DNA from: Candidatus Dojkabacteria bacterium
GTDB taxonomy: Bacteria > Patescibacteriota > Dojkabacteria > SC72 > JAFGCJ01
Direction of reading: 5' to 3'
Length of the DNA stretch: 62,923 nt
Assembly (NCBI GenBank): GCA_016932785.1
Contig: JAFGCJ010000007.1
Span: forward strand, 1-62,923
Below the pieces are notes generated by a model. That model did not search any database, was not told the origin of the DNA, and saw only the letters and a list, made by a program, of their open reading frames with translations. How positions within the stretch are numbered: position 1 is the stretch's first letter; every line of letters begins with the position of its first letter. Both the position numbers and the translations under genes were made by a program. Shown here piece by piece: positions 1-62,923 of this stretch.

Positions 1-648
<648 letters not shown>

Positions 649-805
649 TTATGTCTTAAAGTTCTATTCAGTTTTGAGCGTGCAAAATTCGCATCTTGCT
701 CGACGAGAAGCATGGCTTCAAGTCTCGCGAGCATGATTTCTTGCACTTTGAAAGTAACTAAAATATACAAGTCGCTAGACTTAACGACTTAACATTTGAG
801 TTGTT

Positions 806-926
806 TGGCCTGGCGGCTGTAGAGGAGTGGAACTACCTGATCCCATCCCGAACTCAGAAGTAAAACGCTCCATCGCCTAAGATACTTTGATCGCGAGGTC
901 ATGGGAAAATAGGTCGTCGCCAGGAT
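806..926 (+). rRNA. rrf: 5S rRNA
   Basis: Helix I pairs CCTGGCG with CGCCAGG. The conserved CCCATCCCGAACTCAGAAGT block is present, and a T-run follows. The ends are accurate to about +/-3 nt. Confidence 0.9.
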
Positions 927-1194
927 TTTTGTTCTGTGTTATCACTCTGGATTTCCAATTGATTATTACAAAATAGAAATTGTTTAAGGGTGTTGTCTAT
1001 TGCGAGTATCCTGAAAGGGTAACTCAAAATAGAGTCAAACCATATATAATGAGTATGTGGGATTTGTCTTTTGGCTATAGGATATTAGCAATATTGATTT
1101 CATAATCTTGAAACATCTATCCATCGAATATATAATTCCGTCGAATTCAAGTATTTATTTGATTCAAAAAACTAGGAAAGGTGGTTTCTTATAA

Positions 1195-2358
1195 ATGCCG
1201 AAAACAAAAGATAAATCTGATAAGGTTAAAGACCCTGTTGACAAGGATCCTCTGAAGGCTCAAATGAGGAGCTATCTAGATGATAGTGACCACTTACCAA
1301 AGAAAATTTCCGCTGGTGATATTGTTGAAGGAACGGTCGTAGATGTCCGTCCAAATTCTCTTTTGGTAGATGTGGGATATAAGTCAGAGGGTGTAATAGC
1401 CGGAAAAGAGTTGAAGTCTGATCTAGATGATGTTGACGCACTAAAGGTTGGAGATAGAATACTGGTGTATGTTGTTACCCCTGAAGATGAAGAGGGTCAG
1501 TTGGTCCTTTCTCTTAGGAGAACAGAAGCGGCCAGACATTGGATGAAGCTTGAGACGGCTAAGGAGGATAATGATGTAGTTGAAGTAGTTGTCGTAGAGT
1601 CAAACAATGGCGGTGTGATCTGTGATCTTTGTGAGGGTATAAGAGGATTTATTCCTACTTCTCAGCTTGATGCTTCCAGGGTTTATGCCAATGGACAGAG
1701 AATGGTTGGTCATGATATTTCAAGTCGGGTACAGGAAAGGTTATCTTCGCTTGTCGGAGAAAAGATCAAAACGAGAATCATTGAGTTAGATAGGGACAAG
1801 AATAGAATAATTCTTTCTGAGAAGATGGTAACCCAGGCCAGAGACCTCGAGAAACGAGAGAATACTTTGCGCTCAATCAAAGAGGGCGACGTGTTAGAAG
1901 GTGAAGTTAGTGGTATCACACCTTTTGGTGTATTTGTTAACGCTCAGGGTCTTGAAGGGTTGGTTCACCTCTCGGAGCTTTCTTGGGACAAAGTAGAAAA
2001 TACAGGTGACCTATACGGCGTTGGTGATAAGGTAAAGGTACAGGTTATTGGTATCACTGACGGTGGAAAAAGGGTAGCCTACAGTATTAAGAGGCTCCAG
2101 GAAGATCCTTGGGAAGAGGCAATATCAAAGTATAAGATTGGAGATATTGTGGATGGTACTGTACAGAAAGTAGTTAACTATGGTGCTTTTGTCAGGATAG
2201 GTGAAGGCCTTAACGGTCTTGTTCATATATCTGAAATGTCCAACAATCTTGTGCGAAATCCAAGAGATATTGTCAAAGAGGGTGAAAAAGTTAAGGTCAA
2301 GATACTTTCTGTATCCAAGACTGAGAGACACTTGGGATTGAGTTTGAAAAGGGTCTAG
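1195..2358 (+). CDS. rpsA: 30S ribosomal protein S1 (four S1 RNA-binding repeats)
   Basis: Repeated S1-domain pattern (G.V..V...G..V......G..H.SE). An AGGAAAGGTGG SD-like element lies upstream of the ATG. Confidence 0.9.
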   Translation: MPKTKDKSDKVKDPVDKDPLKAQMRSYLDDSDHLPKKISAGDIVEGTVVDVRPNSLLVDVGYKSEGVIAGKELKSDLDDVDALKVGDRILVYVVTPEDEEGQLVLSLRRTEAARHWMKLETAKEDNDVVEVVVVESNNGGVICDLCEGIRGFIPTSQLDASRVYANGQRMVGHDISSRVQERLSSLVGEKIKTRIIELDRDKNRIILSEKMVTQARDLEKRENTLRSIKEGDVLEGEVSGITPFGVFVNAQGLEGLVHLSELSWDKVENTGDLYGVGDKVKVQVIGITDGGKRVAYSIKRLQEDPWEEAISKYKIGDIVDGTVQKVVNYGAFVRIGEGLNGLVHISEMSNNLVRNPRDIVKEGEKVKVKILSVSKTERHLGLSLKRV

Positions 2359-2374
2359 AATATAATCACAAATA

Positions 2375-4891
2375 ATGAGTAATCCGTTCAGGCTACTAAC
2401 AGAAAATGCAAAATCTGCCCTGAAAATCTCCTCTGTGGTTGCAGATAGGATGGGTGCCAGGGATATTATGCCTCTACACCTATTTATATCATTGCTTCTT
2501 GTTAAAGAGGGTATTGCATCTCGTGTCCTTTCAGCTATGAAGATCGATATCGATCAGACGTTGGAGTCGTTTGCTAAAGGTGTCGACTTATCTGATATTA
2601 GGGATACAAGATTAACTAAAGGCATTAAGGATATATCTTCAGACATGAAGGCACTAATAAGTCGTGCATATAGCATAGCAAGACAGAACAGGCATGTGTA
2701 TGTTGGTACGGAGCATCTTCTTTTGGCGATACTTGATGATGATAGTGCTGGATTCGTTCGTGATTTAGAAACTTCGGGGTTGAAGGTTAATGATATAAAA
2801 AAGAATATACTGAATTTTACAACTTACCCTGAGGGTGTTCTTTCGAGATCTGGAAGGAAACGGGTTACTGGAAAGCCTACGGCGCTTGAAGTTTTTGGCA
2901 GAGATTTAACAGAAATTGCTAGAAGAGGTCTTCTTGATCCGATCGTTGGGCGTGAAGATGAAATCAATCAGATAATTAAGGTTCTTTCGAGGAGGAGGAA
3001 GAACAATGCTGTTGTTGTTGGAGAGGCCGGAGTAGGAAAAACAGCGCTTGTGGAGGGGTTGGCTCAAAGAATTGTTTCGGGCAATGTTCCAGAATCTCTA
3101 AGGGATGCAAAGATAGTATCTCTTGATGTGACGGGTATTGTTGCCGGGAGCAAGATGAGAGGGGATATGGAAGAAAAAATGATGGCGGTAATAAATGAAG
3201 TTTCCAGTAGCCCAAATATTATTTTGTTCATAGATGAGATTCATACAATATTGGGAGTTGGGGGCGCTGTTGGTGGAGGGCTTGATTTGGCGGGGGTACT
3301 GAAACCTGCTCTTGTCCACGGCAATTTTAGGTGTATTGGTGCTACTACTGCTGCAGATTACAGCAGGTATTTTGAGGATGATGCTGCGCTTAGCAGGAGA
3401 TTTCAAAGGATTTTAGTTGAGGAGCCGTCCGTTGAAGAAGCTGTCGAAATATTAAAGAGGATAAGACCGCTGCTTGAGTCGCATCATAATGTTGTTATAA
3501 CGGATGAGGCTGTTGAAACGGCTGTGAGGTTATCAGATCAGTATGTCAGCGATAGATATTTACCTGATAAGGCCATTGATCTTATGGATGAAGCTGCTGC
3601 TACAAGAAGGCTTCAGCTTGAGGGTAAGTATAACGAGTTAGGTGATGTTCGGTCTAAATATAGAGAAATTATTAAAGCGAAAGAGGGGGCTATAAGAAAG
3701 GGTGATATCGATTCGGCTTCTGACCTTAGAAAACAAGAGGAGGTTGTGAAGGCCGAGATGACTGATTTGAAAAAGAAGAGAGGCGAAGGTAAAAAGTCTA
3801 AGGAATACCATGTTAATGTAGGCATAATTAGAGAAATTGTTTCTAAATGGACGGGAATACCACTGACCACATTAGGAGCAGAGGAATCCTCATCACTTAT
3901 AAATCTGGAGGATGTCCTTGAGTCCAAAGTCATTGGACAACAGGAGGCTGTTGAGAAGGTTGCCGCTGCCATTAAGCGTGCGAGAACAGGTGTCACAAGC
4001 GGGGAGAGGCCATGGGCATCGTTCCTGTTCCTTGGTCCTACTGGTGTTGGTAAAACAGAGTTGGCTAAGGTATTAACAAAGACTCTTTTTGGTGAGGAGG
4101 ATAGACTTATTCAGATTGATATGAGTGAAATGATGGAGATGCATAGTGTTTCCAAGCTTATCGGTTCTCCTCCTGGATATGTAGGGTATAGAGAGGGGGG
4201 GCAGCTTACTGAGCAGGTAAGGAAACAGCCGCACTCTGTTATTCTTTTTGATGAGATTGAAAAAGCTCACATTGACGTTCTTAATATCTTGCTTCAGATC
4301 CTTGAGTATGGTCATCTAACAGATGGAAAAGGCCGCAGAGTGAATTTTAAAAATACCGTTATAATTCTCACTTCAAACATTGGTGCTGAAGAGATTGGTA
4401 GAGACAAAGTTCTTGGTTTCAGGGCTGAAGAGGACGATGAGGAAAGAAGCGACGAAAATATCGAGGGAGCCTATGAAGGGATGAAGGAAACGCTTCTTAA
4501 GAAGTTAAGAGACGATATTAGACCTGAGCTTCTTAACCGTCTCGACGATATTGTTATATTTCGATCTCTTACAAGAAAGGATGCAAAGAATATTGTAGAT
4601 CTTCTTCTTGATGAGCTAAATGAGCGTTTGGAAGAAGAAGGAGTTGAGGTTGTCCTTGATGCGTCGGCTGTAGATTTCATTGTTGAAAAAGGATTTAGTG
4701 AGGACTATGGAGCGCGCCCTCTCAGACGTACTATTCAGGATTATGTTGAAACTCCAATTGCTTCGTATCTTCTGAGATACGGTGGGGGATTGGTTTGGAA
4801 GGGTAAGGGAAAGAAATCGAGCAGGAAAAAGAAGGTAAATATCAAAAAATCTAAGAAAGCTGAGAAGCTAATCGTTTCTAAAGGGAAATAA
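2375..4891 (+). CDS. clpC: ATP-dependent Clp protease ATP-binding subunit, ClpC-like (two AAA+ modules)
   Basis: Clp_N repeats are present. Walker A motifs are GEAGVGKT and GPTGVGKT. An LGF ClpP-docking-type loop is present. The 838-aa length and short middle domain fit ClpC rather than ClpB. Confidence 0.9.
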   Translation: MSNPFRLLTENAKSALKISSVVADRMGARDIMPLHLFISLLLVKEGIASRVLSAMKIDIDQTLESFAKGVDLSDIRDTRLTKGIKDISSDMKALISRAYSIARQNRHVYVGTEHLLLAILDDDSAGFVRDLETSGLKVNDIKKNILNFTTYPEGVLSRSGRKRVTGKPTALEVFGRDLTEIARRGLLDPIVGREDEINQIIKVLSRRRKNNAVVVGEAGVGKTALVEGLAQRIVSGNVPESLRDAKIVSLDVTGIVAGSKMRGDMEEKMMAVINEVSSSPNIILFIDEIHTILGVGGAVGGGLDLAGVLKPALVHGNFRCIGATTAADYSRYFEDDAALSRRFQRILVEEPSVEEAVEILKRIRPLLESHHNVVITDEAVETAVRLSDQYVSDRYLPDKAIDLMDEAAATRRLQLEGKYNELGDVRSKYREIIKAKEGAIRKGDIDSASDLRKQEEVVKAEMTDLKKKRGEGKKSKEYHVNVGIIREIVSKWTGIPLTTLGAEESSSLINLEDVLESKVIGQQEAVEKVAAAIKRARTGVTSGERPWASFLFLGPTGVGKTELAKVLTKTLFGEEDRLIQIDMSEMMEMHSVSKLIGSPPGYVGYREGGQLTEQVRKQPHSVILFDEIEKAHIDVLNILLQILEYGHLTDGKGRRVNFKNTVIILTSNIGAEEIGRDKVLGFRAEEDDEERSDENIEGAYEGMKETLLKKLRDDIRPELLNRLDDIVIFRSLTRKDAKNIVDLLLDELNERLEEEGVEVVLDASAVDFIVEKGFSEDYGARPLRRTIQDYVETPIASYLLRYGGGLVWKGKGKKSSRKKKVNIKKSKKAEKLIVSKGK

Positions 4892-4893
4892 GC

Positions 4894-6228
4894 TTGCAAA
4901 AATCTTCAGAAAAGACAGTTTATATATGTCGCAGCTGTGGATACCAGAGTACAAAGTGGTCTGGTAAATGTTTAGGATGTGGTGAGTGGGATACCCTTGA
5001 AGAGAATGTTACGGTGGATGCTGCTGAATCGAAAAAAGTTAATCCTGCAAAAGTTGTTGATTTTTCAAGACCTTCCAAGAATGAGAAGAAGGGAAGATTT
5101 ACTCTTGGCATGAAGGAAGTGGAACGAGTGCTTGGAGGTGGGGTTGTTTCAGGAGAAGTTGTTCTAGTAAGTGGTGAACCAGGAATTGGTAAGTCTACCC
5201 TCCTTATGCAGGTTTTTCAAAATGTTTCAAATAAGAATGAGGTTATGTATGTTAGCGGGGAGGAATCTCTTGGGCAAATCTCTTCCAGGTTTGAAAGACT
5301 TTCATTGTCTGGACAAAGTAAAGATCCAGGCTTAAAAAACCTTAAATTTACAGAAGAGACTAATGTTGACAGTGTGATTTCGGCTATAGAGCAGATGAAA
5401 CCTGCCATGGTAGCTGTAGATTCTATTCAGTCTATGTTTACTGAAGATGTGAGGAGTTTTGCTGGGAGCGTATCACAGGTTAGGGAGTGTGGCATGAGGC
5501 TTACAAGATGTGCAAAGAGATTAAGAATACCGATATTTATAGTAGGCCAGGTAACTAAAGAAGGAGTGGTGGCTGGCCCAAAGGTTCTTGAGCATGTGGT
5601 AGATGCGGTTCTTTATTTTGAGGGAGATGATTTTGGAATGTACCGTATACTTAGGGCACTGAAAAATCGTTTTGGTACGACTGATGAGGTGGGAATTTTT
5701 GAGATGACAACGAAGGGACTTAAGGAGGTGGATGATCCCACAAGTGTTTTCTGTGAGTCCGGGAAGAAAAGATCTCCGGGTGTTGTGGTATCGGCAATTT
5801 TCAAGGGTTCTAGAGTGATATTTGTTGAAGTTCAGGCTCTAACCTCTGGTGCTGCGTTTGGATCTCCACGAAGAATGCCCAATGGGTTTGGTAAATCCAG
5901 GCTTGAGATGCTCTGTGCTGTTTTAGGAAGAAGGGCTGGGGTGAATCTATTTGATGACGATGTATTTGTAAACATAATGGGTGGTGTAAGGGTGGATGAT
6001 CCTTCTTTGGATCTTGCGATTTGTATGGCTGTTGTTTCTGCAAAGAAAGATAAACCAATTCCAGCAGGGTGTGTTTTTGTAGGCGAGGTTGGGTTATCAG
6101 GACGGGTACGTGAGGTACCATTTCAGGGAAAAATGGAGGCAGAAGCTAAGAGAAGAGGCCTCAAGGTTATCGGAGGGAGTAAATCAGACAAAGACCTTTA
6201 CGACCTGATAAGAAGTGTATTAAAGTAG
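4894..6228 (+). CDS. radA: DNA repair protein RadA/Sms
   Basis: N-terminal C4 zinc finger (CRSCGY...CLGCGEW), Walker A GEPGIGKST, a KNRFG motif and a Lon-like C-terminal domain. TTG start. Confidence 0.92.
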   Translation: MQKSSEKTVYICRSCGYQSTKWSGKCLGCGEWDTLEENVTVDAAESKKVNPAKVVDFSRPSKNEKKGRFTLGMKEVERVLGGGVVSGEVVLVSGEPGIGKSTLLMQVFQNVSNKNEVMYVSGEESLGQISSRFERLSLSGQSKDPGLKNLKFTEETNVDSVISAIEQMKPAMVAVDSIQSMFTEDVRSFAGSVSQVRECGMRLTRCAKRLRIPIFIVGQVTKEGVVAGPKVLEHVVDAVLYFEGDDFGMYRILRALKNRFGTTDEVGIFEMTTKGLKEVDDPTSVFCESGKKRSPGVVVSAIFKGSRVIFVEVQALTSGAAFGSPRRMPNGFGKSRLEMLCAVLGRRAGVNLFDDDVFVNIMGGVRVDDPSLDLAICMAVVSAKKDKPIPAGCVFVGEVGLSGRVREVPFQGKMEAEAKRRGLKVIGGSKSDKDLYDLIRSVLK

Positions 6229-6354
6229 AGTTAAATCCCCATTCGTAACATTATTTCAAAGCGACAAAGTTTCGTAACAGTTACCCAAAACTCAAATTCT
6301 GTCCTGCAAGGTTTTGTAGCTCTCTATCCTGTCAGTCCGGCACATTTCTTATTC

Positions 6355-6383
6355 TTGACAAAATAGTGATGTTAGTGTAATAT
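6355..6383 (+). promoter_or_regulatory. sigma70-type promoter P1 (TTGACA-17 nt-TAATAT)
   Basis: TTGACA at 6355-6360, a 17-nt spacer, then TAATAT at 6378-6383. Confidence 0.6.
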
Positions 6384-6467
6384 GTGGACAACTTATTACA
6401 GGATAGAGATTAGAAATACTATAAGGTCTTGTTGTAGGTGATCTTTAATTACGTATATTACTGAGTA

Positions 6468-6592
6468 GGTTCCTCCCAGGGTCTGGTTTAGCTAAAAACT
6501 ATTACTGGTCCCTCGGAAGAGCCTGCTTGTTTGTGATCTTCTCCCAGGGTCTGGTTTAGCTAAAAACTAACACTGGTCCCTCGGAGAAGTTC
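6468..6592 (+). repeat. Tandem duplicated ~55-nt imperfect hairpins (R1 6468-6523, R2 6535-6592)
   Basis: The 45-nt cores at 6473-6517 and 6541-6585 match at 43/45 positions (CTCCCAGGGTCTGGTTTAGCTAAAAACTAxxACTGGTCCCTCGGA). Each folds into a ~20-position stem whose basal pairs differ between copies but still pair. Confidence 0.8.
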
Positions 6593-6665
6593 ATAAAAGA
6601 TCTCTAAAAAACGGGAAATAAGTTAGTTGTTCCTCGGTATGACTGTCACCTGCTGATGGCCATAT

Positions 6666-6699
6666 CGGGGTCGGTTGGGGCAGTACCGATCCCGTTTTT
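6666..6699 (+). terminator. Intrinsic terminator or attenuator in the rho upstream region
   Basis: Stem CGGGGTCGGT / ACCGATCCCG followed by TTTTT. The segment 6607-6616 (AAAAACGGGA) is a perfect complement of 6690-6699 (TCCCGTTTTT), which provides a possible antiterminator pairing. Confidence 0.65.
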
Positions 6700-6712
6700 C
6701 ACCTTTATCGAT

Positions 6713-6741
6713 TTGACATCCTCTCGTTTTGTAAATATTAT
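6713..6741 (+). promoter_or_regulatory. sigma70-type promoter P2 proximal to rho (TTGACA-17 nt-TATTAT)
   Basis: TTGACA at 6713-6718, a 17-nt spacer, then TATTAT at 6736-6741. Confidence 0.55.
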
Positions 6742-6804
6742 TCTTATGTATACCTTTCCATTTAATAGTTTTCTCTTGTATATAATCTTTTATCTTTTTG
6801 CATC

Positions 6805-8064
6805 GTGAATTATTCAGAATTAAGCAGTAAAACTGCTACGCAGTTGCGTGCTCTTGCAAAGAAGGTTGGAGTCCAAGAACCTTCGAAAATTAAAGAAAAG
6901 AGTGAACTAATTAAACAGATACTTATTGATGTATCGAAAAAAGAAGGGTATCAGTATGTCGAAGGTATTCTTGAGGTTATGAATGATAGAACCCATGGTG
7001 TTGTTCGAACAGGTGGAGTACTTCAGGGTGAAGCTGATGCTTACATTTCTGGGACACAAATAAGAAAGTTTAGACTTAGAACGGGTGATATTATTTGTGG
7101 ACCTGCAAGACAGCCTAAGGAAAATGAGAAATATCTTAGTCTTTTGAGAGTTGATACTGTATGGGGAAAAGAGCCTAAGGATATGATAAAGAGACCTATT
7201 TTCGAAAAATCAACCCCAATCTATCCAGATCAACAGATCAAACTTGAAACAAAATCAGACGTTCTTTCAACAAGGATAATCGACTTGCTTTGTCCTATTG
7301 GTTATGGGCAAAGGGGTATGATTGTTTCGCCTCCTAAGGCTGGTAAAACATGGCTTCTAACAGATATTGCTCATGGTGTTGCAGAAAATCATCCTGATGT
7401 GGATCTTATGGTGGTTTTGGTTGGTGAACGTCCTGAAGAGGTAACTCATATTGATCGTGAGGTTAAGGGTGAGGTCTTTGCGTCTAACTTCGATGAAAAG
7501 CCTGAAGAGAACACAAGAGTCGCTGAGGTTGCGCTGGAGAAGGCCAAAAGGATGGTGGAGCAGGGACGAAATGTTATGATACTTATGGATAGTATTACCC
7601 GTCTTGCCCGTGCTTATAATATTACAATGCCTACATCAGGTAAAACACTATCGGGTGGTTTTGATCCTGTAGCATTGTTCCCTCCAAAGAGATTCTTTGG
7701 TGCTGCAAGAAACATTGAGAATGGTGGAAGTTTGACAATTATTGCAACGGCTCTTATTGACACAGGTAGCAGAATGGATGATTTGGTTTATGAGGAGTTT
7801 AAGGGAACGGGAAATATGGAACTTCATCTTGATAGGAATCTCCAAGAAAAGAGAATATATCCTGCAATCGATGTTATTAGATCAGGTACTAGACGTGAGG
7901 AGTTGCTTCTTGATAAAGAGGTCCTTAATCAGTCCTGGAGGGTTAGAAGGATGCTGGAAGCTCTTCCTCAGGATGAGAATCCTACAGAGGTTCTTGTAGA
8001 GAGGATGAAGAGAACAAAAGATAATAAGGAGTTTCTTGCCACACTGCATGAGAGTGTAGGGTAA
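6805..8064 (+). CDS. rho: Transcription termination factor Rho
   Basis: Rho N-terminal and RNA-binding domains, P-loop PPKAGKT, and a C-terminal ATPase domain. GTG start. Confidence 0.93.
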
Positions 8065-8168
8065 AAATCTTATTAGAACTTGACTTGTTGTTGCGGCTTT
8101 GCGTTGTGCTTAGTTTCCATATCCTATATAATTATTACTATATAATTAACTTAGGATTTCCGCTTACA

Positions 8169-8747
8169 ATGGCGATGGGTGTTTATTTTGATGTGGATGA
8201 ACATAGTTTTACTGTAGAAACATACGGTCCCGCATGGGTGGAGAATACAGAAGGATGTTTGCATTCTTTTGGAGAAAGGGCTGGATGGTCAGAGTTTGAT
8301 ATCGTGCGTGCGCAGTTAGGTCCTGATGGTTTCGAGACAGGGGTGGATTTAGATCTTCTGGCGGGTGATTCTGATTTCATTGTGGTGGTAGGTGGTGTAG
8401 GAAAGGGAGACGAAATTGAGGCCAGGGCTGTTCGTGTCTATGTTATTGATCATAGTATTCAGACCCCGACTGATTCAGGTCTTAAGGTATCTTGTTGTCT
8501 GCGTAGGTCGGTAGCATATGATTTTTACAGTGGACTCGGTACATCGCCCGAATGGGAATCAAGACCTAGAGTATTTGACCATCGTGCCTGGTTAGATTTA
8601 TCTGAGCTTAGAGGTTCTTCTGGCACAAGGTTCATCACTTCTCACCCTTCACAAAAAAACGACGATAGAAGACCGGCGTCGGGTGGAGATCAGTTTATTA
8701 TTAATACCTTGATAGGTATATTTTTTTGTAAGGTTGCCAGGACGTAA
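8169..8747 (+). CDS. Hypothetical protein (orphan)
   Basis: A long ORF with no recognisable motif. The start was moved to the first ATG (MAMGVYF...), because the upstream extension is hydrophobic, AT-rich and unconvincing. Confidence 0.35.
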   Translation: MAMGVYFDVDEHSFTVETYGPAWVENTEGCLHSFGERAGWSEFDIVRAQLGPDGFETGVDLDLLAGDSDFIVVVGGVGKGDEIEARAVRVYVIDHSIQTPTDSGLKVSCCLRRSVAYDFYSGLGTSPEWESRPRVFDHRAWLDLSELRGSSGTRFITSHPSQKNDDRRPASGGDQFIINTLIGIFFCKVART

Positions 8748-8847
8748 TTAATTTGCTAGTTTTTTCACCTGATTCTCCGGTCTCAGCTTCCTAACCTCTG
8801 TGCCAGCTCTCCAAATCTCTCTGTTATTAAGTTCTTTAGTTCCTTGT

Positions 8848-9327
8848 CTAGCGTTCCATTGCGGTGATTCCAGTTCTTGCTATCTCCTCGATTCCGAAAT
8901 CTTCAAGTATTTTTACAGCAGACTCAATCTTTTCTGGAGATCCAATTATTTCAACAATCATAGAGTCTTTTTGCACGTCGACGATGTTTCCTCTGAAAAT
9001 GCTTGTTAAGTCGGATACTTCTGCACGGTTTCCGTTTTTGGCAGACACCTTGATTAAGGCGAGTTCCCTCTCAACGTGAGGCGATTCGGTAATATTTACG
9101 ACTTTTGTTACCTCAACAATTTTTTGAAGCTGCCGAATAATTTGTTCGATAATTTCACCTTCGCTGTGGCTTACCCCCAGTGTAATACGCGAGATTCCTT
9201 TAGTTTCTGTTTTGCATGCAGTTATAGTCTCGACGTTGTACATTTTCTTTCTGATGAGAGACATCATCTTATTCAGGACACCAGGTTTGTTTTCTGCAAA
9301 TACTAGTAAAATGTAATTTTTTCTCAT
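8848..9327 (-). CDS. ilvH: Acetolactate synthase small (regulatory) subunit, ACT domain
   Basis: ACT-domain N-terminus (ILLVFAENKPGVLNKM), a typical ~160-aa length, and a position immediately downstream of ilvB. Confidence 0.88.
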   Translation of the reverse strand: MRKNYILLVFAENKPGVLNKMMSLIRKKMYNVETITACKTETKGISRITLGVSHSEGEIIEQIIRQLQKIVEVTKVVNITESPHVERELALIKVSAKNGNRAEVSDLTSIFRGNIVDVQKDSMIVEIIGSPEKIESAVKILEDFGIEEIARTGITAMER

Positions 9328-9337
9328 GAATTTTGGA

Positions 9338-11068
9338 TTAAAAATTAATATCGTTGTCGGTTTCTATCATTTCTTCGAAAGTGGCTCCTGCGGGTATCAT
9401 CGGCATTATGAGTTCGTCCTTATCGCAGACAAATTCTGTTAGGGTAGGGCCTTTGTTTTCCATGGCCCACCTTATTGCGGAGTCTATTTCGGTGACCTTC
9501 TCGACCCTTCTAGAGGGCATTCCGTAGGCCTCTGCAATTTTCATGAAGTCTGGGTTTGTGAGGTCTGTTTCAGCATATCTTTTTCCGAAAAAAAGACTTT
9601 GCCATTGTCTAACCATGCCCAGAACTCCGTTGTTCAATAATATAATATCGATATCTAGCTTATGTTCGAGTATAGTTCCCAGTTCCTGTATGTTCATCTG
9701 GAGACCTCCATCGCCACAGATGGCCCACACTCTTTCCTTGGGCCTGGCAATTTTTACTCCTATTGCGGTAGGCAAAGAAAAACCCATGGTTCCAAGTCCT
9801 CCTGAGCTGAAATGTGTATTGAATCTTTGGTAGTTGTAAAATCTGGCGCTCATCATCTGGTTTTGTCCTACATCTGCAACAATGTTATCTTGTCCTTTAG
9901 TGATCTCGGAAAGCCGTGAGATTACTGTTTTCATTAATAGTCTGCCGTTGGGACCAGTGCCTTTACGGATTTGTTTTGAGATGAATTTGGTCCATGTTTG
10001 CTTGTTTCTCTCGATCTCAGAGAACCATTCTTTTCTTGGCAATCTTTTTGCTCCGGATAGGAATTTCTTTATTGCGGTCTTCACATCGTCATTGATTGGA
10101 ATATTAGTTTTCACAATTTTTCTTATTTCCGAGGCGTCAATTTCTACGTGGATGGTTTGGGCATTCCTTGCGTATTCGCTGAGTTTTGCTGTTACTCTAT
10201 CGTCGAAACGCATGCCCAGTGAGATTATTAAGTCTGAGCTCGTTATAGCTCTGTTTGCTGCTACGGTACCGTGCATTCCCATCATTCCAAGATTCAATGG
10301 ATGATCTGATGGTACAGCTGAAATGCCGTGAAGAGTTGTGGAAAACGGAATGTTGCACTTTTCAACAAAGTCTGTGAACGCTTTCCCTGCGTTGGCCAGG
10401 ATTACTCCATGACCACAGAAGACAATGGGACGTTTTGCTTTGTTGATAAGGGCAATTGCATTGTCGTATGTGGTCTGAGAGACTTTTTCTGTTGGGTAGT
10501 ACTCGCGTTTATTGGTAGGCTTGTAGGTAGTCTTTTCCGAGGTATCAAGTTGAATATCCTTAGGCAGATCCAGGTGAACCGGGCCAGGTCTGCCTTGAGT
10601 TGCTATTTGAGTCAATTCGAAAAATTTTTCTGCAAGTTCATCTGTCGAATAGGGCATTACAGCTTGTTTTGTGATTGGATACATTATCCCGACCATGTCG
10701 CTTTCCTGAAATGCATCTGTTCCAACAACGCTTGTTGGAACTTGACCGGTGATGACGAAGATTGGTACGGAATCCATCATTGCATCTGCTACGCCAGTTA
10801 CTGTGTTTGTGGCTCCGGGACCGGAGGTTGTTGCAACAAAACCGATTTTACCTGTTGCTCTAGCATATCCTTGAGCTGCAAAAGCCGCCCCCTGCTCATG
10901 ACGCACTTTGATGGGTTTTATTCCAGGGAAGTTCTGTTGTAGCTCGTCAAAGAAAGGCATTATGGCGCCTCCGGTATATCCAAAGACATATTTGGTGCCG
11001 TATTCTTTCATTGCTTTGGCCAAAATGTATTTTCCGGATTTTTCAGGAGATTTTCTTGAATTCTTCAT
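9338..11068 (-). CDS. ilvB: Acetolactate synthase large subunit (ThDP-dependent)
   Basis: ThDP-binding motif GDGG...N (ICGDGGLQMNIQEL). The N-terminal pyrimidine-binding domain shows full-length similarity to the AHAS family. Confidence 0.92.
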   Translation of the reverse strand: MKNSRKSPEKSGKYILAKAMKEYGTKYVFGYTGGAIMPFFDELQQNFPGIKPIKVRHEQGAAFAAQGYARATGKIGFVATTSGPGATNTVTGVADAMMDSVPIFVITGQVPTSVVGTDAFQESDMVGIMYPITKQAVMPYSTDELAEKFFELTQIATQGRPGPVHLDLPKDIQLDTSEKTTYKPTNKREYYPTEKVSQTTYDNAIALINKAKRPIVFCGHGVILANAGKAFTDFVEKCNIPFSTTLHGISAVPSDHPLNLGMMGMHGTVAANRAITSSDLIISLGMRFDDRVTAKLSEYARNAQTIHVEIDASEIRKIVKTNIPINDDVKTAIKKFLSGAKRLPRKEWFSEIERNKQTWTKFISKQIRKGTGPNGRLLMKTVISRLSEITKGQDNIVADVGQNQMMSARFYNYQRFNTHFSSGGLGTMGFSLPTAIGVKIARPKERVWAICGDGGLQMNIQELGTILEHKLDIDIILLNNGVLGMVRQWQSLFFGKRYAETDLTNPDFMKIAEAYGMPSRRVEKVTEIDSAIRWAMENKGPTLTEFVCDKDELIMPMIPAGATFEEMIETDNDINF

Positions 11069-11103
11069 AGGATTCCTTTTTGATTTTATGTCTTTTAGAT
11101 AAC

Positions 11104-11126
11104 AAAAAATCTCCCTTTCGGGAGAT
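11104..11126 (-). terminator. Attenuator terminator 35 nt upstream of the ilvB start codon
   Basis: The minus strand reads ATCTCCC-GAAA-GGGAGAT followed by TTTTTT. No upstream minus-strand gene exists for it to terminate. Confidence 0.7.
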
Positions 11127-11164
11127 CTCGATCTTTGCTATTGAATGACAAAATACCTCCCGGG

Positions 11165-11218
11165 TTAGTCGGTTCTAATAAGGAGGACGCTAAGTAGTTC
11201 AAATTTCATTGTTGTCAT
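11165..11218 (-). CDS. ilvBH leader peptide, MTTMKFELLSVLLIRTD (17 aa)
   Basis: Hand translation of the minus strand. There is a run of Leu/Val/Ile codons (L L S V L L I), and the stop codon directly abuts the GGGAGG anti-terminator segment. Confidence 0.55.
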   Translation of the reverse strand: MTTMKFELLSVLLIRTD

Positions 11219-11228
11219 CTTGAGTTGG

Positions 11229-11258
11229 ATAATAATACTGTTTGGTAGATGTTGTCAA
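11229..11258 (-). promoter_or_regulatory. Candidate promoter for the ilv leader (minus strand, TTGACA-18 nt-TATTAT)
   Basis: Reverse complement of TGTCAA at 11253-11258 and of ATAATA at 11229-11234. The predicted TSS lies only a few nt from the leader ATG. Confidence 0.45.
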
Positions 11259-11391
11259 ATTTCAGAAAGATTTATTTTTATTGAAAATTAATACAGATGG
11301 CACAGGACGGAATCTATAATGCTAGGAGATACTTGATTTAGTATTGTGCTTCTGCTACATTGTTATTATTCAAATTTTAATACTGCCCAAG

Positions 11392-14300
11392 ATGATGAAA
11401 AAGAAAATTTTTCGTAGAAGCCATTTTCTATATAGGTTATTAGCTTCGTTAGTAGTCGTTTTCCTTATTTCTATGAGCCTCTCAAGACCTGCATCTGCTG
11501 CTATAGTAAATTATGATTGGTATCGTGTTTTTGGGGCGGGTGGAGCCGAGAATGGCTATGTTGTAGCAGTTGACTCAAATGGTGATATCTATTCGTCTGG
11601 AAATTTTAATTCCTATGGATCTTCGGTAGATTTTGATGGTACGGCTGGAACAGATAATCATAGTGCCGATTCCGAGGATGTGTATTTGACTAAGTATAAT
11701 GCTGACGGAACATACGGGTGGACAAGGACGTTTGGATCTGCGGGTAGCGGTAATGACGACTCAGCAACGGATATAGTAATAGATGGAAGTTATATATACT
11801 TGATAGGATATTTTGAGGGTTCGAATGTAGATTTTGATGGTACCGCAGGTACTGATCTGCATAGTTCAAATGGTAGTAAAGATATTTTCATAACAAGATA
11901 TGATACAAGTGGTAATTATTCTTGGACAAGAACTTTTGGTGGAACTAGTGATGATAGATCTGGCGGTATAGATGTTGATAGTGGTTATATTTATGCGGCA
12001 GGATACTTTCAGGGTACTGATGTAGATTTTGATGGTACAGCCGGTACCGATCTACATAGCTCAAATGGTGGCTATGATTTCTTTATCACAAGATATGATA
12101 CCAGTGGCAACTACTCTTGGACTGTTACTGTTGGTGGTACTGGTCAGGAGAGAGGGAATGCTATAGATGTAGATTCAGGGTATGTCTATTGTGGGGGAGC
12201 CTTTTCAGGAACAGTAGATTTTGATCCAACGGGAGGAACGGAGAACCATACGGCTGTACATTCGCTTGACGCTTTTGTAACAAGGTATTCTACAGCTGGG
12301 GGGTATTCTTGGACTCGGAGTGTAGGTGGTAACTATATGGATAGTGTCTCAGGTATTGAGGCAGACGGTTCAGGTGGGGTATATCTTTCCGGTGTCTTCA
12401 ATACTACTGTTGATTTTGATCCGACGGCTGGTACGGATACCCACTCAACAAATAACCAATCTAGTGATGTTTTCATTTCAATGTATGGAACAGACGGGAG
12501 TTATGATTGGACTAGGACATTTGGAGGTTCTGACTCAGAATTTGGAACAGGGTTTATGTTGGATGTTAACGGAAATATTGTTGTTAAAGGCGAAACTTAT
12601 AGCAGTAGTGTGGATTTCGATGGCACATCGGGAACTGATACTTATACAAGTAATGGTTACACATCAAGTTTTACCACGATGTATTATCCAAACGGGGATT
12701 ATGGCTGGACTTTGTTTTCAACGGGCACAGGGTCATCGATTTTTGGAGGAGGGAGTGCGTCTAATGCTAACACGATGGTCTACAATGGTGTATTTTATGA
12801 GGGTGAGCCCGATCTTGATGGGACATCGGGTACTGATTATTACACAGAAGATCCTTACGGATATTATATTTATCTCTCCAAGTATAGTTACGATTTTCAG
12901 ATTACTAATTTAGATTCTGGCTTCGATGCTCAGGATGGGAGTGGTAATAGTCTTGAAGTTGGAAGTAGTTATGGGGCAGGAGATGATGAGGACGTATATA
13001 TTGTGGATACGTCTACGGGGCGGATACTATCTGATGTAACAGTAAATTTGTCTTTGGATTCGGATTGGAGTGGAGTAAGCGGAGAGGTTGACGAGAATGC
13101 GGGAAAGGTTGTTGTAGATGGTCTGACAACAGCGCCGGGAGCTGCAAGTACACATGCCCTGTACTCACCAATACCAGCTGGGACAGATGCAGCGTGTATG
13201 GTGGTGTGTCCAGATGCCACGGCAATAGGAGATGTTAGTGCGAGCTGTACAAACGGAGAGACGATATGTGCTGGAGAGACAGAGACGGTAACGGGAAGTG
13301 GATGGAGTGGGGATGTGACAGTGAGTAAAGTGAGTGTAAATGGAAGAAACTATCTAAAAGCAGATGGAGTAGGAGGAACAGGAGGCCAGACACTGTTTAA
13401 TGATTTTGCGCTGAGGGATACATTGACAAGACTAGAGGTAAGCCAGGACAGTGATCATACGATAGAATTTGGGAGTATAAACGGCCTGACAAGTAGCAGT
13501 GACTACATAGAGGTAGAATTTGACCCTACAGGACAGGCGTGGGATCTGTCGGGCATAACAGTATCAGATATAGATCTTGAGGATGATGGTACAGACAAGA
13601 CCTTGGCGGCGAGTGCAGGGGCAGATATCTGGGGAGTAAGTATAAATACGAGCACAGATACGATAACATTTACGGCACCTACAAGTGGTACAGACTATAT
13701 AGCAGCAAGTAGTGTGTTAACAGTAAAGGTGGGAACAGTGGCAGATGGGGGAAGTAACCAGATAACGAACCCAAGTAGTGTAGGAGAGTACGAGGTACAC
13801 ATGAGGAACTACTACAACTCAGGTGCAGATGTGGAGAGTGGAGAGGTGGAGATACCGATAATAGATGACGATACAGTAAATATCACAGGATACATAGATA
13901 CCCAGTTAAGCTTCGATATAGACACAGCGACAACAGATTTGGATTGTGATGCGGCGGGAGGAACGAGTCCGTGTGACAGCCATGGGGGAGTAACAGATGA
14001 CGCGGGATATGTAGTAGACCTAGGAGAGATGCTACTAGATCCTACATCAGCAGGGCTAAGGAATAGCGGAGACAGTGGAGTGATGCATGCGGATGGTATA
14101 ACGGGAACGGTGAATTACATCTGGCTAGATTTGGAGACGAACGCGGTAAGTGGTGCAGTGGTAACAGTGGAGAGTGGAAATGGTAGTCTTTACCGGGATG
14201 CAAGTAATGAGATACCGAGTGTGACTAATACAGGAAGTGGAGTAGCAATTACAGGAGCTTCAGGGCTATACGGGATAAGGGAGGAGAGTAATACGAGTTT

Positions 14301-14499
14301 TACGGTAGCAGGAGATTACAATGGAGTAGCAGGGACATATGGAGAGTTAAGTGATACCAGTCCGATACAGATACTGAGTGTAAGTGGGCCGGTGACGGCA
14401 GCCAGGGCGCAGTTGGATGTTGGAGCAGCACCGGATAGTGATGATGGAACAGGTACATACACAGATACTATTACCCTCATTGCTACCTGTACATTCTGA
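11392..14499 (+). CDS. Secreted beta-propeller-repeat (SBBP-like) protein with a long Thr/Gly/Asp-rich C-terminal region
   Basis: Signal peptide MMKKKIFRR...SRPASAA. About 8 repeats of VDFDGTAGTD..HS..G..D.F.TRY...G.YSWTRTFGG. The start was moved to the ATG at 11392. Confidence 0.8.
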   Translation: MMKKKIFRRSHFLYRLLASLVVVFLISMSLSRPASAAIVNYDWYRVFGAGGAENGYVVAVDSNGDIYSSGNFNSYGSSVDFDGTAGTDNHSADSEDVYLTKYNADGTYGWTRTFGSAGSGNDDSATDIVIDGSYIYLIGYFEGSNVDFDGTAGTDLHSSNGSKDIFITRYDTSGNYSWTRTFGGTSDDRSGGIDVDSGYIYAAGYFQGTDVDFDGTAGTDLHSSNGGYDFFITRYDTSGNYSWTVTVGGTGQERGNAIDVDSGYVYCGGAFSGTVDFDPTGGTENHTAVHSLDAFVTRYSTAGGYSWTRSVGGNYMDSVSGIEADGSGGVYLSGVFNTTVDFDPTAGTDTHSTNNQSSDVFISMYGTDGSYDWTRTFGGSDSEFGTGFMLDVNGNIVVKGETYSSSVDFDGTSGTDTYTSNGYTSSFTTMYYPNGDYGWTLFSTGTGSSIFGGGSASNANTMVYNGVFYEGEPDLDGTSGTDYYTEDPYGYYIYLSKYSYDFQITNLDSGFDAQDGSGNSLEVGSSYGAGDDEDVYIVDTSTGRILSDVTVNLSLDSDWSGVSGEVDENAGKVVVDGLTTAPGAASTHALYSPIPAGTDAACMVVCPDATAIGDVSASCTNGETICAGETETVTGSGWSGDVTVSKVSVNGRNYLKADGVGGTGGQTLFNDFALRDTLTRLEVSQDSDHTIEFGSINGLTSSSDYIEVEFDPTGQAWDLSGITVSDIDLEDDGTDKTLAASAGADIWGVSINTSTDTITFTAPTSGTDYIAASSVLTVKVGTVADGGSNQITNPSSVGEYEVHMRNYYNSGADVESGEVEIPIIDDDTVNITGYIDTQLSFDIDTATTDLDCDAAGGTSPCDSHGGVTDDAGYVVDLGEMLLDPTSAGLRNSGDSGVMHADGITGTVNYIWLDLETNAVSGAVVTVESGNGSLYRDASNEIPSVTNTGSGVAITGASGLYGIREESNTSFTVAGDYNGVAGTYGELSDTSPIQILSVSGPVTAARAQLDVGAAPDSDDGTGTYTDTITLIATCTF

Positions 14500-14521
14500 G
14501 GTGTGGAAATCTCCAAAAAGA

Positions 14522-14543
14522 AGAGATTATCTAGATAATCTCT
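14522..14543. terminator. Perfect 22-nt palindrome between the convergent SBBP and greA genes
   Basis: AGAGATTATCTAGATAATCTCT overlaps the greA stop codon. It is AT-rich, so terminator function is uncertain. Confidence 0.3.
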
Positions 14544-14977
14544 AGAATCTTGAAACCGATATTACCCGTTGGGGTTCTAAGTAATGCCTCGTCATTGACA
14601 TTTTTGCCGAGCATAGTTTTACCAAGAGGGGAGTTAATAGAGATTTTGCCTTTGACAGGATTTGTCTCCATACTATCTACAAGTTGGAAAATATAGTTCA
14701 TTTGGCCTATCCGTATTCGAACGACACATCCAGTTTCGACTGTCTTGTATTGTCTCTCTTTTATTACTGTGGCATTTTTAAGTAGACTTTCAATTTCGTT
14801 AATTTCTCCCTGTAAGCGAGATTTTTCCTCAATTACAAGGCTGTAGTCTGGGCTTTCATGGAACTGATTGGATGTTGAAATCTCATGAGCCTGGTCTGTC
14901 AGCTCGAGAACTTTTTTTTCGAGGAGTCTTTTTCTAGAGACCAAATGTTTTACACCGTCTTTTGTTAGAGTTCTCAT
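14531..14977 (-). CDS. greA: Transcription elongation factor GreA
   Basis: N-terminal coiled-coil plus a C-terminal FKBP-like domain (ISINSPLGKTMLGK), 148 aa. Confidence 0.88.
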   Translation of the reverse strand: MRTLTKDGVKHLVSRKRLLEKKVLELTDQAHEISTSNQFHESPDYSLVIEEKSRLQGEINEIESLLKNATVIKERQYKTVETGCVVRIRIGQMNYIFQLVDSMETNPVKGKISINSPLGKTMLGKNVNDEALLRTPTGNIGFKILEII

Positions 14978-15090
14978 AACATTCAGACTTATAATTTACA
15001 TTTCAGTACAAGATAATAGAGATGTACGCATTCTGGTGCTTGATCGTTTATTGAGGCTGGTTTGACAGAAAATTGCTCGAAGGTTTGTTA

Positions 15091-16107
15091 TTAAGCGGTA
15101 GTGTGGAGTTTAAAACCTCTGTTCTTTAGGGTAACAATATGCTTATAGGGGGCATTATCTTTTATCTTCTTTCTTATCCGGGATATTGCTTTTGAGATTG
15201 CCCAGTCAGAGTATTCCTCGTGGAAGTCTTTTCCCCAGAGGATTTTTGCAATGTCGTCACGTGTAACAAGTTTGTCCATGTTGTCGTTGAAGTGTCTCAA
15301 AATTTTGATCTCAGTGTAGGAAAGTGGTGAAGATAACCTTTTACCCCGATGGAATATTTCACCGGTGTCTAAATCGATAGATATGGTTGATTTTCCCTTT
15401 GTGAGAACCATTGCGTTTGAGACTACTTCGGTGTTCTCTATTAGTTCTTTTGTTGTTTTCTGTTCTACGTCGACCGTCTGTGCTATATCTCTTGGATCTG
15501 TAGACATTATTTCATTTGCAAGCTTTGTTAGTTTTTTTAGAACTTTGTTCTGCTTCTTTAGGCCCTCTGTCAGTTCGTAAAAAGCGATGTATCCGGCAAA
15601 TTGACTTGCTATCAACCTTAGGAGATCAATCTCTTTTGTTGTAAAGGTTTTTTTGTGACCTACAATGATGCAGCTGTAGAGTTTTCCGCGGTAGAAGCTG
15701 GGGAATATTCCAAGTTCTTTTACTCCGTACATATTCATAAGAGCCTTTAGAGATGCCTTTATAGCGGCCTTTGGAACAGGAAGATGAGGCATGAAATTCT
15801 CGACATGTTTTGTTATCTGAGGTCTTTTCGTTATTACGCTTTTACCAAAAACATTATCTTTTTTAGAAATGTCGTATCTAAGTTGCGAGAATGGTGTGCC
15901 AAGTATTTCTCCTGCTTTTTTAAGAAGAATCCCTGAACCCGATACCTTCGCGTTTGATATATAGTCTCCATCTACCTCAAATACTCCAGTAACTGGATAC
16001 TGGAATTCATTTGTAATTAATTCGGCAATAAGTGATTTGAGGCGATCCTTATCTTCTATACTTTGTATTAGCTCAACAGTTCGGTTGAGTATCTCTTCAG
16101 AAATCAC
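15091..16107 (-). CDS. Transcriptional regulator: GAF-like N-terminal domain plus OmpR/PhoB-type winged-helix DNA-binding C-terminus
   Basis: The C-terminus LSYTEIKILRHF...VTRDDIAKILWG...ISRIRKKI...TLKNRGFKL matches the Trans_reg_C pattern. There is no receiver domain. Confidence 0.65.
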   Translation of the reverse strand: MISEEILNRTVELIQSIEDKDRLKSLIAELITNEFQYPVTGVFEVDGDYISNAKVSGSGILLKKAGEILGTPFSQLRYDISKKDNVFGKSVITKRPQITKHVENFMPHLPVPKAAIKASLKALMNMYGVKELGIFPSFYRGKLYSCIIVGHKKTFTTKEIDLLRLIASQFAGYIAFYELTEGLKKQNKVLKKLTKLANEIMSTDPRDIAQTVDVEQKTTKELIENTEVVSNAMVLTKGKSTISIDLDTGEIFHRGKRLSSPLSYTEIKILRHFNDNMDKLVTRDDIAKILWGKDFHEEYSDWAISKAISRIRKKIKDNAPYKHIVTLKNRGFKLHTTA

Positions 16108-16264
16108 GGAAGGTTATTATAACATAATTTTGCTATTTTGATACGCAAAATTATTGTTATGACATCATGAATTAACAACTTATTTAAACTGTTATGTTTG
16201 TATTTTTTGTTGTAATATTGTAAGTCATCTTTGATCAAATATAACATTTAATATTGTCACGAAG

Positions 16265-17845
16265 GTGGGGTGTTGTGGTGGTATGCCCGGAGATCCGGCT
16301 GATGGGTCAGATTTATGTGGTGCATGTGTCGGACCAGTAAGTGATACTGATGGTCTGCTTCAGGTTGACATTGGTCAGGGAGAACGTTCTTCAGATCAGG
16401 ATGATGGAAAAAGACGAGAGCATGATGATGTATTCACCTTAGAGACATGCGAGAGCAAGGCTGAACAGCTTATTTTCCTTACTTTGGCTGCTCCACTGTA
16501 TCGGAAAGATGGATATGATGAGGCACTGCGTTGTGGTGATGAAATTAGTTTTTACACCATATTCCGCAGAATAATTGGTGAAGATCGAAATGTTGGTGCA
16601 GCCCAGGAAGAAGCTTCGTTTGATAGTGATGATAAAGATGACGGTGGCATTGAAAAATATGTAAGGGAAGAAGTTGGTGATTTTCTTGAGAGGTATGCCT
16701 TGGCATTGAAAATTCCTCCCGAAAGAATAGATGTGATAAAAAAGCAAATTGTTGCCAAAACGATGGCATTTTGCGGTTGCATAGGTTGCAGCCGTGCAGG
16801 AATGGAAGTATTTGTGAGACTGATGAAGCTTACCTCAGTAGTTTACCTTTTAGATCAGACCATTGACAGGTGCGATGATCTTGAATTGCTTCAAGGTTAT
16901 ATGGGTGCTATTGAGGCACATCTGCTCGGTCGAGATTTTGTACACATTGCTAGAGCCGCTATGAGAGAAGAGGTTGCAGAGAATAAATTTAAGCATATGG
17001 GGCTCTGGTTGGGAGGAGGATTAGACATGATTAACGATCTAATTGATTATGAGTTTCCGGATATTAGATATGGGTCGTTGAGTTATCAGAGGCTTATGAG
17101 GGAACTTGCTTTCAGGGAGGTCCTGACCAGACAATGGTATCTTCGTGAAAGGTCGATAGAATATGAAAGGGCTTTGGATTATGCAAGTAAATCTGCCAGG
17201 TCAGAATCTGTAAATTTAGAATGGAAGCACTTTGTAGTTGATTGTATGGTACGAGATGTAGGTCTCCAGTTCATAGCTTGTGGAGTTGATATGATTCTTC
17301 AAGAACAGGCGATAATTGAGCGACAGAAAGCGGGTGGTGAACAAGTCCCCGAAGAAGGAAATTTTACGACACCGCTGTTTGAGCTATTAGCCACGTACCG
17401 AAGATTAATACTTATTCTTGAAGGATTTCTTAGGGCTTGTGATGATTTTGGGGATAGAGAAGCAGATGCCGGGCGGAATATAAATATGTTCAATGATGGT
17501 CTTGTGTCTGATGTTTTGGAATATTGCGGGATTGATCCGGCAAGAATAGTAGAAACACAAGGAGATACCATAGAGGAGAAGGTTTTGAGACTTTTTTATC
17601 AGGCTTCAATAGAAGAATTAGAAAGAATTGGAGTTCACGGAGGTTCTGAAGATCTGGGTCGTGCTTGTTGTAATCTTCCGCATGATCATAAAGCTTTTAT
17701 TTCATTTTTGCTGGCGGTAATGAAGGGTGGGTTTGTGAATGTGATCGGAGATGTTGCATTGACTGAAGGCGTAGAAACAATGCCCGAAGAGGCACAGAAA
17801 ATACTTAGATCGTTTGGATTTGAAGTTGTTATGCCTAGATTATAG
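16265..17845 (+). CDS. Hypothetical alpha-helical protein with Asp-rich motifs and a Cys-rich N-terminus
   Basis: 526-aa ORF with motifs LLDQTIDRCDD, INDLIDYEFPD and ACDDFGDREAD. No confident family assignment. GTG start, with an alternative ATG at 16283. Confidence 0.6.
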   Translation: MGCCGGMPGDPADGSDLCGACVGPVSDTDGLLQVDIGQGERSSDQDDGKRREHDDVFTLETCESKAEQLIFLTLAAPLYRKDGYDEALRCGDEISFYTIFRRIIGEDRNVGAAQEEASFDSDDKDDGGIEKYVREEVGDFLERYALALKIPPERIDVIKKQIVAKTMAFCGCIGCSRAGMEVFVRLMKLTSVVYLLDQTIDRCDDLELLQGYMGAIEAHLLGRDFVHIARAAMREEVAENKFKHMGLWLGGGLDMINDLIDYEFPDIRYGSLSYQRLMRELAFREVLTRQWYLRERSIEYERALDYASKSARSESVNLEWKHFVVDCMVRDVGLQFIACGVDMILQEQAIIERQKAGGEQVPEEGNFTTPLFELLATYRRLILILEGFLRACDDFGDREADAGRNINMFNDGLVSDVLEYCGIDPARIVETQGDTIEEKVLRLFYQASIEELERIGVHGGSEDLGRACCNLPHDHKAFISFLLAVMKGGFVNVIGDVALTEGVETMPEEAQKILRSFGFEVVMPRL

Positions 17846-18137
17846 CTATTGTTTTTTTTGAACTTCTCGATTACAAGGTCTCCCATTCCTTAGATACCCA
17901 CAGTCATCTCTTTGGGAGTTTTATGTCTGGCTGGTCACTAAGTACTTTTTCGACAGTGTTCATAACGGTGTCAGTGTGAAAGTGGTAATCTATCTGTGGG
18001 TTATTACCCAAAACTAAGGACTGGAAATAGAGTCTTTTCTTTGCTAGAATAGGCTTTGACCCTTTTATAGGATACACACGAATGTTTTTGTATAGACCTG
18101 ATTGAAGCTAAAGGGCATAAATCAAGTTTTAGGCTTA

Positions 18138-19352
18138 ATGCCAAAACGTAAGGAAAATTTATTAAATGATTTTCTAACCTTTTTCAAGGAATTTTCAAAG
18201 TATCTATACAAGCGAGTTCGACTCGTTTTTGTTTTGTCTACTGTTTTCTATGAAGTTGTCTCTCAGTGGACATCTGGTTTGAAGAGATATTCTCTTAGGT
18301 ATCTTTTTTGGGGAAGAGTTAAAGGATACCGTGCTGTTGTTGCTGCTTTCCTCACTGTTCTAGTTTTTCTTCTACCGTTCATTTTTAGAAGACAACCCAT
18401 TACTCAAGAAACCTATGCTATTGAGCAGGATGCCTATGCTACTTTTGCTCAGAACGATCTATTGATTGAGCAGGGAACATCTCAAACTTTGATACCTAAG
18501 TCACGTCCTCGTATGGATATCATGATATATACAGTTAAAGGTGGAGACACGGTGAGTACTATAGCTGAGGAGTTTGGGCTATCGGTTGATACTATAGTAT
18601 GGGCAAACAATCTCTCCAGTGCTCATGTAATCAAGCCGGGAATGCAATTGAAAATTCTTCCTGGTGATGGGGTTATTCATACGGTGAAAAAAGGAGATTC
18701 TCTTGCAAGTATCGCCAAGAAATATGAAGCTGCGGAGCAGGCAATAGCAGATGTTAACTGGTTAGATCCTCCATTCACGCTTGAGGCTGGTCAGACATTG
18801 TTTATTCCGGATGGAACTATGCCTCCTGACCCGACCCCTGTGGCTTCTACCTCAACCAGTGCTACAGGTGGAAATGTCTCAACTGGTGGCGGAAGTCCGC
18901 CTCCTGCGGCACCTCCTTCTGGAACAAGGTTCCTGAGCTGGCCGGTTGCTGGTGGCCGTGGGTATGTGAGCCAGTGTTATACAGGATGGCATAATGGTAT
19001 AGATATCGCTGATCCAGGATGGCCAAATGTTGTTGCTGGTGCCTCCGGAAAAGTGGTTTTTGCTGGCTGTCAGTCGGGTTCGTGTCCTCCTCCGGGATCA
19101 TCAATTGGAGGTTACGGTTTGGCCTGGACAATAATTATTGATCATGGAAATGGTTATTCAACTATCTATGGTCACTTGAACAAACTTTATGTTTCCAGTG
19201 GACAATATGTCGGTACCGGTTCAGCAATAGGTCAAATGGGAAGAAGCGGAACGGCGACGGGGGTGCATTTGCACTTCATGGTTGTAAGGTCTGGGACCTG
19301 GAGTTCGTTGAATCCTGCGCAGTTTATGCAAAACCATGTGTGCGGGTATTAG
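18138..19352 (+). CDS. LysM-domain M23 family peptidase (cell-wall endopeptidase)
   Basis: A TM anchor, two LysM repeats (YTVKGGDTVSTIAEEFG, HTVKKGDSLASIAKKY), and the M23 motifs HNGIDI and GVHLHF. The start could be the TTG at 18102. Confidence 0.85.
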   Translation: MPKRKENLLNDFLTFFKEFSKYLYKRVRLVFVLSTVFYEVVSQWTSGLKRYSLRYLFWGRVKGYRAVVAAFLTVLVFLLPFIFRRQPITQETYAIEQDAYATFAQNDLLIEQGTSQTLIPKSRPRMDIMIYTVKGGDTVSTIAEEFGLSVDTIVWANNLSSAHVIKPGMQLKILPGDGVIHTVKKGDSLASIAKKYEAAEQAIADVNWLDPPFTLEAGQTLFIPDGTMPPDPTPVASTSTSATGGNVSTGGGSPPPAAPPSGTRFLSWPVAGGRGYVSQCYTGWHNGIDIADPGWPNVVAGASGKVVFAGCQSGSCPPPGSSIGGYGLAWTIIIDHGNGYSTIYGHLNKLYVSSGQYVGTGSAIGQMGRSGTATGVHLHFMVVRSGTWSSLNPAQFMQNHVCGY

Positions 19353-19441
19353 CCCTTGGGACTGGGTTTTCCTTGTGGTACCAGTGTTTTTTGTTTTTTC
19401 ATAGACAAAATTTGAGCCCATATAATCTAGTCCTTGGCACT
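19351..19441. repeat. REP doublet (AGCCCTTGGGACT at 19351, AGTCCTTGGCACT at 19429)
   Basis: Two copies of the 13-nt palindromic family, 78 nt apart, immediately upstream of the RAYT gene. The first copy overlaps the stop codon of the M23 peptidase gene. Confidence 0.75.
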
Positions 19442-19480
19442 TAATCCAATTTTAATCTCGATACCGTAGACTCATAATTG

Positions 19481-19927
19481 ATGAGGAATCTACGTTTTAA
19501 AAAGGGTCACATATACCATATTTACAATAGGGGCAACCGTAAAACTAGAATCTTTTTTCAGGAGAATGATAATCAAAGATTTGTTAGAACTATTTGTAAG
19601 TATTCACAGGAGTTTGATATGAAGATACTGGCATACTGCTTAATGCCAAATCATTATCATATTCTGTTGAAGCAGTGTGGAAATACAACAGTTTCGGTAT
19701 ATATGCAAAGAGTGGGTCTATCCTATACCTTATACATGAATAAAAAATACATGATGGTGGGTCATCTTTTCCAGGGTGCATTTGGTGCTAAGGTTGTTCT
19801 TAGAACAAGAAATCTTAAGAGAGTAGTGGAATATATTAAAGGGAATCCAGTTAAGGAAGGGCTGGTTGAAAGAGATTATGACTATAGATGGTTGTACGTG
19901 GCTAGTGCCAGGGACTTGTCGCTATAG
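19481..19927 (+). CDS. IS200/IS605-family Y1 (HUH) transposase, REP-associated tyrosine transposase (RAYT)-like
   Basis: YHIYNRGN, the HUH motif MPNHYHILL, and a C-terminal EYIKGNPV with the candidate catalytic Tyr. About 148 aa. Flanked by inverted REPs. Confidence 0.85.
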   Translation: MRNLRFKKGHIYHIYNRGNRKTRIFFQENDNQRFVRTICKYSQEFDMKILAYCLMPNHYHILLKQCGNTTVSVYMQRVGLSYTLYMNKKYMMVGHLFQGAFGAKVVLRTRNLKRVVEYIKGNPVKEGLVERDYDYRWLYVASARDLSL

Positions 19928-19994
19928 GATGAAATTTGATGCTAGGGAAGGTGGATTGGAGCTGGTATAATAGTTGTATCCGAGTCCTAAGGAC
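19904..19994. repeat. REP doublet (AGTGCCAGGGACT at 19904, AGTCCTAAGGAC at 19983)
   Basis: The first copy lies in the last codons of the RAYT ORF. It is the reverse complement of the 19429 copy apart from one base. The second copy ends exactly at tRNA-Ala position +1. Confidence 0.75.
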
Positions 19995-20069
19995 GGGCCT
20001 GTAGCTCAGTTTGGCTAGAGCGCCACATTCGCATTGTGGAGGTCGGCGGTTCGACTCCGCCCAGGTCCA
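19995..20069 (+). tRNA. tRNA-Ala (anticodon CGC)
   Basis: Hand-folded cloverleaf with anticodon loop TTCGCAT and the G3:U70 alanine identity pair. CCA is not encoded. Confidence 0.85.
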
Positions 20070-20151
20070 GTTTGCAGCTAAAACTCTTCTTGACACATTT
20101 TCTGAATACTGGCTTAATGATTATAGGAGCTAACTTTTTAGGTTTTCCTGT

Positions 20152-23100
20152 ATGTCAAAGTCTTCGGAATCGACTGCTTCCAAATTGTCAGAGCAAACTT
20201 TAACAAATACCAAAGAGTCATGGCTTAAGAGGCCATCAGCTTGTTGGGTCATTGTTATTCTGATACTTCTAGTTGTTCCGATAGTTGCGACTGTCGCACT
20301 AGCAATTTATTCAAGATATGCTGAAGAATGGGGAAATCCCAATGATGTTGCAATAACTAATGTTACAGGACGGTCCGTAACTGTCTCGTGGAGGACCGAT
20401 AGTAAAACCAAGGGGTTGGTCATATATGGTGAGAGCAAGAGTTTTCTTCCAGGGGTATTTGCATCTCTTTCGAAGAATGTTGCTTATGATGATCGTGATG
20501 TTGTTAATGCTCGACTGGCAGCGGCTGAGAGACAAATGAGTGAGATTGAAAAGAGTGGTAATTCAAGTGTTGATTATGGGGACTTTGAAGAGAATGTTGT
20601 GGTTGATGAGGTAGGAGAATATTATGTTCATCATGTTACTATTGGTGATCTTGATCCGGAAAAGAAATACTTTTTTATGATAGGTAATGGGCTGCGTTTT
20701 CTTGCACCTGAAGTTGATAAAGAGAAGGGTGGAGATGATGATAATTCATTTATGACCTATGCTGAGCTGGAGGATGTTCCTATGCCTAGCCCTGCGTATG
20801 GTAAGGTTGTACGGAAGGTAAGTAGCGAAATAATTGTTGAGGATGCAGAGAAAGAAGGGGAGGCCGAATTTCAAGAGATTGAGAAAAGTCTTCCTGTTAG
20901 CGATGGTGTTATGTATATGAGGATGGAGTCACCAGATGGTACGTCTTCAGGTTTGGTGTCTTGTTCTTTGGCAGAGAATGGTTCGTGGTATATAGATTTA
21001 AGTAATATCCGGATGAAGGACGGGAAGGTTTTCCTGGAGGAGGTTGACGAAGAAATATACTATTTAATGGAAGAGCATTTACAAGTAAAGACTGGAGAGT
21101 GGGACGATATTACGAAAGTTATTACAACTGATAATGATGCACCTGCTGATGATATTGTTGTGAGTGTTTCCAATGAGGCTGCCAATATGGAATATACTGA
21201 CAGAAACCTTTCCCAGAATTCCGGAGTTTCTTTTGTGTCTAAGGTTTATGCTATTTCTTGTGCAAATTATGCAGATGGAAGTGGTTGTCGGGATGAAGGT
21301 GGCGGTTGTAACTGTGATAATGGTTGGGTGGGTCATGTTACTTGTGAAGCAGCAAGATATGATTGCAGCGGTGAGGCTCCTGCCGGGATTTCTGGTTACA
21401 ACGATGATGTCAATAAGCAATGGATAGCTTTTTGTACAGCGAGGGGAGCGAATGCCTGTTGGAATGGAAGTAATCCGGGTTGTGATGATGGAGGAGGTTG
21501 TAGGAATATATGTGGAAGTCCTGGTTCTTGGGAGTATTGTGAGGAAATGCCTTCGGAGGAGCCTCCTGGTGGTGGAGGAGTCCCGGCGACTTGTGTTCCG
21601 GGATCAAATGAACGTGGCAGCTGGGGCGAAGATGGGGTTTGTGACGGTACTGTACGTCCCTGTAAGTATCATGAAGGATATGTGACTAAAGACGGATATA
21701 CATGTTGTGCTGATGGGAGTTGGGCGAATCCCGGGGATAGTTGTGGAGGAGTGACTCCGCCTGTCGTTCCTGATGTTTGCACCTCGGGACCGGATTGTCC
21801 GATAACTAATTATTGTAGGACTGAAGCGACTTATCCGGGAATAATTAATGACTGTTCGTCCTACGACGCTCACTTGTGTTGTAGAGATAGGGGTACCAAA
21901 AATGAGGTTGCTTGCTGTTGTGACGATCCCAGCAGTAATTGCTGGGGTACTGGTGGAGGTACGCCGCCCGGTGGAAAGTATGGTGACTGTAGGGACAGTT
22001 TTAGGGCGTGGGCGGCGTGTGATTGTCCTGGGACCATTTTTAATGGATTTGTGTGTTATGGACGTAATTGGACTGGTCACTACTGGAGCCAGCGGATTGA
22101 CGATGGATCTACTGTTTGCACAGCTCCTGCTGATAGAAGCTGTGTCTGTACAATTGGGACCAAGGATGAAATTTCAGCTGGGGAAACCTGTGCAACCATT
22201 CCTGGTGCTGTTGCTCTTCCACGGGTAAGCTCGGGGGAGAAGTGTTGTTCTACTAGGTGTTGGTGTTCATATACTCCTTCATGGGATGCTTATCAGCATG
22301 AGATAGTTTATGGCGATTGGTGTCGGCATTTCTCTGCTTCGTGGTGTCTTATGGGGGATCCGGCTGATCCGGACTTTCAAGGTAGGATATGTTATCAGGA
22401 CGGTACGACCTGTGATTGTGGTTGGCTTGGATGTACCTGTACTGGTCCTAAGGCTACGCAAGTTTGTTCCGTTATGGATTTTGAGAAAATGGAGTGTATG
22501 TATGATATTGGGTCTGAATCGAGTGGTTTGGTGCCAAAGGCTTATGCCGCGGAAAGTAAGATAATTCTTTCTTCGGAGAATGGACTTTTTGCTTTTGATG
22601 AGAGTGGCTCATACTGTGTTGATTATGATGATGAGCGATACTGTTTCGACATAAGTGGTCCTGGGAGTCATAAATTATATGTGGATGTCAATGGCGATGG
22701 TAGATATGGTGAAGGAGATGTGGATTTATCTGAAGATGGTAAGGAAATAGAGCTCACAAGAGAAGCTCACACGAGAACGTGGGAGGTTAATGAGGGGTAT
22801 AACTTTATTTCATTTGATCTTGTTGATGAAAATACAGGCAACATGGCTTCTGACTGGTTGGATCGGATGAATGATATCTATGATGACGCTTTCTATTCCA
22901 TTGGTATTTATGAGAGCGGCAGATGGCAAATTATTGGAAATCGTGGTGGGGAGAGTTACGGACAGGAAGATTTTCAGATTATTCCTGGGCGAGGCTACAT
23001 ATTGAGCGTTGCCAGGGATATTGAAATTAAGATGGAGGGTAAAAAGGTAGCGGGCGCGGTACCGGTATCTTTTAGCGAAGGATGGAATCTAGCAGCTATT

Positions 23101-23340
23101 CATGGCTCTAATAAGTTGTATAGTGCTGAGGACTGGATAGTGGATATTGATCGAGTAGATAATCTAGATGCCGACAACGTTACATGGTGGAATTCAAAGG
23201 ATTCAAAATTTGTCGGTCTTCAGATGGAAAAAGACAGAAGTGGTGATGAACAGACTTATGGTAATGATTTCCCTATTGATCCTGGACTTGCATATTTTGT
23301 AAGGATTGTTGAGGGGAGCGGGAAATGGGAGCCGGATTAG
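20152..23340 (+). CDS. Giant membrane-anchored Cys-rich surface protein, paralog A (FN3-like N-domain, Cys-rich core, conserved C-domain)
   Basis: N-terminal TM helix and an FN3-like VAITNVTGRSVTVSWRTDSKTKGLVIYG. The central ~400 aa are dense in Cys. The C-terminal ~270 aa are shared with the downstream paralog. Confidence 0.85.
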   Translation: MSKSSESTASKLSEQTLTNTKESWLKRPSACWVIVILILLVVPIVATVALAIYSRYAEEWGNPNDVAITNVTGRSVTVSWRTDSKTKGLVIYGESKSFLPGVFASLSKNVAYDDRDVVNARLAAAERQMSEIEKSGNSSVDYGDFEENVVVDEVGEYYVHHVTIGDLDPEKKYFFMIGNGLRFLAPEVDKEKGGDDDNSFMTYAELEDVPMPSPAYGKVVRKVSSEIIVEDAEKEGEAEFQEIEKSLPVSDGVMYMRMESPDGTSSGLVSCSLAENGSWYIDLSNIRMKDGKVFLEEVDEEIYYLMEEHLQVKTGEWDDITKVITTDNDAPADDIVVSVSNEAANMEYTDRNLSQNSGVSFVSKVYAISCANYADGSGCRDEGGGCNCDNGWVGHVTCEAARYDCSGEAPAGISGYNDDVNKQWIAFCTARGANACWNGSNPGCDDGGGCRNICGSPGSWEYCEEMPSEEPPGGGGVPATCVPGSNERGSWGEDGVCDGTVRPCKYHEGYVTKDGYTCCADGSWANPGDSCGGVTPPVVPDVCTSGPDCPITNYCRTEATYPGIINDCSSYDAHLCCRDRGTKNEVACCCDDPSSNCWGTGGGTPPGGKYGDCRDSFRAWAACDCPGTIFNGFVCYGRNWTGHYWSQRIDDGSTVCTAPADRSCVCTIGTKDEISAGETCATIPGAVALPRVSSGEKCCSTRCWCSYTPSWDAYQHEIVYGDWCRHFSASWCLMGDPADPDFQGRICYQDGTTCDCGWLGCTCTGPKATQVCSVMDFEKMECMYDIGSESSGLVPKAYAAESKIILSSENGLFAFDESGSYCVDYDDERYCFDISGPGSHKLYVDVNGDGRYGEGDVDLSEDGKEIELTREAHTRTWEVNEGYNFISFDLVDENTGNMASDWLDRMNDIYDDAFYSIGIYESGRWQIIGNRGGESYGQEDFQIIPGRGYILSVARDIEIKMEGKKVAGAVPVSFSEGWNLAAIHGSNKLYSAEDWIVDIDRVDNLDADNVTWWNSKDSKFVGLQMEKDRSGDEQTYGNDFPIDPGLAYFVRIVEGSGKWEPD

Positions 23341-23448
23341 CAAAAGAGTTCTGAGGCTACAAAATAAAATTTATTATAGTTGCTATTTGGATATTGGGAA
23401 TGTCTTGTAAATCTTGACGTTGCTTAAATTGTCTGTCTTAATATTAGT

Positions 23449-26400
23449 ATGAAAACATTTTCAATAAAGAAATTTTTTACTTTTCCAAAAGTATTTCTGT
23501 TCTGTTGTGGCTTAATTGGGGTTTTATCTGTTGTTGCGGTTCTTTATTTTTACTTTAGCGAGCCGTGGTCTGAGCCGTATAGTGTTAGGATTACAAACAT
23601 TACCGATAGATCTGCGACTGTTTCGTGGGTTACTGATGAAAAGACAAAGGGAGTTGTTATTTATGGTGAGAAAGATAATTTTGGTCCTTGGGTTTTTGCT
23701 AAGGTCGGCAAGAAGATAGCATATGATGATAGGGATGTTGCTGAGGCTCGGTTGCAAGCCGCTGATGAAGAGAAGTCAAAAATTGAGGATATTGATAGCT
23801 TCGAGGTTGATTATAGTGAAGTTGATGAAAAGATAGTTGTGGAGGAGTTAGGCAAGTACTATGTTCATCATGTTACTCTAACAAATTTAGATCCGGAGTC
23901 AGCGTATTATTTCAAGATTGGAAATGTGCTTCGTTTTGTCTCACCAGATGTTAGCGAGGATGATGGAGGATTTGGTGGAAATAAAGTTGAAACATTTGAA
24001 GAGTTGGATGAGCTTCCGTTGCCGAATCCGGCATATGGGGTAGTTAAGAAGGAAGTTAAGAACGAAGAATATGAGTTACTTGAGGACTCTTTAGTTTACT
24101 TGACTCCAGTTATTCCAACTGAATATAGAGCAGGTACGATGCTGTCTTCTGTGACCGGAGAAAATGGTAGTTGGTATATAGATCTGTCTGCCTCAAGGGA
24201 CGTAGAGACGGGTGAATTGTTGGATGATTACGAAGAGGATGATGGCCAGCTGATTTCTGTTGAAGCTGGACCTCAAGGTGAAATTAAAGAATTTGGAAAT
24301 CCTGCTTCTTGGGATACACCGGCACAGCCGTTTATAATTTGGATGGATGAATCCGGTAGTTCTGATGAGAGTAGCTCCAATCCAAGAGGCGAAGTAAGGG
24401 GTTTGGTTTCTTTTTTGGGTGATTTTATTACGCCAGTTTTAGCAAGTTGTAAGGATGAATGTATGCCTTCATGTATGAGCGGTGCGTGTGCACAGTGTCC
24501 GGATAATGATAACGATGGTAAACCGGATTGTCCTTGTGATGCATCTAGGAGTTGGGAAAAAGGATGTCCGGCGGGTTGCGAGGCAAAATGTGCATCCCTG
24601 GGTAGTGGTGATGATGGAGGGGATGACGTGGACTGTAAGTGGGAGCTAAAGACAGAGCCTGGTGTAGGGGAGCAGTTTTGTAAGGTAGAAAAGGGTAGTC
24701 AATGCTGCTACGTGTGTTATAGGAATGCTTATCAAAATAATTGTTCAGGGGAATGGAAACGGGACGGTGAATTTAATTGTTATCAGCATGATAGCTCTGG
24801 TGCGTGTGCTGGAGAGGCTCCACCGGGTGAGAATGGTAGTCCTGCTAATTCTGGTCAGGAACCGCCGTCTTCAGGAACAGGTGGTGGTCCAGTTCATGAT
24901 AGAGAGGATGTTCCTAGTGGTTGTGACATTTCTGAGTGGACTAATCAGGATATTTCGGATGGGGAATGTTGTGGTTGGTATAACGAGGCTAGTTGTACGT
25001 GTAGCTGCTCTGGGGGTACGACCAAGAGTGTTGGGTGGGGTCAGAAGTGTGACTGTAGTGGAGTTGGGGGGGAATGTTGTGTTAAGTATGATCGTGTACA
25101 CGGATACAATTGTCCATCGGGGGATTACTTAGAGTTAAAGGTATATACCGTTTCGGAAAAAACCGGCTCTTCTTGTAGCGCTGGTACCGCAAGTAGCGGT
25201 GGGATATGCAATTACACTGGTACCAGCATGGACGCGGTCTACAAGTGTCCTGACGGTAGCTACACCAGGACAAAGTCAGATTGTTGTAATACTGGAGGAT
25301 TAGCCTGCTGTTATAGTGTAAAGGAAACTGGTGATGGTTGGGTAAGATATGAAACTCCTACAGAATGTCCTCGAAGTTGTAATGATTGTCCAGGGGATTA
25401 TATATGGAGTACTGCGCCAACTACTGCTGTGTGCTCTGGACTTAATGTACAGTGTGACGACGGGACCTACGTTAGTAGTTCAAGTTCGTGTCCTGAGGGG
25501 ACAGGAGGCGATGGAAAAAAGAAGTGTGGTGATCCGGGAACTGTGGGACAGATGGGAAGTTATGGAGGGTGTGAACATGCATTTATGGAATGTGTGCAAA
25601 ATGGAACGGAATACGAGTGTCAGAGTGTGAAAATTGAAGTTCCAGATATTCCTCCCAGTGGATGTACTAATCCAGGAATGAGTGGAAGTGATGGCGGATG
25701 TCCCTTTGAGAGTCAGGTATGTGTGGAACGTAGTGATGGGGTACGGACGTGCGAAACGAGGGTTGGTGGAGCTACGGGGGGGATAAGTTTGGTGTGTGGT
25801 ACTATGGAAGGAACGAAAGGTAAAAAAGGTTCAGAGGGCGGATGTTCCGATGATGAAGTATGTGCCAAGGGCGCATTAGGCTGGGGATGTGTTAAAACAG
25901 TATCTCAAGAGGTTCCAGTATTCGTAATTCCTGATTTAGACCTTGAATCTCCGGGAACGTATTTGATTCAAAGAGTAAGAGCAGAAAGTATTATGCTGTC
26001 ACCATTTGAAGGCATATATCTGCTAAATCAGACGGGAAGGTACTGTATGGATTATAAGGATGAGAGATACTGCTTTGATATTGAAGTGCCTGGCAGCACG
26101 TTACTTTATGTAGACGAGAATGAAAACGAACAATATGATGAAGGGGTAGACACCAATATTGCTGATGATGCAGTCGAGATCGAGGTATCCAAGGAGTCTG
26201 TAATTAGAAATTATGCTATCTATGAAGGTTTCAATATTGTATCATTTGATGTTGTTGATATGGATGGAGGGACTATGGCATCTGATGTCATTTCCTATTT
26301 GAACGATGAATATGATGACAACTTTTATTCTATCGCCATGTACGATGGGGGATGGAATATTGTTGGGAACCGAGATGGCGAGGTCTATGGCGGAGAAAAT

Positions 26401-26772
26401 GATTTTCAGATTATTCCTGGGAGGGGATATCTACTTAGAGCCAAAAATGATATTGTGGCAAAATTTATTGGAAAATCTGTAGCCGAACCAGTTCCTGTAT
26501 ATATGCGGGAAGGATGGAACCTTGTAGGTATTGCGGGTTCGGATCAGTCCTATACTGCGACTTCTTGGATAGACTCTATTGATGAGATTGATGGTCTGGA
26601 TGCTGATAATGTTACTCGGTGGGATCTTGAGAAATCGAAATATGAGGGACTCCAGAAGGAGGAGGACGACGATGGTACAATTCAGGTCTACGGCTTCGAT
26701 TTTCCTATTGAGGACAGAATAGGTTATTTTGTAAGAATAGCCTCTGGGTCTGGGACCTGGACTCCGTATTAA
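23449..26772 (+). CDS. Giant membrane-anchored Cys-rich surface protein, paralog B
   Basis: Same architecture as 20152-23340. The N- and C-terminal blocks align colinearly (for example YYVHHVT..LDPE..YFF.IGN, and RYCFDI..PGS..LYVD). The central Cys-rich core is divergent. Confidence 0.85.
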   Translation: MKTFSIKKFFTFPKVFLFCCGLIGVLSVVAVLYFYFSEPWSEPYSVRITNITDRSATVSWVTDEKTKGVVIYGEKDNFGPWVFAKVGKKIAYDDRDVAEARLQAADEEKSKIEDIDSFEVDYSEVDEKIVVEELGKYYVHHVTLTNLDPESAYYFKIGNVLRFVSPDVSEDDGGFGGNKVETFEELDELPLPNPAYGVVKKEVKNEEYELLEDSLVYLTPVIPTEYRAGTMLSSVTGENGSWYIDLSASRDVETGELLDDYEEDDGQLISVEAGPQGEIKEFGNPASWDTPAQPFIIWMDESGSSDESSSNPRGEVRGLVSFLGDFITPVLASCKDECMPSCMSGACAQCPDNDNDGKPDCPCDASRSWEKGCPAGCEAKCASLGSGDDGGDDVDCKWELKTEPGVGEQFCKVEKGSQCCYVCYRNAYQNNCSGEWKRDGEFNCYQHDSSGACAGEAPPGENGSPANSGQEPPSSGTGGGPVHDREDVPSGCDISEWTNQDISDGECCGWYNEASCTCSCSGGTTKSVGWGQKCDCSGVGGECCVKYDRVHGYNCPSGDYLELKVYTVSEKTGSSCSAGTASSGGICNYTGTSMDAVYKCPDGSYTRTKSDCCNTGGLACCYSVKETGDGWVRYETPTECPRSCNDCPGDYIWSTAPTTAVCSGLNVQCDDGTYVSSSSSCPEGTGGDGKKKCGDPGTVGQMGSYGGCEHAFMECVQNGTEYECQSVKIEVPDIPPSGCTNPGMSGSDGGCPFESQVCVERSDGVRTCETRVGGATGGISLVCGTMEGTKGKKGSEGGCSDDEVCAKGALGWGCVKTVSQEVPVFVIPDLDLESPGTYLIQRVRAESIMLSPFEGIYLLNQTGRYCMDYKDERYCFDIEVPGSTLLYVDENENEQYDEGVDTNIADDAVEIEVSKESVIRNYAIYEGFNIVSFDVVDMDGGTMASDVISYLNDEYDDNFYSIAMYDGGWNIVGNRDGEVYGGENDFQIIPGRGYLLRAKNDIVAKFIGKSVAEPVPVYMREGWNLVGIAGSDQSYTATSWIDSIDEIDGLDADNVTRWDLEKSKYEGLQKEEDDDGTIQVYGFDFPIEDRIGYFVRIASGSGTWTPY

Positions 26773-26863
26773 GTCCCAAGTACTCAATTATATAGGTCTT
26801 GTTTTCATCGATATATATAACGTAAAATGCCTTTGGTCTGTGAAAAATCCAGTCCCAAGGACT
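26772..26863. repeat. REP doublet (AGTCCCAAGTACT at 26772, AGTCCCAAGGACT at 26851)
   Basis: The two copies are 79 nt apart. The first begins at the last base of the paralog B stop codon. The second ends 2 nt before tRNA-Ala(GGC). Confidence 0.75.
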
Positions 26864-26865
26864 AA

Positions 26866-26939
26866 GGGCCCGTAGCTCAGCTGGCTAGAGCATTGCTATG
26901 GCATAGCAAGGGTCGCGAGTTCGAATCTCGCCGGGTCCA
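26866..26939 (+). tRNA. tRNA-Ala (anticodon GGC)
   Basis: Hand-folded cloverleaf with anticodon loop ATGGCAT and a G3:U70 pair. Confidence 0.85.
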
Positions 26940-27004
26940 GAGAAATTCATATGCTTATACCCTTTTCCGATTGCCTGGCTGGAAAGCATGCATTTTGTAG
27001 CGGT

Positions 27005-27856
27005 TTAGGACAGCTTTTGAACTTCTTTCTCTGAAATAAAACGACAAGGAACTAGTTCTCTGAAGTTTAGGGATGTAATTTTATGAGTATGGGTAGGTGT
27101 CGGGGTTCTAACAATATTGTCGTCGATGTCCAGAAATTTGAAGTCTCCTCTTTTTTGAAATTCGCCTATCCAGAGTGGCCACATATTGGTTACCATGGGT
27201 GTTGTGAGGTTTGGTCCTGAGCGTGTAACCTGTCGGAAAACAGCTTCATAACAATTATGTGGTCTCCAGATGAATGTATCTTCCGAAAATTCGAGTTCCA
27301 TGACTGCCGTTCCGACAGAAATCAAAAGGAGTCCTTTTTTATCGAATAATTGTTTTGCCTGATTTAGAAATGATTGAATATAGTTGCCTGTGACAGATTC
27401 GGAGAGTGAAGAATGAATAGCTATTCCTAGACTGTTTGCGGCGACGATTGCAACAATTTTTTCTTCGGGTAATACCGCAGGTAAACAGTCAGCAAGGTAC
27501 CATCCGTTTCCTATGAAAACTCTAAGCTCTTGTTGTAGCCCACGGTCGTGTATTGCTTCTGTTATATCATGATGTCGACCAGAATGGGCCTCTATCCCAA
27601 GGATATGCGCCTTATACCCGGAAATTTCTCTGAGCTCTACCATCTCATGTATCGATGATGGACCTATAGATACGATGCATGGAGTCATGCCTTTTTCTAC
27701 ATTTTCTGCTGTATCACGTATCTCGTTCAGTGGTCCATCATCAATATCGTCTTGGAGTCTCTGAGACCAAGAATCTGATCTATCCCAGACTCCTGGCTCG
27801 GTGTTCGACGGCCATACTCCTGAAAGTTGATCTGGTGATGTTGTATAGGTTGTCAT
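27005..27856 (-). CDS. Hypothetical protein
   Basis: A long ORF with no recognised motif. The start was moved to the internal ATG (MTTYTTSPD...). Confidence 0.55.
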   Translation of the reverse strand: MTTYTTSPDQLSGVWPSNTEPGVWDRSDSWSQRLQDDIDDGPLNEIRDTAENVEKGMTPCIVSIGPSSIHEMVELREISGYKAHILGIEAHSGRHHDITEAIHDRGLQQELRVFIGNGWYLADCLPAVLPEEKIVAIVAANSLGIAIHSSLSESVTGNYIQSFLNQAKQLFDKKGLLLISVGTAVMELEFSEDTFIWRPHNCYEAVFRQVTRSGPNLTTPMVTNMWPLWIGEFQKRGDFKFLDIDDNIVRTPTPTHTHKITSLNFRELVPCRFISEKEVQKLS

Positions 27857-28053
27857 GAATACGTTAAAAGTAGCAGAGGAATAGAACAATTGTCAAATTA
27901 ATCATGAGTTTACGGAATTGTGATAAATGAATACAAAAACACGACTAGCTGCAACTTTGTCTTGCAAAATCCAGAAAAAATCTATCCTTGTTTCCCTATT
28001 ATTTACAGATCTGATTTGCAACCTCCATGTACTTTTTTTGATAAAATACTGTA

Positions 28054-28569
28054 ATGCTAATATCTGGTTTATACCAAAACTCCATTCTTGTTGAAGAGTC
28101 CGATTGGAAGGGAGTTCCTTATGTTACAGAAATTTATGATTCAATAGATTTCGACGTTTTATCACCTGTAACGCAAGTTCAGGCTGTATGCTTTTTAAAT
28201 AAAAAAGAGGTTGTTCTCTATGAGCATGTCGATGGTTACTATGGACTTCCTGGGGGACATGTTAAAGAGGGCGAGGATATCAAGACTGCGCTGGAGCGGG
28301 AAATCAGTGAAGAAATTGCCTGTAAGTTAGTAGATTTTGGTCCTGTATGCTATGCAAAGACTTACAAGAAAGATAGTCCAGAGAAGGTGTCTTACAATCT
28401 GAGGTTCTGGGCAAAAGTAGAATTGCTCGATAGTAAAGTTAAGGATCCTGATAATAAGGCATTAAGGCGTGTGGTTGTTCCCTTCTGTGAAGCTCCGGAA
28501 AAACTAGCTTGGGGTAAGAAGGGAGAGGTGTTGTTGAGGTTGGCGACAGCGAGGTTTGATTTGAAGTAG
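28054..28569 (+). CDS. NUDIX hydrolase
   Basis: Nudix box GGHVKEGEDIKTALEREISEEIA (GX5EX7REUXEEXGU pattern). Confidence 0.85.
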   Translation: MLISGLYQNSILVEESDWKGVPYVTEIYDSIDFDVLSPVTQVQAVCFLNKKEVVLYEHVDGYYGLPGGHVKEGEDIKTALEREISEEIACKLVDFGPVCYAKTYKKDSPEKVSYNLRFWAKVELLDSKVKDPDNKALRRVVVPFCEAPEKLAWGKKGEVLLRLATARFDLK

Positions 28570-28599
28570 GAAACTTACCTCATGTGGGAATCCTAATTA

Positions 28600-28893
28600 T
28601 CATGCCTGTTTTCTTCTTTTCTTTATCGACTCTCTAACGCACTGTTCGAAATCCACTTCTTTTCTGTTACAAAATTGCAGTATTAGCTGACCGAGATCTC
28701 CAATTTCTTCTTCGATTGGATCGGTAGTAATAATATCCTTCTTATATCCAGGATGTTCAGCTAGCCATCTGGAAGACAGCTCACCAAGTTCCTCTTGCAT
28801 TGCGAGTAGAAGAAGAGTAGGTTCCGTCTTCCAATTATTGTGAGTATAGAGGTCTGCGACCTCTTTCTGGATTCTTGAACAGGAGGGTTTCAT
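28600..28893 (-). CDS. MazG-like nucleotide pyrophosphohydrolase (short form)
   Basis: LLLLAMQEELGELS...EEEIGDLGQLILQF matches the EExxE...ExxD MazG helices. The start was moved to the internal ATG, because the longer ORF overlaps the divergent neighbour. Confidence 0.7.
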   Translation of the reverse strand: MKPSCSRIQKEVADLYTHNNWKTEPTLLLLAMQEELGELSSRWLAEHPGYKKDIITTDPIEEEIGDLGQLILQFCNRKEVDFEQCVRESIKKRRKQA

Positions 28894-28990
28894 TTCTAGC
28901 TGGAGTGATAGGTTATTGATAGAACTATAGCACAAATGGGTTTTGATTGGGCAGCACATCTTCAGTATTGTCTTGCTGTATAATTTCGAT

Positions 28991-29638
28991 ATGAGTGATT
29001 CAAAAACTAGGGATACTCTTTTAGAGATAGGCAATGAATATGTTGCAGCCCTAAGGGAAATTCTTCCTGACTCATGTACCGTCCAGCTGGGAGGAAGTTT
29101 AGTAAGCACTATTTATGATGATGCAGCATATGTTGATGAGTATGAGGTTGATATTCGTATAGTAGTCGACTCTCTGTTGGCCGAAGATGCAAGTAAAGTT
29201 GCTGAAGAAATTCGGAAGATCCTCAATGTTAAGGAAGTACGCTTTCTTGAAGAAACCAAAATTAGGCCCTATAGATGGGCGTTATCAGTGAAGGCCATTA
29301 CCGATGAGATGGTTAATGGTAAACCGGTAGAGCTGGATATTGCCATCTGGCCAAAGGGATCGGTTGAATATGCCTGTTACATAGATTATCTTCCAGCCAA
29401 TTTGCTGGAGCAGTATGTTGGTTACCGGAAGGAGCTCAGAGGTGATAGATCCAAGTACAAGAAAATGAAAACACAGTTTTATTCCGTAATCAGATGTTTA
29501 TATGATAAGGGTTATTGGGCGGGTACGGGTGTTGAAGACAATATTGAGGTTGTGGGGAATAGGTCGTTGTACCGGAAAGCTGTGGATTTATATTGGGGAG
29601 AAAATTTAGATGAGATTCTGAGTCGTGAAGTGTATTAA
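28991..29638 (+). CDS. Nucleotidyltransferase-fold (Pol-beta superfamily) protein
   Basis: LGGSLVSTIYDD...EYEVDIRIVV fits the GS...[DE]x[DE] minimal NTase signature. The start is at the internal ATG. Confidence 0.55.
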   Translation: MSDSKTRDTLLEIGNEYVAALREILPDSCTVQLGGSLVSTIYDDAAYVDEYEVDIRIVVDSLLAEDASKVAEEIRKILNVKEVRFLEETKIRPYRWALSVKAITDEMVNGKPVELDIAIWPKGSVEYACYIDYLPANLLEQYVGYRKELRGDRSKYKKMKTQFYSVIRCLYDKGYWAGTGVEDNIEVVGNRSLYRKAVDLYWGENLDEILSREVY

Positions 29639-29750
29639 CGTGAGTTTTTGAGGGATTTCTAGGGAAGTGTTCTTTAGTTCTAGCTATGTACGATAGTCGC
29701 TCTATAATGGTATAATACTATGGGTCGTTAACAGAAAAAATGGAGGGAAT

Positions 29751-30119
29751 ATGGTAAAGACTATGTTACAAAATCCTCGGCGTTTGATAATCATTATGCT
29801 GATAATGATTGTAGCCGCGACTACTCTGATAGTCATTCTCTTCTCATCGTCGAATGTTGATCTTGATTGGCTTTTGCGACCTCCGGAGCAACCGCCGGAT
29901 GAGAGCCGTAAATGGAGTGAAGCTGACAAGAAGGCACTGGATGCTTTTCTCGGAGGAGGAGCTACAGAGATAGAGGCGGCGGTCGCTGCCCAGATAGTAA
30001 GAGAATGGGAAACTGGGCAGATTGAGGACATCCCAGAGGATGCTCAGCAACTTCTGGAAGATGTTCAGAAGAAACTCCAAGATCAAGGAGGGCAAGAAGG
30101 AGGCGGTCCATCAGAGTAA
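29751..30119 (+). CDS. Small membrane-anchored hypothetical protein
   Basis: An N-terminal TM helix (LIIIMLIMIVAATTLIVILF) followed by an acidic, Gln-rich tail. Confidence 0.5.
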   Translation: MVKTMLQNPRRLIIIMLIMIVAATTLIVILFSSSNVDLDWLLRPPEQPPDESRKWSEADKKALDAFLGGGATEIEAAVAAQIVREWETGQIEDIPEDAQQLLEDVQKKLQDQGGQEGGGPSE

Positions 30120-30142
30120 ATGACATCGTCCGATCAATATAA

Positions 30143-30200
30143 GGTTCGCCTGGCTGTGCCATTGGGGCACAAATTATATAACGACCTAGCCAGGTGAACC
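30143..30200. other. Long inverted repeat or hairpin between convergent genes
   Basis: GGTTCGCCTGGCT at 30143-30155 pairs with AGCCAGGTGAACC at 30188-30200 (12 Watson-Crick pairs plus one G:U). It has an inner GTGCC..GGCAC palindrome and no U-tract. Confidence 0.4.
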
Positions 30201-30252
30201 TCAATCGCAACATATTATTTCCTCGAGGCATTGTGGAGCTAATGTTCTGAAT

Positions 30253-31428
30253 CTAGGCATTCTTCCTTTTTACTATCGATACCGTTGCGATAAAGGTAGT
30301 CAGTGGAATTGCCAGTATCAACCCTATACTGCTCACTAATGTTCGTACTATTTCAACGGCTACTGATTCGAGATTAACTGCATACTCTGATGAAATATTT
30401 GATGTTGAAAATAGAAGAAGCAGTGGTATAGAAGCACCTGTGTAGGTCAGCACTAATGTATTAACCATCGATGATATGTGGTCGTTTCCTACCTCCATTG
30501 CCTTGGCAAATAATTGTCCGGACCTTATTTCCGGGTTTGTTTCGTGAAGGCGCTCGACTATTGAGGTCTGAGATATTGTTACATCATCCAAAATTCCTAT
30601 TGCAGAAATTATTATTCCGCCGATGATTAGATTTGGCAGATTTATCTGTTCATCTCCAATCATTTGTAGATAGAATGTGTCCTCTGATGATGTTCCGGTA
30701 ATATGGGCCGCCTTGACGAAAATATGTGCCAATATTCCTGTTATTAAAAGGGAAATAAGTGTACCGATGACTGCAATAGTCGTTTGCCTCTTCAGGCCGT
30801 GAGAAATATAAAATGTTGCTGGGATAAGAAGTATTCCGGATAGAATTGAAATCAAAATCGGGTCTCTCCCTTTTAGAATATTGGGTATTATGAACGCGAA
30901 TACAACTATGAGTGAAATTAGCAGTCCGCCGAGCGACTGAAGTCCCCGTAGCCTGCTTACCGCCAGCACAACTATTATGAATAGAACGATGACAATGAAA
31001 AGGGATCCTGTTCTTTGGTAATCAGTTATTAAATATGTCTTACTTCCTTCTTGATCTTCTGCTATCGAGACAATAACTTTGTCTCCTTTTTGGTACTTGA
31101 TGGAGTTTGCCACGAAGTCTCCTCCGATTTCGATTGTCTTTTCCTCTCCCTCTTGGTTACCGGAGGTAATTTCGATTTTTATTTTCTGATATATCTGTTC
31201 TCCGGAGAATCCTTCGACTTCGTATGAGTCTTCTTCAAGGATCTCAATTACCGTTGCGTTCTCAAATGCCTCTGTGTTGTTATCCTCAGCCCTACATTGT
31301 GATGTGAATAGTGTAAAAAAAGATACCAGTGTCAACAAAATTGCTATTGGAATTCTTGAATTTGTGAGTGATTTTTTCATGAGTAAGAGTATACCATTTA
31401 TTCTGAGGCTATCTTTTTTTTCTTTCAA
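30253..31428 (-). CDS. YibE/F-family integral membrane protein
   Basis: A signal or TM segment, a soluble beta-rich segment, then ~7 TM helices with GILDDVTISQ, which is typical of the family. Confidence 0.65.
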   Translation of the reverse strand: MKEKKDSLRINGILLLMKKSLTNSRIPIAILLTLVSFFTLFTSQCRAEDNNTEAFENATVIEILEEDSYEVEGFSGEQIYQKIKIEITSGNQEGEEKTIEIGGDFVANSIKYQKGDKVIVSIAEDQEGSKTYLITDYQRTGSLFIVIVLFIIVVLAVSRLRGLQSLGGLLISLIVVFAFIIPNILKGRDPILISILSGILLIPATFYISHGLKRQTTIAVIGTLISLLITGILAHIFVKAAHITGTSSEDTFYLQMIGDEQINLPNLIIGGIIISAIGILDDVTISQTSIVERLHETNPEIRSGQLFAKAMEVGNDHISSMVNTLVLTYTGASIPLLLLFSTSNISSEYAVNLESVAVEIVRTLVSSIGLILAIPLTTFIATVSIVKRKNA

Positions 31429-31455
31429 AAATTCCTTGCACTTTAATCTAGGGGC

Positions 31456-31484
31456 TTGCCCTGGGAACTAATAACTTCTATAAT
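31456..31484 (+). promoter_or_regulatory. Promoter of the leuS leader (TTGCCC-17 nt-TATAAT)
   Basis: TTGCCC at 31456-31461, a 17-nt spacer, then TATAAT at 31479-31484. Confidence 0.55.
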
Positions 31485-31494
31485 CCTTTTCGAA

Positions 31495-31542
31495 ATGGTA
31501 ATACGTAAGCACACTAAACAACTTAGCCTTCTCCTTAGATAA
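31495..31542 (+). CDS. leuS leader peptide, MVIRKHTKQLSLLLR (15 aa)
   Basis: Hand translation. There are four Leu codons (CTT, CTT, CTC, CTT) within the last six sense codons. The ATG lies ~4 nt from the predicted TSS. Confidence 0.55.
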   Translation: MVIRKHTKQLSLLLR

Positions 31543-31587
31543 GCCTCTGGGAGGTAAGTTTTGTGCGTACTTCAAGCCAAAGATCAA

Positions 31588-31610
31588 CCTCCCGAAAGGG
31601 AGGCTTTTTT
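31588..31610 (+). terminator. Attenuator terminator 38 nt upstream of leuS
   Basis: CCTCCC-GAAA-GGGAGG followed by C and TTTTTT. An upstream GGGAGGT at 31549-31555 can pair with ACCTCCC as an antiterminator. The upstream gene is divergent, so this does not terminate it. Confidence 0.7.
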
Positions 31611-31648
31611 AATTGATGGTTATAACATAAATTTATGATGAGTATCTA

Positions 31649-34105
31649 ATGAAGAATTATGATTCTAAGAAGATAGAACCAAAATGGCAAAAAAAATGGA
31701 AATCTCAGGGCTTATATAAAGCTGAGGATTTTGACAAGGATAAAGAAAAATTTTATTGCTTAGTGGAATTTCCGTATCCTTCAGGTGAAGGTCTTCACAT
31801 AGGTCATGCATTCACAATGACCGGTGCCGATGTCTATGCCCGGAAAAAGAGAATGGATGGTTATAATGTCCTATTTCCCATGGGTTATGATGCTTTTGGT
31901 CTTCCTGCGGAAAATTATGCCATTAAGATGGGCATTCATCCAAGTGTTGCCGTTAAGCAGAATACCGAGACTTTCCGTCGTCAGATGGAAGAGCTGGCCT
32001 TTTCTTTTGACTGGGATCGGGAGGTAAATACTACTGATCCAGATTACTATAGATGGACTCAGTGGATTTTTGTGAAATTATTCGAAAAAGGTTTGGCTTA
32101 CAAAGAGGAAAAACCAATCAACTGGTGTCCTTCCTGTAAGATTGGTTTAGCTAATGAAGAGGTTGTGGATGGTAAATGTGAGAGGTGTGGAGCAGAGGCG
32201 ACTAAAAAGAACTTGAGTCAGTGGATTGTGAAGATAACAGATTATGCGGATAGGTTGATTGATGGTTTGGAGCAAACGGATTTTGTAAAGAAGGTAGAGA
32301 TGGCTCAGGTTAACTGGATTGATCGCAAGCAGTGGATAGATATTAACTATCCGATCAAGGGAACAGATCGTGAGATTGTTGTCTCGACAACTCGCCCAGA
32401 TACGAACTTCGGTTCAACTTTTGTCGTTTTGGCTCCGGAGCATCCTTTAGTCAGTGAGATTACGAATCCTGATTCCGATCTACACAAAGAAGTGGATATC
32501 TCTGACGAGACGGTAAAAAAGGTTAAAGACTATGTCGTTGAAACAAAGAAAAAGAGTGAGGTTGAGAGAATGGTTATTGACCGGAAGAAAACGGGAGTTT
32601 TTACCGAACTGTATGCTGTAAATCGGATCGATGGCAGAGAGATGCCAGTCTATGTAACAGATTTTGTATTATCGACGATCGGTACCGGTGCTGTCGTTGG
32701 TGTTCCCGGTCATGATATGAGGGATTTTGAGTTTGCTCAGAAATTTGATCTGCCTGTGATGAGGGTTGTTGTCGGTAGTGATGGAGATACTTCTCCTGTA
32801 ACCAAGAGGGGGCAAGTGCAGGAAGAGGATGGTAAGATGATTAATTCAGGGTTTCTTGATGGTATGGATATCCATAAGGCGACGGAGAAGATGATGGACT
32901 ACATCGAGAAAAAAGGTTGGGGCAAGCGTACAATAAGGTATCACCTTCGGGACTGGATTTTCTCTCGACAGCACTACTGGGGGGAGCCAATTCCTATGGT
33001 TAATTGTGAGAAATGTGGCTGGGTTCCTGTTCCTGAAGATCAGTTGCCTGTTGTCCTGCCTCAAGTTGAGAAATACGAGCCGACTGATACCGGAGAGAGC
33101 CCCTTGGCGGTGATGACTGATTGGGTGAATACCGAATGCCCGAAATGTGGGGGCCCTGCGAAGCGCGAAACAGATACAATGCCAAATTGGGCCGGTAGTG
33201 ATTGGTACTTTTTGCGATATCTGGATAACCAAAATGATAAAGAGTTGGCCGACATGAAGAAAATGGAGTACTGGATGCCAGTGGATGTGTACTTGGGAGG
33301 AGATGAACACAACACATTACACTTGTTGTATTCGAGATTCATATATCAGTTCTTGTGGGATATCGGTGCTGTTCCTAAGTCAATTCCGGAGCCTTATTAT
33401 CGTCGTGTCTCTCACGGTGTGATCTTGGGTCCTGATGGACAAAGGATGAGCAAGAGTCGTGGAAATGTCATAGTACCTGATGATATGGCTAAAGAGTATG
33501 GGGTAGATGTCTTGAGAACGTATATGATGTTCATGGGTCCATTTGAGGGAACTATGGCCTGGAACGATAACGCATTGAAGGGTGTTCAAAGGTTTGTAAA
33601 CAGGTTTAATACATATATCCAAGGAGCAGCAGATAAATCGGATAAAGGCGTTGAGGTAGCTGTTAGTAAGTTAGTAAGGAAGGTATCTGATGATCTGGAT
33701 AGCTTTCAGTACAACACTGCTATAGCGGCTATGATGGAGACCTTGAATGAGATTGAAGGTAAGAAAATTTCTAAGAAAAACGCAAAGGTAATGGTTCAGA
33801 TATTTGCGCCCTTTGCTCCGTATTTGACTGAGGAGTTATGGGAAATATTGGGATGTAAGGGTAGTGTTCATGTGACAAGTTGGCCGAAGGTTGATGAGTC
33901 TGTTCTGGCTGATGAGGAAATTGAAATTCCGATTCAGATAAATGGCAAGGTTAGAGGTACTGTAAAAGTATCTCCAGATGTATCAGAGAAGGCTGTCAGA
34001 GAGGCTGCTATGGCCGTAGAAAACGTTAAAAAACATGTTGAGGGTAAAGACATAAAGAAGTTCATTTATGTTCCTGGAAGGATCGTGACTATAGTCAGTC
34101 CTTAG
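31649..34105 (+). CDS. leuS: Leucine--tRNA ligase
   Basis: HIGH motif (HIGHAF), KMSKS motif (RMSKSRGN), a CP1 editing domain and 818 aa. Confidence 0.95.
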   Translation: MKNYDSKKIEPKWQKKWKSQGLYKAEDFDKDKEKFYCLVEFPYPSGEGLHIGHAFTMTGADVYARKKRMDGYNVLFPMGYDAFGLPAENYAIKMGIHPSVAVKQNTETFRRQMEELAFSFDWDREVNTTDPDYYRWTQWIFVKLFEKGLAYKEEKPINWCPSCKIGLANEEVVDGKCERCGAEATKKNLSQWIVKITDYADRLIDGLEQTDFVKKVEMAQVNWIDRKQWIDINYPIKGTDREIVVSTTRPDTNFGSTFVVLAPEHPLVSEITNPDSDLHKEVDISDETVKKVKDYVVETKKKSEVERMVIDRKKTGVFTELYAVNRIDGREMPVYVTDFVLSTIGTGAVVGVPGHDMRDFEFAQKFDLPVMRVVVGSDGDTSPVTKRGQVQEEDGKMINSGFLDGMDIHKATEKMMDYIEKKGWGKRTIRYHLRDWIFSRQHYWGEPIPMVNCEKCGWVPVPEDQLPVVLPQVEKYEPTDTGESPLAVMTDWVNTECPKCGGPAKRETDTMPNWAGSDWYFLRYLDNQNDKELADMKKMEYWMPVDVYLGGDEHNTLHLLYSRFIYQFLWDIGAVPKSIPEPYYRRVSHGVILGPDGQRMSKSRGNVIVPDDMAKEYGVDVLRTYMMFMGPFEGTMAWNDNALKGVQRFVNRFNTYIQGAADKSDKGVEVAVSKLVRKVSDDLDSFQYNTAIAAMMETLNEIEGKKISKKNAKVMVQIFAPFAPYLTEELWEILGCKGSVHVTSWPKVDESVLADEEIEIPIQINGKVRGTVKVSPDVSEKAVREAAMAVENVKKHVEGKDIKKFIYVPGRIVTIVSP

Positions 34106-34187
34106 GACTGAGTTTAGCCTTTTGTTATAGTGGTTTTACGATTTGCGGGGTCCTTTTTGTGGCCCATAGTGACCAGTCCCAAGGACT
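34097..34187. repeat. REP doublet (AGTCCTTAGGACT at 34097, AGTCCCAAGGACT at 34175)
   Basis: The copies are 78 nt apart. The leuS stop codon TAG lies in the loop of the first copy. The second copy is part of the longer palindrome CCAGTCCCAAGGACTGG. Confidence 0.75.
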
Positions 34188-34227
34188 GGTGTATAATGGT
34201 AAAGCTAACTTTTCTTGTATACAACTT

Positions 34228-35094
34228 ATGGGAGTTTTAAGTCCTAAAGATCTAGTAAAAGATCACAAAGGTGTTTTGTTACCTCTTCTTGGAGCGGTTG
34301 CCCTTATAGCGGCCCTCGGGTATTTTTTTAGCCGTGGAGGCGATTATTGGTCTGATAGTGGGTTGATTCAAGATATACCCGGACTAGGATCCGATGAAAG
34401 AAAAACTTACGACGCTCCTCCGGAAATGTCTATTGATGAAAGCGCTGATTATTCGGCAGTAATAAAAACATCTAAGGGTGATATAAAAGTCGATCTACTT
34501 GAGGATAATGCACCTAAAACTGTGAACAATTTTGTTTTTCTAGCGGAAGAGGACTTTTATGATGGTTTAACATTTCATCGTGTTATTGAAGGATTTATGA
34601 TTCAAGGTGGAGATCCTAAGGGAGATGGGACTGGTGATCCGGGATATAAGTTTGCTGATGAAATTAATGCTGACTCCTTAGGACTTGATGATGTTTTGGT
34701 GGAGGATTGTGAATGGTTGTCTGGATTGTATAATCCTTATAATTCTTCAACGATGGGCTATTCTCCAAATAGTCTAAGAGAGCATGCAGATGACTCTCTT
34801 GCTGAGTTCTACAGTGATGTTATTGGTTATAATTATACTGACGATGTAACAAGTGTAAAATTTGCTCCAGGTGTACTTGCTATGGCAAATTCGGGTCCAG
34901 ACACTAACGGATCACAGTTTTTTATAACTGTTAGCAGTTTCATTGATGAGACGCTAGACGGTAGGCATACAGTTTTTGGCAGGGTTACTAGTGGAATGGA
35001 CATTGTTGATGAGATTTCCGAGGTTGCCACAAGTCAAAGTAACAAGCCATTAAGCGATATTGTAATAAAGGATATTGAGATAAAGAAGGATTAG
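34228..35094 (+). CDS. Membrane-anchored cyclophilin-type peptidyl-prolyl cis-trans isomerase
   Basis: FHRVIEGFMIQGGDP and SQFFIT cyclophilin signatures, plus an N-terminal TM segment. The start was moved to the ATG at 34228, because the GTG-extended ORF reads through a REP. Confidence 0.88.
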   Translation: MGVLSPKDLVKDHKGVLLPLLGAVALIAALGYFFSRGGDYWSDSGLIQDIPGLGSDERKTYDAPPEMSIDESADYSAVIKTSKGDIKVDLLEDNAPKTVNNFVFLAEEDFYDGLTFHRVIEGFMIQGGDPKGDGTGDPGYKFADEINADSLGLDDVLVEDCEWLSGLYNPYNSSTMGYSPNSLREHADDSLAEFYSDVIGYNYTDDVTSVKFAPGVLAMANSGPDTNGSQFFITVSSFIDETLDGRHTVFGRVTSGMDIVDEISEVATSQSNKPLSDIVIKDIEIKKD

Positions 35095-35100
35095 TGTTTA

Positions 35101-36192
35101 ATGAAATACTATGTTACAACATTTCCTGGTATTTCTCAGGTAACGAGGCTTGAAATTTCCGATAAAAATCCGTCAGCGAAAATTGTTAATCAATTTCGTA
35201 TAGAGAATAATGACATTCTTACTTTGGATGGAATCTTTCCAAAGGATCTTACTCAGCTTAGAACAGTGGAAGACTTTTTTTTTAATTTGGGCATTATTCA
35301 TCTTGATGGAAATAAGAGTGATTTGGTGTCTGTTTCTGAGTTTTTGTCAAAGAATAATATGATAGACCCTGCGCTGTCAGTTCACAGAGAGTTAGCTGGT
35401 GGGAAAAAGGGTGCTTTGAAAACAAAATTCAGATTTATAGTTCAGGCGAAGGATGCTAAATGGAGGAAATATAGAAGAGTCGACATCCAGAATGCTGCGG
35501 AAAAGGCTATATTGAAAAGGTATAACGGATGGAGGTTGGTGAAGGATTCTGCGCATGTGGAGTTTTGGATCCAGCAGAGTGGGCCAAATTTAATATTTGG
35601 CCTCAGGTTATCTGATAGAACAGTTAGGCATCGGGAATATAAGAAGGTTAATATCGAAGGATCTCTACGTCCGACAATTGCAGCTACTCTTGTTTATCTT
35701 TCTGGAGTTGATAAGAATGACATTTTTCTTGATCCTATGTGCGGTGCTGGGACAATACTTGCTGAAAGGATGATTGCTGGGTCTTATAGGGAAATTCTGG
35801 GGGGAGATATAGACGAATCTGCAGTAGAAGCCGCAAAAGTTAATCTTTCGAGATTAAAATCAAATGCTATTTTGCCTAATATAAAGATGTGGGATGCCAC
35901 AAATCTTCCACTTGATGACGAGTCAGTAACTAAGATTGTGACTAATCCTCCGTGGGGAAGGAGGGTTGGGTCTGATGATGAGGTAGCACATTTGTATCCT
36001 GCCTTTATTAAGGAGGTTGAAAGGGTTATGGTCTCTGGTGGTAGGTGTGTTATCTTATCAGGTAAGTGGGATGAGATTAAAAAATACCTATCCGATAGAA
36101 GTAGTCTCCTTGTCGAAAACCACATTAAGGATATTGAGGTAATGGGTTACTGCGCTGACATCTTTGTGACAGAAAAGCAGTCTGAGAAGTAG
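35101..36192 (+). CDS. THUMP-domain class I SAM-dependent RNA methyltransferase
   Basis: N-terminal THUMP-like region, SAM-binding DPMCGAGT and the catalytic TNPPWG motif. Confidence 0.8.
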   Translation: MKYYVTTFPGISQVTRLEISDKNPSAKIVNQFRIENNDILTLDGIFPKDLTQLRTVEDFFFNLGIIHLDGNKSDLVSVSEFLSKNNMIDPALSVHRELAGGKKGALKTKFRFIVQAKDAKWRKYRRVDIQNAAEKAILKRYNGWRLVKDSAHVEFWIQQSGPNLIFGLRLSDRTVRHREYKKVNIEGSLRPTIAATLVYLSGVDKNDIFLDPMCGAGTILAERMIAGSYREILGGDIDESAVEAAKVNLSRLKSNAILPNIKMWDATNLPLDDESVTKIVTNPPWGRRVGSDDEVAHLYPAFIKEVERVMVSGGRCVILSGKWDEIKKYLSDRSSLLVENHIKDIEVMGYCADIFVTEKQSEK

Positions 36193-36196
36193 ACTG

Positions 36197-36550
36197 CTAT
36201 ATAAGCATGGGTAGACCTCTAAGTTTTCTATTTACCGGGTCAAGAACGTATCCAAATGTTTCCAAAGTTACTGCTCCTAGAAGAAATACACCCTCGTCTC
36301 CAAATACTACGGGTGAGGTAGCTCTTTCTTTATCGATTTCAAACATTGCTTCTCCAACTTCTTTTTTTATGGTCTGACCATTTGCTAGTATGAATTCTCT
36401 TTTATATGAGGGTTTTATCTTTAGACCTTCAAGAATTTTCTTATCTACGACCGAGTAAACCGCTCCGCTATCAACGAGGAACTTTCTTGAAAATCCCTTC
36501 TTAGGTTCGCGAGGATTCAATATTTTTGTTGTTATATATGTGAGTGCCAT
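36197..36550 (-). CDS. Retropepsin-like (clan AA) aspartic protease
   Basis: FLVDSGAVYSVV contains the D-S-G active-site triad. 117 aa. Confidence 0.7.
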   Translation of the reverse strand: MALTYITTKILNPREPKKGFSRKFLVDSGAVYSVVDKKILEGLKIKPSYKREFILANGQTIKKEVGEAMFEIDKERATSPVVFGDEGVFLLGAVTLETFGYVLDPVNRKLRGLPMLI

Positions 36551-36640
36551 ATGTTGATATTATAGCACTTTTTTGATTTTGGAATTTTTTATCTGGAAAA
36601 TTTTAATCCAATTTTAATGATCTGTGGTTAGTATTAGGTT

Positions 36641-37261
36641 ATGGATCTCAAAGCTATCATGCAATTCATCAAGAAAAATTGGAAGATAATTCTTACTGGG
36701 GTGGTCGGGTTTACAGTAGGTGGGCTTCTTGCTCTGTTGATCATGTTTGAAATTAGAGAAGAATGTGACTGTGGGAAAGTTGATGATTCGAGTGATGTCA
36801 GTGTTCCGGTTGTTGAACAAGAGACCTGTGATCTGGAGGTCGATATAACAGGAGCAGTAGTAAATTCAGGTTTGTATTGTCTACCAAAGAATTCAAATGT
36901 CGGGGATTTAATTGATATGGCTGGGGGATTTTCCGGTGATGTATGTAACAGGTGGGTTCTGCGTGAGCTTAATAGGGCTGCTGCAGTTGAACCGAACTCT
37001 AAGGTTTATGTTCCGTTTTCAGAAGATCCGGAGTGCAGTAGCGAACTTATATCTGAAGGTGAGGGTTCCGAAATTGGGGATGGGAAGGTGAGCATAAATG
37101 ATGCCTCAGTCTCGGAGCTTGAAACCTTAACGGGGGTAGGGCCGTCCACTGCGAAGAAGATTGTTGAAGGACGGCCCTATACATCACTGGAAGATCTGAT
37201 GAATGTTAAAGGGATAGGTCAGGCGACTTTTGATGAACTTAAGGATCAAATATGTTTATGA
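36641..37261 (+). CDS. comEA: Competence protein ComEA (helix-hairpin-helix DNA receptor)
   Basis: A TM anchor, a SLBB-like region and a C-terminal HhH pair (LETLTGVGPSTAKKIV...LMNVKGIGQATF). Confidence 0.85.
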   Translation: MDLKAIMQFIKKNWKIILTGVVGFTVGGLLALLIMFEIREECDCGKVDDSSDVSVPVVEQETCDLEVDITGAVVNSGLYCLPKNSNVGDLIDMAGGFSGDVCNRWVLRELNRAAAVEPNSKVYVPFSEDPECSSELISEGEGSEIGDGKVSINDASVSELETLTGVGPSTAKKIVEGRPYTSLEDLMNVKGIGQATFDELKDQICL

Positions 37262-38778
37262 CGACCCGAGTCTGCAAACTTTGGGATTATGTTGCATCGA
37301 TACCGATCATTCAAATATGCCTAGGTATTATAGTCGGGGGATTTCTTGATGGTGTCAATGATATAGTTCTCGGAGCAATATCGTTCTGTATCTCTTGGCT
37401 TGTCCGGTGTTGGTGGAAAAAGAAGATATGGAAGTGGTTTGGGATTGGAATTGTAATAGTTGGGATAAGATTATTTCTTATTGATGATTCTGTTCCACTG
37501 GACGATGTTTCGAGATTTAATGGTAGTTACGTTGAGATTTTGGGAGTTGTGACTTCCGACGTCAAATTCAATCCAGAAAAAACTAGTGTTGTACTGGATG
37601 TGAAGGAGCTGTGTTTGAAGAAAGACAATATATGCGTTGATGAGTCATCTGTCTCAGGTAATGTTCAGACCTGGATTCCTAATTTTCCCAGGGTAAGAAC
37701 CGGTGAAATACTTAATATTTCAGGTGAACTTGAGGAACCGGAAGATTTTGAGGACTCAGGAAAGTTTTCTTACGAAGCATATTTAGCAAATAAAGGTGTC
37801 CATTCTTTGATATATCGTCCGGAAGTTGAGTATACCGGTGAGCGACGATTTTTTTTTGCCTATCGGTGGCTTCTGGACTTCAGGGATCTGCTTCTGAACA
37901 AGATCAACCGCACGCTTCCTGAGCCGCATGCATCTCTCGCCGCAGGAATTTTGCTTGGTGCGAGGAGGAGCATGCCTGAGGATTTTTCTGTTTCTCTACA
38001 AAGGACAGGTACAACTCATGTGATAGCAGCCTCCGGTTACAATGTCACTCTGGTAATAAACTTTGTCATTTCTATTGCGGCATTTCTCAGTAGGAAGATA
38101 AGGGTGATTGTGGCTGTGATTTTTGTTTGGATTTTTGTTCTTATGTCTGGAGCAAGTTTGCCGGTCGTGAGAGCTGGAATCATGGGAAGTTTTGCCTTGG
38201 CGGCATTGCTGACAGGAAACGAGTCGATAGTACATGTGTCTTTACCATTAAGTGGTGCTGTTATGATTTTGGTAGATCCTGGTGTTATTTTTGACATAAG
38301 TTTTCAACTTTCCTTTCTCTCAACTGCTGGACTAATATATGTAGTCCCTGTTCTTGAAAGAGTTTTTCCGTGGATACCAGAATCATTAAAAGATTCAACC
38401 TTAGTTACTATTGCCGCTATAATATCGACCTTTCCTATATCTGCTTTTAACTTTGGTCAATTTTCGTTGATTGCTCCAGTAGCGAATTTTATGGTTCTTC
38501 CTGTTGTCGAGCTGATAATGATCCTAGGTATGGCGGTTTTGCTGTTTCCTCGAGGTCTGGGATTTTTGAGTGGTCTTGTTGCAAGTATATGCTGGGTTCC
38601 ATTGGAATATTTTGTTAACGTTATTGAATGGCTCGGATCTCTCAGTTTTGCTTCGGTTGATCTTCCGGAATTTTCTTCGATGGCACTGGTTCTGTATTAT
38701 GTGATTTTGTTTGGTATTGTTTTGTTAGCATACCCTGAGAAACGAGAACAGATTATGTTGCTAAATGTTGATTTATGA
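37252..38778 (+). CDS. comEC: ComEC/Rec2 DNA channel protein (OB and competence membrane domains only)
   Basis: Polytopic membrane protein with the competence-domain motif TGTTHVIAASGYNV. It lacks the MBL domain, which is encoded by the next ORF. Confidence 0.85.
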   Translation: MFMTTRVCKLWDYVASIPIIQICLGIIVGGFLDGVNDIVLGAISFCISWLVRCWWKKKIWKWFGIGIVIVGIRLFLIDDSVPLDDVSRFNGSYVEILGVVTSDVKFNPEKTSVVLDVKELCLKKDNICVDESSVSGNVQTWIPNFPRVRTGEILNISGELEEPEDFEDSGKFSYEAYLANKGVHSLIYRPEVEYTGERRFFFAYRWLLDFRDLLLNKINRTLPEPHASLAAGILLGARRSMPEDFSVSLQRTGTTHVIAASGYNVTLVINFVISIAAFLSRKIRVIVAVIFVWIFVLMSGASLPVVRAGIMGSFALAALLTGNESIVHVSLPLSGAVMILVDPGVIFDISFQLSFLSTAGLIYVVPVLERVFPWIPESLKDSTLVTIAAIISTFPISAFNFGQFSLIAPVANFMVLPVVELIMILGMAVLLFPRGLGFLSGLVASICWVPLEYFVNVIEWLGSLSFASVDLPEFSSMALVLYYVILFGIVLLAYPEKREQIMLLNVDL

Positions 38779-39668
38779 AGGGTAATATATGGAAATTGTA
38801 TGCGGTAGTAATATTGATCTGGCTTATTATTATTTGGATTAAAGATGTCCGTGACAACAGCTTATCGGTGGTTTTTCTGGATGTAGGGCAGGGTGATTCA
38901 ATAATTGTACGTGCGCCTGACGGTTGGACGATGTTGATAGATGGCGGTGGTGGTGATTATGTTTTGAGTCAGTTGGGTAAGGTTCTTCCACCTTGGGTTA
39001 GGAAGATTGATGTTATTCTATTGACTCATCCGCATGCGGATCATTTGAGAGGGCTTCTTGAAGTCATAGAGAGGTATGAGGTGGAGGAAATCTGGTGGAA
39101 TCCTGTGTACTACCAGTTTTCTGAGTATGATTTTTTTGTTGATTCTGTAGGGGAAATTGGAGTTGCGGTTGATTCTGAAGTTTCTCGTTATGTTAACAGG
39201 GATGTTAGTATTGAAGTGCTTTGGCCCTTGAGTGAAGATGGTAATGGGATTTCGGAGGAAGAAATGTTGTGGTGTGATGAACACAATATACTGTGTTCAT
39301 CTAGGTTTGACGATAACGTTAATAATGATTCGGTGGTGATTTTTCTTAGCTACCAGGATTTTGATTTGCTTCTCATGGGAGATGCAGAGTATGAGGTTGA
39401 GGAAGTTCTTTTAAAAATTGGGAGTCTCCATGATGTAGAGGTTTTGAAGGCAGGACACCATTGCTCAAGAACTGCCAGTAGTGAAGAATTTATTGGTGTG
39501 GTGAGACCAGAACTGGCAGTATGTAGCTGCGGTGAAGGAAATAAGTTTGGACATCCTCATAAAGAGACGCTAAACAACTTCGATGAATTCGGAGTGGAAT
39601 ATCTCCGGACTGATAAAATTGGCAATGTCGTTTTAAAAAGTGATGGAGAAAAATGGTGGATAGAGTAG
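38775..39668 (+). CDS. ComEC-type metallo-beta-lactamase domain protein (separate ORF, 4-nt overlap with comEC)
   Basis: LLTHPHADHLRGL, plus a later GHH and GHPH. It has an N-terminal TM segment and an ATGA overlap with the upstream ORF. Confidence 0.85.
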   Translation: MKGNIWKLYAVVILIWLIIIWIKDVRDNSLSVVFLDVGQGDSIIVRAPDGWTMLIDGGGGDYVLSQLGKVLPPWVRKIDVILLTHPHADHLRGLLEVIERYEVEEIWWNPVYYQFSEYDFFVDSVGEIGVAVDSEVSRYVNRDVSIEVLWPLSEDGNGISEEEMLWCDEHNILCSSRFDDNVNNDSVVIFLSYQDFDLLLMGDAEYEVEEVLLKIGSLHDVEVLKAGHHCSRTASSEEFIGVVRPELAVCSCGEGNKFGHPHKETLNNFDEFGVEYLRTDKIGNVVLKSDGEKWWIE

Positions 39669-39741
39669 TACTTCCGGTTTAATCATCCTGTGTAGATGTT
39701 TTCTGGGTGTTTTTTGTGTGATAAAATCGCACAGTGAAGGT

Positions 39742-39814
39742 GCACCCGTAGCTCAAAGGATAGAGCAACTGCCTTCTAAGCAGTAGGCTGCAGGTTCGAG
39801 TCCTGCCGGGTGCG
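39742..39814 (+). tRNA. tRNA-Arg (anticodon TCT), copy 1
   Basis: Hand-folded 73-nt cloverleaf with anticodon loop CTTCTAA. Confidence 0.85.
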
Positions 39815-39866
39815 TGTTTGTTTTTTGACCCGTGAGGTTCTGAACAATCAGTAATAAGTGTGGCTA

Positions 39867-39940
39867 GCACCTGTAGCTCAACCGGATAGAGCATTGGTTT
39901 GCGGAACCAAAGGTTGCAGGTTCGATTCCTGCCAGGTGCG
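39867..39940 (+). tRNA. tRNA-Arg (anticodon GCG)
   Basis: Hand-folded 74-nt cloverleaf with anticodon loop TTGCGGA. The acceptor and T arms are nearly identical to the TCT copies. Confidence 0.8.
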
Positions 39941-39943
39941 CGT

Positions 39944-40035
39944 AGTCCTTAGGACTGGGAAAGTCTTATTTTCAAGGGGTTTTCTTGTTGTGGAGGTTGT
40001 GTTTTTGAGTCCTATAATATTCAGTCCCCGGGGTG
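39944..40035. repeat. REP doublet (AGTCCTTAGGACT at 39944, degenerate AGTCCCCGGGGTG at 40023)
   Basis: The copies are 79 nt apart. The doublet starts 3 nt after tRNA-Arg(GCG). An inner CCTATA element precedes the second copy. Confidence 0.65.
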
Positions 40036-40094
40036 GAAACAGGGTATAATTTGACTTGTTAGCCCGTGGATATGGTACAAATGTGGAGGTTCTG

Positions 40095-40186
40095 AGTACC
40101 AGGGACTAAGTGTTATAGGTTGAAAAAATGGTATACTAGAGACAGAGAAAGACTGAATACTTAGGTCTCGTTGAGTCCTAAGGACT
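40095..40186. repeat. REP doublet (AGTACCAGGGACT at 40095, AGTCCTAAGGACT at 40174)
   Basis: The copies are 79 nt apart. TATAGG follows the first copy. The second copy ends 6 nt before tRNA-Arg(TCG). Confidence 0.7.
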
Positions 40187-40192
40187 TACCGA

Positions 40193-40266
40193 GCACCCGT
40201 AGCTCAACTGGATAGAGCACCGGTCTTCGGAACCGGGGGTTAGGGGTTCGAATCCTCTCGGGTGCG
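40193..40266 (+). tRNA. tRNA-Arg (anticodon TCG)
   Basis: Hand-folded 74-nt cloverleaf with anticodon loop CTTCGGA. Confidence 0.8.
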
Positions 40267-40354
40267 AATTCTTGCAAATATTCTTCATTGTAATCTATAA
40301 TACTAATAGACTCAGTCTACATTAATGTAGGTATATTTCTAAGATTAGACTGAG

Positions 40355-40855
40355 ATGTTTTCTATTGATCCCCGAAAAGTTCTTCTTGTCGAGTCTGAAC
40401 CTTCAATTCAAGTTGTTGTGAGTAATTATCTGAGGATGTTATATGGCTGTGATGTTGTTACTCAATCGTCCGTTGAGGGTGCTATTTTTTCACTTCAACA
40501 AAACGTAGAGCAGCCGTTTGGTTCGATAGTTGTCTCTGATGAGGTGCAATTAAGAAAAGGTCTTTGGAGTCCTGATGAATGGGAACAAAGACATGGAGTC
40601 GGATTGTTGGAAATGCTCTATAGAAGAGGAGATATTCTGGAGACGAGTCTTCTTCCTAGGGTTGTAATTGGGGCTGGGCATTCTCAATTTGGGTGTGAGG
40701 CTTTTCAGGCGCTTTTTAGTGAAATCGAAGGTTCGTCAGGTAAAAGCGTTGAGAGTGTGACATTTGAAGAGGGATTTATATTTAGTGCAGTTAGCAAAAC
40801 CGAGATAGATGGCGCATTTGAGAAGGCGTTTGCGTCTCTTCCTACTGTGGGATGA
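40355..40855 (+). CDS. Hypothetical protein, possibly a degenerate CheY-like receiver fold
   Basis: The N-terminus KVLLVESEPSIQ resembles a receiver beta1 strand, but Glu replaces the acidic pair. The assignment is weak. Confidence 0.4.
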   Translation: MFSIDPRKVLLVESEPSIQVVVSNYLRMLYGCDVVTQSSVEGAIFSLQQNVEQPFGSIVVSDEVQLRKGLWSPDEWEQRHGVGLLEMLYRRGDILETSLLPRVVIGAGHSQFGCEAFQALFSEIEGSSGKSVESVTFEEGFIFSAVSKTEIDGAFEKAFASLPTVG

Positions 40856-40938
40856 AATAGTTTATCTTATAGTGCTTGAACTAGTATTTTGTTTATGCTA
40901 GTTTAAAATATGTCCTGATAATTTTTAATGCTATTTTC

Positions 40939-43900
40939 ATGAGAAAAATTAAGCTTTCTCGGAATGCGATCATCGTTCTCAGTTTGGTCGGGTTCCTTTT
41001 TGTAGGTGTGACAGCATATATTGTTTCTAGTTCTGATTTTTCTTTTGAATATAGGCGAAGAGCGGGAGAAGAGGATATGGGGATTGTAAGGGAAGCATTA
41101 GTGAATGGTGAGGTTATTGAGGTTGACGTTGGGACAAATCCGCCGAGTAAATTTTTTGGGACATCTGATGTTGATTATACCGATGTCAAATTTATGCTTT
41201 ATCGCGATGGTGAACGGCCTCCTGAGGTTGGGGAGTGTCTTACTGATGGTGAGTCTGGACACTATCCGGATGAGGCTGATGACGATTGGGTTGGCTGCTG
41301 TGAAGGACTGGAATATCTACCTTTTGAGGAGCCGAATGGTGACATATGTAAGAGCGATCCGACAATGTTTACTTGTACATCTACGGTATGTGGTGATGGC
41401 AAGTGTGAGTCTCCTGAGAATAAGTGTAATTGTCCTGATGATTGTATTACTGATTGTCTTCAGGCCGGGGAAAGCTACAATCCATCCTTGGGTCCGAATG
41501 ATCCGAATTTTGGAAAGTCTTGTTGTGAAGGACTGATACCTGTATCTCCGGAGGCTGTATATGATGAAGAATGTAACATGCTGCCTATTGCGGGTGCTCC
41601 TGTTACATGTTCGAACTGTGGAAATGATACGTGTGAGACGTGGGAAAATAAATGTAGCTGTTCTAAGGACTGTGGAGAGGTAGAGATTTGTGATAATGGG
41701 AAAGATGATGACACAGATGGCTATGTAGACTGTAAGGATCCCGATTGTGATGGAATTGTTACTTCAGGAGGAGTTTGTTGCGGTGGTAGTGCCTGTTCTG
41801 GGTCATGTGTTAGCGGATCGTGTTGTGAAACTAAAGTGTGCGGTAATACGTGTTGTGGAAATGCTGATGATGTTTGTGTAAATAACCAGTGTTGTGCCGT
41901 TGGAAAGACCTGTGGTCTTGAGTGTTGCGGTGCAAATCAGGGTTGTACAGGTGTCGGCTGCTTGAATTTCTGTGAAACGGAAGCCGATTGTACTAGTAAT
42001 ACTACTTGTTATGGTACAAGCTCAGGGTTGGGTTACTGTGTTCCAAAATTCTGTGATGAACCTAATGACTGTTATACAGGAAACTGTGTTGATGGTCAGT
42101 GTGATAATAGCGGTAAACCGCTTCCGCCTTTACCATCTCAGGCTCCGGCAGGGACCAGTACTACTGCTAAAAGTGGATCTCTGGTACTTGGAGCAAATGC
42201 CCAGTCTGAATCTGCTGATAATTCAGTCAGTACGGTCGTAAAGAATCTTGAGAATGATTCTGCTCATGCAAGTTTTAACCTTTTCGAAATATATGGATTT
42301 AGCATTAAGTGTGAAGGCGATGCTGATGAAGGTAGTCCCGTTTGTGAATATGTTATGGATGAAGATATGTTCAATCAAGAAGCTGTGAATCATGAGTTTG
42401 CGGTTTGGGCATGTGGTTGTGTTCAAAATGATGCAAATGATCCAAATGAGTGCGAGTGTGTAACGGACTATGTTAAAACTGATGACTACTTTGTCTATAA
42501 GCCGTCAATAAGTTCAAGGATCGACGATTCTACATTCTGTTATTCTTTGACTCAGACTGATGATGGTACTGGATGGGTTTATCCTGGGCCATTGCCGGGT
42601 TCTAATAGATCGTGGATAAAGTATGTAGCTACAGATTCTTTAGAAAATGAGCAAGTAGCATACTATATGGCCTCAATTTCTTTGAGTGATCCTGGGTTCT
42701 TGGGATTTAATTTTAAACCTGGCGAACGGTATCAAATTGATGGATATGTTTGCCATGGAAGGGACGAGAATTGGCCAGATGATGCTGAGGGTCCATACAA
42801 GTGGTGTGAGCAAACACCTATCGATACAATATTTCACACAGCACTCACGGAGGAAAATTGTGATCAACCAACTGTTGATCTGGAAGCGGATGTGACAATG
42901 TTGTCTGAAAATAGTGTTCCTGTCGGGGATATGGTAAAGGTTAGTGCTTCAAGAATTAAGAATTATACGCTGGATCATGTGCCAAGTCTTTTGGAGATTA
43001 ATTTAAGTAAGAATCTTGATTGTGCGTCCTGTGATGCTATTAAATCCTACTCTTATACTCACGATACAAATCCGGATGCGATTCCAATAATATCAGCTAC
43101 GTATACCTTCGAGTATACGGATCTTGAAGCTGGAGTGTATATTATGGAGGCAAGGGTTTTTGCGCTTGAAGACTTGGATTCTAATCTTTCTAACAATGTA
43201 GACTCTGTTGTATTCGAAGTCTATGATGAAGGAGAGTGTGAAGGTGTAACCTGTGGAGAGAAGCAGATTTTGAATACAGATACCTGCGAGTGTGAGGATG
43301 TTGATTGTACCAGTGACGATCACTGTAGTCTGAATCAAATGTGCGACCTGGAGAGTCACAGATGTGTCTGTGATGATAGCTTATGTGATCAGAGCAATTG
43401 TCCTGAAAGGAATCCTGAATGTAAGGAAATGAATAGCGATTGTTCAGCATGTATTTGTAAGAACTCGTGTCTGATGGATCAAGTTCAGGATGCAAGCTCC
43501 TGTGAATGCTATGATGTCTGTAAGATTACCCCCTCAGAATGTATTAGAGAAGGGAAAGTGCTAAACCTGTTAACGTGTGAATGCGAAGCTGTAGAGTGTA
43601 TAGACAATGACGACTGTCAGGGCATGGAGTATTGTCAGAAACCTGAGTACGAGTGTGAATGTCCAAGCTGTGGACCAAGAATGAAGGCGGTTAATAATTG
43701 TTCAGAATGTGTCTGTGATACGACATGTGCTCCGGGTCAAATTGTCAGATCTGACTGTACGTGCTATACGCCACCTCAGCCAACAGGCTGTACCAATGAG
43801 TGTTCTGAAGGGCAAATCCAGCTTTCAGACTGTACATGTTATACACCTTCGTCAACCTATGGGACCGGAGGTCCTGTAAGTGATGAGGACGAAAATGAAT

Positions 43901-44325
43901 ACGAAGACATGAGAGAGGACGTTCTTGACGATAGTGGTGTAAAGCTGGTAATTGAAACTCCGTCGGAAGACGAAACTTACTATGCTGGAAAGAAGATACT
44001 TCTTAGATATAAACTCGAAGGGGACGGAGATGTAGATACCGACCAAGTTGTCTGGTATGTAAACGGTGAAAAGGTTGGTACTGGTAACTTCGTTGCTTAT
44101 ACATTCGAGGAAGCCGACGAATACAAAATAGAAGTTAAGTATAAGGGTGAGTCTCAAGATAAAGCAGAAATAAAAGTTCTTGAGGATGAGGCAAAATCTG
44201 AAACTGCTGAAGAGAGAGAAGAAAGTAAAGAAGGAATAGGTATAGTGTGGTACTTTTTGATTGGTGCTGGAATCCTTATTGTTGTGGGAATAGTAATAGC
44301 AATGCTTAGTAAGGCAGGGAGATAA
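40939..44325 (+). CDS. Giant Cys-rich surface protein with N-terminal signal anchor, PKD/Ig-like module and C-terminal TM anchor
   Basis: Repeated CG(D/N)xxCExxENKCxCxxDC modules, many CxC / CTCYTP modules, and a C-terminal hydrophobic helix IVWYFLIGAGILIVVGIVIAML. Confidence 0.85.
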   Translation: MRKIKLSRNAIIVLSLVGFLFVGVTAYIVSSSDFSFEYRRRAGEEDMGIVREALVNGEVIEVDVGTNPPSKFFGTSDVDYTDVKFMLYRDGERPPEVGECLTDGESGHYPDEADDDWVGCCEGLEYLPFEEPNGDICKSDPTMFTCTSTVCGDGKCESPENKCNCPDDCITDCLQAGESYNPSLGPNDPNFGKSCCEGLIPVSPEAVYDEECNMLPIAGAPVTCSNCGNDTCETWENKCSCSKDCGEVEICDNGKDDDTDGYVDCKDPDCDGIVTSGGVCCGGSACSGSCVSGSCCETKVCGNTCCGNADDVCVNNQCCAVGKTCGLECCGANQGCTGVGCLNFCETEADCTSNTTCYGTSSGLGYCVPKFCDEPNDCYTGNCVDGQCDNSGKPLPPLPSQAPAGTSTTAKSGSLVLGANAQSESADNSVSTVVKNLENDSAHASFNLFEIYGFSIKCEGDADEGSPVCEYVMDEDMFNQEAVNHEFAVWACGCVQNDANDPNECECVTDYVKTDDYFVYKPSISSRIDDSTFCYSLTQTDDGTGWVYPGPLPGSNRSWIKYVATDSLENEQVAYYMASISLSDPGFLGFNFKPGERYQIDGYVCHGRDENWPDDAEGPYKWCEQTPIDTIFHTALTEENCDQPTVDLEADVTMLSENSVPVGDMVKVSASRIKNYTLDHVPSLLEINLSKNLDCASCDAIKSYSYTHDTNPDAIPIISATYTFEYTDLEAGVYIMEARVFALEDLDSNLSNNVDSVVFEVYDEGECEGVTCGEKQILNTDTCECEDVDCTSDDHCSLNQMCDLESHRCVCDDSLCDQSNCPERNPECKEMNSDCSACICKNSCLMDQVQDASSCECYDVCKITPSECIREGKVLNLLTCECEAVECIDNDDCQGMEYCQKPEYECECPSCGPRMKAVNNCSECVCDTTCAPGQIVRSDCTCYTPPQPTGCTNECSEGQIQLSDCTCYTPSSTYGTGGPVSDEDENEYEDMREDVLDDSGVKLVIETPSEDETYYAGKKILLRYKLEGDGDVDTDQVVWYVNGEKVGTGNFVAYTFEEADEYKIEVKYKGESQDKAEIKVLEDEAKSETAEEREESKEGIGIVWYFLIGAGILIVVGIVIAMLSKAGR

Positions 44326-44371
44326 AGGGACGAGCAGTGGGAGTTGGAACAGCAGAATATTCTGTGCCTGG

Positions 44372-44400
44372 TTGTACCTGAGCCTTTGTTATGGTATAAT
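44372..44400 (+). promoter_or_regulatory. Promoter of the T-box leader (TTGTAC-17 nt-TATAAT)
   Basis: TTGTAC at 44372-44377, a 17-nt spacer, then TATAAT at 44395-44400. Confidence 0.5.
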
Positions 44401-44406
44401 CTCAAA

Positions 44407-44722
44407 ATAGCTCGTGAGAAATATTAGTTTTGTAGTTTTGGCGTAAGCAAGCTGGGGTAGCTGTAAGCCCGGTGCCATAATCAAAATGAACGCGTCTCAC
44501 ACATAGCTGACCGAAGAAAGCCATGTGCAAGTAGGTCATCGAATGCTCCAAGGTTGTTCTTAGAGAAGGCTGCGGATAATTCGTGAGTTTGCAAGCTTGT
44601 ATGGGCTCTTCTTAACGGAAGGGCTTTTTTATAGAAGCTTGAAGACGGGTGGTACCGCGGGAGAATGAAGAAAGCTCTCGTCCTGTTGTCAGTGTATCTG
44701 GCAGTAGGACGGGAGCTTTTTT
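44407..44722 (+). promoter_or_regulatory. T-box riboswitch leader (candidate Arg specifier CGC)
   Basis: T-box core GGGTGGTACCGCG at 44647-44659. Terminator AGCTCTCGTCCT / AGGACGGGAGCT followed by T6. The T-box 3' part CGGGAG duplicates the terminator 3' arm, which is the antiterminator logic. In Stem I, GTGAGA pairs with TCTCAC, with a 3'-side loop GAA-CGC-G at 44488-44494. Confidence 0.7.
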
Positions 44723-44813
44723 AGTCCTTAGGACTGGTATAAGGCTTTAGTTGTAAGGTTTTTGTTAGAAAAAAATATATTTTTTAATCCTATATCCGTT
44801 AGTCCCTGGGACT
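44723..44813. repeat. REP doublet (AGTCCTTAGGACT at 44723, AGTCCCTGGGACT at 44801)
   Basis: It begins directly after the T-box terminator U-tract. It has inner TATAAGG ... CCTATA symmetry. The second copy ends 8 nt before tRNA-Arg. Confidence 0.75.
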
Positions 44814-44821
44814 TAGTTCAA

Positions 44822-44894
44822 GCACCTGTAGCTCAAAGGATAGAGCAACTGCCTTCTAAGCAGTAGGCTGCAGGTTCGAGTCCTGCCAGGTGCG
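44822..44894 (+). tRNA. tRNA-Arg (anticodon TCT), copy 2
   Basis: 73-nt cloverleaf that differs from copy 1 only by a compensated acceptor-stem base pair (positions 6 and 67). Confidence 0.85.
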
Positions 44895-44986
44895 AGTGCC
44901 AAGGACTGGATAATATAGGACTACTTTGAACTAGCATATACGGAGGCTTTGCTCTTTAAAAAAGGTTCGTTTGAGTCCTTGGGACT
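44895..44986. repeat. REP doublet (AGTGCCAAGGACT at 44895, AGTCCTTGGGACT at 44974)
   Basis: It starts at the nucleotide after the tRNA discriminator base. The copies are 79 nt apart, and their central triplets CAA and TTG are in inverted orientation. Confidence 0.75.
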
Positions 44987-45119
44987 TCACAGTATATCCA
45001 TAGTTTACTGTGGACATACTGTGGGGTCTTTGCTCAGAGGAAGTTCTGGCATGAAATTCCGGGCCCGTACAACTTTATGGTTTGTACGTATGCCTTCCCC
45101 ACGGAAGGAGGCTGGATCA

Positions 45120-45146
45120 ATGCGGAATCGCGGAGATCGCCTGTAG
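45120..45146 (+). CDS. Candidate Arg-rich mini-ORF, MRNRGDRL (8 aa), in the argS 5' region
   Basis: AAGGAGG at 45105-45111 lies 8 nt upstream of the ATG. Three of the eight codons are Arg (CGG, CGC, CGC). The SD is half-sequestered in a CCTTCC/GGAAGG hairpin. Function is speculative. Confidence 0.3.
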   Translation: MRNRGDRL

Positions 45147-45189
45147 GGCTAGAGCCCTAGGATTGCTTTTATAGCAGTCCGCACAAAAA

Positions 45190-45240
45190 GGTAGGGAGAG
45201 TGATGTGACCTGACGGTCAGCTTCGAGCACTCTCCCTACC
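45190..45240 (+). other. Strong hairpin in the argS 5' region
   Basis: GGTAGGGAGAGTG pairs with CACTCTCCCTACC (13 bp), with an inner TGACC/GGTCA stem. No canonical U-tract follows. Confidence 0.6.
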
Positions 45241-45282
45241 TCCCGATTATAATTTAGGCTAATTTTTTAGTAAAATGGGAAT

Positions 45283-47895
45283 ATGAAATTTAAACTCACG
45301 TCGGAATTTATTAAAAAGTATCCTGATGCAATAGAAATGATCGTTATTGCACGAGGGGTTCATAATGAGATAGCTTCGAAATGGATAAGTGACTTAACCC
45401 AGAAGGTTTCAGATGAGGTTAGAGCTGAGGGAGCTGGCATACTGAAGGAGCAAAGATTTGCTATGTGGGAGCAGGTGTTTAGTGATATTGCCAAAGAGGC
45501 CGAATTTAAGACTGGGGATTTTCACTCTTCTCACGTGGCTCTTACAAAGAGGGTGTTGAACGGAAAGGATATTCCGAATATTAATCCTGTTGTTAATTTC
45601 TATAATATGTATTCTCTTAAATATGGTGTCCCTTTTGGGGGGGAGGATCTTTCGACGGTTTATGGAGATATGGAGCTTACTATTACTAAAGGTGGAGAGC
45701 CGTATCATGAGATTGGTAGTAGTAAGGTCAGTAATTTGGGGCCAAACGAGGTTGCGTGGATTGATGATCATTCAGTGACTTGCAGAATGTGGAATTGGAG
45801 ACAATGTGACAGGACAAAGGTAATGAAGAATACCAGGGATATATATTTTATAATAGATGGATTTAGGGGAATTAAAGGTCTGTCTTATCAAGATATTGCT
45901 GGAGATTTTACCAAGGATTTGGAAGAAAAGTTTGGTGCTAAGGTTGACGTTTATGAGCTGAATAAAGAAAACCTGGAGTGTGATGTTGACTATGATACTA
46001 AGGAAGTTGGTGATCTCGATGTAGAGGCTGATCTATTAAGAAGTGCCAATCAATACGAGAAAAAATCAACCCGGGAGAGGAAGGGATTTATGAAAAGAAA
46101 GGTTACATCAATGGGTTTGGAGGATGATGATAATGTTGTTCCGCGCTTGAATAATTTCGTTAAAAATTCGCTTGGAAAGAAATTACCTCCAAAAATATCC
46201 GATTCTTTGGAAGTTACTGTTTCTCAAAATCCGGACTTTGGTGATGTGTCCAGTCCGGTTGCTTTAAGACTTGCAAAGGATCTGAAGCAGGCTCCAAAAG
46301 AGATTGCTGGAGATATTGTTGGTGAGCTCAATAGTGACCCCGAAGTTCAGAAGGTATTTCAGGATATATCTGTGGCTCCAAACGGGTTTATTAACTTCAA
46401 ACTGTCTGAATTTTTTCTGTTGTCCGAATTGTCAAAAGCATTGAAGCAAGCGGATAGTTATGGATCATCTGATATTGGTAAGGGAAGAGTAATTCTGGTA
46501 GAAGGTCCCTCGATTAATCCCAACGCGGCAGCTCATGCTGGCCACCTCATGAATATTTTTATCTGTAGGACATTAGTAAGGCTTTTCAAAAAAGGTGGTT
46601 TTCAGCCGGAGATAGATAATCTAATTAACGATAAGGGGATCAAGATTTGTATGGCAATGTGGGGGATCAAGAATCTTGCCGAGAAGAAGACTCCTGAGGA
46701 GGCCAAAATGAAGTCGGATCAGTTTGTTGGTAAGTACTATGTTCTTGCGAAGAAAGCGTATAAAGAGGATCCAGAGGCTAAGGCAGAGATACAACAGTTG
46801 CTGAGAGACTGGGAAACAGGGAAGCCGGATGTGCTTGAGCTTTGGAGGAAGGTTATTGACTGGGCGTTTGCCGGGCACAGAAAGACATTGGAAAGATTGG
46901 GGGAAAAGGTTGGGCATCTGTGGCTGGAAAGCGAGGTTTATAAGAGTGGGAAGGAGATTATTCAGAAATTCCTTGGGAGAAGTATTATAGAGAAGCTTTC
47001 TGATGGAGCTGTTGTGGGAAGGCTGGAAAAGAAATATGGTTTGCCCGATGTTGTTCTGTTAAGGTCAGATGGTACTGGTTTGTATCATACTCAGGATATA
47101 GCTCTCACATTAAAGAAGATTGAAAAATTTAATCCCTGGAGAGCTATTTGGGTAGTTGGAAATGAGCAGATCCTTCATTTTCAGCAGCTTTTTGCGCTTC
47201 TTGATGAACTGGGTTTGCTTCCGCTTGATAGGGTTTATCATTATGCGTATGGGTTGGTTGTTGATAAAAATGGAGAAAAAATAGGCAAGGATGCAAACGA
47301 TGCAACTGCTGATACATTGCTTGATATTATGCATAAAGAAGCCCTAAAAGTCATTGATGAGAGAAAAATAAAGGTAGATCTTGAGGACAAGGATGCTGTA
47401 GCTGAGGCGGTAGGAATTGGTGCGCTGAGGTACGGTTTTCTCTCTACTGATCCATATAAACCAATAACCTTTGATCCTGATGAGGCTTTGTCTTTTACTG
47501 GAAAAAGCGGACCTTACATAATGTACGCTTACTCAAGGGGTAGGAATGTTCTAAGGAATGCCATAGAGGGCGATGTCGACAACTATAAGGTGAGTGATAA
47601 GATTAAAGACAAATCCCATAGTACCGACATGACAGAGATCGATAGAGATCTGATCTTTTCACTTCTTCAGTATCCTGAAGTTATTGTTTCTGCGATTAAT
47701 AATTATGCACCTAATGTATTGGCCGAATATCTTTATAGTGTAGCCAGTAAATTCAGCTATTTTTATGAAAAAGAGACTGTTTCAGGAGCAGATGGTCCTG
47801 AGAAAGAGCTAAGAATTGCAATTACATTTCTTACTACAAGAGTTATAAAGGATGGTCTTGGACTTTTGGGTATTAAGGTTCTTGAAAAGATGTAG
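45283..47895 (+). CDS. argS: Arginine--tRNA ligase with an N-terminal B3/B4 (PheRS-beta-like tRNA-binding) domain fusion
   Basis: Residues ~300-870 comprise the ArgRS Add-1 domain, a HIGH variant (AAHAGHL) and the anticodon-binding DALR region. Residues ~1-240 resemble the B3/4 domain (NINPVVNFYNMYSLKYGVPFGGEDL). Confidence 0.85.
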   Translation: MKFKLTSEFIKKYPDAIEMIVIARGVHNEIASKWISDLTQKVSDEVRAEGAGILKEQRFAMWEQVFSDIAKEAEFKTGDFHSSHVALTKRVLNGKDIPNINPVVNFYNMYSLKYGVPFGGEDLSTVYGDMELTITKGGEPYHEIGSSKVSNLGPNEVAWIDDHSVTCRMWNWRQCDRTKVMKNTRDIYFIIDGFRGIKGLSYQDIAGDFTKDLEEKFGAKVDVYELNKENLECDVDYDTKEVGDLDVEADLLRSANQYEKKSTRERKGFMKRKVTSMGLEDDDNVVPRLNNFVKNSLGKKLPPKISDSLEVTVSQNPDFGDVSSPVALRLAKDLKQAPKEIAGDIVGELNSDPEVQKVFQDISVAPNGFINFKLSEFFLLSELSKALKQADSYGSSDIGKGRVILVEGPSINPNAAAHAGHLMNIFICRTLVRLFKKGGFQPEIDNLINDKGIKICMAMWGIKNLAEKKTPEEAKMKSDQFVGKYYVLAKKAYKEDPEAKAEIQQLLRDWETGKPDVLELWRKVIDWAFAGHRKTLERLGEKVGHLWLESEVYKSGKEIIQKFLGRSIIEKLSDGAVVGRLEKKYGLPDVVLLRSDGTGLYHTQDIALTLKKIEKFNPWRAIWVVGNEQILHFQQLFALLDELGLLPLDRVYHYAYGLVVDKNGEKIGKDANDATADTLLDIMHKEALKVIDERKIKVDLEDKDAVAEAVGIGALRYGFLSTDPYKPITFDPDEALSFTGKSGPYIMYAYSRGRNVLRNAIEGDVDNYKVSDKIKDKSHSTDMTEIDRDLIFSLLQYPEVIVSAINNYAPNVLAEYLYSVASKFSYFYEKETVSGADGPEKELRIAITFLTTRVIKDGLGLLGIKVLEKM

Positions 47896-48433
47896 CTATA
47901 TTGTGGAAATACTGATTAACAGTTTTTTTGGATCTAGGAGTATCTAGTTGGATTGAATTTCCTGAGATGAAGAGAAAGGCAGATTTATCTGTTGATGCAT
48001 TTCCAACAAGTATTACACCAGGCATCTGTGATGCAAGCGTTGATGTGATATATCTTACCCCATGGTTCGGATGAGGTTTAATATCATTATTCATTGGTGT
48101 ACAAAGGTATTGTGCGACATGGGTGAGTACCCCTTCTGAGTTGAAGAGTATATAGCCATCATGCGCTGGGTGCTCTTTATTTGATATCTCACATAGAAAT
48201 ATTGTTGTACTCTCTTCACCAAGATATAGATTTTTGGGTATATTGAGGTTTGGCCGTAGGGCGATACATTTGTCTAGATGAAAGTTTTCATCGTATATCA
48301 TCATTCCAATTCCAGAGAATTCTTCGCGTGAATCTGCTACCGTACTAAGTAGAGAATGGCAGAAGTCTCGAAGGATACTATCGGAATTTATGGAATGACC
48401 TGATATGCTTTTGTCGTCCATGACTCTCAACAT
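47873..48433 (-). CDS. DisA_N / diadenylate-cyclase-like domain protein with divergent catalytic motifs
   Basis: PAHDGYILF...HGVRYITSTLAS parallels the DAC motifs HDGAVII...GTRHRAA, but DGA is replaced by DGY and RHR by VRY. Its 3' end overlaps argS by 23 nt in convergent orientation. Confidence 0.45.
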   Translation of the reverse strand: MLRVMDDKSISGHSINSDSILRDFCHSLLSTVADSREEFSGIGMMIYDENFHLDKCIALRPNLNIPKNLYLGEESTTIFLCEISNKEHPAHDGYILFNSEGVLTHVAQYLCTPMNNDIKPHPNHGVRYITSTLASQMPGVILVGNASTDKSAFLFISGNSIQLDTPRSKKTVNQYFHNIATSFQEP

Positions 48434-48564
48434 CGATTTTATCTTCCTGTGTCTAATTTAATCCAATGTAGTCGTTTTGTAAAGTAAATTTTTCTGTTTT
48501 TTGGGCAATACCGTGTTTGCGGACTCTGTGGTTAGTTTAGGTGTTGATGTGTTACTATATTTAC

Positions 48565-50007
48565 ATGGGTAGGATTGGGGTATTCTTCAGGAGGAATAGA
48601 AATATTGTTATTGGTGTATCAGTTGCATTGTTTTCCGTCTTGTCATTTTTTATTGTTATGCCGGAGTTTCTCAGGTCTAATAACTCGATGGAGATAGATG
48701 TTACAGTAAAATATGGGAATTTGATTGATGATAACGAGATTGTTGCGGTTGCAGGAGATTTGGAATTTAGTCTTAAAGAAATTGGTGTTGAAACTGAGAA
48801 GCTGTCTGGTTTACGTTATTCGGTTTTACGGGTGATACCAGTTTCCATGGAGGTGTATGAGGTGAGTTTTGATCAAGAACTATTCGAAAACTTTTTGAGC
48901 CGAGCAAACGAGCAGAGTTATGTAGAGCCTGAAAATGCGGAGATAGTTAAGGACAGTGAAGGCCTAAGAATTATCGATGATAAATCTGGGTACAAATTTA
49001 CGCCCAAGTACACGACAGAACAGATAATTTCTCAGATGATGAAAGGTAAGGAAAAAATCATTCTGCATCCAATTGAGCTTAATGCTGATGTGAGAGGTTC
49101 AGATTTAAAGGGAAACCTCGACGTGATGTATGTGCTTTCAAAGGAGATTTATGTTCTATATGATGGTATGACCGTGGTTATTCCCAGTGGCGAAGTTTTG
49201 AGTTTTCTCGACTCAGGGTGTTCTCATTCTGAGAAGGTGTGCACCGTTGATCTGCCGTGTATTGATGTGAAGGAGGTAAGGTCATTTGTAAATGGAACTC
49301 TTGAGAAAGCATGGAACAATTCTGAAAGTGAATATACTACCGCGAGTAACAAAGCGGGCTCGTTTAAGTATAAAACCAAGGACTACGGTCCTGATAATGA
49401 GGATGCTGTTGGGGGCATAGTAAGTGTATTAAAGAGTAGAGTAGGGGTAATTTCATCAGAAGGATGTTATTTTTTCAAACCCGAAACGTTGAATGATGAA
49501 GATACAAACGACTCGAATATTTCTGGGGTCTCTAGAAATATTGCTGACCTGAATGTAGAAAAGACTGTTCGTGTTGGGAAAAAGAGTGTACCAGGGACGG
49601 ACGGTAGTTACGCCCAAAAATATATTGAGATAGATCATTCACAACAACATCTTTATGCATGGGAAAATGGAGAGGTTGTAATGCATTATGGGGTGTCGGG
49701 TTTTTATGATAATTACGCCGTTTTTGGAGTGTTCGGCATTAAAGAAAAAGCGAGAAATGCCTGGTCTGATATTGCTGAAAAATGGATGCCATATTGGATG
49801 TCGTATTACTATGATCCTGTCCAGCAGGCTTGGTTTGGGATTCATGAGCTAGTCTGGTGGGACGATGAGAATGGTGTAAGACATGTAGAGAGTTCAGAAA
49901 ATATTGGTCAAAAGAAAAGTGGTGGTTGCATAAGATTGGATAGGGGACCGGCAGAGAAGGTTTTCAATTGGGCAGAAATGGATATGCCCGTTTTGATTCA
50001 TCCATAG
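48565..50007 (+). CDS. L,D-transpeptidase (YkuD domain) with a long N-terminal region
   Basis: C-terminal HELVWWD...SGGCIRL contains the catalytic His and Cys. There is an N-terminal TM anchor. The start was moved to the ATG at 48565. Confidence 0.8.
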   Translation: MGRIGVFFRRNRNIVIGVSVALFSVLSFFIVMPEFLRSNNSMEIDVTVKYGNLIDDNEIVAVAGDLEFSLKEIGVETEKLSGLRYSVLRVIPVSMEVYEVSFDQELFENFLSRANEQSYVEPENAEIVKDSEGLRIIDDKSGYKFTPKYTTEQIISQMMKGKEKIILHPIELNADVRGSDLKGNLDVMYVLSKEIYVLYDGMTVVIPSGEVLSFLDSGCSHSEKVCTVDLPCIDVKEVRSFVNGTLEKAWNNSESEYTTASNKAGSFKYKTKDYGPDNEDAVGGIVSVLKSRVGVISSEGCYFFKPETLNDEDTNDSNISGVSRNIADLNVEKTVRVGKKSVPGTDGSYAQKYIEIDHSQQHLYAWENGEVVMHYGVSGFYDNYAVFGVFGIKEKARNAWSDIAEKWMPYWMSYYYDPVQQAWFGIHELVWWDDENGVRHVESSENIGQKKSGGCIRLDRGPAEKVFNWAEMDMPVLIHP

Positions 50008-50152
50008 ATTCATTTTGAGATAAATACTGGATCTCCTGAGATGTTTTTCAGAGGGTACTTGACAATAAATAGTAGTATGTATTACTATGTACCTTGCAAT
50101 ATCTAATAACAGGCTTCTGTATTTTAGATATTAAATTTATTAGGGATAAAAA

Positions 50153-50803
50153 ATGTTAATAGAAACCAAGGATTTAACTTTGGAATATCTTAATGGAAAA
50201 AGTGGGGTGATAGCTGTAAACAAGGTGAATATGAAGCTTCCCGAAACTGGTTTTTATGGAATTCTTGGGCCTTCTGGTTCAGGTAAAACTTCACTGTTGT
50301 ATCTGCTTTCCGGTATAAGGGTTCCTAGTGGTGGTGAGATCATCTATGGTGGCCAAAAGCTGCCAAATTCTGCTGATGAAAGGAGTAGATTGAGGAAAAG
50401 AGAGATGGGTTTTGTCTTTCAGTATCACTTCTTGATTAATTATCTGTCCTCTTTTCAGAATATCATGGTGGGTGCTGTAGACTCAGAGGGAGAGGAAAAA
50501 ACGAAGAGACTGATTTCTGAACTTGGTCTTGACGGTCTTGAACAGCGACCTCCCTATAAGTTGTCCGGAGGACAGCGTCAAAGAGTAGCAATTGGTAGGG
50601 CATTTGCAAATAATCCTAAGATAGTTTTCGTTGATGAACCGACTGCCTCACTGGACCATAAAACAGGTAGAAAGGTTGTAAATCTCTTGAGGAACTACTC
50701 TAAAGAGGCGTGTGTGGTGACTGTAACTCATGACAAGTCTATTTTGGAAGAGGCTGATGGTGTTTTCAAGATGTGGGATGGTGAACTAGAGCGAATTTCT
50801 TAA
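50153..50803 (+). CDS. ABC transporter ATP-binding protein (MacB/LolD-like)
   Basis: Walker A GPSGSGKTS, signature LSGGQRQRVAIGRA and Walker B VFVDEPT. Confidence 0.9.
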   Translation: MLIETKDLTLEYLNGKSGVIAVNKVNMKLPETGFYGILGPSGSGKTSLLYLLSGIRVPSGGEIIYGGQKLPNSADERSRLRKREMGFVFQYHFLINYLSSFQNIMVGAVDSEGEEKTKRLISELGLDGLEQRPPYKLSGGQRQRVAIGRAFANNPKIVFVDEPTASLDHKTGRKVVNLLRNYSKEACVVTVTHDKSILEEADGVFKMWDGELERIS

Positions 50804-50819
50804 TTATTATATTCTGATT

Positions 50820-51995
50820 ATGTTTTCTCCTTTATCAATACTTACGTATTTTTTTAAAAACAAAAGAAAGGTGATACCGATTCTTGCAATTATTACGCTG
50901 TCAATTCTGGGTATTTCAGTGACAGCTGCCATAAATGGCTCGATGTGGAGGGAAATCACAGATAGGGTATGGTTTTATGAGAAATATTATGATGTGTACC
51001 TTACCTTCTCCTCTGAGTCAGAGGGTAGTCTTGAGGAGTATCAAGAAGAGGTGGAACAGGTCGACAAGGAGATTAAGGAACTGGATGCAGTTGATCATAT
51101 TATTGTTGCAGATGTACAGGCAACAGATCTTATGACTCTCTTTGGGAATGAGGGAGCCAGGGTAATTTTTGTCGGAGAAGATGATAGAGAAAAATTTGTT
51201 AACGAGATTGGGATCGAGTTAGATGAGGGACGGTATCCAGAAAGTGCAGATGAGATCGCACTGGGTAGGGAAATGCTTATGAACAAGGATCTGAAAGTAG
51301 GTGATAGTATCGGGTCAAAAATTGATGATGAGGAGAGTCTTTCAGGTGAGTATAAGATTGTTGGTGCACTTACCTATTCGGACAGCAAAAAATCTATGAA
51401 ACTTGGAATTGGGTACAGAGAAAATAAAAGTGATGATCTGTCATCGGCGGGTCTTTTTCTCTTGAATCCAAAGGACGGAAAAGCAGAGGAACTTGCTAGT
51501 GCTCTCTCTCGTTTGGAAGATAAATACGGAGTAATTCGTGTTAATACAAAAGAAAGTGTTGATAAGATGATAGATGAGGAGTTTAGTGCAGTTAGCAAAG
51601 TTCTTTGGGCGATAAATGTCGTGGTTACACTAACAATAACATCGTCCATTGCCTTGCTCAATGTTATATTCTTCATGCAGAGGGCCAACGAATTCGGACT
51701 CCTTGCGTCACTGGGCTATTCCAGGAAATTCATTGTAGGCAGGACACTTTTAGAATCTCTCATCAGTATAATTCTAGGATGGGGCCTGGGGATTATTTTT
51801 TCGGAAGTTGTTTATGGAATACTAAACTCTTGGATTTTTACGCCGAGAGGAATCCAGGGTCTTACGGTCCTTGAGTCTCAGACTTTTCTTTTTACAATTC
51901 CTGTTCCTTTGGCTGTGGCGATTTTTAGCTGTGGGACAGTATTTTGGAAGCTTATGAGGATGGATCCGGTATCAATTATTGAGAAGAGAGATTAA
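50820..51995 (+). CDS. ABC transporter permease, FtsX/MacB-type
   Basis: An N-terminal TM helix, a large periplasmic-type domain and a C-terminal FtsX 3-TM bundle ending in MDPVSIIEKRD. Confidence 0.85.
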   Translation: MFSPLSILTYFFKNKRKVIPILAIITLSILGISVTAAINGSMWREITDRVWFYEKYYDVYLTFSSESEGSLEEYQEEVEQVDKEIKELDAVDHIIVADVQATDLMTLFGNEGARVIFVGEDDREKFVNEIGIELDEGRYPESADEIALGREMLMNKDLKVGDSIGSKIDDEESLSGEYKIVGALTYSDSKKSMKLGIGYRENKSDDLSSAGLFLLNPKDGKAEELASALSRLEDKYGVIRVNTKESVDKMIDEEFSAVSKVLWAINVVVTLTITSSIALLNVIFFMQRANEFGLLASLGYSRKFIVGRTLLESLISIILGWGLGIIFSEVVYGILNSWIFTPRGIQGLTVLESQTFLFTIPVPLAVAIFSCGTVFWKLMRMDPVSIIEKRD

Positions 51996-52012
51996 TTTAG
52001 TAATTTGTTATT

Positions 52013-53191
52013 GTGGCTCAGAAACCCTTATCAATTTTTACATATTATTTTAAAAGTAAAAGAAAGATAATTCCCGTAGTGCTAGCAATTGTGCTGGCTA
52101 CCATTGGAACTGTTGCTACAGTGGCTCTAACGGATTCGATTAAGAAAGATGTCTGGAGAATGGTCCCTTTTTATGAAGAGTATTATGTGCTTGAGGTTCA
52201 TAACCCTCATGATGTAGAGGGGTTGAATCAGGATGTGGAGACTGAGATCAACGCTTTAGCTGGAGTTGATTACTATATAAAATCTCACTTGCGTAGGGTT
52301 GAGTATAAAGCACTTGTCGGAACTCCGGTTGTAAGTGTTCTTTATGTTCAGGAGTCCGAGTATAAAAATTTAGTAGAGGGCGCTGGTATGCATCTGGATG
52401 AGGGAAGGTTTCCAGAGAGTGGAGAGAATGAAATTGTATTTGTGAGCCCGTTGATGACTAATTTGGATAAGGAAATTGGTGATGAAATAGCGATGATGGG
52501 AAGAGACGGGGAAACATTTGAAATTGTAGGTACTATAAAGTCGGATGACAGATCTCACAGTGATGTGCTTTTTGGCTTTGGTTCTTGGAATGATATTCAT
52601 GAGATAGATAACAATTGGAATATTTTGTATCTAATTAAGCCTGAGGGAGATGTTAACTCAAGAAAAAAGCTCGATGGCGAGCTTGAAGATATAAGTGAGA
52701 GTCTTAATGAAAAATATAAAGATGTTGGTATTGATGTTTATACTGAATTTTCCATGCAGGAAACTTTCGATAATGAATTCGGATCGATGGACATAATAAT
52801 TTGGGCTATAGTGATAATTGTTACAGTAGTTATGACTATCTGCATTGTTCTTTTAAACCTTATTTTCTTTATGCAAAGATCAGGTGAATTTGGGATATTA
52901 GCTGCTCTGGGATACTCAAAAGGTTTTATTATCAGAAAGGCCTTAGCGGAGTCCTTTCTGAGTATTATTCTGGGCTGGTTGATGGGTCTAGTTTTTACGT
53001 TTTTTATTTTTGAACTGATTAATGGATTGGTATTTGAGTCTAAAGGATTATCTGGATTGAATGCTTTTGATCTGCGGAATGTCCAGTTTTCCTTGCCAAT
53101 ACCGATTTTTGTATCTGTTTGCAGTGCGGCTTCTGTGTTGTGGCAACTTTTGAAATTGGATCCTGTTGAGATCATAGAGAAAAGAGACTGA
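52013..53191 (+). CDS. ABC transporter permease, FtsX/MacB-type (paralog)
   Basis: Same topology as 50820-51995, and it ends in LDPVEIIEKRD. Confidence 0.85.
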   Translation: MAQKPLSIFTYYFKSKRKIIPVVLAIVLATIGTVATVALTDSIKKDVWRMVPFYEEYYVLEVHNPHDVEGLNQDVETEINALAGVDYYIKSHLRRVEYKALVGTPVVSVLYVQESEYKNLVEGAGMHLDEGRFPESGENEIVFVSPLMTNLDKEIGDEIAMMGRDGETFEIVGTIKSDDRSHSDVLFGFGSWNDIHEIDNNWNILYLIKPEGDVNSRKKLDGELEDISESLNEKYKDVGIDVYTEFSMQETFDNEFGSMDIIIWAIVIIVTVVMTICIVLLNLIFFMQRSGEFGILAALGYSKGFIIRKALAESFLSIILGWLMGLVFTFFIFELINGLVFESKGLSGLNAFDLRNVQFSLPIPIFVSVCSAASVLWQLLKLDPVEIIEKRD

Positions 53192-53305
53192 TGACTACAG
53201 GGTTATACTGAATTATGGTCGGGGTGTCTTATAGCAAGCGTGTTGGTAGAGAAGTCATCGTTCAGTCTTCTGAAGTGGGTATTTTCTTGATAAAATATGT
53301 TTTAT

Positions 53306-53380
53306 CGGGGCATGGCTCAGTTGGCTAAGAGCGCACGCTTCGGGTGCGTGAGGTCGCCGGTTCGAGTCCGGCTGCCCCGA
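53306..53380 (+). tRNA. tRNA-Pro (anticodon CGG)
   Basis: Hand-folded 75-nt cloverleaf with anticodon loop TTCGGGT and acceptor CGGGGCA/TGCCCCG. A T-run follows. Confidence 0.85.
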
Positions 53381-53458
53381 TTTTTTGGTATAATACAACA
53401 AACTCAAGTCTTACATTGAGGCTTGGGGCTTTATTTTATTTTTAATTTAAATAAACTG

Positions 53459-53785
53459 ATGGGTAAGAAACAAATATTACTTATCGTTGCGGGAGTTGCA
53501 GTTGTCCTTCTCATTGGAGCTGTAGTTGCCGTAAAGGTTTTCATTTTACCTCCCAGTGCAGATAAGGTCTGTGAGCATATGAGAGATCTTACTGTTGACT
53601 CCGTCAAGGATGTATTGGGTGGAGAAGAGGAAGCACAGGATTATGTCGATGAGGAAATGCCTCAGGACGAATGTGTTGATGAGCTCAAGGAAGATGCTGA
53701 AAAGGATGGCTTGCTTGAGACCAAGAAGACCTGGGATTGTATTCTTAAGGCTGATGACTTGGAAGAGATGATCGAATGTGATTAG
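53459..53785 (+). CDS. Small membrane-anchored acidic hypothetical protein
   Basis: An N-terminal TM helix (ILLIVAGVAVVLLIGAVVAV) and an acidic ectodomain containing 4 Cys. Confidence 0.55.
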   Translation: MGKKQILLIVAGVAVVLLIGAVVAVKVFILPPSADKVCEHMRDLTVDSVKDVLGGEEEAQDYVDEEMPQDECVDELKEDAEKDGLLETKKTWDCILKADDLEEMIECD

Positions 53786-53812
53786 TGTTTGAGATCTTCA
53801 AACATTTTACAT

Positions 53813-53848
53813 AAAAAATACCTCGAAGTTGTCTTCGGGGTATTTTTT
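53813..53848. terminator. Bidirectional intrinsic terminator
   Basis: A6-ATACCTCGAAG-TTGT-CTTCGGGGTAT-T5, between convergent genes. Confidence 0.75.
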
Positions 53849-53872
53849 GTTGGCTTTGTGTTTCTTTGAGGG

Positions 53873-54586
53873 CTAGTTTAGGTCAACGCTTTCCAGTATT
53901 TTGTCATAGGTTGCCTTGTATGTGTTGAAGTCTCCAGGATCATTCATGTACTTAAGGCAGAATGTTTTTCCGTTGTGTGAGGTGTATACCTCGACGACCT
54001 TGTAATCTGCGTAGAATGGTATACCTGAAGGATTTTGACCCTCAACTTTTGTCCAGGTCTTGCAGTTCACAGTGATGGTTGACTCAGAGGAACCTACTAG
54101 TGACGACTTGGAATCTGCAACGAGGTTGGCAACTGTATCAGTATACGCCGACATCGTAACAAGTCCGGCATATTCACTAGCTTCTGGAATTTCGTTGGGG
54201 TCCATACCCATTGTTTGCATACTTCCAAAAAATCTGTACCACCAGTTGCTTGGCATTGCCACCGTGTAGTTATATGTTGTGTTTTGTCGCTTAACCCAGC
54301 CTGAAGGAATAGTAGGATCACAGTCTGAGGTGGTTTCTTCCTCTTCTTCTTCGCTGTCGTCGGTTGATTTCTCTTCTTCAGACGTGTCTTCTTCTTCACT
54401 ATCATTGTCTTCCTCGTTGGATTCAGTTTCTTTTTCATCTTCCTTCTCGTCAGCCTTTTCCTTGATCATAGAGTAGGCGAGAAAGCCTATTACTCCAACG
54501 AGTATGACTACTACAACTCCGAGTGCACCCAGGATAATTGGGGTGGAACTCCTTGTTGAATCGAAATTATCGGGAGTATTTTCCAT
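53873..54586 (-). CDS. Membrane-anchored hypothetical protein with an acidic low-complexity linker
   Basis: An N-terminal TM helix, a long E/D/S-rich tract and a ~150-aa globular C-terminal domain. Confidence 0.65.
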   Translation of the reverse strand: MENTPDNFDSTRSSTPIILGALGVVVVILVGVIGFLAYSMIKEKADEKEDEKETESNEEDNDSEEEDTSEEEKSTDDSEEEEEETTSDCDPTIPSGWVKRQNTTYNYTVAMPSNWWYRFFGSMQTMGMDPNEIPEASEYAGLVTMSAYTDTVANLVADSKSSLVGSSESTITVNCKTWTKVEGQNPSGIPFYADYKVVEVYTSHNGKTFCLKYMNDPGDFNTYKATYDKILESVDLN

Positions 54587-54647
54587 AGAAGAGAGAGAGA
54601 TTATTTTATTCTACTTAAAGCATAGATAATTGAAACTATCTTGTCAA

Positions 54648-54738
54648 AGGCCTTGGAACTGGTTTAGGCTTGTGGAAGTGGGATTTTGGTGTTTTCTGGA
54701 GGTTATATTTGAGCCCATATAAGTTAGGGCTTGGGACT
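54648..54738. repeat. Degenerate REP doublet (AGGCCTTGGAACT at 54648, AGGGCTTGGGACT at 54726)
   Basis: Both copies deviate from the consensus at 2-3 positions, but they keep the 78-nt spacing. Confidence 0.4.
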
Positions 54739-54779
54739 TGGAAATATGATAAAATCGGGTGTTTATTATTTGATGAAAT

Positions 54780-54853
54780 GCACCCGTAGCTCAATCGGAT
54801 AGAGCAACGCACTCCTAACGCGTAGGTTGCAGGTTCGATTCCTGCCGGGTGCG
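54780..54853 (+). tRNA. tRNA-Arg (anticodon CCT)
   Basis: Hand-folded 74-nt cloverleaf with anticodon loop CTCCTAA. There is one A:C mismatch at the base of the anticodon stem. Confidence 0.75.
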
Positions 54854-54944
54854 AGTCCCAGGGACTGATTACTATGGGACCTGATTTAGGCATTCTTTTT
54901 ATTAGTAATCTTTTTATATCAGGCCTAAACCAGTCCCAAGGCCT
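54854..54944. repeat. REP doublet (AGTCCCAGGGACT at 54854, AGTCCCAAGGCCT at 54932)
   Basis: It fills the spacer between two tRNA-Arg genes. It starts at the base after the discriminator and ends 4 nt before the next tRNA. Confidence 0.7.
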
Positions 54945-54948
54945 TCTT

Positions 54949-55022
54949 GCATCCATAGCTCAATTGGATAGAGCGTCGGTTTCCGGAACCGAAGGTTGGG
55001 GGTTCGAATCCTCTTGGATGCA
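54949..55022 (+). tRNA. tRNA-Arg (anticodon CCG)
   Basis: Hand-folded 74-nt cloverleaf with anticodon loop TTCCGGA. Confidence 0.8.
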
Positions 55023-55056
55023 CTTTTCTAAGTAAGAAATTGTTGGTGATGAGAGC

Positions 55057-56616
55057 TTATTCGTGGATGGTGACCTTGCAGAGGCTGTTGTCTTCCTTGC
55101 AAATCGTTACTAGGAACGAGCCAGAATTTCCTAAAGCGAAGTCTACGGTCGGAATGTCAATGACAGCGTTGAATAGGGAATATGACTTGTTGTTTTCTGT
55201 GCTGATAGCAACTATTTCTGTTTCGGTATCTTCGTCTGACTCGCCTTCCTGGGTGTTATCTTGCCTGACGTAAAAGATATTTCTAGCCTCCAGGTCCCAC
55301 TGGAATTGAGTGGGTAGGAATTCATTGCTGAGATCTTTTATGAGTTTTGATCCGACAGTGTGTATTGGATCACCTTCTTCGACTTCGAGGGTGTATTGGT
55401 ATATTTCGTCAACCATGCCGTGAGTGTAGAGAAACTTTGTGTTTTCGGAGTTAGGTGTAAACATTCCTGGATTTTGGGCATCGATTTCTTCTGTTTCAGA
55501 TTTATCGAATGAGTAGATGAGAATGCTTTTATTGGTAAAAATAACGAGGTGCTTACTATCTTTTGTTAGGTTCATCTCTGTTATCTTATTGTCAACATAT
55601 TCTGTGTCTTCAGCATTACCAATTTCATCGGTTTCCCAGTCTGTTTGGTAAAGGATGGTTTTGTCTTCGCCATTGACGCGTGATCGAAGTACAGAATATC
55701 CGGTTTCGTCTTCTTTAGTTATATAAATTAGGCCGTCAGTATCTGTTGTCCAGGTGAAGGTTTGATTATCAGTCTTGGTGTCGATTACGCTTTGAACCTC
55801 TGACTCGAAGTTATAGCTTCTCAGCTCGTTGTTGTTTTGGAATATGATGTATTCGAAATTTCCTGTGAAGTCTGGTCTGTTCTCGTCTGTTAGTTCGATT
55901 GGAATCTCAAGTTCAGCGATTTTACTGTTTTCTGAGTCGGCCTGCAGCAGATATCTTCGGGTGGGAATATTGGTATCAGTTGGGACTGTTGTGAAAAGTA
56001 CCCATTGAAGGTTTTCTGAGACATGTGCGAAGTAACCTTCGAGGTCATATGGCTCGTCACTTCCGATTACAAAGTCGTCTGGGTATACTGCGATCATTTT
56101 TGGGGCGTGTTGGAATTCCCAAAATCTTCTATTTATTGTGTAGGACCATATCTGTATTTTTTCTCCGTCTTTAACTGTGAATACGGCCATTTTTCTTTCT
56201 GGGTCGAAGAATAGGTTTTCAACTTCTGTTTTATCGTCTTGTTCGTCAGATGGGAAAATTTTTTCTACTTTGGGTTTCTTTAGAAATAGTGTTGTTTCGA
56301 TAGGGATTGATTGTTCTGCTTTTACTGTAACTTTGTGCTCCCAGCTGTAATATCCATCTTTTTCAATGCGGATAGTGTGCTCACCCTCTTTAACTCCAGC
56401 TTCAGCTCTTGGTGATTTTCCTATATTTTCTCCGTCAAGAAAGATAGTTGCCCTTCTGGGGGTCGTAGTGAATGTTAACACTCCGTTTCTTTCGATTTCT
56501 CCATTTGAGAAGTTTATCCAATATCCCTTAGATACAAGATAAACAAGTATAGTTCCAGCAATTAATAGGGGCGGAACCATCCAGGGCAAAATGTTTCTAA
56601 ACCGTGGGAATTTCAT
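55057..56616 (-). CDS. PEGA-domain protein with a beta-propeller-like C-terminal region
   Basis: N-terminal TM helix. The PEGA pattern is TTPRRATIFLDGENIGKSP...GEHTIRIEKDGYYSWEHKVTV. Confidence 0.75.
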   Translation of the reverse strand: MKFPRFRNILPWMVPPLLIAGTILVYLVSKGYWINFSNGEIERNGVLTFTTTPRRATIFLDGENIGKSPRAEAGVKEGEHTIRIEKDGYYSWEHKVTVKAEQSIPIETTLFLKKPKVEKIFPSDEQDDKTEVENLFFDPERKMAVFTVKDGEKIQIWSYTINRRFWEFQHAPKMIAVYPDDFVIGSDEPYDLEGYFAHVSENLQWVLFTTVPTDTNIPTRRYLLQADSENSKIAELEIPIELTDENRPDFTGNFEYIIFQNNNELRSYNFESEVQSVIDTKTDNQTFTWTTDTDGLIYITKEDETGYSVLRSRVNGEDKTILYQTDWETDEIGNAEDTEYVDNKITEMNLTKDSKHLVIFTNKSILIYSFDKSETEEIDAQNPGMFTPNSENTKFLYTHGMVDEIYQYTLEVEEGDPIHTVGSKLIKDLSNEFLPTQFQWDLEARNIFYVRQDNTQEGESDEDTETEIVAISTENNKSYSLFNAVIDIPTVDFALGNSGSFLVTICKEDNSLCKVTIHE

Positions 56617-56720
56617 TTGAGTGGGAGTATATCAGCGAGTAGGGTGTAATGCAAGGAGTTTTCATGGGCTCTGTTTTTTAGGGGAAATCTGTAGGGGATG
56701 GTCAAAGAGCATCAGGTATT

Positions 56721-56779
56721 GCGTCGGGTCAGGAAACGGACTACTGAAGTCCTCGTGTAGTCCGTTTCCGCCCGAGCGC
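56721..56779. other. Long GC-rich hairpin downstream of the cassette ORF
   Basis: Perfect 13-bp core GGAAACGGACTAC / GTAGTCCGTTTCC, extended by GCGTCGGG / CCCGAGCGC. No U-tract. Confidence 0.6.
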
Positions 56780-56790
56780 AGTGTTGAAAA

Positions 56791-57231
56791 CTAGTAGATG
56801 AACCGAAGGTTAGAACTGTCTAGTTCGTCGTTGTAGAGGTTGGAGACACCGATTCCCTCGGTGTCATATACCGAAAATCTCCATTTTGTGACACTCTTCC
56901 GCCATTGAGTGGCCTCTTGGGAATTGTCTAGGAATATGGTCACTCTGGATTTTCCCATTGAACGTGAGTCCGAGATAAGCTCCCAAACTGCGACCTCTGT
57001 CCAGTACTTTCCAGTCGAGCAATAACCGCGTTCATCATTGCAGGCTGAAAGGTGAACGGTGTAACCCTCCCACCCCGTGGGGAATACTAGCACGAAAAAT
57101 GGGCGGACCTCTTGAGTTTCCTGGCTTATTACCTCTTCTTGTGTCTCCTCGCTAGGCAAGGAGACGGAAGATCCTGCTACGAGCAGGATCACGATCAGTG
57201 CTATAGCTGGCCACAATCTCTTGATTTTCAT
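56791..57231 (-). CDS. Small secreted hypothetical protein (146 aa)
   Basis: Signal peptide MKIKRLWPAIALIVILLVAGSS. A strong SD (GAGGAGAG) precedes the ATG, unlike most genes in this window. Confidence 0.65.
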   Translation of the reverse strand: MKIKRLWPAIALIVILLVAGSSVSLPSEETQEEVISQETQEVRPFFVLVFPTGWEGYTVHLSACNDERGYCSTGKYWTEVAVWELISDSRSMGKSRVTIFLDNSQEATQWRKSVTKWRFSVYDTEGIGVSNLYNDELDSSNLRFIY

Positions 57232-57672
57232 TTTTCTCTCCTCTCATATTCATAATTGTTTTAATTCCTGGCTACCCGCCCAACCCTCATGCCCGTAAGG
57301 CCTGAGCGGGTAGTAGGAATCAGCAAGAAAGGAGTACCTGTGCTCTTTGACTTTTAATGAACTCGCAAGATGAGGAATCTTTTTTCACTCAAATCCTTGC
57401 GAACAGAAAACCCATATTTAATAGGTTCTCTGCAGGCCGGACTTAAATATAGATAGAACACAGACCCGCAATACTATAGGGTAGTATACAACATTTCGCG
57501 ACTTTTGTCATGACAATAAAATGACGAATTTTGTCCTTTTAACGAACTAATTTAATTAATTTATCATTTAAAATTTCCTTCCAGCGGCCAGTTTTTAACC
57601 ACAATATATCTTATAATATTGTATTTTAGCCGCTTTCCCAGATATCTCTTCACTGCTATAATTGCGAGTATC

Positions 57673-58674
57673 ATGTTTGCCAGAAGACTTGGAATAGACC
57701 TCGGAACTGCAAACTCCGTTGTCTTTACAGAAAAGCAGGGTGTTGTACTTGTCGAGCCTACGGTTGTAGCGCTCAATGCCGATGACTATTCAGTTGTCGC
57801 TGTTGGTGACGAGGCAAAAACAATGATTGGGAAAACACCTGAGAATATTATTGCCAAAAGGCCGTTGCGAAGTGGAGTTATTGCCAGTTACAGAGTTACT
57901 GAAGCTCTTCTTAAGTATTTCATAAATAAGGTCATTGGCTATTCGAGGATAATGAAGCCTGAGGTGATGATAAGTGTTCCTGCTGGAATTACTTCAGTAG
58001 AACAGCGTGCTGTGAGAAAAGCGGCTCTTGCCGCAGGTGCAAGAAAGGTGTGGCTAATCCCTGAACCACTTGCGGCTGCTATTGGGGCTAGGCTTCCAAT
58101 TCACACTTCGGCTGGCAACATGATTGTAAATATGGGTGGTGGTACATCAGAAGTAGCAGTGATTTCGCTTAATGGTATCGTTGTATACAATTCTGCCAGG
58201 GTGGCTGGTGATGCTCTTAACGATTCAATAATTTCCTATATGCGCAAGCATCATGGACTTCTGATTGGAGAGCAGACTGCCGAGGAGATAAAAGTCGAAA
58301 TCGGTAGTGCTCTTCCTGTAGATAAGCCAAAGAAAATGGAAGTTCGTGGTCGTGATAGCTCGACTGGTCTGCCGCGGGCAATTGTTATCGATACTAATGA
58401 GACAGTAGAAGCGATGAAGACAAGTTTAAATCAGATAATACGGTCTGTGAAAGAAGTGCTTGAGAAGACTCCGCCCGAATTGTCCTCCGATGTCATTGAT
58501 CGCGGAATGGTTCTTAGTGGTGGTACTGCTATGTTGAGAAATATTGATGGTCTTCTTACTAAAGCGACCGGTGTTCCTGCTCATATAGCTGAGGATCCTA
58601 TGTTTTGTGTTGTTAGAGGGACCGGTGAGGCCTTGAAACATCTTGATATCCTGCAGAAAAGTTTAAGCAGCTAA
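57673..58674 (+). CDS. mreB: Rod shape-determining protein MreB
   Basis: Actin-fold phosphate-1 motif GIDLGTANS and full-length MreB similarity. The start was moved to the ATG at 57673. Confidence 0.92.
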   Translation: MFARRLGIDLGTANSVVFTEKQGVVLVEPTVVALNADDYSVVAVGDEAKTMIGKTPENIIAKRPLRSGVIASYRVTEALLKYFINKVIGYSRIMKPEVMISVPAGITSVEQRAVRKAALAAGARKVWLIPEPLAAAIGARLPIHTSAGNMIVNMGGGTSEVAVISLNGIVVYNSARVAGDALNDSIISYMRKHHGLLIGEQTAEEIKVEIGSALPVDKPKKMEVRGRDSSTGLPRAIVIDTNETVEAMKTSLNQIIRSVKEVLEKTPPELSSDVIDRGMVLSGGTAMLRNIDGLLTKATGVPAHIAEDPMFCVVRGTGEALKHLDILQKSLSS

Positions 58675-58691
58675 ATTTCTCAATTTTGATT

Positions 58692-59600
58692 ATGGTATCT
58701 GTTATTGTCCCAGCCTACAGAGAAGAGAAGTCTATAGGTAAGGCCTTGAAGATAATTATCGACCAGTTGGGAGAGCTGGGTCAGGACAGTGAGTTGATAC
58801 TTGTTTGTCCGGATACCCAGACTAGGGATGCGGCACGGAGGGTTGTCGAGGAGAAGAATTTTCAAAATTTTGTTTATATTAAGGATAAACCGGGTAAATA
58901 TGGTAGCGGTAAGATCAACGCCCTTAATCTTGCGTTTGAGAGGGCTATGGGGGATATTCTTGTTTGTACAGATGCGGATGTAGTGATCGGTGACAAAGCG
59001 ATACCTGTACTCCTGAAACATTTTAGTGATAAAAAGATTGGCGGGGTGACCGGGAGGCCGGTTTGTGCTAATGATCGAAATAACATTTATGGATACTGGG
59101 GGCATATGTTTATGGATGCTGCCCACAGACGGAGAATGGAGACTCTTGGAAAGGGGCGGATATTTCATCTGAGCGGCTATTTATTGGCGATGAGGAATTT
59201 GAAGTTCCAGATACCGACTGGGGTTCTCGATGATGTTTATATTTCGTATAAACTTGCAGATTTAGGGTATAAGCTTGCGTATGAACCTGATGCGAAGGTG
59301 TTTGTTAGGCAGCCTGGCAACATAAAAGATTGGCTGCGACAGAAAATAAGATCGGTTTCGGGGGAGAAAGACATGTTGGAATATTTCGAAAATAGTGATG
59401 AGTGTTCATCTAGGTCGTTTTCAAATGAATTGAAGTATATCTTTTATCCGTTATCATATGCTTCGACTTTGAAAGAATTTTTTTGGGGGCTTTTGCAATA
59501 TCCCGTAAGATTGTATACTTGGGTGATGTCTTGGTGGTTGACGAGGGTTCGGGGTAAGAAGCCAGGGGAAATATGGAAGAGGGTAGACACAACCAAGTAG
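58692..59600 (+). CDS. Family 2 glycosyltransferase
   Basis: VSVIVPAYREEK and a DAD motif (CTDADVV), which are typical of GT-A/GT2. Confidence 0.85.
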   Translation: MVSVIVPAYREEKSIGKALKIIIDQLGELGQDSELILVCPDTQTRDAARRVVEEKNFQNFVYIKDKPGKYGSGKINALNLAFERAMGDILVCTDADVVIGDKAIPVLLKHFSDKKIGGVTGRPVCANDRNNIYGYWGHMFMDAAHRRRMETLGKGRIFHLSGYLLAMRNLKFQIPTGVLDDVYISYKLADLGYKLAYEPDAKVFVRQPGNIKDWLRQKIRSVSGEKDMLEYFENSDECSSRSFSNELKYIFYPLSYASTLKEFFWGLLQYPVRLYTWVMSWWLTRVRGKKPGEIWKRVDTTK

Positions 59601-59723
59601 GTCTATTTTAAATAGAGGCATATTGGAACCGTCAAGTAAAACACCGTAGTATGGGCGTCGCGCGGCATATTTAGCAGACCAACCACACGACTGATGATGC
59701 GCTAATTTATTAAATAAATAGTA

Positions 59724-60887
59724 ATGTTCGGCAAAAAAAATAAAGAGATGTCCTTAGAAAAAGTATCTGAATTGTTATCAGGGGTAGCAACCCCCTTAAG
59801 TCTGTATCTTGTTCCTACGAATTTGGACTCAGAAAGAAAAAAGTTCTTTGGAAGTTCGAGTTACAATCCGCAGTTTAAATATAGACGACCTAAGGCTGTG
59901 TCTAAAAACAATGGCATTTTTGATAAGTTATCTGGTTTGGAGTCAGTTAAAGGTGTTGATCCAGAAATATCGAAATTCATAGTTGAGGTGGTCAAACATA
60001 AAAAGCAAGCTTCTGGCTTGCTTGATGCGATAGGGGACGATTCAAGATTTGTAGAAATTTCAAAGCAGAGATTTGGTATTCCAACATATCTTCTTTTTAA
60101 GAAGGCGTGCAAAATTCTTAGGAGAAGATATGGTGATTTGAATTTAGCGCCTAGAGATGCCAAACTTCGAGAAAAAAAATTGAAATATGACGATCTGGTT
60201 CCGGTTTTTGAAGAAGTTTTTAAGGCTCTGGGTCTTGAGGAGTGGACTCTTGATAAGTCAAAAGCGATCATCAGATCTGGGTTTAGAACGGCAGTTAAAA
60301 CAAAAAGGATAATGGTTGATCCAAATATTTCGGTGAGTGCTGAAAGGCTAAGGAAGACTATTATTCATGAGGTGGCAACTCATGCTTTGAGAGGAAATAA
60401 TGGGTTTGGTACCGGTTATGAGGTTTTTGGTAAGCCGAATCTTGCGGAATGTCTGGATGATGAGGAAGGGTTAGCCTTGTTTAACGAGGAGAAATTTGGG
60501 GTTTTGCGAAAGACTGACATCAAGAAAAGGGCAGCATATGTCTATGCTTTGCACTTGGGGAAAAGTCATTCTTTCAGGGATGTTTTTGATGCGCTTAGAT
60601 CCTCGTATGCGAGGATGAGTGCTTTTGATGTTGCCTACCGAATAAAAAGAGGAATTTCTGATACTTCGAAGCCTGGTTGCTATTTTAAAGATGTAGTCTA
60701 TTTAAGGGGTTTTCTTAAGGTAAGGGAGAGACTGGCAGGGGATGAGGTTAGCTATGCGAATATGTATGCGGGAAAGATACCCTTAAGTCATTTGTATCTT
60801 GTTGAGGAGGGGGTAATTCCTAAACCGCGGGTTGTTCCTCAGAAAGATATCTTCGAGAAAGTCTTTAAAAAAGCTGGTCTTATTTAG
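59724..60887 (+). CDS. DUF1704-family (QEGLA-motif) putative metallo-carboxypeptidase
   Basis: HEVATH zinc-binding-type motif and EEGLA (a QEGLA variant). Confidence 0.65.
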   Translation: MFGKKNKEMSLEKVSELLSGVATPLSLYLVPTNLDSERKKFFGSSSYNPQFKYRRPKAVSKNNGIFDKLSGLESVKGVDPEISKFIVEVVKHKKQASGLLDAIGDDSRFVEISKQRFGIPTYLLFKKACKILRRRYGDLNLAPRDAKLREKKLKYDDLVPVFEEVFKALGLEEWTLDKSKAIIRSGFRTAVKTKRIMVDPNISVSAERLRKTIIHEVATHALRGNNGFGTGYEVFGKPNLAECLDDEEGLALFNEEKFGVLRKTDIKKRAAYVYALHLGKSHSFRDVFDALRSSYARMSAFDVAYRIKRGISDTSKPGCYFKDVVYLRGFLKVRERLAGDEVSYANMYAGKIPLSHLYLVEEGVIPKPRVVPQKDIFEKVFKKAGLI

Positions 60888-60935
60888 CTTTTTGTGAGTT
60901 TAAAGGCGAAATTATCTGAAATTCGTGACGTTTTT

Positions 60936-62366
60936 TTATCGAAGTGAGATTCTCCATTCTTGTACAAGTGTTGGATCTAGCCCGGTCCTGTAGGCAGCAG
61001 CAATGGTTGAGGCAGACTCTCCATCCATGAGTCCTCCTTGTATATGTTCACTTCCGAGTACTATGTGGAAAATTTCATGGGCAATTGTGGGGTGAGGAAT
61101 ATTTTCGTATGCAGGTCCACCGGTGGGGAAAACACTTAAGCCTTCTACAACAGTATAGGCACCTTTAGGCTGAAAATTGGGATCAACCGGGTTTGGGAAA
61201 TTGCCTGTTGGTGCATTTTGAGTTCTGGCAAACAGTAATATTGTTGCTGTGTCAGTGAATCGATCTTTTAGCCGTCCTTCGGTAAATGCATGTATCTGAG
61301 ATTCAAGTATGTCATTGTCCGGGCTGTATTCTGGGCCATCAGGGTCAATCATTGTCATTACCGGTCCTATCCATTTTGCTCGCTCATATTCTGTATAGTG
61401 AGAAGGTTCTGTCAAAATCGTTTCTACTGATGCAGCTATTGTAAATGTAAGATGATCTGATGAGGGATCAAATGCAGTAATATTTTCGTCGTATTCTTGA
61501 GATAACCAGACCGCGGCTTCGGCAAGCTCTTCGAGGTGCTGGGCAATTTCTTCTGGACTCCAGTCTTCTGTGTTTTGTCCTGGATTCGCGCTTTCCGGAA
61601 ATACTGTTCGTAAAAGGACGTTGCCATGGATTTTCTTTCCCGATTCGTGCATTGCGGTGGGTTTCGGAAGGTCAGGTGTTGGTAGTACAGACTCTGGCGG
61701 AGTAGGGTCTAAAGGTCCGTCGGAAACGACCGCACATCTACCAGTGCAGAAGTCGTTTGCTAATTGCAAGAAGAAATCCCTGTAATAAGGCATTCCTCCA
61801 TAAAGGCTCTGCTGTTCTTGGGGTTGATGAAGTGTTATCCCTTGAGGTAGTAAGTATCCCAAAGGTAGGTTTGTCAGCATACCTCCATTAGGAAATATTA
61901 CAGCTACCTTGCCGCCCTGGGCTCGTATGTCATTGGCATATATTTCTATTTGTTCTCTTGGAAGGTTTCGTGGAAATGTGAGTAATGATGGAAGTTTTTT
62001 TCCGTCGTCCGGTTCTTTTTCCTCCGGGTTAAGGGATGGTTCGGGAGCTTTTGTCTCTTGTAGCTCAGGAGTCGCTGTGTCGTTTGGAAATCCTGTTGGA
62101 GTAGGGGGTACTGGGGGAACGGAGTTGGGTTCTCTGGATAGGCCTTCTATTAAAGCAGGGCCGAAAAGAGCACCTGCCCCTAAGGCAGCAGCTCCTATTC
62201 CTAATACTCCCAACCTTATAGCTAGAACCTTGTGTCGTGTGCTTGCTTCAGAAGAAACGGCAGCTTGTGCATTTCTTGCGACCTGTTCTCCAGCCGTTAC
62301 AATACGGCTAATCTCTGTTGCAGCCTCTTGTCCTCCTAGTTGTGGTGATGCCTCTCCGGTTGCCAT
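60936..62366 (-). CDS. Membrane-anchored hypothetical protein with a C-terminal HExxH zinc-metallopeptidase motif
   Basis: An N-terminal TM helix, a Pro-rich linker and IAHEIFHIVLGSEH near the C-terminus. Confidence 0.65.
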   Translation of the reverse strand: MATGEASPQLGGQEAATEISRIVTAGEQVARNAQAAVSSEASTRHKVLAIRLGVLGIGAAALGAGALFGPALIEGLSREPNSVPPVPPTPTGFPNDTATPELQETKAPEPSLNPEEKEPDDGKKLPSLLTFPRNLPREQIEIYANDIRAQGGKVAVIFPNGGMLTNLPLGYLLPQGITLHQPQEQQSLYGGMPYYRDFFLQLANDFCTGRCAVVSDGPLDPTPPESVLPTPDLPKPTAMHESGKKIHGNVLLRTVFPESANPGQNTEDWSPEEIAQHLEELAEAAVWLSQEYDENITAFDPSSDHLTFTIAASVETILTEPSHYTEYERAKWIGPVMTMIDPDGPEYSPDNDILESQIHAFTEGRLKDRFTDTATILLFARTQNAPTGNFPNPVDPNFQPKGAYTVVEGLSVFPTGGPAYENIPHPTIAHEIFHIVLGSEHIQGGLMDGESASTIAAAYRTGLDPTLVQEWRISLR

Positions 62367-62370
62367 AAAA

Positions 62371-62676
62371 TTAAGATTTATCTAAATTTGCCAGATTGTC
62401 ATAAAGCTCGGCTCTGAACCTGATAAAGTATTCTTTAAGTCTCGGTTGAAACTGGTCGCCTAGAAGCATATAGAATAGATCTATGACATTATCGGTATAT
62501 CTGGAGTTGTCGAGTTCTGACAGCATGTACTCTACTTGTTGCTCGCTAAGATCCTTTATCATATTTGCCATAAGATATTCTGAAAAGTATCTTTTAAGTT
62601 GCGGAGTTATTTTTTGTATGTTCTCTTCGGGAAGATTATCTAGACCGAGAAAACTTATAAATTCTTTGTCGTTCAA
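62371..62676 (-). CDS. Small helical hypothetical protein
   Basis: 101-aa ORF that ends 5 nt upstream of the next minus-strand gene's start, consistent with an operon. Confidence 0.5.
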   Translation of the reverse strand: MNDKEFISFLGLDNLPEENIQKITPQLKRYFSEYLMANMIKDLSEQQVEYMLSELDNSRYTDNVIDLFYMLLGDQFQPRLKEYFIRFRAELYDNLANLDKS

Positions 62677-62923
62677 GGGTTTTTGGGTTATTTACTTTAC
62701 TTGCATAATTTTACTATGAACAACTCTATGGGTCAATTTTATTTCTAGGAGGGTTCTGAATTTTCTCGGTATCGTCCAGACGTTTTTTAAAATTGACTTT
62801 TGGCTGTCGTCATGTTATTTTTCTATTAGTTAAAGTACTGCCTAATAATAACGAATGAACCTTGTCGAAAGAAGTAGTCCAACGGTAAGACTGCCCGGGG
62901 TTTTATCTTTGAAGCTACTGCCC

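Follow-up and report, generated by a model that had tools for sequence, protein, structure and literature searches.

The locus considered here raises the question of what a solitary gene for a Y1 (HUH) enzyme has to do with the many small palindromes around it, and what kind of system the two might form. In a first-pass annotation of the 62,923-nt stretch of Candidatus Dojkabacteria DNA that we analysed (contig JAFGCJ010000007.1, hereafter the window), the gene and its bracketing palindrome doublets were taken for a candidate REPIN-RAYT system. We consider it probable, with some reserve, that the locus represents a lineage-specific Y1 enzyme together with co-evolving hairpin units, of the TIRYT/RAYT type. 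The units are built differently from what had been proposed, and many of them lie against tRNA genes.

The palindrome AGTCCnnnGGACT / AGTCCNNNGGACT has nine exact occurrences in the window against 0.04 expected, a number reached in none of 100 shuffles. When up to two mismatches to AGTCCYWRGGACT are allowed, there are 23 matches against 3.7 expected (again 0 of 100 shuffles reach 23). Nineteen of these, with a degenerate copy at 40023, make up ten doublets, each spaced 78 or 79 nt and located between genes or overlapping gene ends; the other four lie within ORFs, about as many as chance predicts. The abundance of the motif and the doublet layout described in the first-pass annotation are thus borne out, and the same goes for the palindromes next to the Y1 gene: AGTCCTTGGCACT (19429) and AGTGCCAGGGACT (19904) are reverse complements except for one loop base, and their second copies (19351 and 19983) are found 78 and 79 nt away.

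Every palindrome comprises 13 nt with a 5-bp stem and a 3-nt loop, and a complete unit measures 91-92 nt (hairpin, 65 nt, hairpin). The unit is polar: an outer palindrome is followed by some 47 nt of T-rich filler, a CCYATA box, 6 nt and an inner palindrome. The annotation had described a mirror symmetry inside several doublets. In fact each doublet has just one box (CCYATA or TATRGG, depending on the strand), whose distance to one of the two palindromes is exactly 6 nt in all ten units, and the arrangements REP-N6-TATRGG and CCYATA-N6-REP are a single unit read in opposite orientations (Table 1). The tetranucleotide GTAG was not found beside any of the 20 palindromes.

Table 1. Units, Y1 gene and enclosed tRNA gene in the window. 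A units are read on the forward strand, B units are their reverse complement.
Feature	Coordinates	Strand	Parts	Surroundings
A unit, left bracket of Y1 gene	19351..19441	+	REP1 19351-19363; box CCCATA 19417-19422; REP2 19429-19441	REP1 overlaps the TAG stop of an M23/LysM peptidase gene; REP2 lies 36-39 nt upstream of the Y1 start codon
Y1/HUH enzyme gene	19481..19927	+	ATG start 19481 (148 aa); 149 aa with TTG start 19478	Final codons supplied by REP2'; stop codon within the TATAGG box
B unit, right bracket of Y1 gene	19904..19995	-	REP2' 19904-19916; box TATAGG 19923-19928; REP1' 19983-19995	REP2' inside the Y1 ORF end; final base of REP1' is base 1 of tRNA-Ala(CGC)
Lone B unit	26772..26863	-		First base is the final stop-codon base of ORF 23449-26772; ends 2 nt upstream of tRNA-Ala(GGC)
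Lone A unit	34097..34187	+		Between LeuRS and PPIase genes (names taken from syntenic loci); LeuRS stop TAG within REP1 loop
A unit, left half of gene-less inverted pair	39944..40035	+	Second palindrome (40023) degenerate	Begins 2 nt after tRNA-Arg(GCG)
B unit, right half of gene-less inverted pair 39944-40186	40095..40186	-		Ends 6 nt upstream of tRNA-Arg(TCG)
A unit	44723..44813	+		Directly 3' of the T-run of a T-box-like terminator; ends 8 nt upstream of tRNA-Arg(TCT) copy 2
tRNA-Arg(TCT) copy 2	44822..44894	+		Between A and B units
B unit	44895..44986	-		Begins at the base following the discriminator of tRNA-Arg(TCT) copy 2
A unit	54648..54738	+	Variant AGGCC, common to the outer palindrome of unit 54854	40 nt upstream of tRNA-Arg(CCT)
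B unit	54854..54944	-		Fills the tRNA-Arg(CCT)/tRNA-Arg(CCG) spacer; 1-nt overlap with the first tRNA call, ends 4 nt before the second

The proposal that a doublet is a REPIN of two inverted REPs did not survive closer inspection, since the two palindromes of a doublet have the same orientation, as shown by a T at the loop centre in 18 of 20, and do not form a long hairpin. Folding of single doublets as ssDNA gave z-scores from +1.4 to -2.3; three of the ten beat about 95% of the shuffles and the other seven were no better than shuffles, and we rejected the long hairpin for a single doublet. The object that does resemble a REPIN is a pair of inverted doublets, such as 39944-40186, which folds into a long interrupted ssDNA hairpin (-28.9 kcal/mol, z = -3.3). 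Four such inverted pairs are present: one surrounds the Y1 gene, one a 59-nt spacer, and the other two a tRNA-Arg gene each. Units 54648 and 54854 share an inverted match of 26 nt that is 92% complementary. The gene-less units, single or as inverted pairs, are dispersed through the intergenic DNA, and the 59-nt spacer of the gene-less pair holds no detectable remnant of the Y1 gene (p = 0.8).

The interiors of the units are nearly random in sequence. They agree with one another at an identity of 0.35-0.37 (35-37%), where composition alone would give 0.30 (30%), so they do not form a population of similar REPIN copies. No two of the ten units were found to have similar interiors, and for that reason nothing in the window points to recent copying, which weighs against the reading that we favour. 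The constant spacing of 78-79 nt around such an interior suggests that selection, acting on the element or on the host, maintains the geometry, and also that the two hairpins of one unit are used together. A search against Rfam gave only tRNAs and rRNAs over the window at the gathering threshold, and within the units there was no credible match at E up to 5, so that the units are neither a known RNA nor degenerate tRNAs. As a general meaning of the units we rejected an intrinsic terminator, for which no unit has a systematic match, and a sigma-70 promoter, since only the Y1-proximal unit has a promoter-like sequence: TTCATA-17-TATAAT overlaps the box of the left bracket unit and is directed toward the Y1 gene. 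A sigma-54 reading of TGGCAC, present in three palindromes, was dropped because no -12 element follows.

The Y1 ORF has an intact reading frame and carries the hallmarks that had led to its recognition as an IS200/RAYT-type gene, namely YHIYNRGN, NHYH and YIKGNP; the Pfam profile Y1_Tnp matches it with E = 6e-14. The HUH motif corresponds to H59-Y-H61 and the catalytic tyrosine to Y119 within YIKGNP, and in an alignment H59, H61, Y119 and the NP pair are invariant among 16 homologues. With the NCBIfam profiles, REP_Tyr_transpos scored 65.8 bits, below the curated cut-off of 80 (NF047646, the equivalog for REP-associated tyrosine transposases), and transpos_IS200 17.2 bits, below the cut-off of 55 (NF033573, IS200/IS605). 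The best sequence match in the PDB is 4er8, in which Y115 aligns with the catalytic tyrosine. A Foldseek search with the AlphaFold model of the protein (pLDDT 93.7) also placed 4er8 at the top, with a TM-score of 0.78 as against 0.53-0.60 for IS608, ISDra2 and IS200. Judged from these profiles and from the model, the protein is closer to REP-associated TnpA (4er8) than to the IS200/IS608 transposases. The view that it is RAYT-like and not an ordinary IS200 copy is thereby upheld, and a class-2 Y1 enzyme, of the REP/TIR-associated type, is supported. Among the features that speak against the reading that we favour are the score below the equivalog cut-off and the lack of the classical GTAG tag at the palindromes.

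Which of the known systems is nearest? The motifs NHYH and FQ of the predicted protein would agree better with subclass 2.1, the TIRYTs of Quentin et al. 2018, than with the classical RAYTs of GTAG-REP systems. The TIRYT or 'TIRtron' elements (Di Nocera et al. 2013, PMC3733652) are the same as TnpA-Y1 subclass 2.1 and Bertels group 1 according to Quentin et al. 2018 (PMC6006769), where the motifs NH[YF]H, FQ and Y---NP are tabulated for this subclass; all three match the protein in the window. The TIRs of TIRYTs are often of the form GGGGWSAS and the protein has a C-terminal HTH domain; for some TIRYTs, repeat families of moderate abundance are reported, with their copies in dimers or clusters (PMC3733652, PMC6006769). 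Low copy number is typical of TIRYT genes, and the window holds a single copy of the Y1 gene. Our locus shares with them the class-2 gene and the flanking repeats in inverted orientation, which can extend into the 3' end of the gene. It differs in that the protein is short (149 aa) and lacks the C-terminal HTH/DnaA_C-like domain, that each flank has a CCYATA box and two mini-hairpins of 13 nt, spaced 78-79 nt, instead of GGGGWSAS TIRs, and that the copies hug tRNA genes in a CPR bacterium.

The REP/RAYT systems, exemplified by TnpA-REP with REP/BIME in E. coli (PMC3479197) and by the REPINs of Pseudomonas fluorescens (PMC3116915), are based on a single-copy Y1 gene with inverted flanking palindromes that are over-represented between genes, as is seen within the window here, and in them too the repeat differs with the enzyme lineage; the inverted pair 39944-40186 would match their long ssDNA hairpin. 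The classical GTAG-REP, however, carries a GT[AG]G tetranucleotide at the 5' foot of its hairpin, whereas the palindromes in the window are untagged hairpins of just 13 nt, the two halves of a doublet stand in direct orientation and do not fold back on each other, the unconserved interiors give no populations of near-identical copies, and the protein scores below the NCBIfam RAYT cut-off. The IS200/IS605 elements IS608 and ISDra2 have the HUH/Y1 fold in common with our protein, and their recognition of a subterminal hairpin with a short site at a fixed distance from its foot is the model for the arrangement palindrome-N6-box; they differ in tyrosine motif, fold and HMM scores, which are of class 2 here, and in that the window has inverted ends, a single copy and no tnpB. 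In the BIMEs of E. coli, which have roles at the level of the host, REPs are combined as mosaics with fixed internal motifs, to which IHF or gyrase binds. The unit described here is also composite, with two palindromes and a conserved internal motif, and lies between genes, but BIME REPs are inverted and close together, whereas our palindromes share one orientation at a distance of 78-79 nt and are associated with tRNA genes.

Comparison with related loci shows how far the units extend. Two syntenic relatives (L211 and L212) have the tRNA-Arg clusters of the window but not the motif, and their spacers are shorter (49 nt in L212 against 251 nt in the window); in L212 the T-box terminator continues straight into argS. 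Such a distribution resembles that of insertions. The motif is therefore not a universally conserved operator, and a conserved operator at orthologous positions, the alternative foreseen in the first-pass annotation, was not seen in these two relatives. In two other related Dojkabacteria, units with the geometry of the window but other 13-nt palindromes are found just upstream of tRNA genes, namely tRNA-Arg(TCG) and tRNA-Arg(CCG) in L214 and tRNA-Arg(TCT) in L209, so that some tRNA species with upstream units are common to these genomes and the window. Unit 44723 and the matching unit of L209 have opposite orientations and no significant homology between their interiors (p = 0.09), and vertical descent of this unit is thus not supported.

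A similar picture emerges around the Y1 gene itself. In 51 of 81 loci homologous to it, the gene stands between inverted seeds with a length of 11 nt or more, where about 0.04 per locus are expected, and such flanked genes are present in many CPR lineages. As in the window, CPR homologues have hairpins of 20-30 nt, located 11-50 nt upstream of the start and across the stop. The closest homologues have the doublet design with another motif: in L002 GAGACCGAGTCTC occurs twice upstream of the gene, 79 nt apart; in L204 AAGACCGAGACTC occurs twice upstream, 67 nt apart, and two inverted copies with the same distance follow downstream, of which the inner one lies within the end of the ORF. These non-palindromic equivalents in L204 are also in direct orientation. 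The palindrome sequence differs with the Y1 lineage, and double changes have preserved its dyad symmetry: across lineages 82% of the cells are paired as opposed to 62% in shuffles, and 35 cells are changed on both sides of the dyad as opposed to 16.6, values which none of 500 shuffles reached. The TATRGG box is absent from the Y1-flanking doublets of L002 and L204, which indicates that it may not be the tag of the enzyme.

An unusual property of the units is their association with tRNA genes. In the window they occur preferentially in spacers next to tRNA genes (Fisher p = 0.0008), and four B units end between -1 (a 1-nt overlap) and 6 nt upstream of a tRNA. Taking the window, L209 and L214 together, TATRGG lies 72-80 nt upstream of the first base (+1) of 9 of the 34 tRNAs (P about 7e-13, calculated with the empirical box frequency). 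Units with a common box thus occupy the positions -72 to -80 in three lineages, among them L214, in which the palindromes differ. Such a register fits a host function as well as a targeted insertion. The first-pass annotation had missed the tRNA link, the fixed box, the TIRYT-like protein motifs and the same-geometry units of related Dojkabacteria. Our literature search for REP/RAYT-type systems in CPR bacteria found no paper describing one; we are dealing with a system of a known kind in an unusual, tRNA-hugging form that we did not find described for Dojkabacteria.

How could such units arise? By analogy with TnpA of IS608/ISDra2 and TnpA-REP of E. coli, we infer that the enzyme would bind the short hairpins in single-stranded DNA and read the box, at its fixed 6 nt, in the way that the GTAG tag or a cleavage site is read elsewhere. 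Cutting and rejoining via Tyr119 would then seed or renew units, or whole inverted pairs together with the DNA that they enclose. The preference for tRNA genes may reflect the exposure of ssDNA by their high transcription, or the units there may serve the host.

The latter possibility leads to a rival explanation, which we regard as unlikely though worth weighing: the units would be host cis-elements of Dojkabacteria tRNA genes (a promoter/leader, a processing/terminator module, or a site for gyrase or a nucleoid protein), the palindromes binding sites, and the Y1 protein a passenger or a domesticated maintainer. The register relative to +1, the B units abutting tRNA genes, their enrichment in tRNA-adjacent spacers and the constancy of spacing and box with freely varying interiors all agree with this, and the same-geometry units with other palindromes at matching tRNA positions in L214 and L209 leave room for a role at host level. 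On the other hand, the corresponding tRNA genes of L211 and L212 do without units, which are accordingly not required there; half of the units are directed away from every gene that might be served by them, and one of the lone units has no tRNA next to it. Moreover, TATRGG has a G where a sigma-70 -10 element needs a T, there is no systematic promoter or terminator match, and the same units also stand on both sides of the Y1 gene, inverted as is typical of the whole Y1 family.

A dimeric protein binding double-stranded DNA would keep the dyad symmetry of the 13-mers, which are perfect or near-perfect dyads, just as well as a hairpin would, double changes included. That the palindromes are operators of such a protein, close to the Y1 gene by coincidence, is nevertheless improbable: the inner palindromes occupy the positions, before the start and over the stop, where dozens of Y1 homologues have their flanking hairpins, the closest homologues have the same doublet bracket with a different sequence, and the motif is missing from syntenic relatives. 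Least credible of all, and very improbable in our opinion, is an ordinary autonomous IS200/IS605-type insertion sequence with miniature, PATE- or MITE-like derivatives. The Y1_Tnp domain, the short subterminal hairpins and the gene-less derivatives would be in line with it. The IS200 profile score far below its cut-off and the fold nearer to TnpA-REP are not, nor is the tyrosine motif, which is Y---NP (class 2) where Y----Q is reported for class 1 (PMC6006769). In addition, the 63-kb window holds one copy of the gene, no tnpB and no near-identical copies, and the end hairpins are inverted instead of direct.

Returning to the favoured pairing of a Y1 enzyme with hairpin units, its interest lies in the fact that the spread of REP-type repeats and the role of single-copy Y1 enzymes in the cell are unsettled even in E. 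coli and Pseudomonas. The system is very small (a 149-aa enzyme, 13-nt hairpins, a box at 6 nt and a second hairpin at 78-79 nt), and with such fixed distances its substrate rules should be sharp and easily tested in vitro, for which the relatives supply natural specificity variants with AGTCC, GAGAC and GAGTT stems. The tRNA register points either to a new target choice of HUH enzymes or to a host role of repeats in genomes with little spare DNA.

A metagenome scan for AGTCCNNNGGACT-N63-67-AGTCCNNNGGACT matched 119 stretches, with the box in 0 of the 97 doublets from 80 of these loci; they are tandem or hairpin repeats unrelated to the window units. Among sequencing runs the region is present in one metagenome only, in which contigs break at the tRNAs; no joints from the organism were found in that metagenome, and the metatranscriptome of the same study gave no signal for the region.

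Finally, we tentatively suggest, as a possibility against which the odds still stand, that Dojkabacteria maintain a long-lived partnership of Y1 enzyme and hairpin units tied to tRNA genes, with units in register with the first base of the tRNA in several lineages and hairpins that change in concert, genome by genome, with the Y1 protein. If so, the units would be either an element that targets tRNA starts and is driven by a HUH enzyme, or a domesticated module that serves tRNA genes, and inverted unit pairs could move tRNA genes. An example would be the second copy of tRNA-Arg(TCT), which lies between the T-box leader and argS. With copy 1 (39741-39815) it has only the tRNA body in common, and a paired difference between the two copies (C/T and G/A) preserves the pairing of the acceptor stem.

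The motif AGTCCNNNGGACT occurs in nine exact copies in the 62.9 kb of the window, against 0.04 expected, and AGTCCYWRGGACT, allowing up to two mismatches, gives 23 matches against 3.7 expected. Neither count was reached by any shuffle, in line with the over-representation put forward in the first-pass annotation. The arrangement of most copies in doublets spaced 78-79 nt also holds: ten doublets take in 19 of the 23 matches plus a degenerate copy at 40023, and the remaining four matches lie inside ORFs, the number predicted by chance. Alignment of the ten doublets, all turned to one orientation, yields a polar unit of 91-92 nt. It starts with a 13-nt palindrome (REP1; 5-bp stem, 3-nt loop), mostly followed by GG, continues with a T-rich interior of about 47 nt, and ends with an invariant CCYATA box, exactly 6 nt and a second palindrome (REP2). 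The pairwise identity of the interiors is 0.35-0.37, with 0.30 expected from composition. Five units lie in orientation A (+ strand) and five in orientation B (- strand; REP2'-N6-TATRGG...REP1'). Measured start to start, the palindromes of the A units are 78 nt apart except in the degenerate unit at 39944 (79 nt), and those of the B units 79 nt apart except in the unit at 54854 (78 nt). Over the whole window TATRGG is found 44 times on the + strand and 19 times on the - strand, a skew that may be coding bias, most genes being on the + strand.

The doublets had been interpreted as REPINs, several of them showing an inner mirror symmetry expected of two inverted REPs. However, when all 20 palindromes are read in the A orientation the central base of the loop is T in 18, so that within each unit the palindromes are direct repeats, and as ssDNA seven of the ten single doublets fold no better than shuffles. 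The doublet is therefore not a REPIN. Each unit carries a single box, and the perceived symmetry arises from comparing A with B units. Units do form inverted pairs (see the table), without exception with a left-hand A unit and a right-hand B unit, REP2 and box facing inward. The REPIN-like object is the gene-less pair, which forms a long interrupted hairpin (-28.9 kcal/mol versus -19.0 +/- 3.0 for shuffles; z = -3.3).

Coordinates and layout of the features in the window and in the compared loci
Feature	Locus	Coordinates	Details
Y1 gene	window	19478/19481-19927	149/148 aa
Units	window	19351, 19904, 26772, 34097, 39944, 40095, 44723, 44895, 54648, 54854	five A, five B
Inverted pair	window	19351...19995	encloses Y1 gene
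Inverted pair	window	39944-40186	encloses 59-nt spacer, no gene
Inverted pair	window	44723-44986	encloses tRNA-Arg(TCT)
Inverted pair	window	54648-54944	encloses tRNA-Arg(CCT)
tRNA-Arg(TCT), copy 1	window	39741-39815	
tRNA-Arg(TCT), copy 2	window	44822-44894	
Unit	L209 (ArgRS 70%)		after T-box terminator; GAGACTCAGTCTT-N6-TATGGG...GAGACTCAGTCTA, spacing 78 nt
Four units	L214 (ArgRS 54%)		upstream of tRNA-Arg(GCG), tRNA-Arg(TCG), tRNA-Pro, tRNA-Arg(CCG)
Doublet upstream of Y1 gene	L204		AAGACCGAGACTC twice, 67 nt apart
Doublet downstream of Y1 gene	L204		two inverted copies, 67 nt apart; inner copy within ORF end
Doublet upstream of Y1 gene only	L002		GAGACCGAGTCTC twice, 79 nt apart
Repeat around P0021	L205	9890-9915, 10500-10520	apparent inverted repeat, about CTGGCCTAGRTCC
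tRNA-Arg with encoded CCA	L214	9533-9971, 22218-22294	TCT, GCG, CCT
Unrelated AGTCCnnnGGACT copies	L098, L109	5580-5923 (L098)	within longer repeat GATTTAGTCCKWAGGACTTTGAAA
45-nt direct repeats	window	6473-6517, 6541-6585	CTCCCAGGGTCTGGTTTAGCTAAAAACTAWYACTGGTCCCTCGGA; 96% identical, 68 nt apart
T-box-like leader	window	44600-44722	
T-box-like leader	L212	9860-9935	
T-box-like leader	L209	730-880	
Two ORFs	window	40355-44325	166 aa; Cys-rich, 1128 aa
argS	window	45283-47895	ArgRS, 870 aa
tRNA-like stretch	L209	1063-1140	ends in GGGTTTCGAATCCGACCGGGTGCA

The Y1 gene is present in one copy in the window. Its product contains YHIYNRGN, NHYH and YIKGNP and matches Pfam Y1_Tnp with E = 6e-14, which confirms the earlier identification of a Y1/HUH ORF with IS200/RAYT hallmarks. 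The qualification "RAYT-like" stands in part. The best PDB sequence match is E. coli TnpA-REP (4er8), whose catalytic Y115 aligned with the Tyr, and the same structure is the top match (TM 0.78, rmsd 3.3) of an AlphaFold model built from 16 homologues (pLDDT 93.7), whereas the TnpA proteins of IS608, ISDra2 and IS200 reach a TM of only 0.53-0.60 and the NCBIfam IS200 model scores 17.2 bits. On the other hand, the NCBIfam model for REP-associated tyrosine transposases scores 65.8 bits, under its cut-off of 80, and the motifs point to another subclass. The protein's motifs NHYH, FQ and Y---NP agree with those tabulated for subclass 2.1 (Quentin et al. 2018, PMC6006769), a subclass equated there with both Bertels' group 1 and the TIRYTs (Di Nocera et al. 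2013, PMC3733652). TIRYTs are Y1 genes located between terminal inverted repeats, not GTAG-REPs, and in some species they come with repeat families of moderate abundance. Judged by these motifs alone, the protein would fit subclass 2.1.

An inverted bracket is a trait of the Y1 family. In 51 of 81 homologous loci from public genomes, the 350-nt regions on either side of the gene share an exact inverted seed of 11 nt or more (estimated chance about 0.04 per locus). The CPR homologues (Saccharibacteria, Nomurabacteria, Paceibacteria and others) are flanked by inverted hairpins of 20-30 nt, located 11-50 nt upstream of the start and over the stop. This geometry matches that of the window, where REP2 ends 36-39 nt upstream of the Y1 start, REP2' codes for the final residues and the stop codon lies within the TATAGG box. 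Among the homologues, L204 and L002 are the closest (49-52% identity), and both show the doublet design with a different motif; since the L204 motif is non-palindromic, the copies of a doublet are seen directly to be direct repeats. Neither locus has a TATRGG box in its Y1 flanks, so the box may be part of a tRNA-side function rather than of the enzyme's. The repeat around P0021, a Y1 homologue in another Dojkabacteria MAG, was read by eye; the gene has unchanged neighbours in both contigs examined and is listed in 44 collection blocks.

All units but one (nine of ten) are located in spacers that border tRNA genes. Four B units end between -1 (a 1-nt overlap) and 6 nt ahead of the tRNA 5' end, three units start -1 to 2 nt past the 3' end, and one A unit ends 8 nt ahead of the tRNA. 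Among intergenic stretches that are 60 nt or longer, units are found in 7 of 12 that touch a tRNA gene versus 1 of 23 others (Fisher p = 0.0008), and TATRGG lies 72-80 nt upstream of +1 in 9 of the 34 tRNAs examined in the window, L209 and L214 (P ~7e-13). The window tRNAs examined have no encoded 3' CCA, the unit beginning straight after the discriminator base; three tRNA-Arg genes of L214 do encode it. The two window copies of tRNA-Arg(TCT) form a 76-nt repeat, 96% identical, that reaches 3 nt past the tRNA end, with flanks unlike by eye; the C/T difference at position 6 has a G/A counterpart on the 3' acceptor strand, leaving the stem paired in both. Among the Dojkabacteria relatives, L211, L212 and L214 have a single copy in the stretches examined, and L209 has one between tRNA-Arg(TCG) and argS, downstream of the former. 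It is possible that copy 2 was captured or carried by a unit pair.

The names carried by ArgRS homologues place the organism in the Dojkabacteria. These relatives are the nearest genomes compared, yet distant (ArgRS 54-70% identical). L211 and L212 share the gene order and tRNA-Arg clusters of the window, and AGTCCnnnGGACT was not found in these syntenic loci. In L212 the GCG-TCG and CCT-CCG spacers measure 49 and 66 nt, versus 251 and 94 nt in the window, and argS directly follows the T-box terminator, whereas in the window an A unit, tRNA-Arg(TCT) copy 2, a B unit and about 300 nt intervene. This rules out a universally conserved operator; the units behave like insertions. The L209 unit ends 8 nt ahead of tRNA-Arg(TCT), and a degenerate copy lies 6 nt ahead of tRNA-Arg(TCG). 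The L214 units consist of a degenerate palindrome, N6, TATAGG, about 55 nt and GAGTTCGGAACTC or a degenerate form of it, about 1-7 nt ahead of the tRNA. In the 13-mers of the window, L209, L214, L002 and L204, the five base pairs of the stem are kept via double changes: 82% of the cells are paired versus 62% in shuffles, and 35 are altered on both sides versus 16.6 (0 of 500 shuffles as high in either case, with some ascertainment bias since the motifs were chosen as repeats). The L209 unit and the unit at the corresponding site of the window run in opposite orientations, and their interiors show no significant likeness, so that descent in place is no more likely than independent placement at sites of one kind.

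We favour, with moderate confidence, a TIRYT/RAYT-type system, in which a class-2 Y1 enzyme is accompanied by cognate hairpin units. These units would differ from lineage to lineage together with their enzyme, and gene-less units and inverted pairs would have spread into intergenic DNA. If it works like IS608/ISDra2 and TnpA-REP, the enzyme would bind the hairpins on single-stranded DNA, the N6 box would serve as tag or cleavage site, and the chemistry would proceed through Tyr119. Several features speak against a purely selfish reading: spacing and box are invariant beside free interiors, the register with tRNA starts is kept in three lineages, and no interiors are alike, so that recent copying has left no trace. 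They fit units under selection, either because the enzyme must recognise them or because they serve the host at tRNA genes. Flanking inverted hairpins are widespread around Y1 genes, many CPR lineages included, and TIRtrons with repeat families have already been described, so that the TIRYT/RAYT-type system is of a known kind. In a literature search we found no description of a unit that combines two hairpins at a fixed distance of 78-79 nt with an N6 box, of its flush placement at tRNA genes, of same-design units with lineage-specific palindromes in related genomes, or of such systems in CPR bacteria.

A metagenome scan for the doublet pattern matched 119 stretches; the 97 doublets in the 80 loci returned all lack the box and belong to unrelated tandem or hairpin repeats. 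A low-GC metagenome contig (L098/L109) has 20 copies of AGTCCnnnGGACT in 13.9 kb, in a layout unrelated to the units of the window. The 45-nt repeats of the window, within a 576-nt intergenic region, likewise have no relation to the AGTCC family.

Finally, a T-box-like leader (core GGGTGGTACCGCG, long terminator hairpin, T-run) is found directly ahead of argS in L212, with units and tRNA-Arg(TCT) in between in the window and L209; an Rfam scan of the window at gathering threshold called no T-box. In the window ArgRS, a B3_4 domain (PF03483) is fused at the N-terminus, ahead of the usual ArgRS domains; the fusion is common to the Dojkabacteria relatives, some of which add a tRNA_bind domain. 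Two window ORFs separate the tRNA-Arg cluster from the argS leader; in L211, L212 and L214 the cluster lies straight ahead of argS or its leader, without them. In L209, a stretch straight after tRNA-Arg(TCT), in which ARAGORN called no tRNA, overlaps the start of a called gene; it ends in a T-arm and acceptor-like sequence and may represent an unusual tRNA or one in decay.

Follow-up and report, generated by a model that had tools for sequence, protein, structure and literature searches.

The locus analyzed here starts at position 44,372 of the window, that is, the whole 62,923-nt stretch of DNA under study, and its features are listed in Table 1. All parts of a transcriptional T-box leader are present in the interval 44372-44722. 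Downstream on the same strand lie a tRNA-Arg(UCU) gene flanked by two REP doublets, a structured spacer, and argS, whose start is 561 nt past the T-run of the leader terminator. This order, with a tRNA gene and not a CDS as the first gene behind the leader, had been given in a preliminary description of the sequence and is borne out, and the layout recurs in the lineage. The same description had named a plain argS; the gene does encode an ArgRS, but by Pfam it is a B3/4-ArgRS fusion. Full-length orthologs of the fusion occur in families f1, f2, and f4 and in part of f3 and f5.

Table 1. Positions of the features of the T-box, tRNA-Arg, and argS locus in the window
Feature	Position	Strand	Details	Basis
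tRNA-Arg(GCG)	39867..39941	+	isoacceptor predicted to be sensed (anticodon reads CGC); G73	ARAGORN
Putative sigma-70-type leader promoter	44372..44400	+	TTGTAC 44372-44377, 17 nt, TGg-TATAAT (TATAAT 44395-44400)	custom scan
T-box leader	44402..44688	+	Stem I, Stem II, Stem III with large insertion, T-box sequence, antiterminator	RF00230 match
Specifier loop, 3' side	44488..44494	+	GAA (S-turn) 44488-44490, CGC (predicted Arg specifier) 44491-44493, G (conserved purine) 44494	model alignment
T-box sequence, bulge, and antiterminator 5' strand	44647..44663	+	7-nt bulge UGGUACC 44650-44656; 5' strand GCGGGAG 44657-44663	alignment, fold
Intrinsic terminator	44668..44722	+	25-bp helix, 5-nt loop, T6 at 44717-44722	terminator scan, fold
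REP doublet 1	44723..44813	+	13-nt palindromes AGTCCTTAGGACT (44723) and AGTCCCTGGGACT (44801) around 65 A+T-rich nt	
tRNA-Arg(UCU), second copy	44822..44894	+	G73; CCA not encoded	ARAGORN; Rfam tRNA, 75.3 bits
REP doublet 2	44895..44986	+	AGTGCCAAGGACT (44895, abutting the discriminator base) and AGTCCTTGGGACT (44974)	
Structured spacer	44987..45282	+	296 nt before argS	fold, z = -7.9
argS	45283..47895	+	870-aa fusion: N-terminal B3/4 domain and complete ArgRS	Pfam B3_4, Arg_tRNA_synt_N, tRNA-synt_1d, DALR_1

The first REP doublet begins directly after the T-run, stops 8 nt short of the tRNA gene, and folds as a single long hairpin (-22.9 kcal/mol); the fold of the second has -27.6 kcal/mol and z = -2.6. 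Thirteen of the 17 genome copies of the palindrome AGTSCYNRGGACT are on this contig. The idea that the doublets are a mobile element whose interior is conserved was rejected, the four doublets of the genome sharing only the 13-nt palindromes and differing in their interiors; a role as terminators was rejected too, neither doublet having a U-run behind it. The embedded tRNA-Arg(UCU) is intact, as judged by its score and by its single difference from the first copy (39742-39814), a compensatory change of one acceptor pair from C-G to T-A.

The spacer contains a Shine-Dalgarno sequence (45107-45111), the mini-ORF ATG CGG AAT CGC GGA GAT CGC CTG TAG (45120-45146, MRNRGDRL*), and a large hairpin (45189-45241). 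This layout has similar counterparts in the related locus L039 and in the own Tyr leader of the source genome, and the spacer may act as a second, independent control on argS. No Rfam family matched the spacer, and a permissive cmscan (E up to 10) of 44723-45282 yielded chance-level matches only, with no second T-box or other known RNA family. Apart from the tRNA and the palindromes, nothing in this interval is repeated in the rest of the genome.

The T-box leader and its predicted specificity

In a permissive covariance search, the leader matches RF00230 over its full length (model positions 1-219) with 67.4 bits and E-values of 3.6e-14 locally and 7.4e-15 over the whole 1.06-Mb genome. The T-box proposed earlier from the letters alone is thus supported by a significant match (E about 1e-14) with an Arg codon in the specifier loop. 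An Rfam scan in gathering mode reported no T-box in the window, the gathering threshold being 93 bits. However, this threshold is uninformative for Dojkabacteria and reflects curation rather than biology. A genome-wide RF00230 search placed all eight T-box matches of the source genome under 93 bits, and of 120 genomes surveyed in the order (Ca. Dojkabacteria), 100 had T-boxes and only four had a match above 93 bits. The sub-threshold T-boxes of the order precede matching aminoacyl-tRNA synthetase (aaRS) genes.

By its anatomy the element is a genuine Arg-specific T-box, save for the K-turn and the sub-threshold score. The K-turn (GA motif) at the Stem I base is not recognisable, since the UGA...GA columns of the model are aligned with CUCGU...ACA and a non-canonical pair is marked. 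In the distal platform of Stem I (AG bulge and distal loop), AGCAA and GGGGUAGCUGUAAGCCC are aligned with high posterior, the conserved letters being only partly kept. The large insertion in Stem III contains an internal terminator-like hairpin (44603-44626). Upstream of the leader, the putative promoter has a perfect extended -10 box (TGgTATAAT, 44392-44400) at 17-nt spacing; 25 sites of this kind occur along the + strand of the window (63 kb). A stricter promoter scan found no + strand site and missed this candidate because its -35 box matches at only three of six positions. The leader promoter is plausible on its sequence, and it is inferred, not shown.

The specifier loop adjoins the Stem I base helix, in which GUGAGA (44414-44419) pairs with UCUCAC (44495-44500); the pairing is as first described, with the 5' strand lying one nucleotide downstream of the position originally assigned (44413-44418). 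The letters GAA-CGC-G, picked out as the specifier loop in the hand fold, are the ones that the covariance model aligns to the canonical specifier position. The alternative specifier considered there, CGA at 44540-44542, was rejected because it falls in Stem II of the RF00230 alignment. A tRNA-Arg(GCG) able to read CGC is encoded in the window, as had been expected (Table 1). The isoacceptor predicted to be sensed (GCG) differs from the one encoded downstream of the leader in the window (UCU), which counts against the proposal for the locus made below.

The strongest support for CGC as the specifier is comparative and comes from the orthologous leaders. The argS leader of genome G005 (L003) has GAA-CGC-A at this position and the same UGGU as the window, and that of G012 (L009) has GAA-CGA-G together with UGGC. 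The leaders of G062, G063, G064, and G047 have AGA-G and that of G043 has CGC-G, all with UGGC. The specifier of the G016 leader is probably AGG-A, as read from an alignment of low posterior, and was left out of the evidence, as was that of L043, for which there is no unambiguous reading. The comparison with argS leaders of related genomes suggested in the preliminary description thus gives Arg codons (CGC, CGA, AGA, and probably AGG) at the same position.

The discriminator base is G73 in all tRNA-Arg genes except CCG. The UGGU of the bulge, which is expected to pair with the 3' end NCCA of the tRNA, can therefore form only a G-U wobble with G73 of tRNA-Arg(GCG), and the same holds in G005. 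Canonical combinations of bulge and discriminator occur in relatives, namely UGGC with G73 and, for Tyr, UGGU with A73. Wobble pairing at the UGGN/discriminator position is accepted by TBDB (PMC7778990). In the window, the wobble is a further point against the proposal made below, as are the unrecognisable K-turn and the sub-threshold score.

The 13-nt T-box core announced for 44647-44659 is present there (GGGTGGTACCGCG), the conserved 14-nt T-box sequence being represented by GGGUGGUACCGCG in these positions. The antiterminator consists of two helices, 44644-44649 with 44682-44687 and 44657-44663 with 44675-44681, separated by the bulge, and has -13.3 kcal/mol in a fold of 44640-44688. The terminator, which has the T6 originally noted and a helix of 25 bp, not 12, reaches -41.6 kcal/mol (z = -6.9) in a fold of 44640-44724; its G+C-rich core is 44672-44718, and the terminator scan counts 20 pairs, ten of them G-C, and a T-run. 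The segment 44675-44687 is both the 5' arm of the terminator and the 3' strand of the antiterminator, so the two folds are mutually exclusive and the antiterminator/terminator switch inferred earlier is upheld. In an alignment with G005, the expression platforms are near-identical and differ by compensatory changes, despite an ArgRS identity of only 55%.

Arrangement of T-box, tRNA, and synthetase genes in related genomes

Besides the window, a further 70 T-box loci were examined across the order, as 30 loci and 40 regions, which makes 71 in all. In 13 of these, the window included, one or more cognate tRNA genes lie on the same strand between the leader and the aaRS gene or first long ORF. 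Seven are Tyr loci with the order T-box(UAC), tRNA-Tyr, ORF, found in G046, G057, G119, G115, G043, G005, and the source genome itself (C3:315299-315608). The other six (G062, G063, G064, G043, G047, and the window) are Arg loci, in which a T-box with an Arg codon is followed by one or more tRNA-Arg genes and argS. The specifier always matches the family of the embedded tRNA, UAC standing before tRNA-Tyr and AGA or CGC before tRNA-Arg. In the remaining T-box classes (AspRS-, LysRS-, TrpRS-, IleRS-like, and others), the leader runs straight into the CDS. Outside the order, among 26 T-box loci sampled from the rest of the phylum, one more case was found in G253, a member of another Patescibacteria family, with a T-box, tRNA-Tyr, and TyrRS.

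The identity of the synthetase was checked by Pfam and NCBIfam only in the loci scanned, where the ORF behind the tRNA is a TyrRS in G043 and G253 and an ArgRS in G062 and G063. The ORF of the source-genome Tyr locus is a tRNA_edit-TyrRS fusion (NF006330 equivalog, 404 bits). Every tRNA-Tyr gene so embedded is accepted by the tRNA model (41-64 bits) and has a discriminator A that fits the UGGU in its own leader. As far as gene order and sequence can tell, the leader-then-tRNA layout is a recurrent architecture of the lineage and not a one-off, and the Arg and Tyr T-boxes probably control the production of tRNAs of the amino-acid family that they sense.

Across the order, tRNA-Arg genes lie directly upstream of argS. 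The order TCT-GCG-TCG-argS is found in G003, G002, G001, and L041, with 28-133 nt from the last tRNA to argS, and G008 has GCG-TCG-argS. In G005 and G012 a T-box separates the last tRNA from argS, and in G016 and L043 a T-box stands immediately ahead of argS; the T-box of G005 is 98 nt before the orthologous argS, all three tRNAs being upstream. Since the orthologous T-box directly precedes argS in these relatives, the T-box of the window is identified as the argS leader. The window has a three-tRNA cluster of its own (39741-40266), separated from the leader by two ORFs, and the extra UCU copy lies between the leader and argS.

Among full-length relatives, the closest one reached through the protein database is L039 (59% ArgRS identity), which has a tRNA-Arg(UCU) about 435 nt before argS; its contig starts inside the tRNA, so the sequence upstream of the tRNA is not covered. 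In L041 and L044, tRNA-Arg is followed by argS without a T-box, and in L038, L040, and L042, argS is close behind a CDS and has no leader. A search of genome and metagenome contigs for closer relatives with the layout of the window returned only four and three loci, respectively, none of them close.

Probable production of the tRNA by read-through

Five Tyr loci are compact, with only 5-11 nt from the end of the U-run to the tRNA gene and 20-25 nt from the tRNA gene to the ORF. This leaves no room for a separate promoter, and the tRNA can thus be made only by read-through of the terminator. In G043, a genome 95% complete, the tRNA-Tyr behind the T-box is the only one detected by BLAST. The gap between terminator and tRNA is 21-22 nt in five Arg loci of family f3 and includes a strictly conserved TTTTTTGTTATATAATA, which, from its sequence, may be an internal -10 box overlapping the terminator, so that even relatives may transcribe these tRNAs constitutively from a second promoter.

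The window does not meet the short-gap criterion, as the T-run is 99 nt from the tRNA, with the A+T-rich REP doublet within. A loose scan of this gap finds a weak promoter-like TTGTAA-19-TATATT at 44751 and, before argS, a TATAAT at 45248 without a -35 box. Both sites are at the chance rate, which is about 8.7 such matches per kb. On the + strand from the T-run to argS, there is no promoter comparable to that of the leader and no convincing terminator. That tRNA-Arg(UCU) and argS share a transcript with the leader is likely but not shown, no RNA evidence being at hand.

We favor, with moderate confidence, the interpretation that an Arg-specific, transcription-attenuating T-box leads a small operon in which tRNA-Arg(UCU) is followed by the B3/4-ArgRS gene. 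Of this reading, the anatomy of the T-box, its Arg specifier, and the order and strand of the genes are observed; the promoter, a common transcript across the spacers of 99 and 388 nt, the processing of the tRNA, and the effect on regulation are inferred. Transcription would start at the 44372-44400 promoter, and the codon CGC in Stem I would face the anticodon of tRNA-Arg(GCG), whose gene lies 4.8 kb upstream. In the uncharged state, the free NCCA of this tRNA would pair with the UGGU of the bulge, with a wobble between U and G73, and stabilise the antiterminator. The polymerase would then pass the terminator and transcribe the REP doublet, tRNA-Arg(UCU), the second doublet, the spacer, and argS. 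RNase P, together with a nuclease acting on the 3' side, would release the tRNA from the read-through RNA, and CCA, which is not encoded, would be attached in a later step. With charged tRNA, the 25-bp terminator would form and transcription would halt at the T-run. The synthesis of tRNA-Arg and ArgRS would in this way be coupled when charging falls.

Other explanations differ in what the T-box is thought to govern. It could be the argS leader, with tRNA-Arg(UCU) made mainly from its own promoter in REP doublet 1, read-through only adding to the supply, and the tRNA being a passenger inserted by duplication or by a REP-associated rearrangement. The T-box of G005, standing directly before argS with the three tRNAs upstream, makes the tRNA of the window look like a secondary insertion, and the REP palindromes tightly flank that tRNA on both sides. 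A TATAAT is conserved between terminator and tRNA in the f3 Arg loci, and the site at 44751 lies within the 99-nt gap. That site, however, has 19-nt spacing and does not exceed chance, the compact Tyr loci are examples in the lineage of tRNAs under sole T-box control, and L039 shares the order of tRNA(UCU), spacer, and argS, a layout kept across genera. We consider this account unlikely without dismissing it. Less probable still is that the T-box is decoupled from argS, so that read-through yields only the tRNA or nothing useful and argS is transcribed from a promoter near 45248 under the control of the mini-ORF and the 45189-45241 hairpin. The orthologous T-boxes of G005, G012, G016, and L043 directly before argS argue against decoupling, and an intact T-box under selection, as its compensatory changes indicate, needs a target. 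What speaks for it is the spacer itself, unusually structured over its 296 nt, with a Shine-Dalgarno sequence, a mini-ORF with three Arg codons, and a conserved hairpin, all common to L039; an analogous mini-ORF with Tyr codons occurs in the Tyr leader of the source genome. The TATAAT at 45248 is perfect but has no -35 box (spacing 19 nt), and no U-run terminator follows the tRNA.

Finally, the element might be a decaying or non-Arg relic with a score lowered by erosion, as its 67.4 bits, the unrecognisable K-turn, and the Stem III insertion with its terminator-like hairpin could suggest. Against this, the eight T-boxes of the source genome and those of 116 of the 120 genomes also score below 93 bits yet precede matching aaRS genes; the specifier, bulge, antiterminator, and perfect 25-bp terminator are all intact; and the platform is conserved with G005 even at that ArgRS divergence. 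We give the relic explanation hardly any weight.

Beyond the operon that we favor for the window, we propose that T-boxes of Dojkabacteria, and of one or more further Patescibacteria families, govern units composed of tRNA genes of the sensed family and the cognate synthetase. In several loci, drawn from the f3 Arg and the Tyr ones, the specifier calls for the same isoacceptor that the proposed unit encodes (AGA with tRNA-Arg(UCU), UAC with tRNA-Tyr). The chances of this wider proposal being right or wrong appear to us even.

Relation to known systems and implications

T-box targets as described are protein-coding genes for synthetases, biosynthesis, and transport. In the B. subtilis glyQS leader, the layout of the specifier loop is GAA-GGC-A. 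With the transcriptional T-boxes of Firmicutes (RF00230; B. subtilis tyrS and glyQS), the leader of the window shares the GAA-codon-purine specifier loop of Stem I, the GAA...AGUA motif of Stem II, Stem III, the T-box sequence, the 7-nt UGGN bulge, and the competing terminator, and a cognate aaRS gene is likewise the controlled CDS. It differs from them in that the terminator is followed by a tRNA gene before any CDS, the aaRS start being 561 nt away, as well as in its sub-cut-off score, the lack of a recognisable K-turn, the UGGU/G73 wobble, and the CPR host.

Arg-specific T-boxes in Clostridia were reportedly found by comparative genomics by Vitreschak et al. in 2008. These resemble the window in the Arg specifier, the arginine-related genes downstream, and the preference for a specifier codon ending in C, whereas the window belongs to another phylum, its unit includes a tRNA-Arg, and its ArgRS bears a B3/4 domain. 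Mixed tRNA-protein operons are exemplified by thrU-tyrU-glyT-thrT-tufB of E. coli, from which the tRNAs are excised by RNase P and 3' nucleases. In operons of this type, one transcript carries tRNAs and, behind them, the message for a protein of translation, as proposed for the window, but no riboswitch sensing the charging of a same-family tRNA is known to precede them. Arg T-boxes and mixed tRNA-protein operons are thus each known, and the step beyond them is a T-box unit in which a tRNA of the cognate family would be the first product. A T-box upstream of tRNA genes was not reported in the full text covered by our literature search, which leaves out most subscription journals and so does not prove absence, or in the TBDB description.

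For annotation, the 93-bit cut-off of Rfam misses almost all T-boxes of Dojkabacteria, and pipelines in which a T-box is assigned to the CDS that follows will mis-measure the leader length or miss the tRNA. If read-through transcripts carry tRNAs, the ligand class of the switch becomes one of its outputs, an autocatalytic arm joining the homeostatic one, and the reduced CPR genomes would possess a simple co-regulation of tRNA and synthetase. Should the wider proposal be true, the ligand of the riboswitch would be a product of the operon under its control. Uncharged tRNA would induce both itself, in a positive loop, and its charging enzyme, in a negative one, and tRNA and synthetase would be kept in proportion in genomes with very few regulators.

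Mini-ORFs and hairpins in the spacers

Both T-box-tRNA-synthetase loci of the window's own genome, that is, the arginine locus of the window and the tyrosine locus on contig C3, possess a long spacer holding an SD-led mini-ORF with cognate codons. The two mini-ORFs share CGCGGNGAT, and in each of them both codon 2 and the codon 3' of GAT are cognate (Arg or Tyr, respectively). Each is directly followed by a hairpin. Genome-wide, an SD and a start codon precede only two of nine CGCGGNGAT sites, namely those in the Arg and Tyr spacers. A mini-ORF was also identified in L039, the argS locus of the closest full-length relative found. The SD-led mini-ORFs with cognate codons may provide a second means of sensing charged tRNA, based on the ribosome.

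A large hairpin just upstream of argS is kept across two genera, with arms that differ by compensatory changes (GGTAGGGAGAGTG/CACTCTCCCTACC in the window, GGATGAGAGAGTAG/CTACTCTCTCATCC in L039). Its conserved loop block CTTCG(N)GC adjoins the 3' arm and is similar to the anticodon loop of tRNA-Arg(UCG). Speculatively, this hairpin could be an ArgRS operator or a tRNA mimic.

Features of the arginine and tyrosine loci (G000, the window's own genome; L115, its tyrosine locus)
Feature	Location	Strand	Description
Arg-spacer mini-ORF with SD	window 45107-45146		ATG CGG AAT CGC GGA GAT CGC CTG TAG = MRNRGDRL*
Tyr-spacer mini-ORF	G000 C3 about 315000-315040 (L115 about 3505-3545)	minus	GTG TAT CGC GGT GAT TAC AAC TAG = MYRGDYN*
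L039 mini-ORF	L039 about 300-345		GTG AAG AAA GAC GAT CGC CGC TAA
argS-proximal hairpin	window 45189-45241		
argS-proximal hairpin	L039 about 355-425		
Terminator-like hairpin and T-run	window 44603-44626		GGGCTCTTCTTAACGGAAGGGCTT TTTTAT; within the leader's Stem III insertion, 5' of the T-box sequence
G000 TyrRS	C3:313058-314683 (L115:1559-3184)	minus	541-aa fusion, N-terminal YbaK/ProX-type tRNA_edit domain

Synthetases and possible synthetases of the tyrosine loci

The tRNA_edit-TyrRS fusion of G000 parallels the B3/4-ArgRS fusion of the window; both synthetases located behind T-box-tRNA units in this genome carry an N-terminal editing-type domain.

Four genomes of family f3 (73-83% complete) have, downstream of the Tyr T-box, first a divergent tRNA-Tyr gene (41-53 bits) and then an ORF of 425-430 aa (loci L048, L049, L052, and L047 of G057, G119, G115, and G046, respectively). 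No Pfam or NCBIfam family matched these four ORFs, the sole match being a sub-threshold one to the S4/TyrRS C-terminal domain. A tblastn search of the same incomplete genomes found no TyrRS of the type verified in the T-box-tRNA-Tyr-TyrRS locus of G043, another relative. A canonical tRNA-Tyr lies on a separate contig in G046, G057, and G115, and none was found in the available G119 assembly. The ORF could encode a very divergent TyrRS or be part of a second tRNA/enzyme pair.

Palindromes and tRNA-Arg genes of the window

The 13-nt palindrome AGTSCYNRGGACT is almost restricted to the 63-kb window contig, where it occurs at 13 sites (e.g., 19429, 26851, 34097, 39944, 44723, and 54854), or 2.1 per 10 kb versus about 0 elsewhere; two further sites each were found on contigs C4 and C5 of the genome. 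The palindrome often adjoins tRNA ends or is paired at a distance of 78-79 nt, with unrelated interiors.

Six tRNA-Arg genes, two UCU and one each of GCG, UCG, CCU, and CCG, are present in the window (39741-40266, 44822-44894, 54779-55023), and no ACG gene was found among its tRNA genes. All have G73 except CCG (A73), and none encodes CCA.

Candidate signals in and after the leader

The terminator-like hairpin inside the window's leader could cause premature termination or pausing. In the Arg loci of family f3, TTTTTTGTTATATAATA directly follows the T-box terminator and is strictly conserved across three genera (L056, L057, L075, L077, and L078); it lies 21-22 nt upstream of tRNA-Arg(UCU), and the 10 nt after it are variable. 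Judging from sequence, TTTTTTGTTATATAATA may be an internal -10 element overlapping the T-box terminator. If so, the tRNA-argS unit would have a constitutive as well as an inducible promoter.
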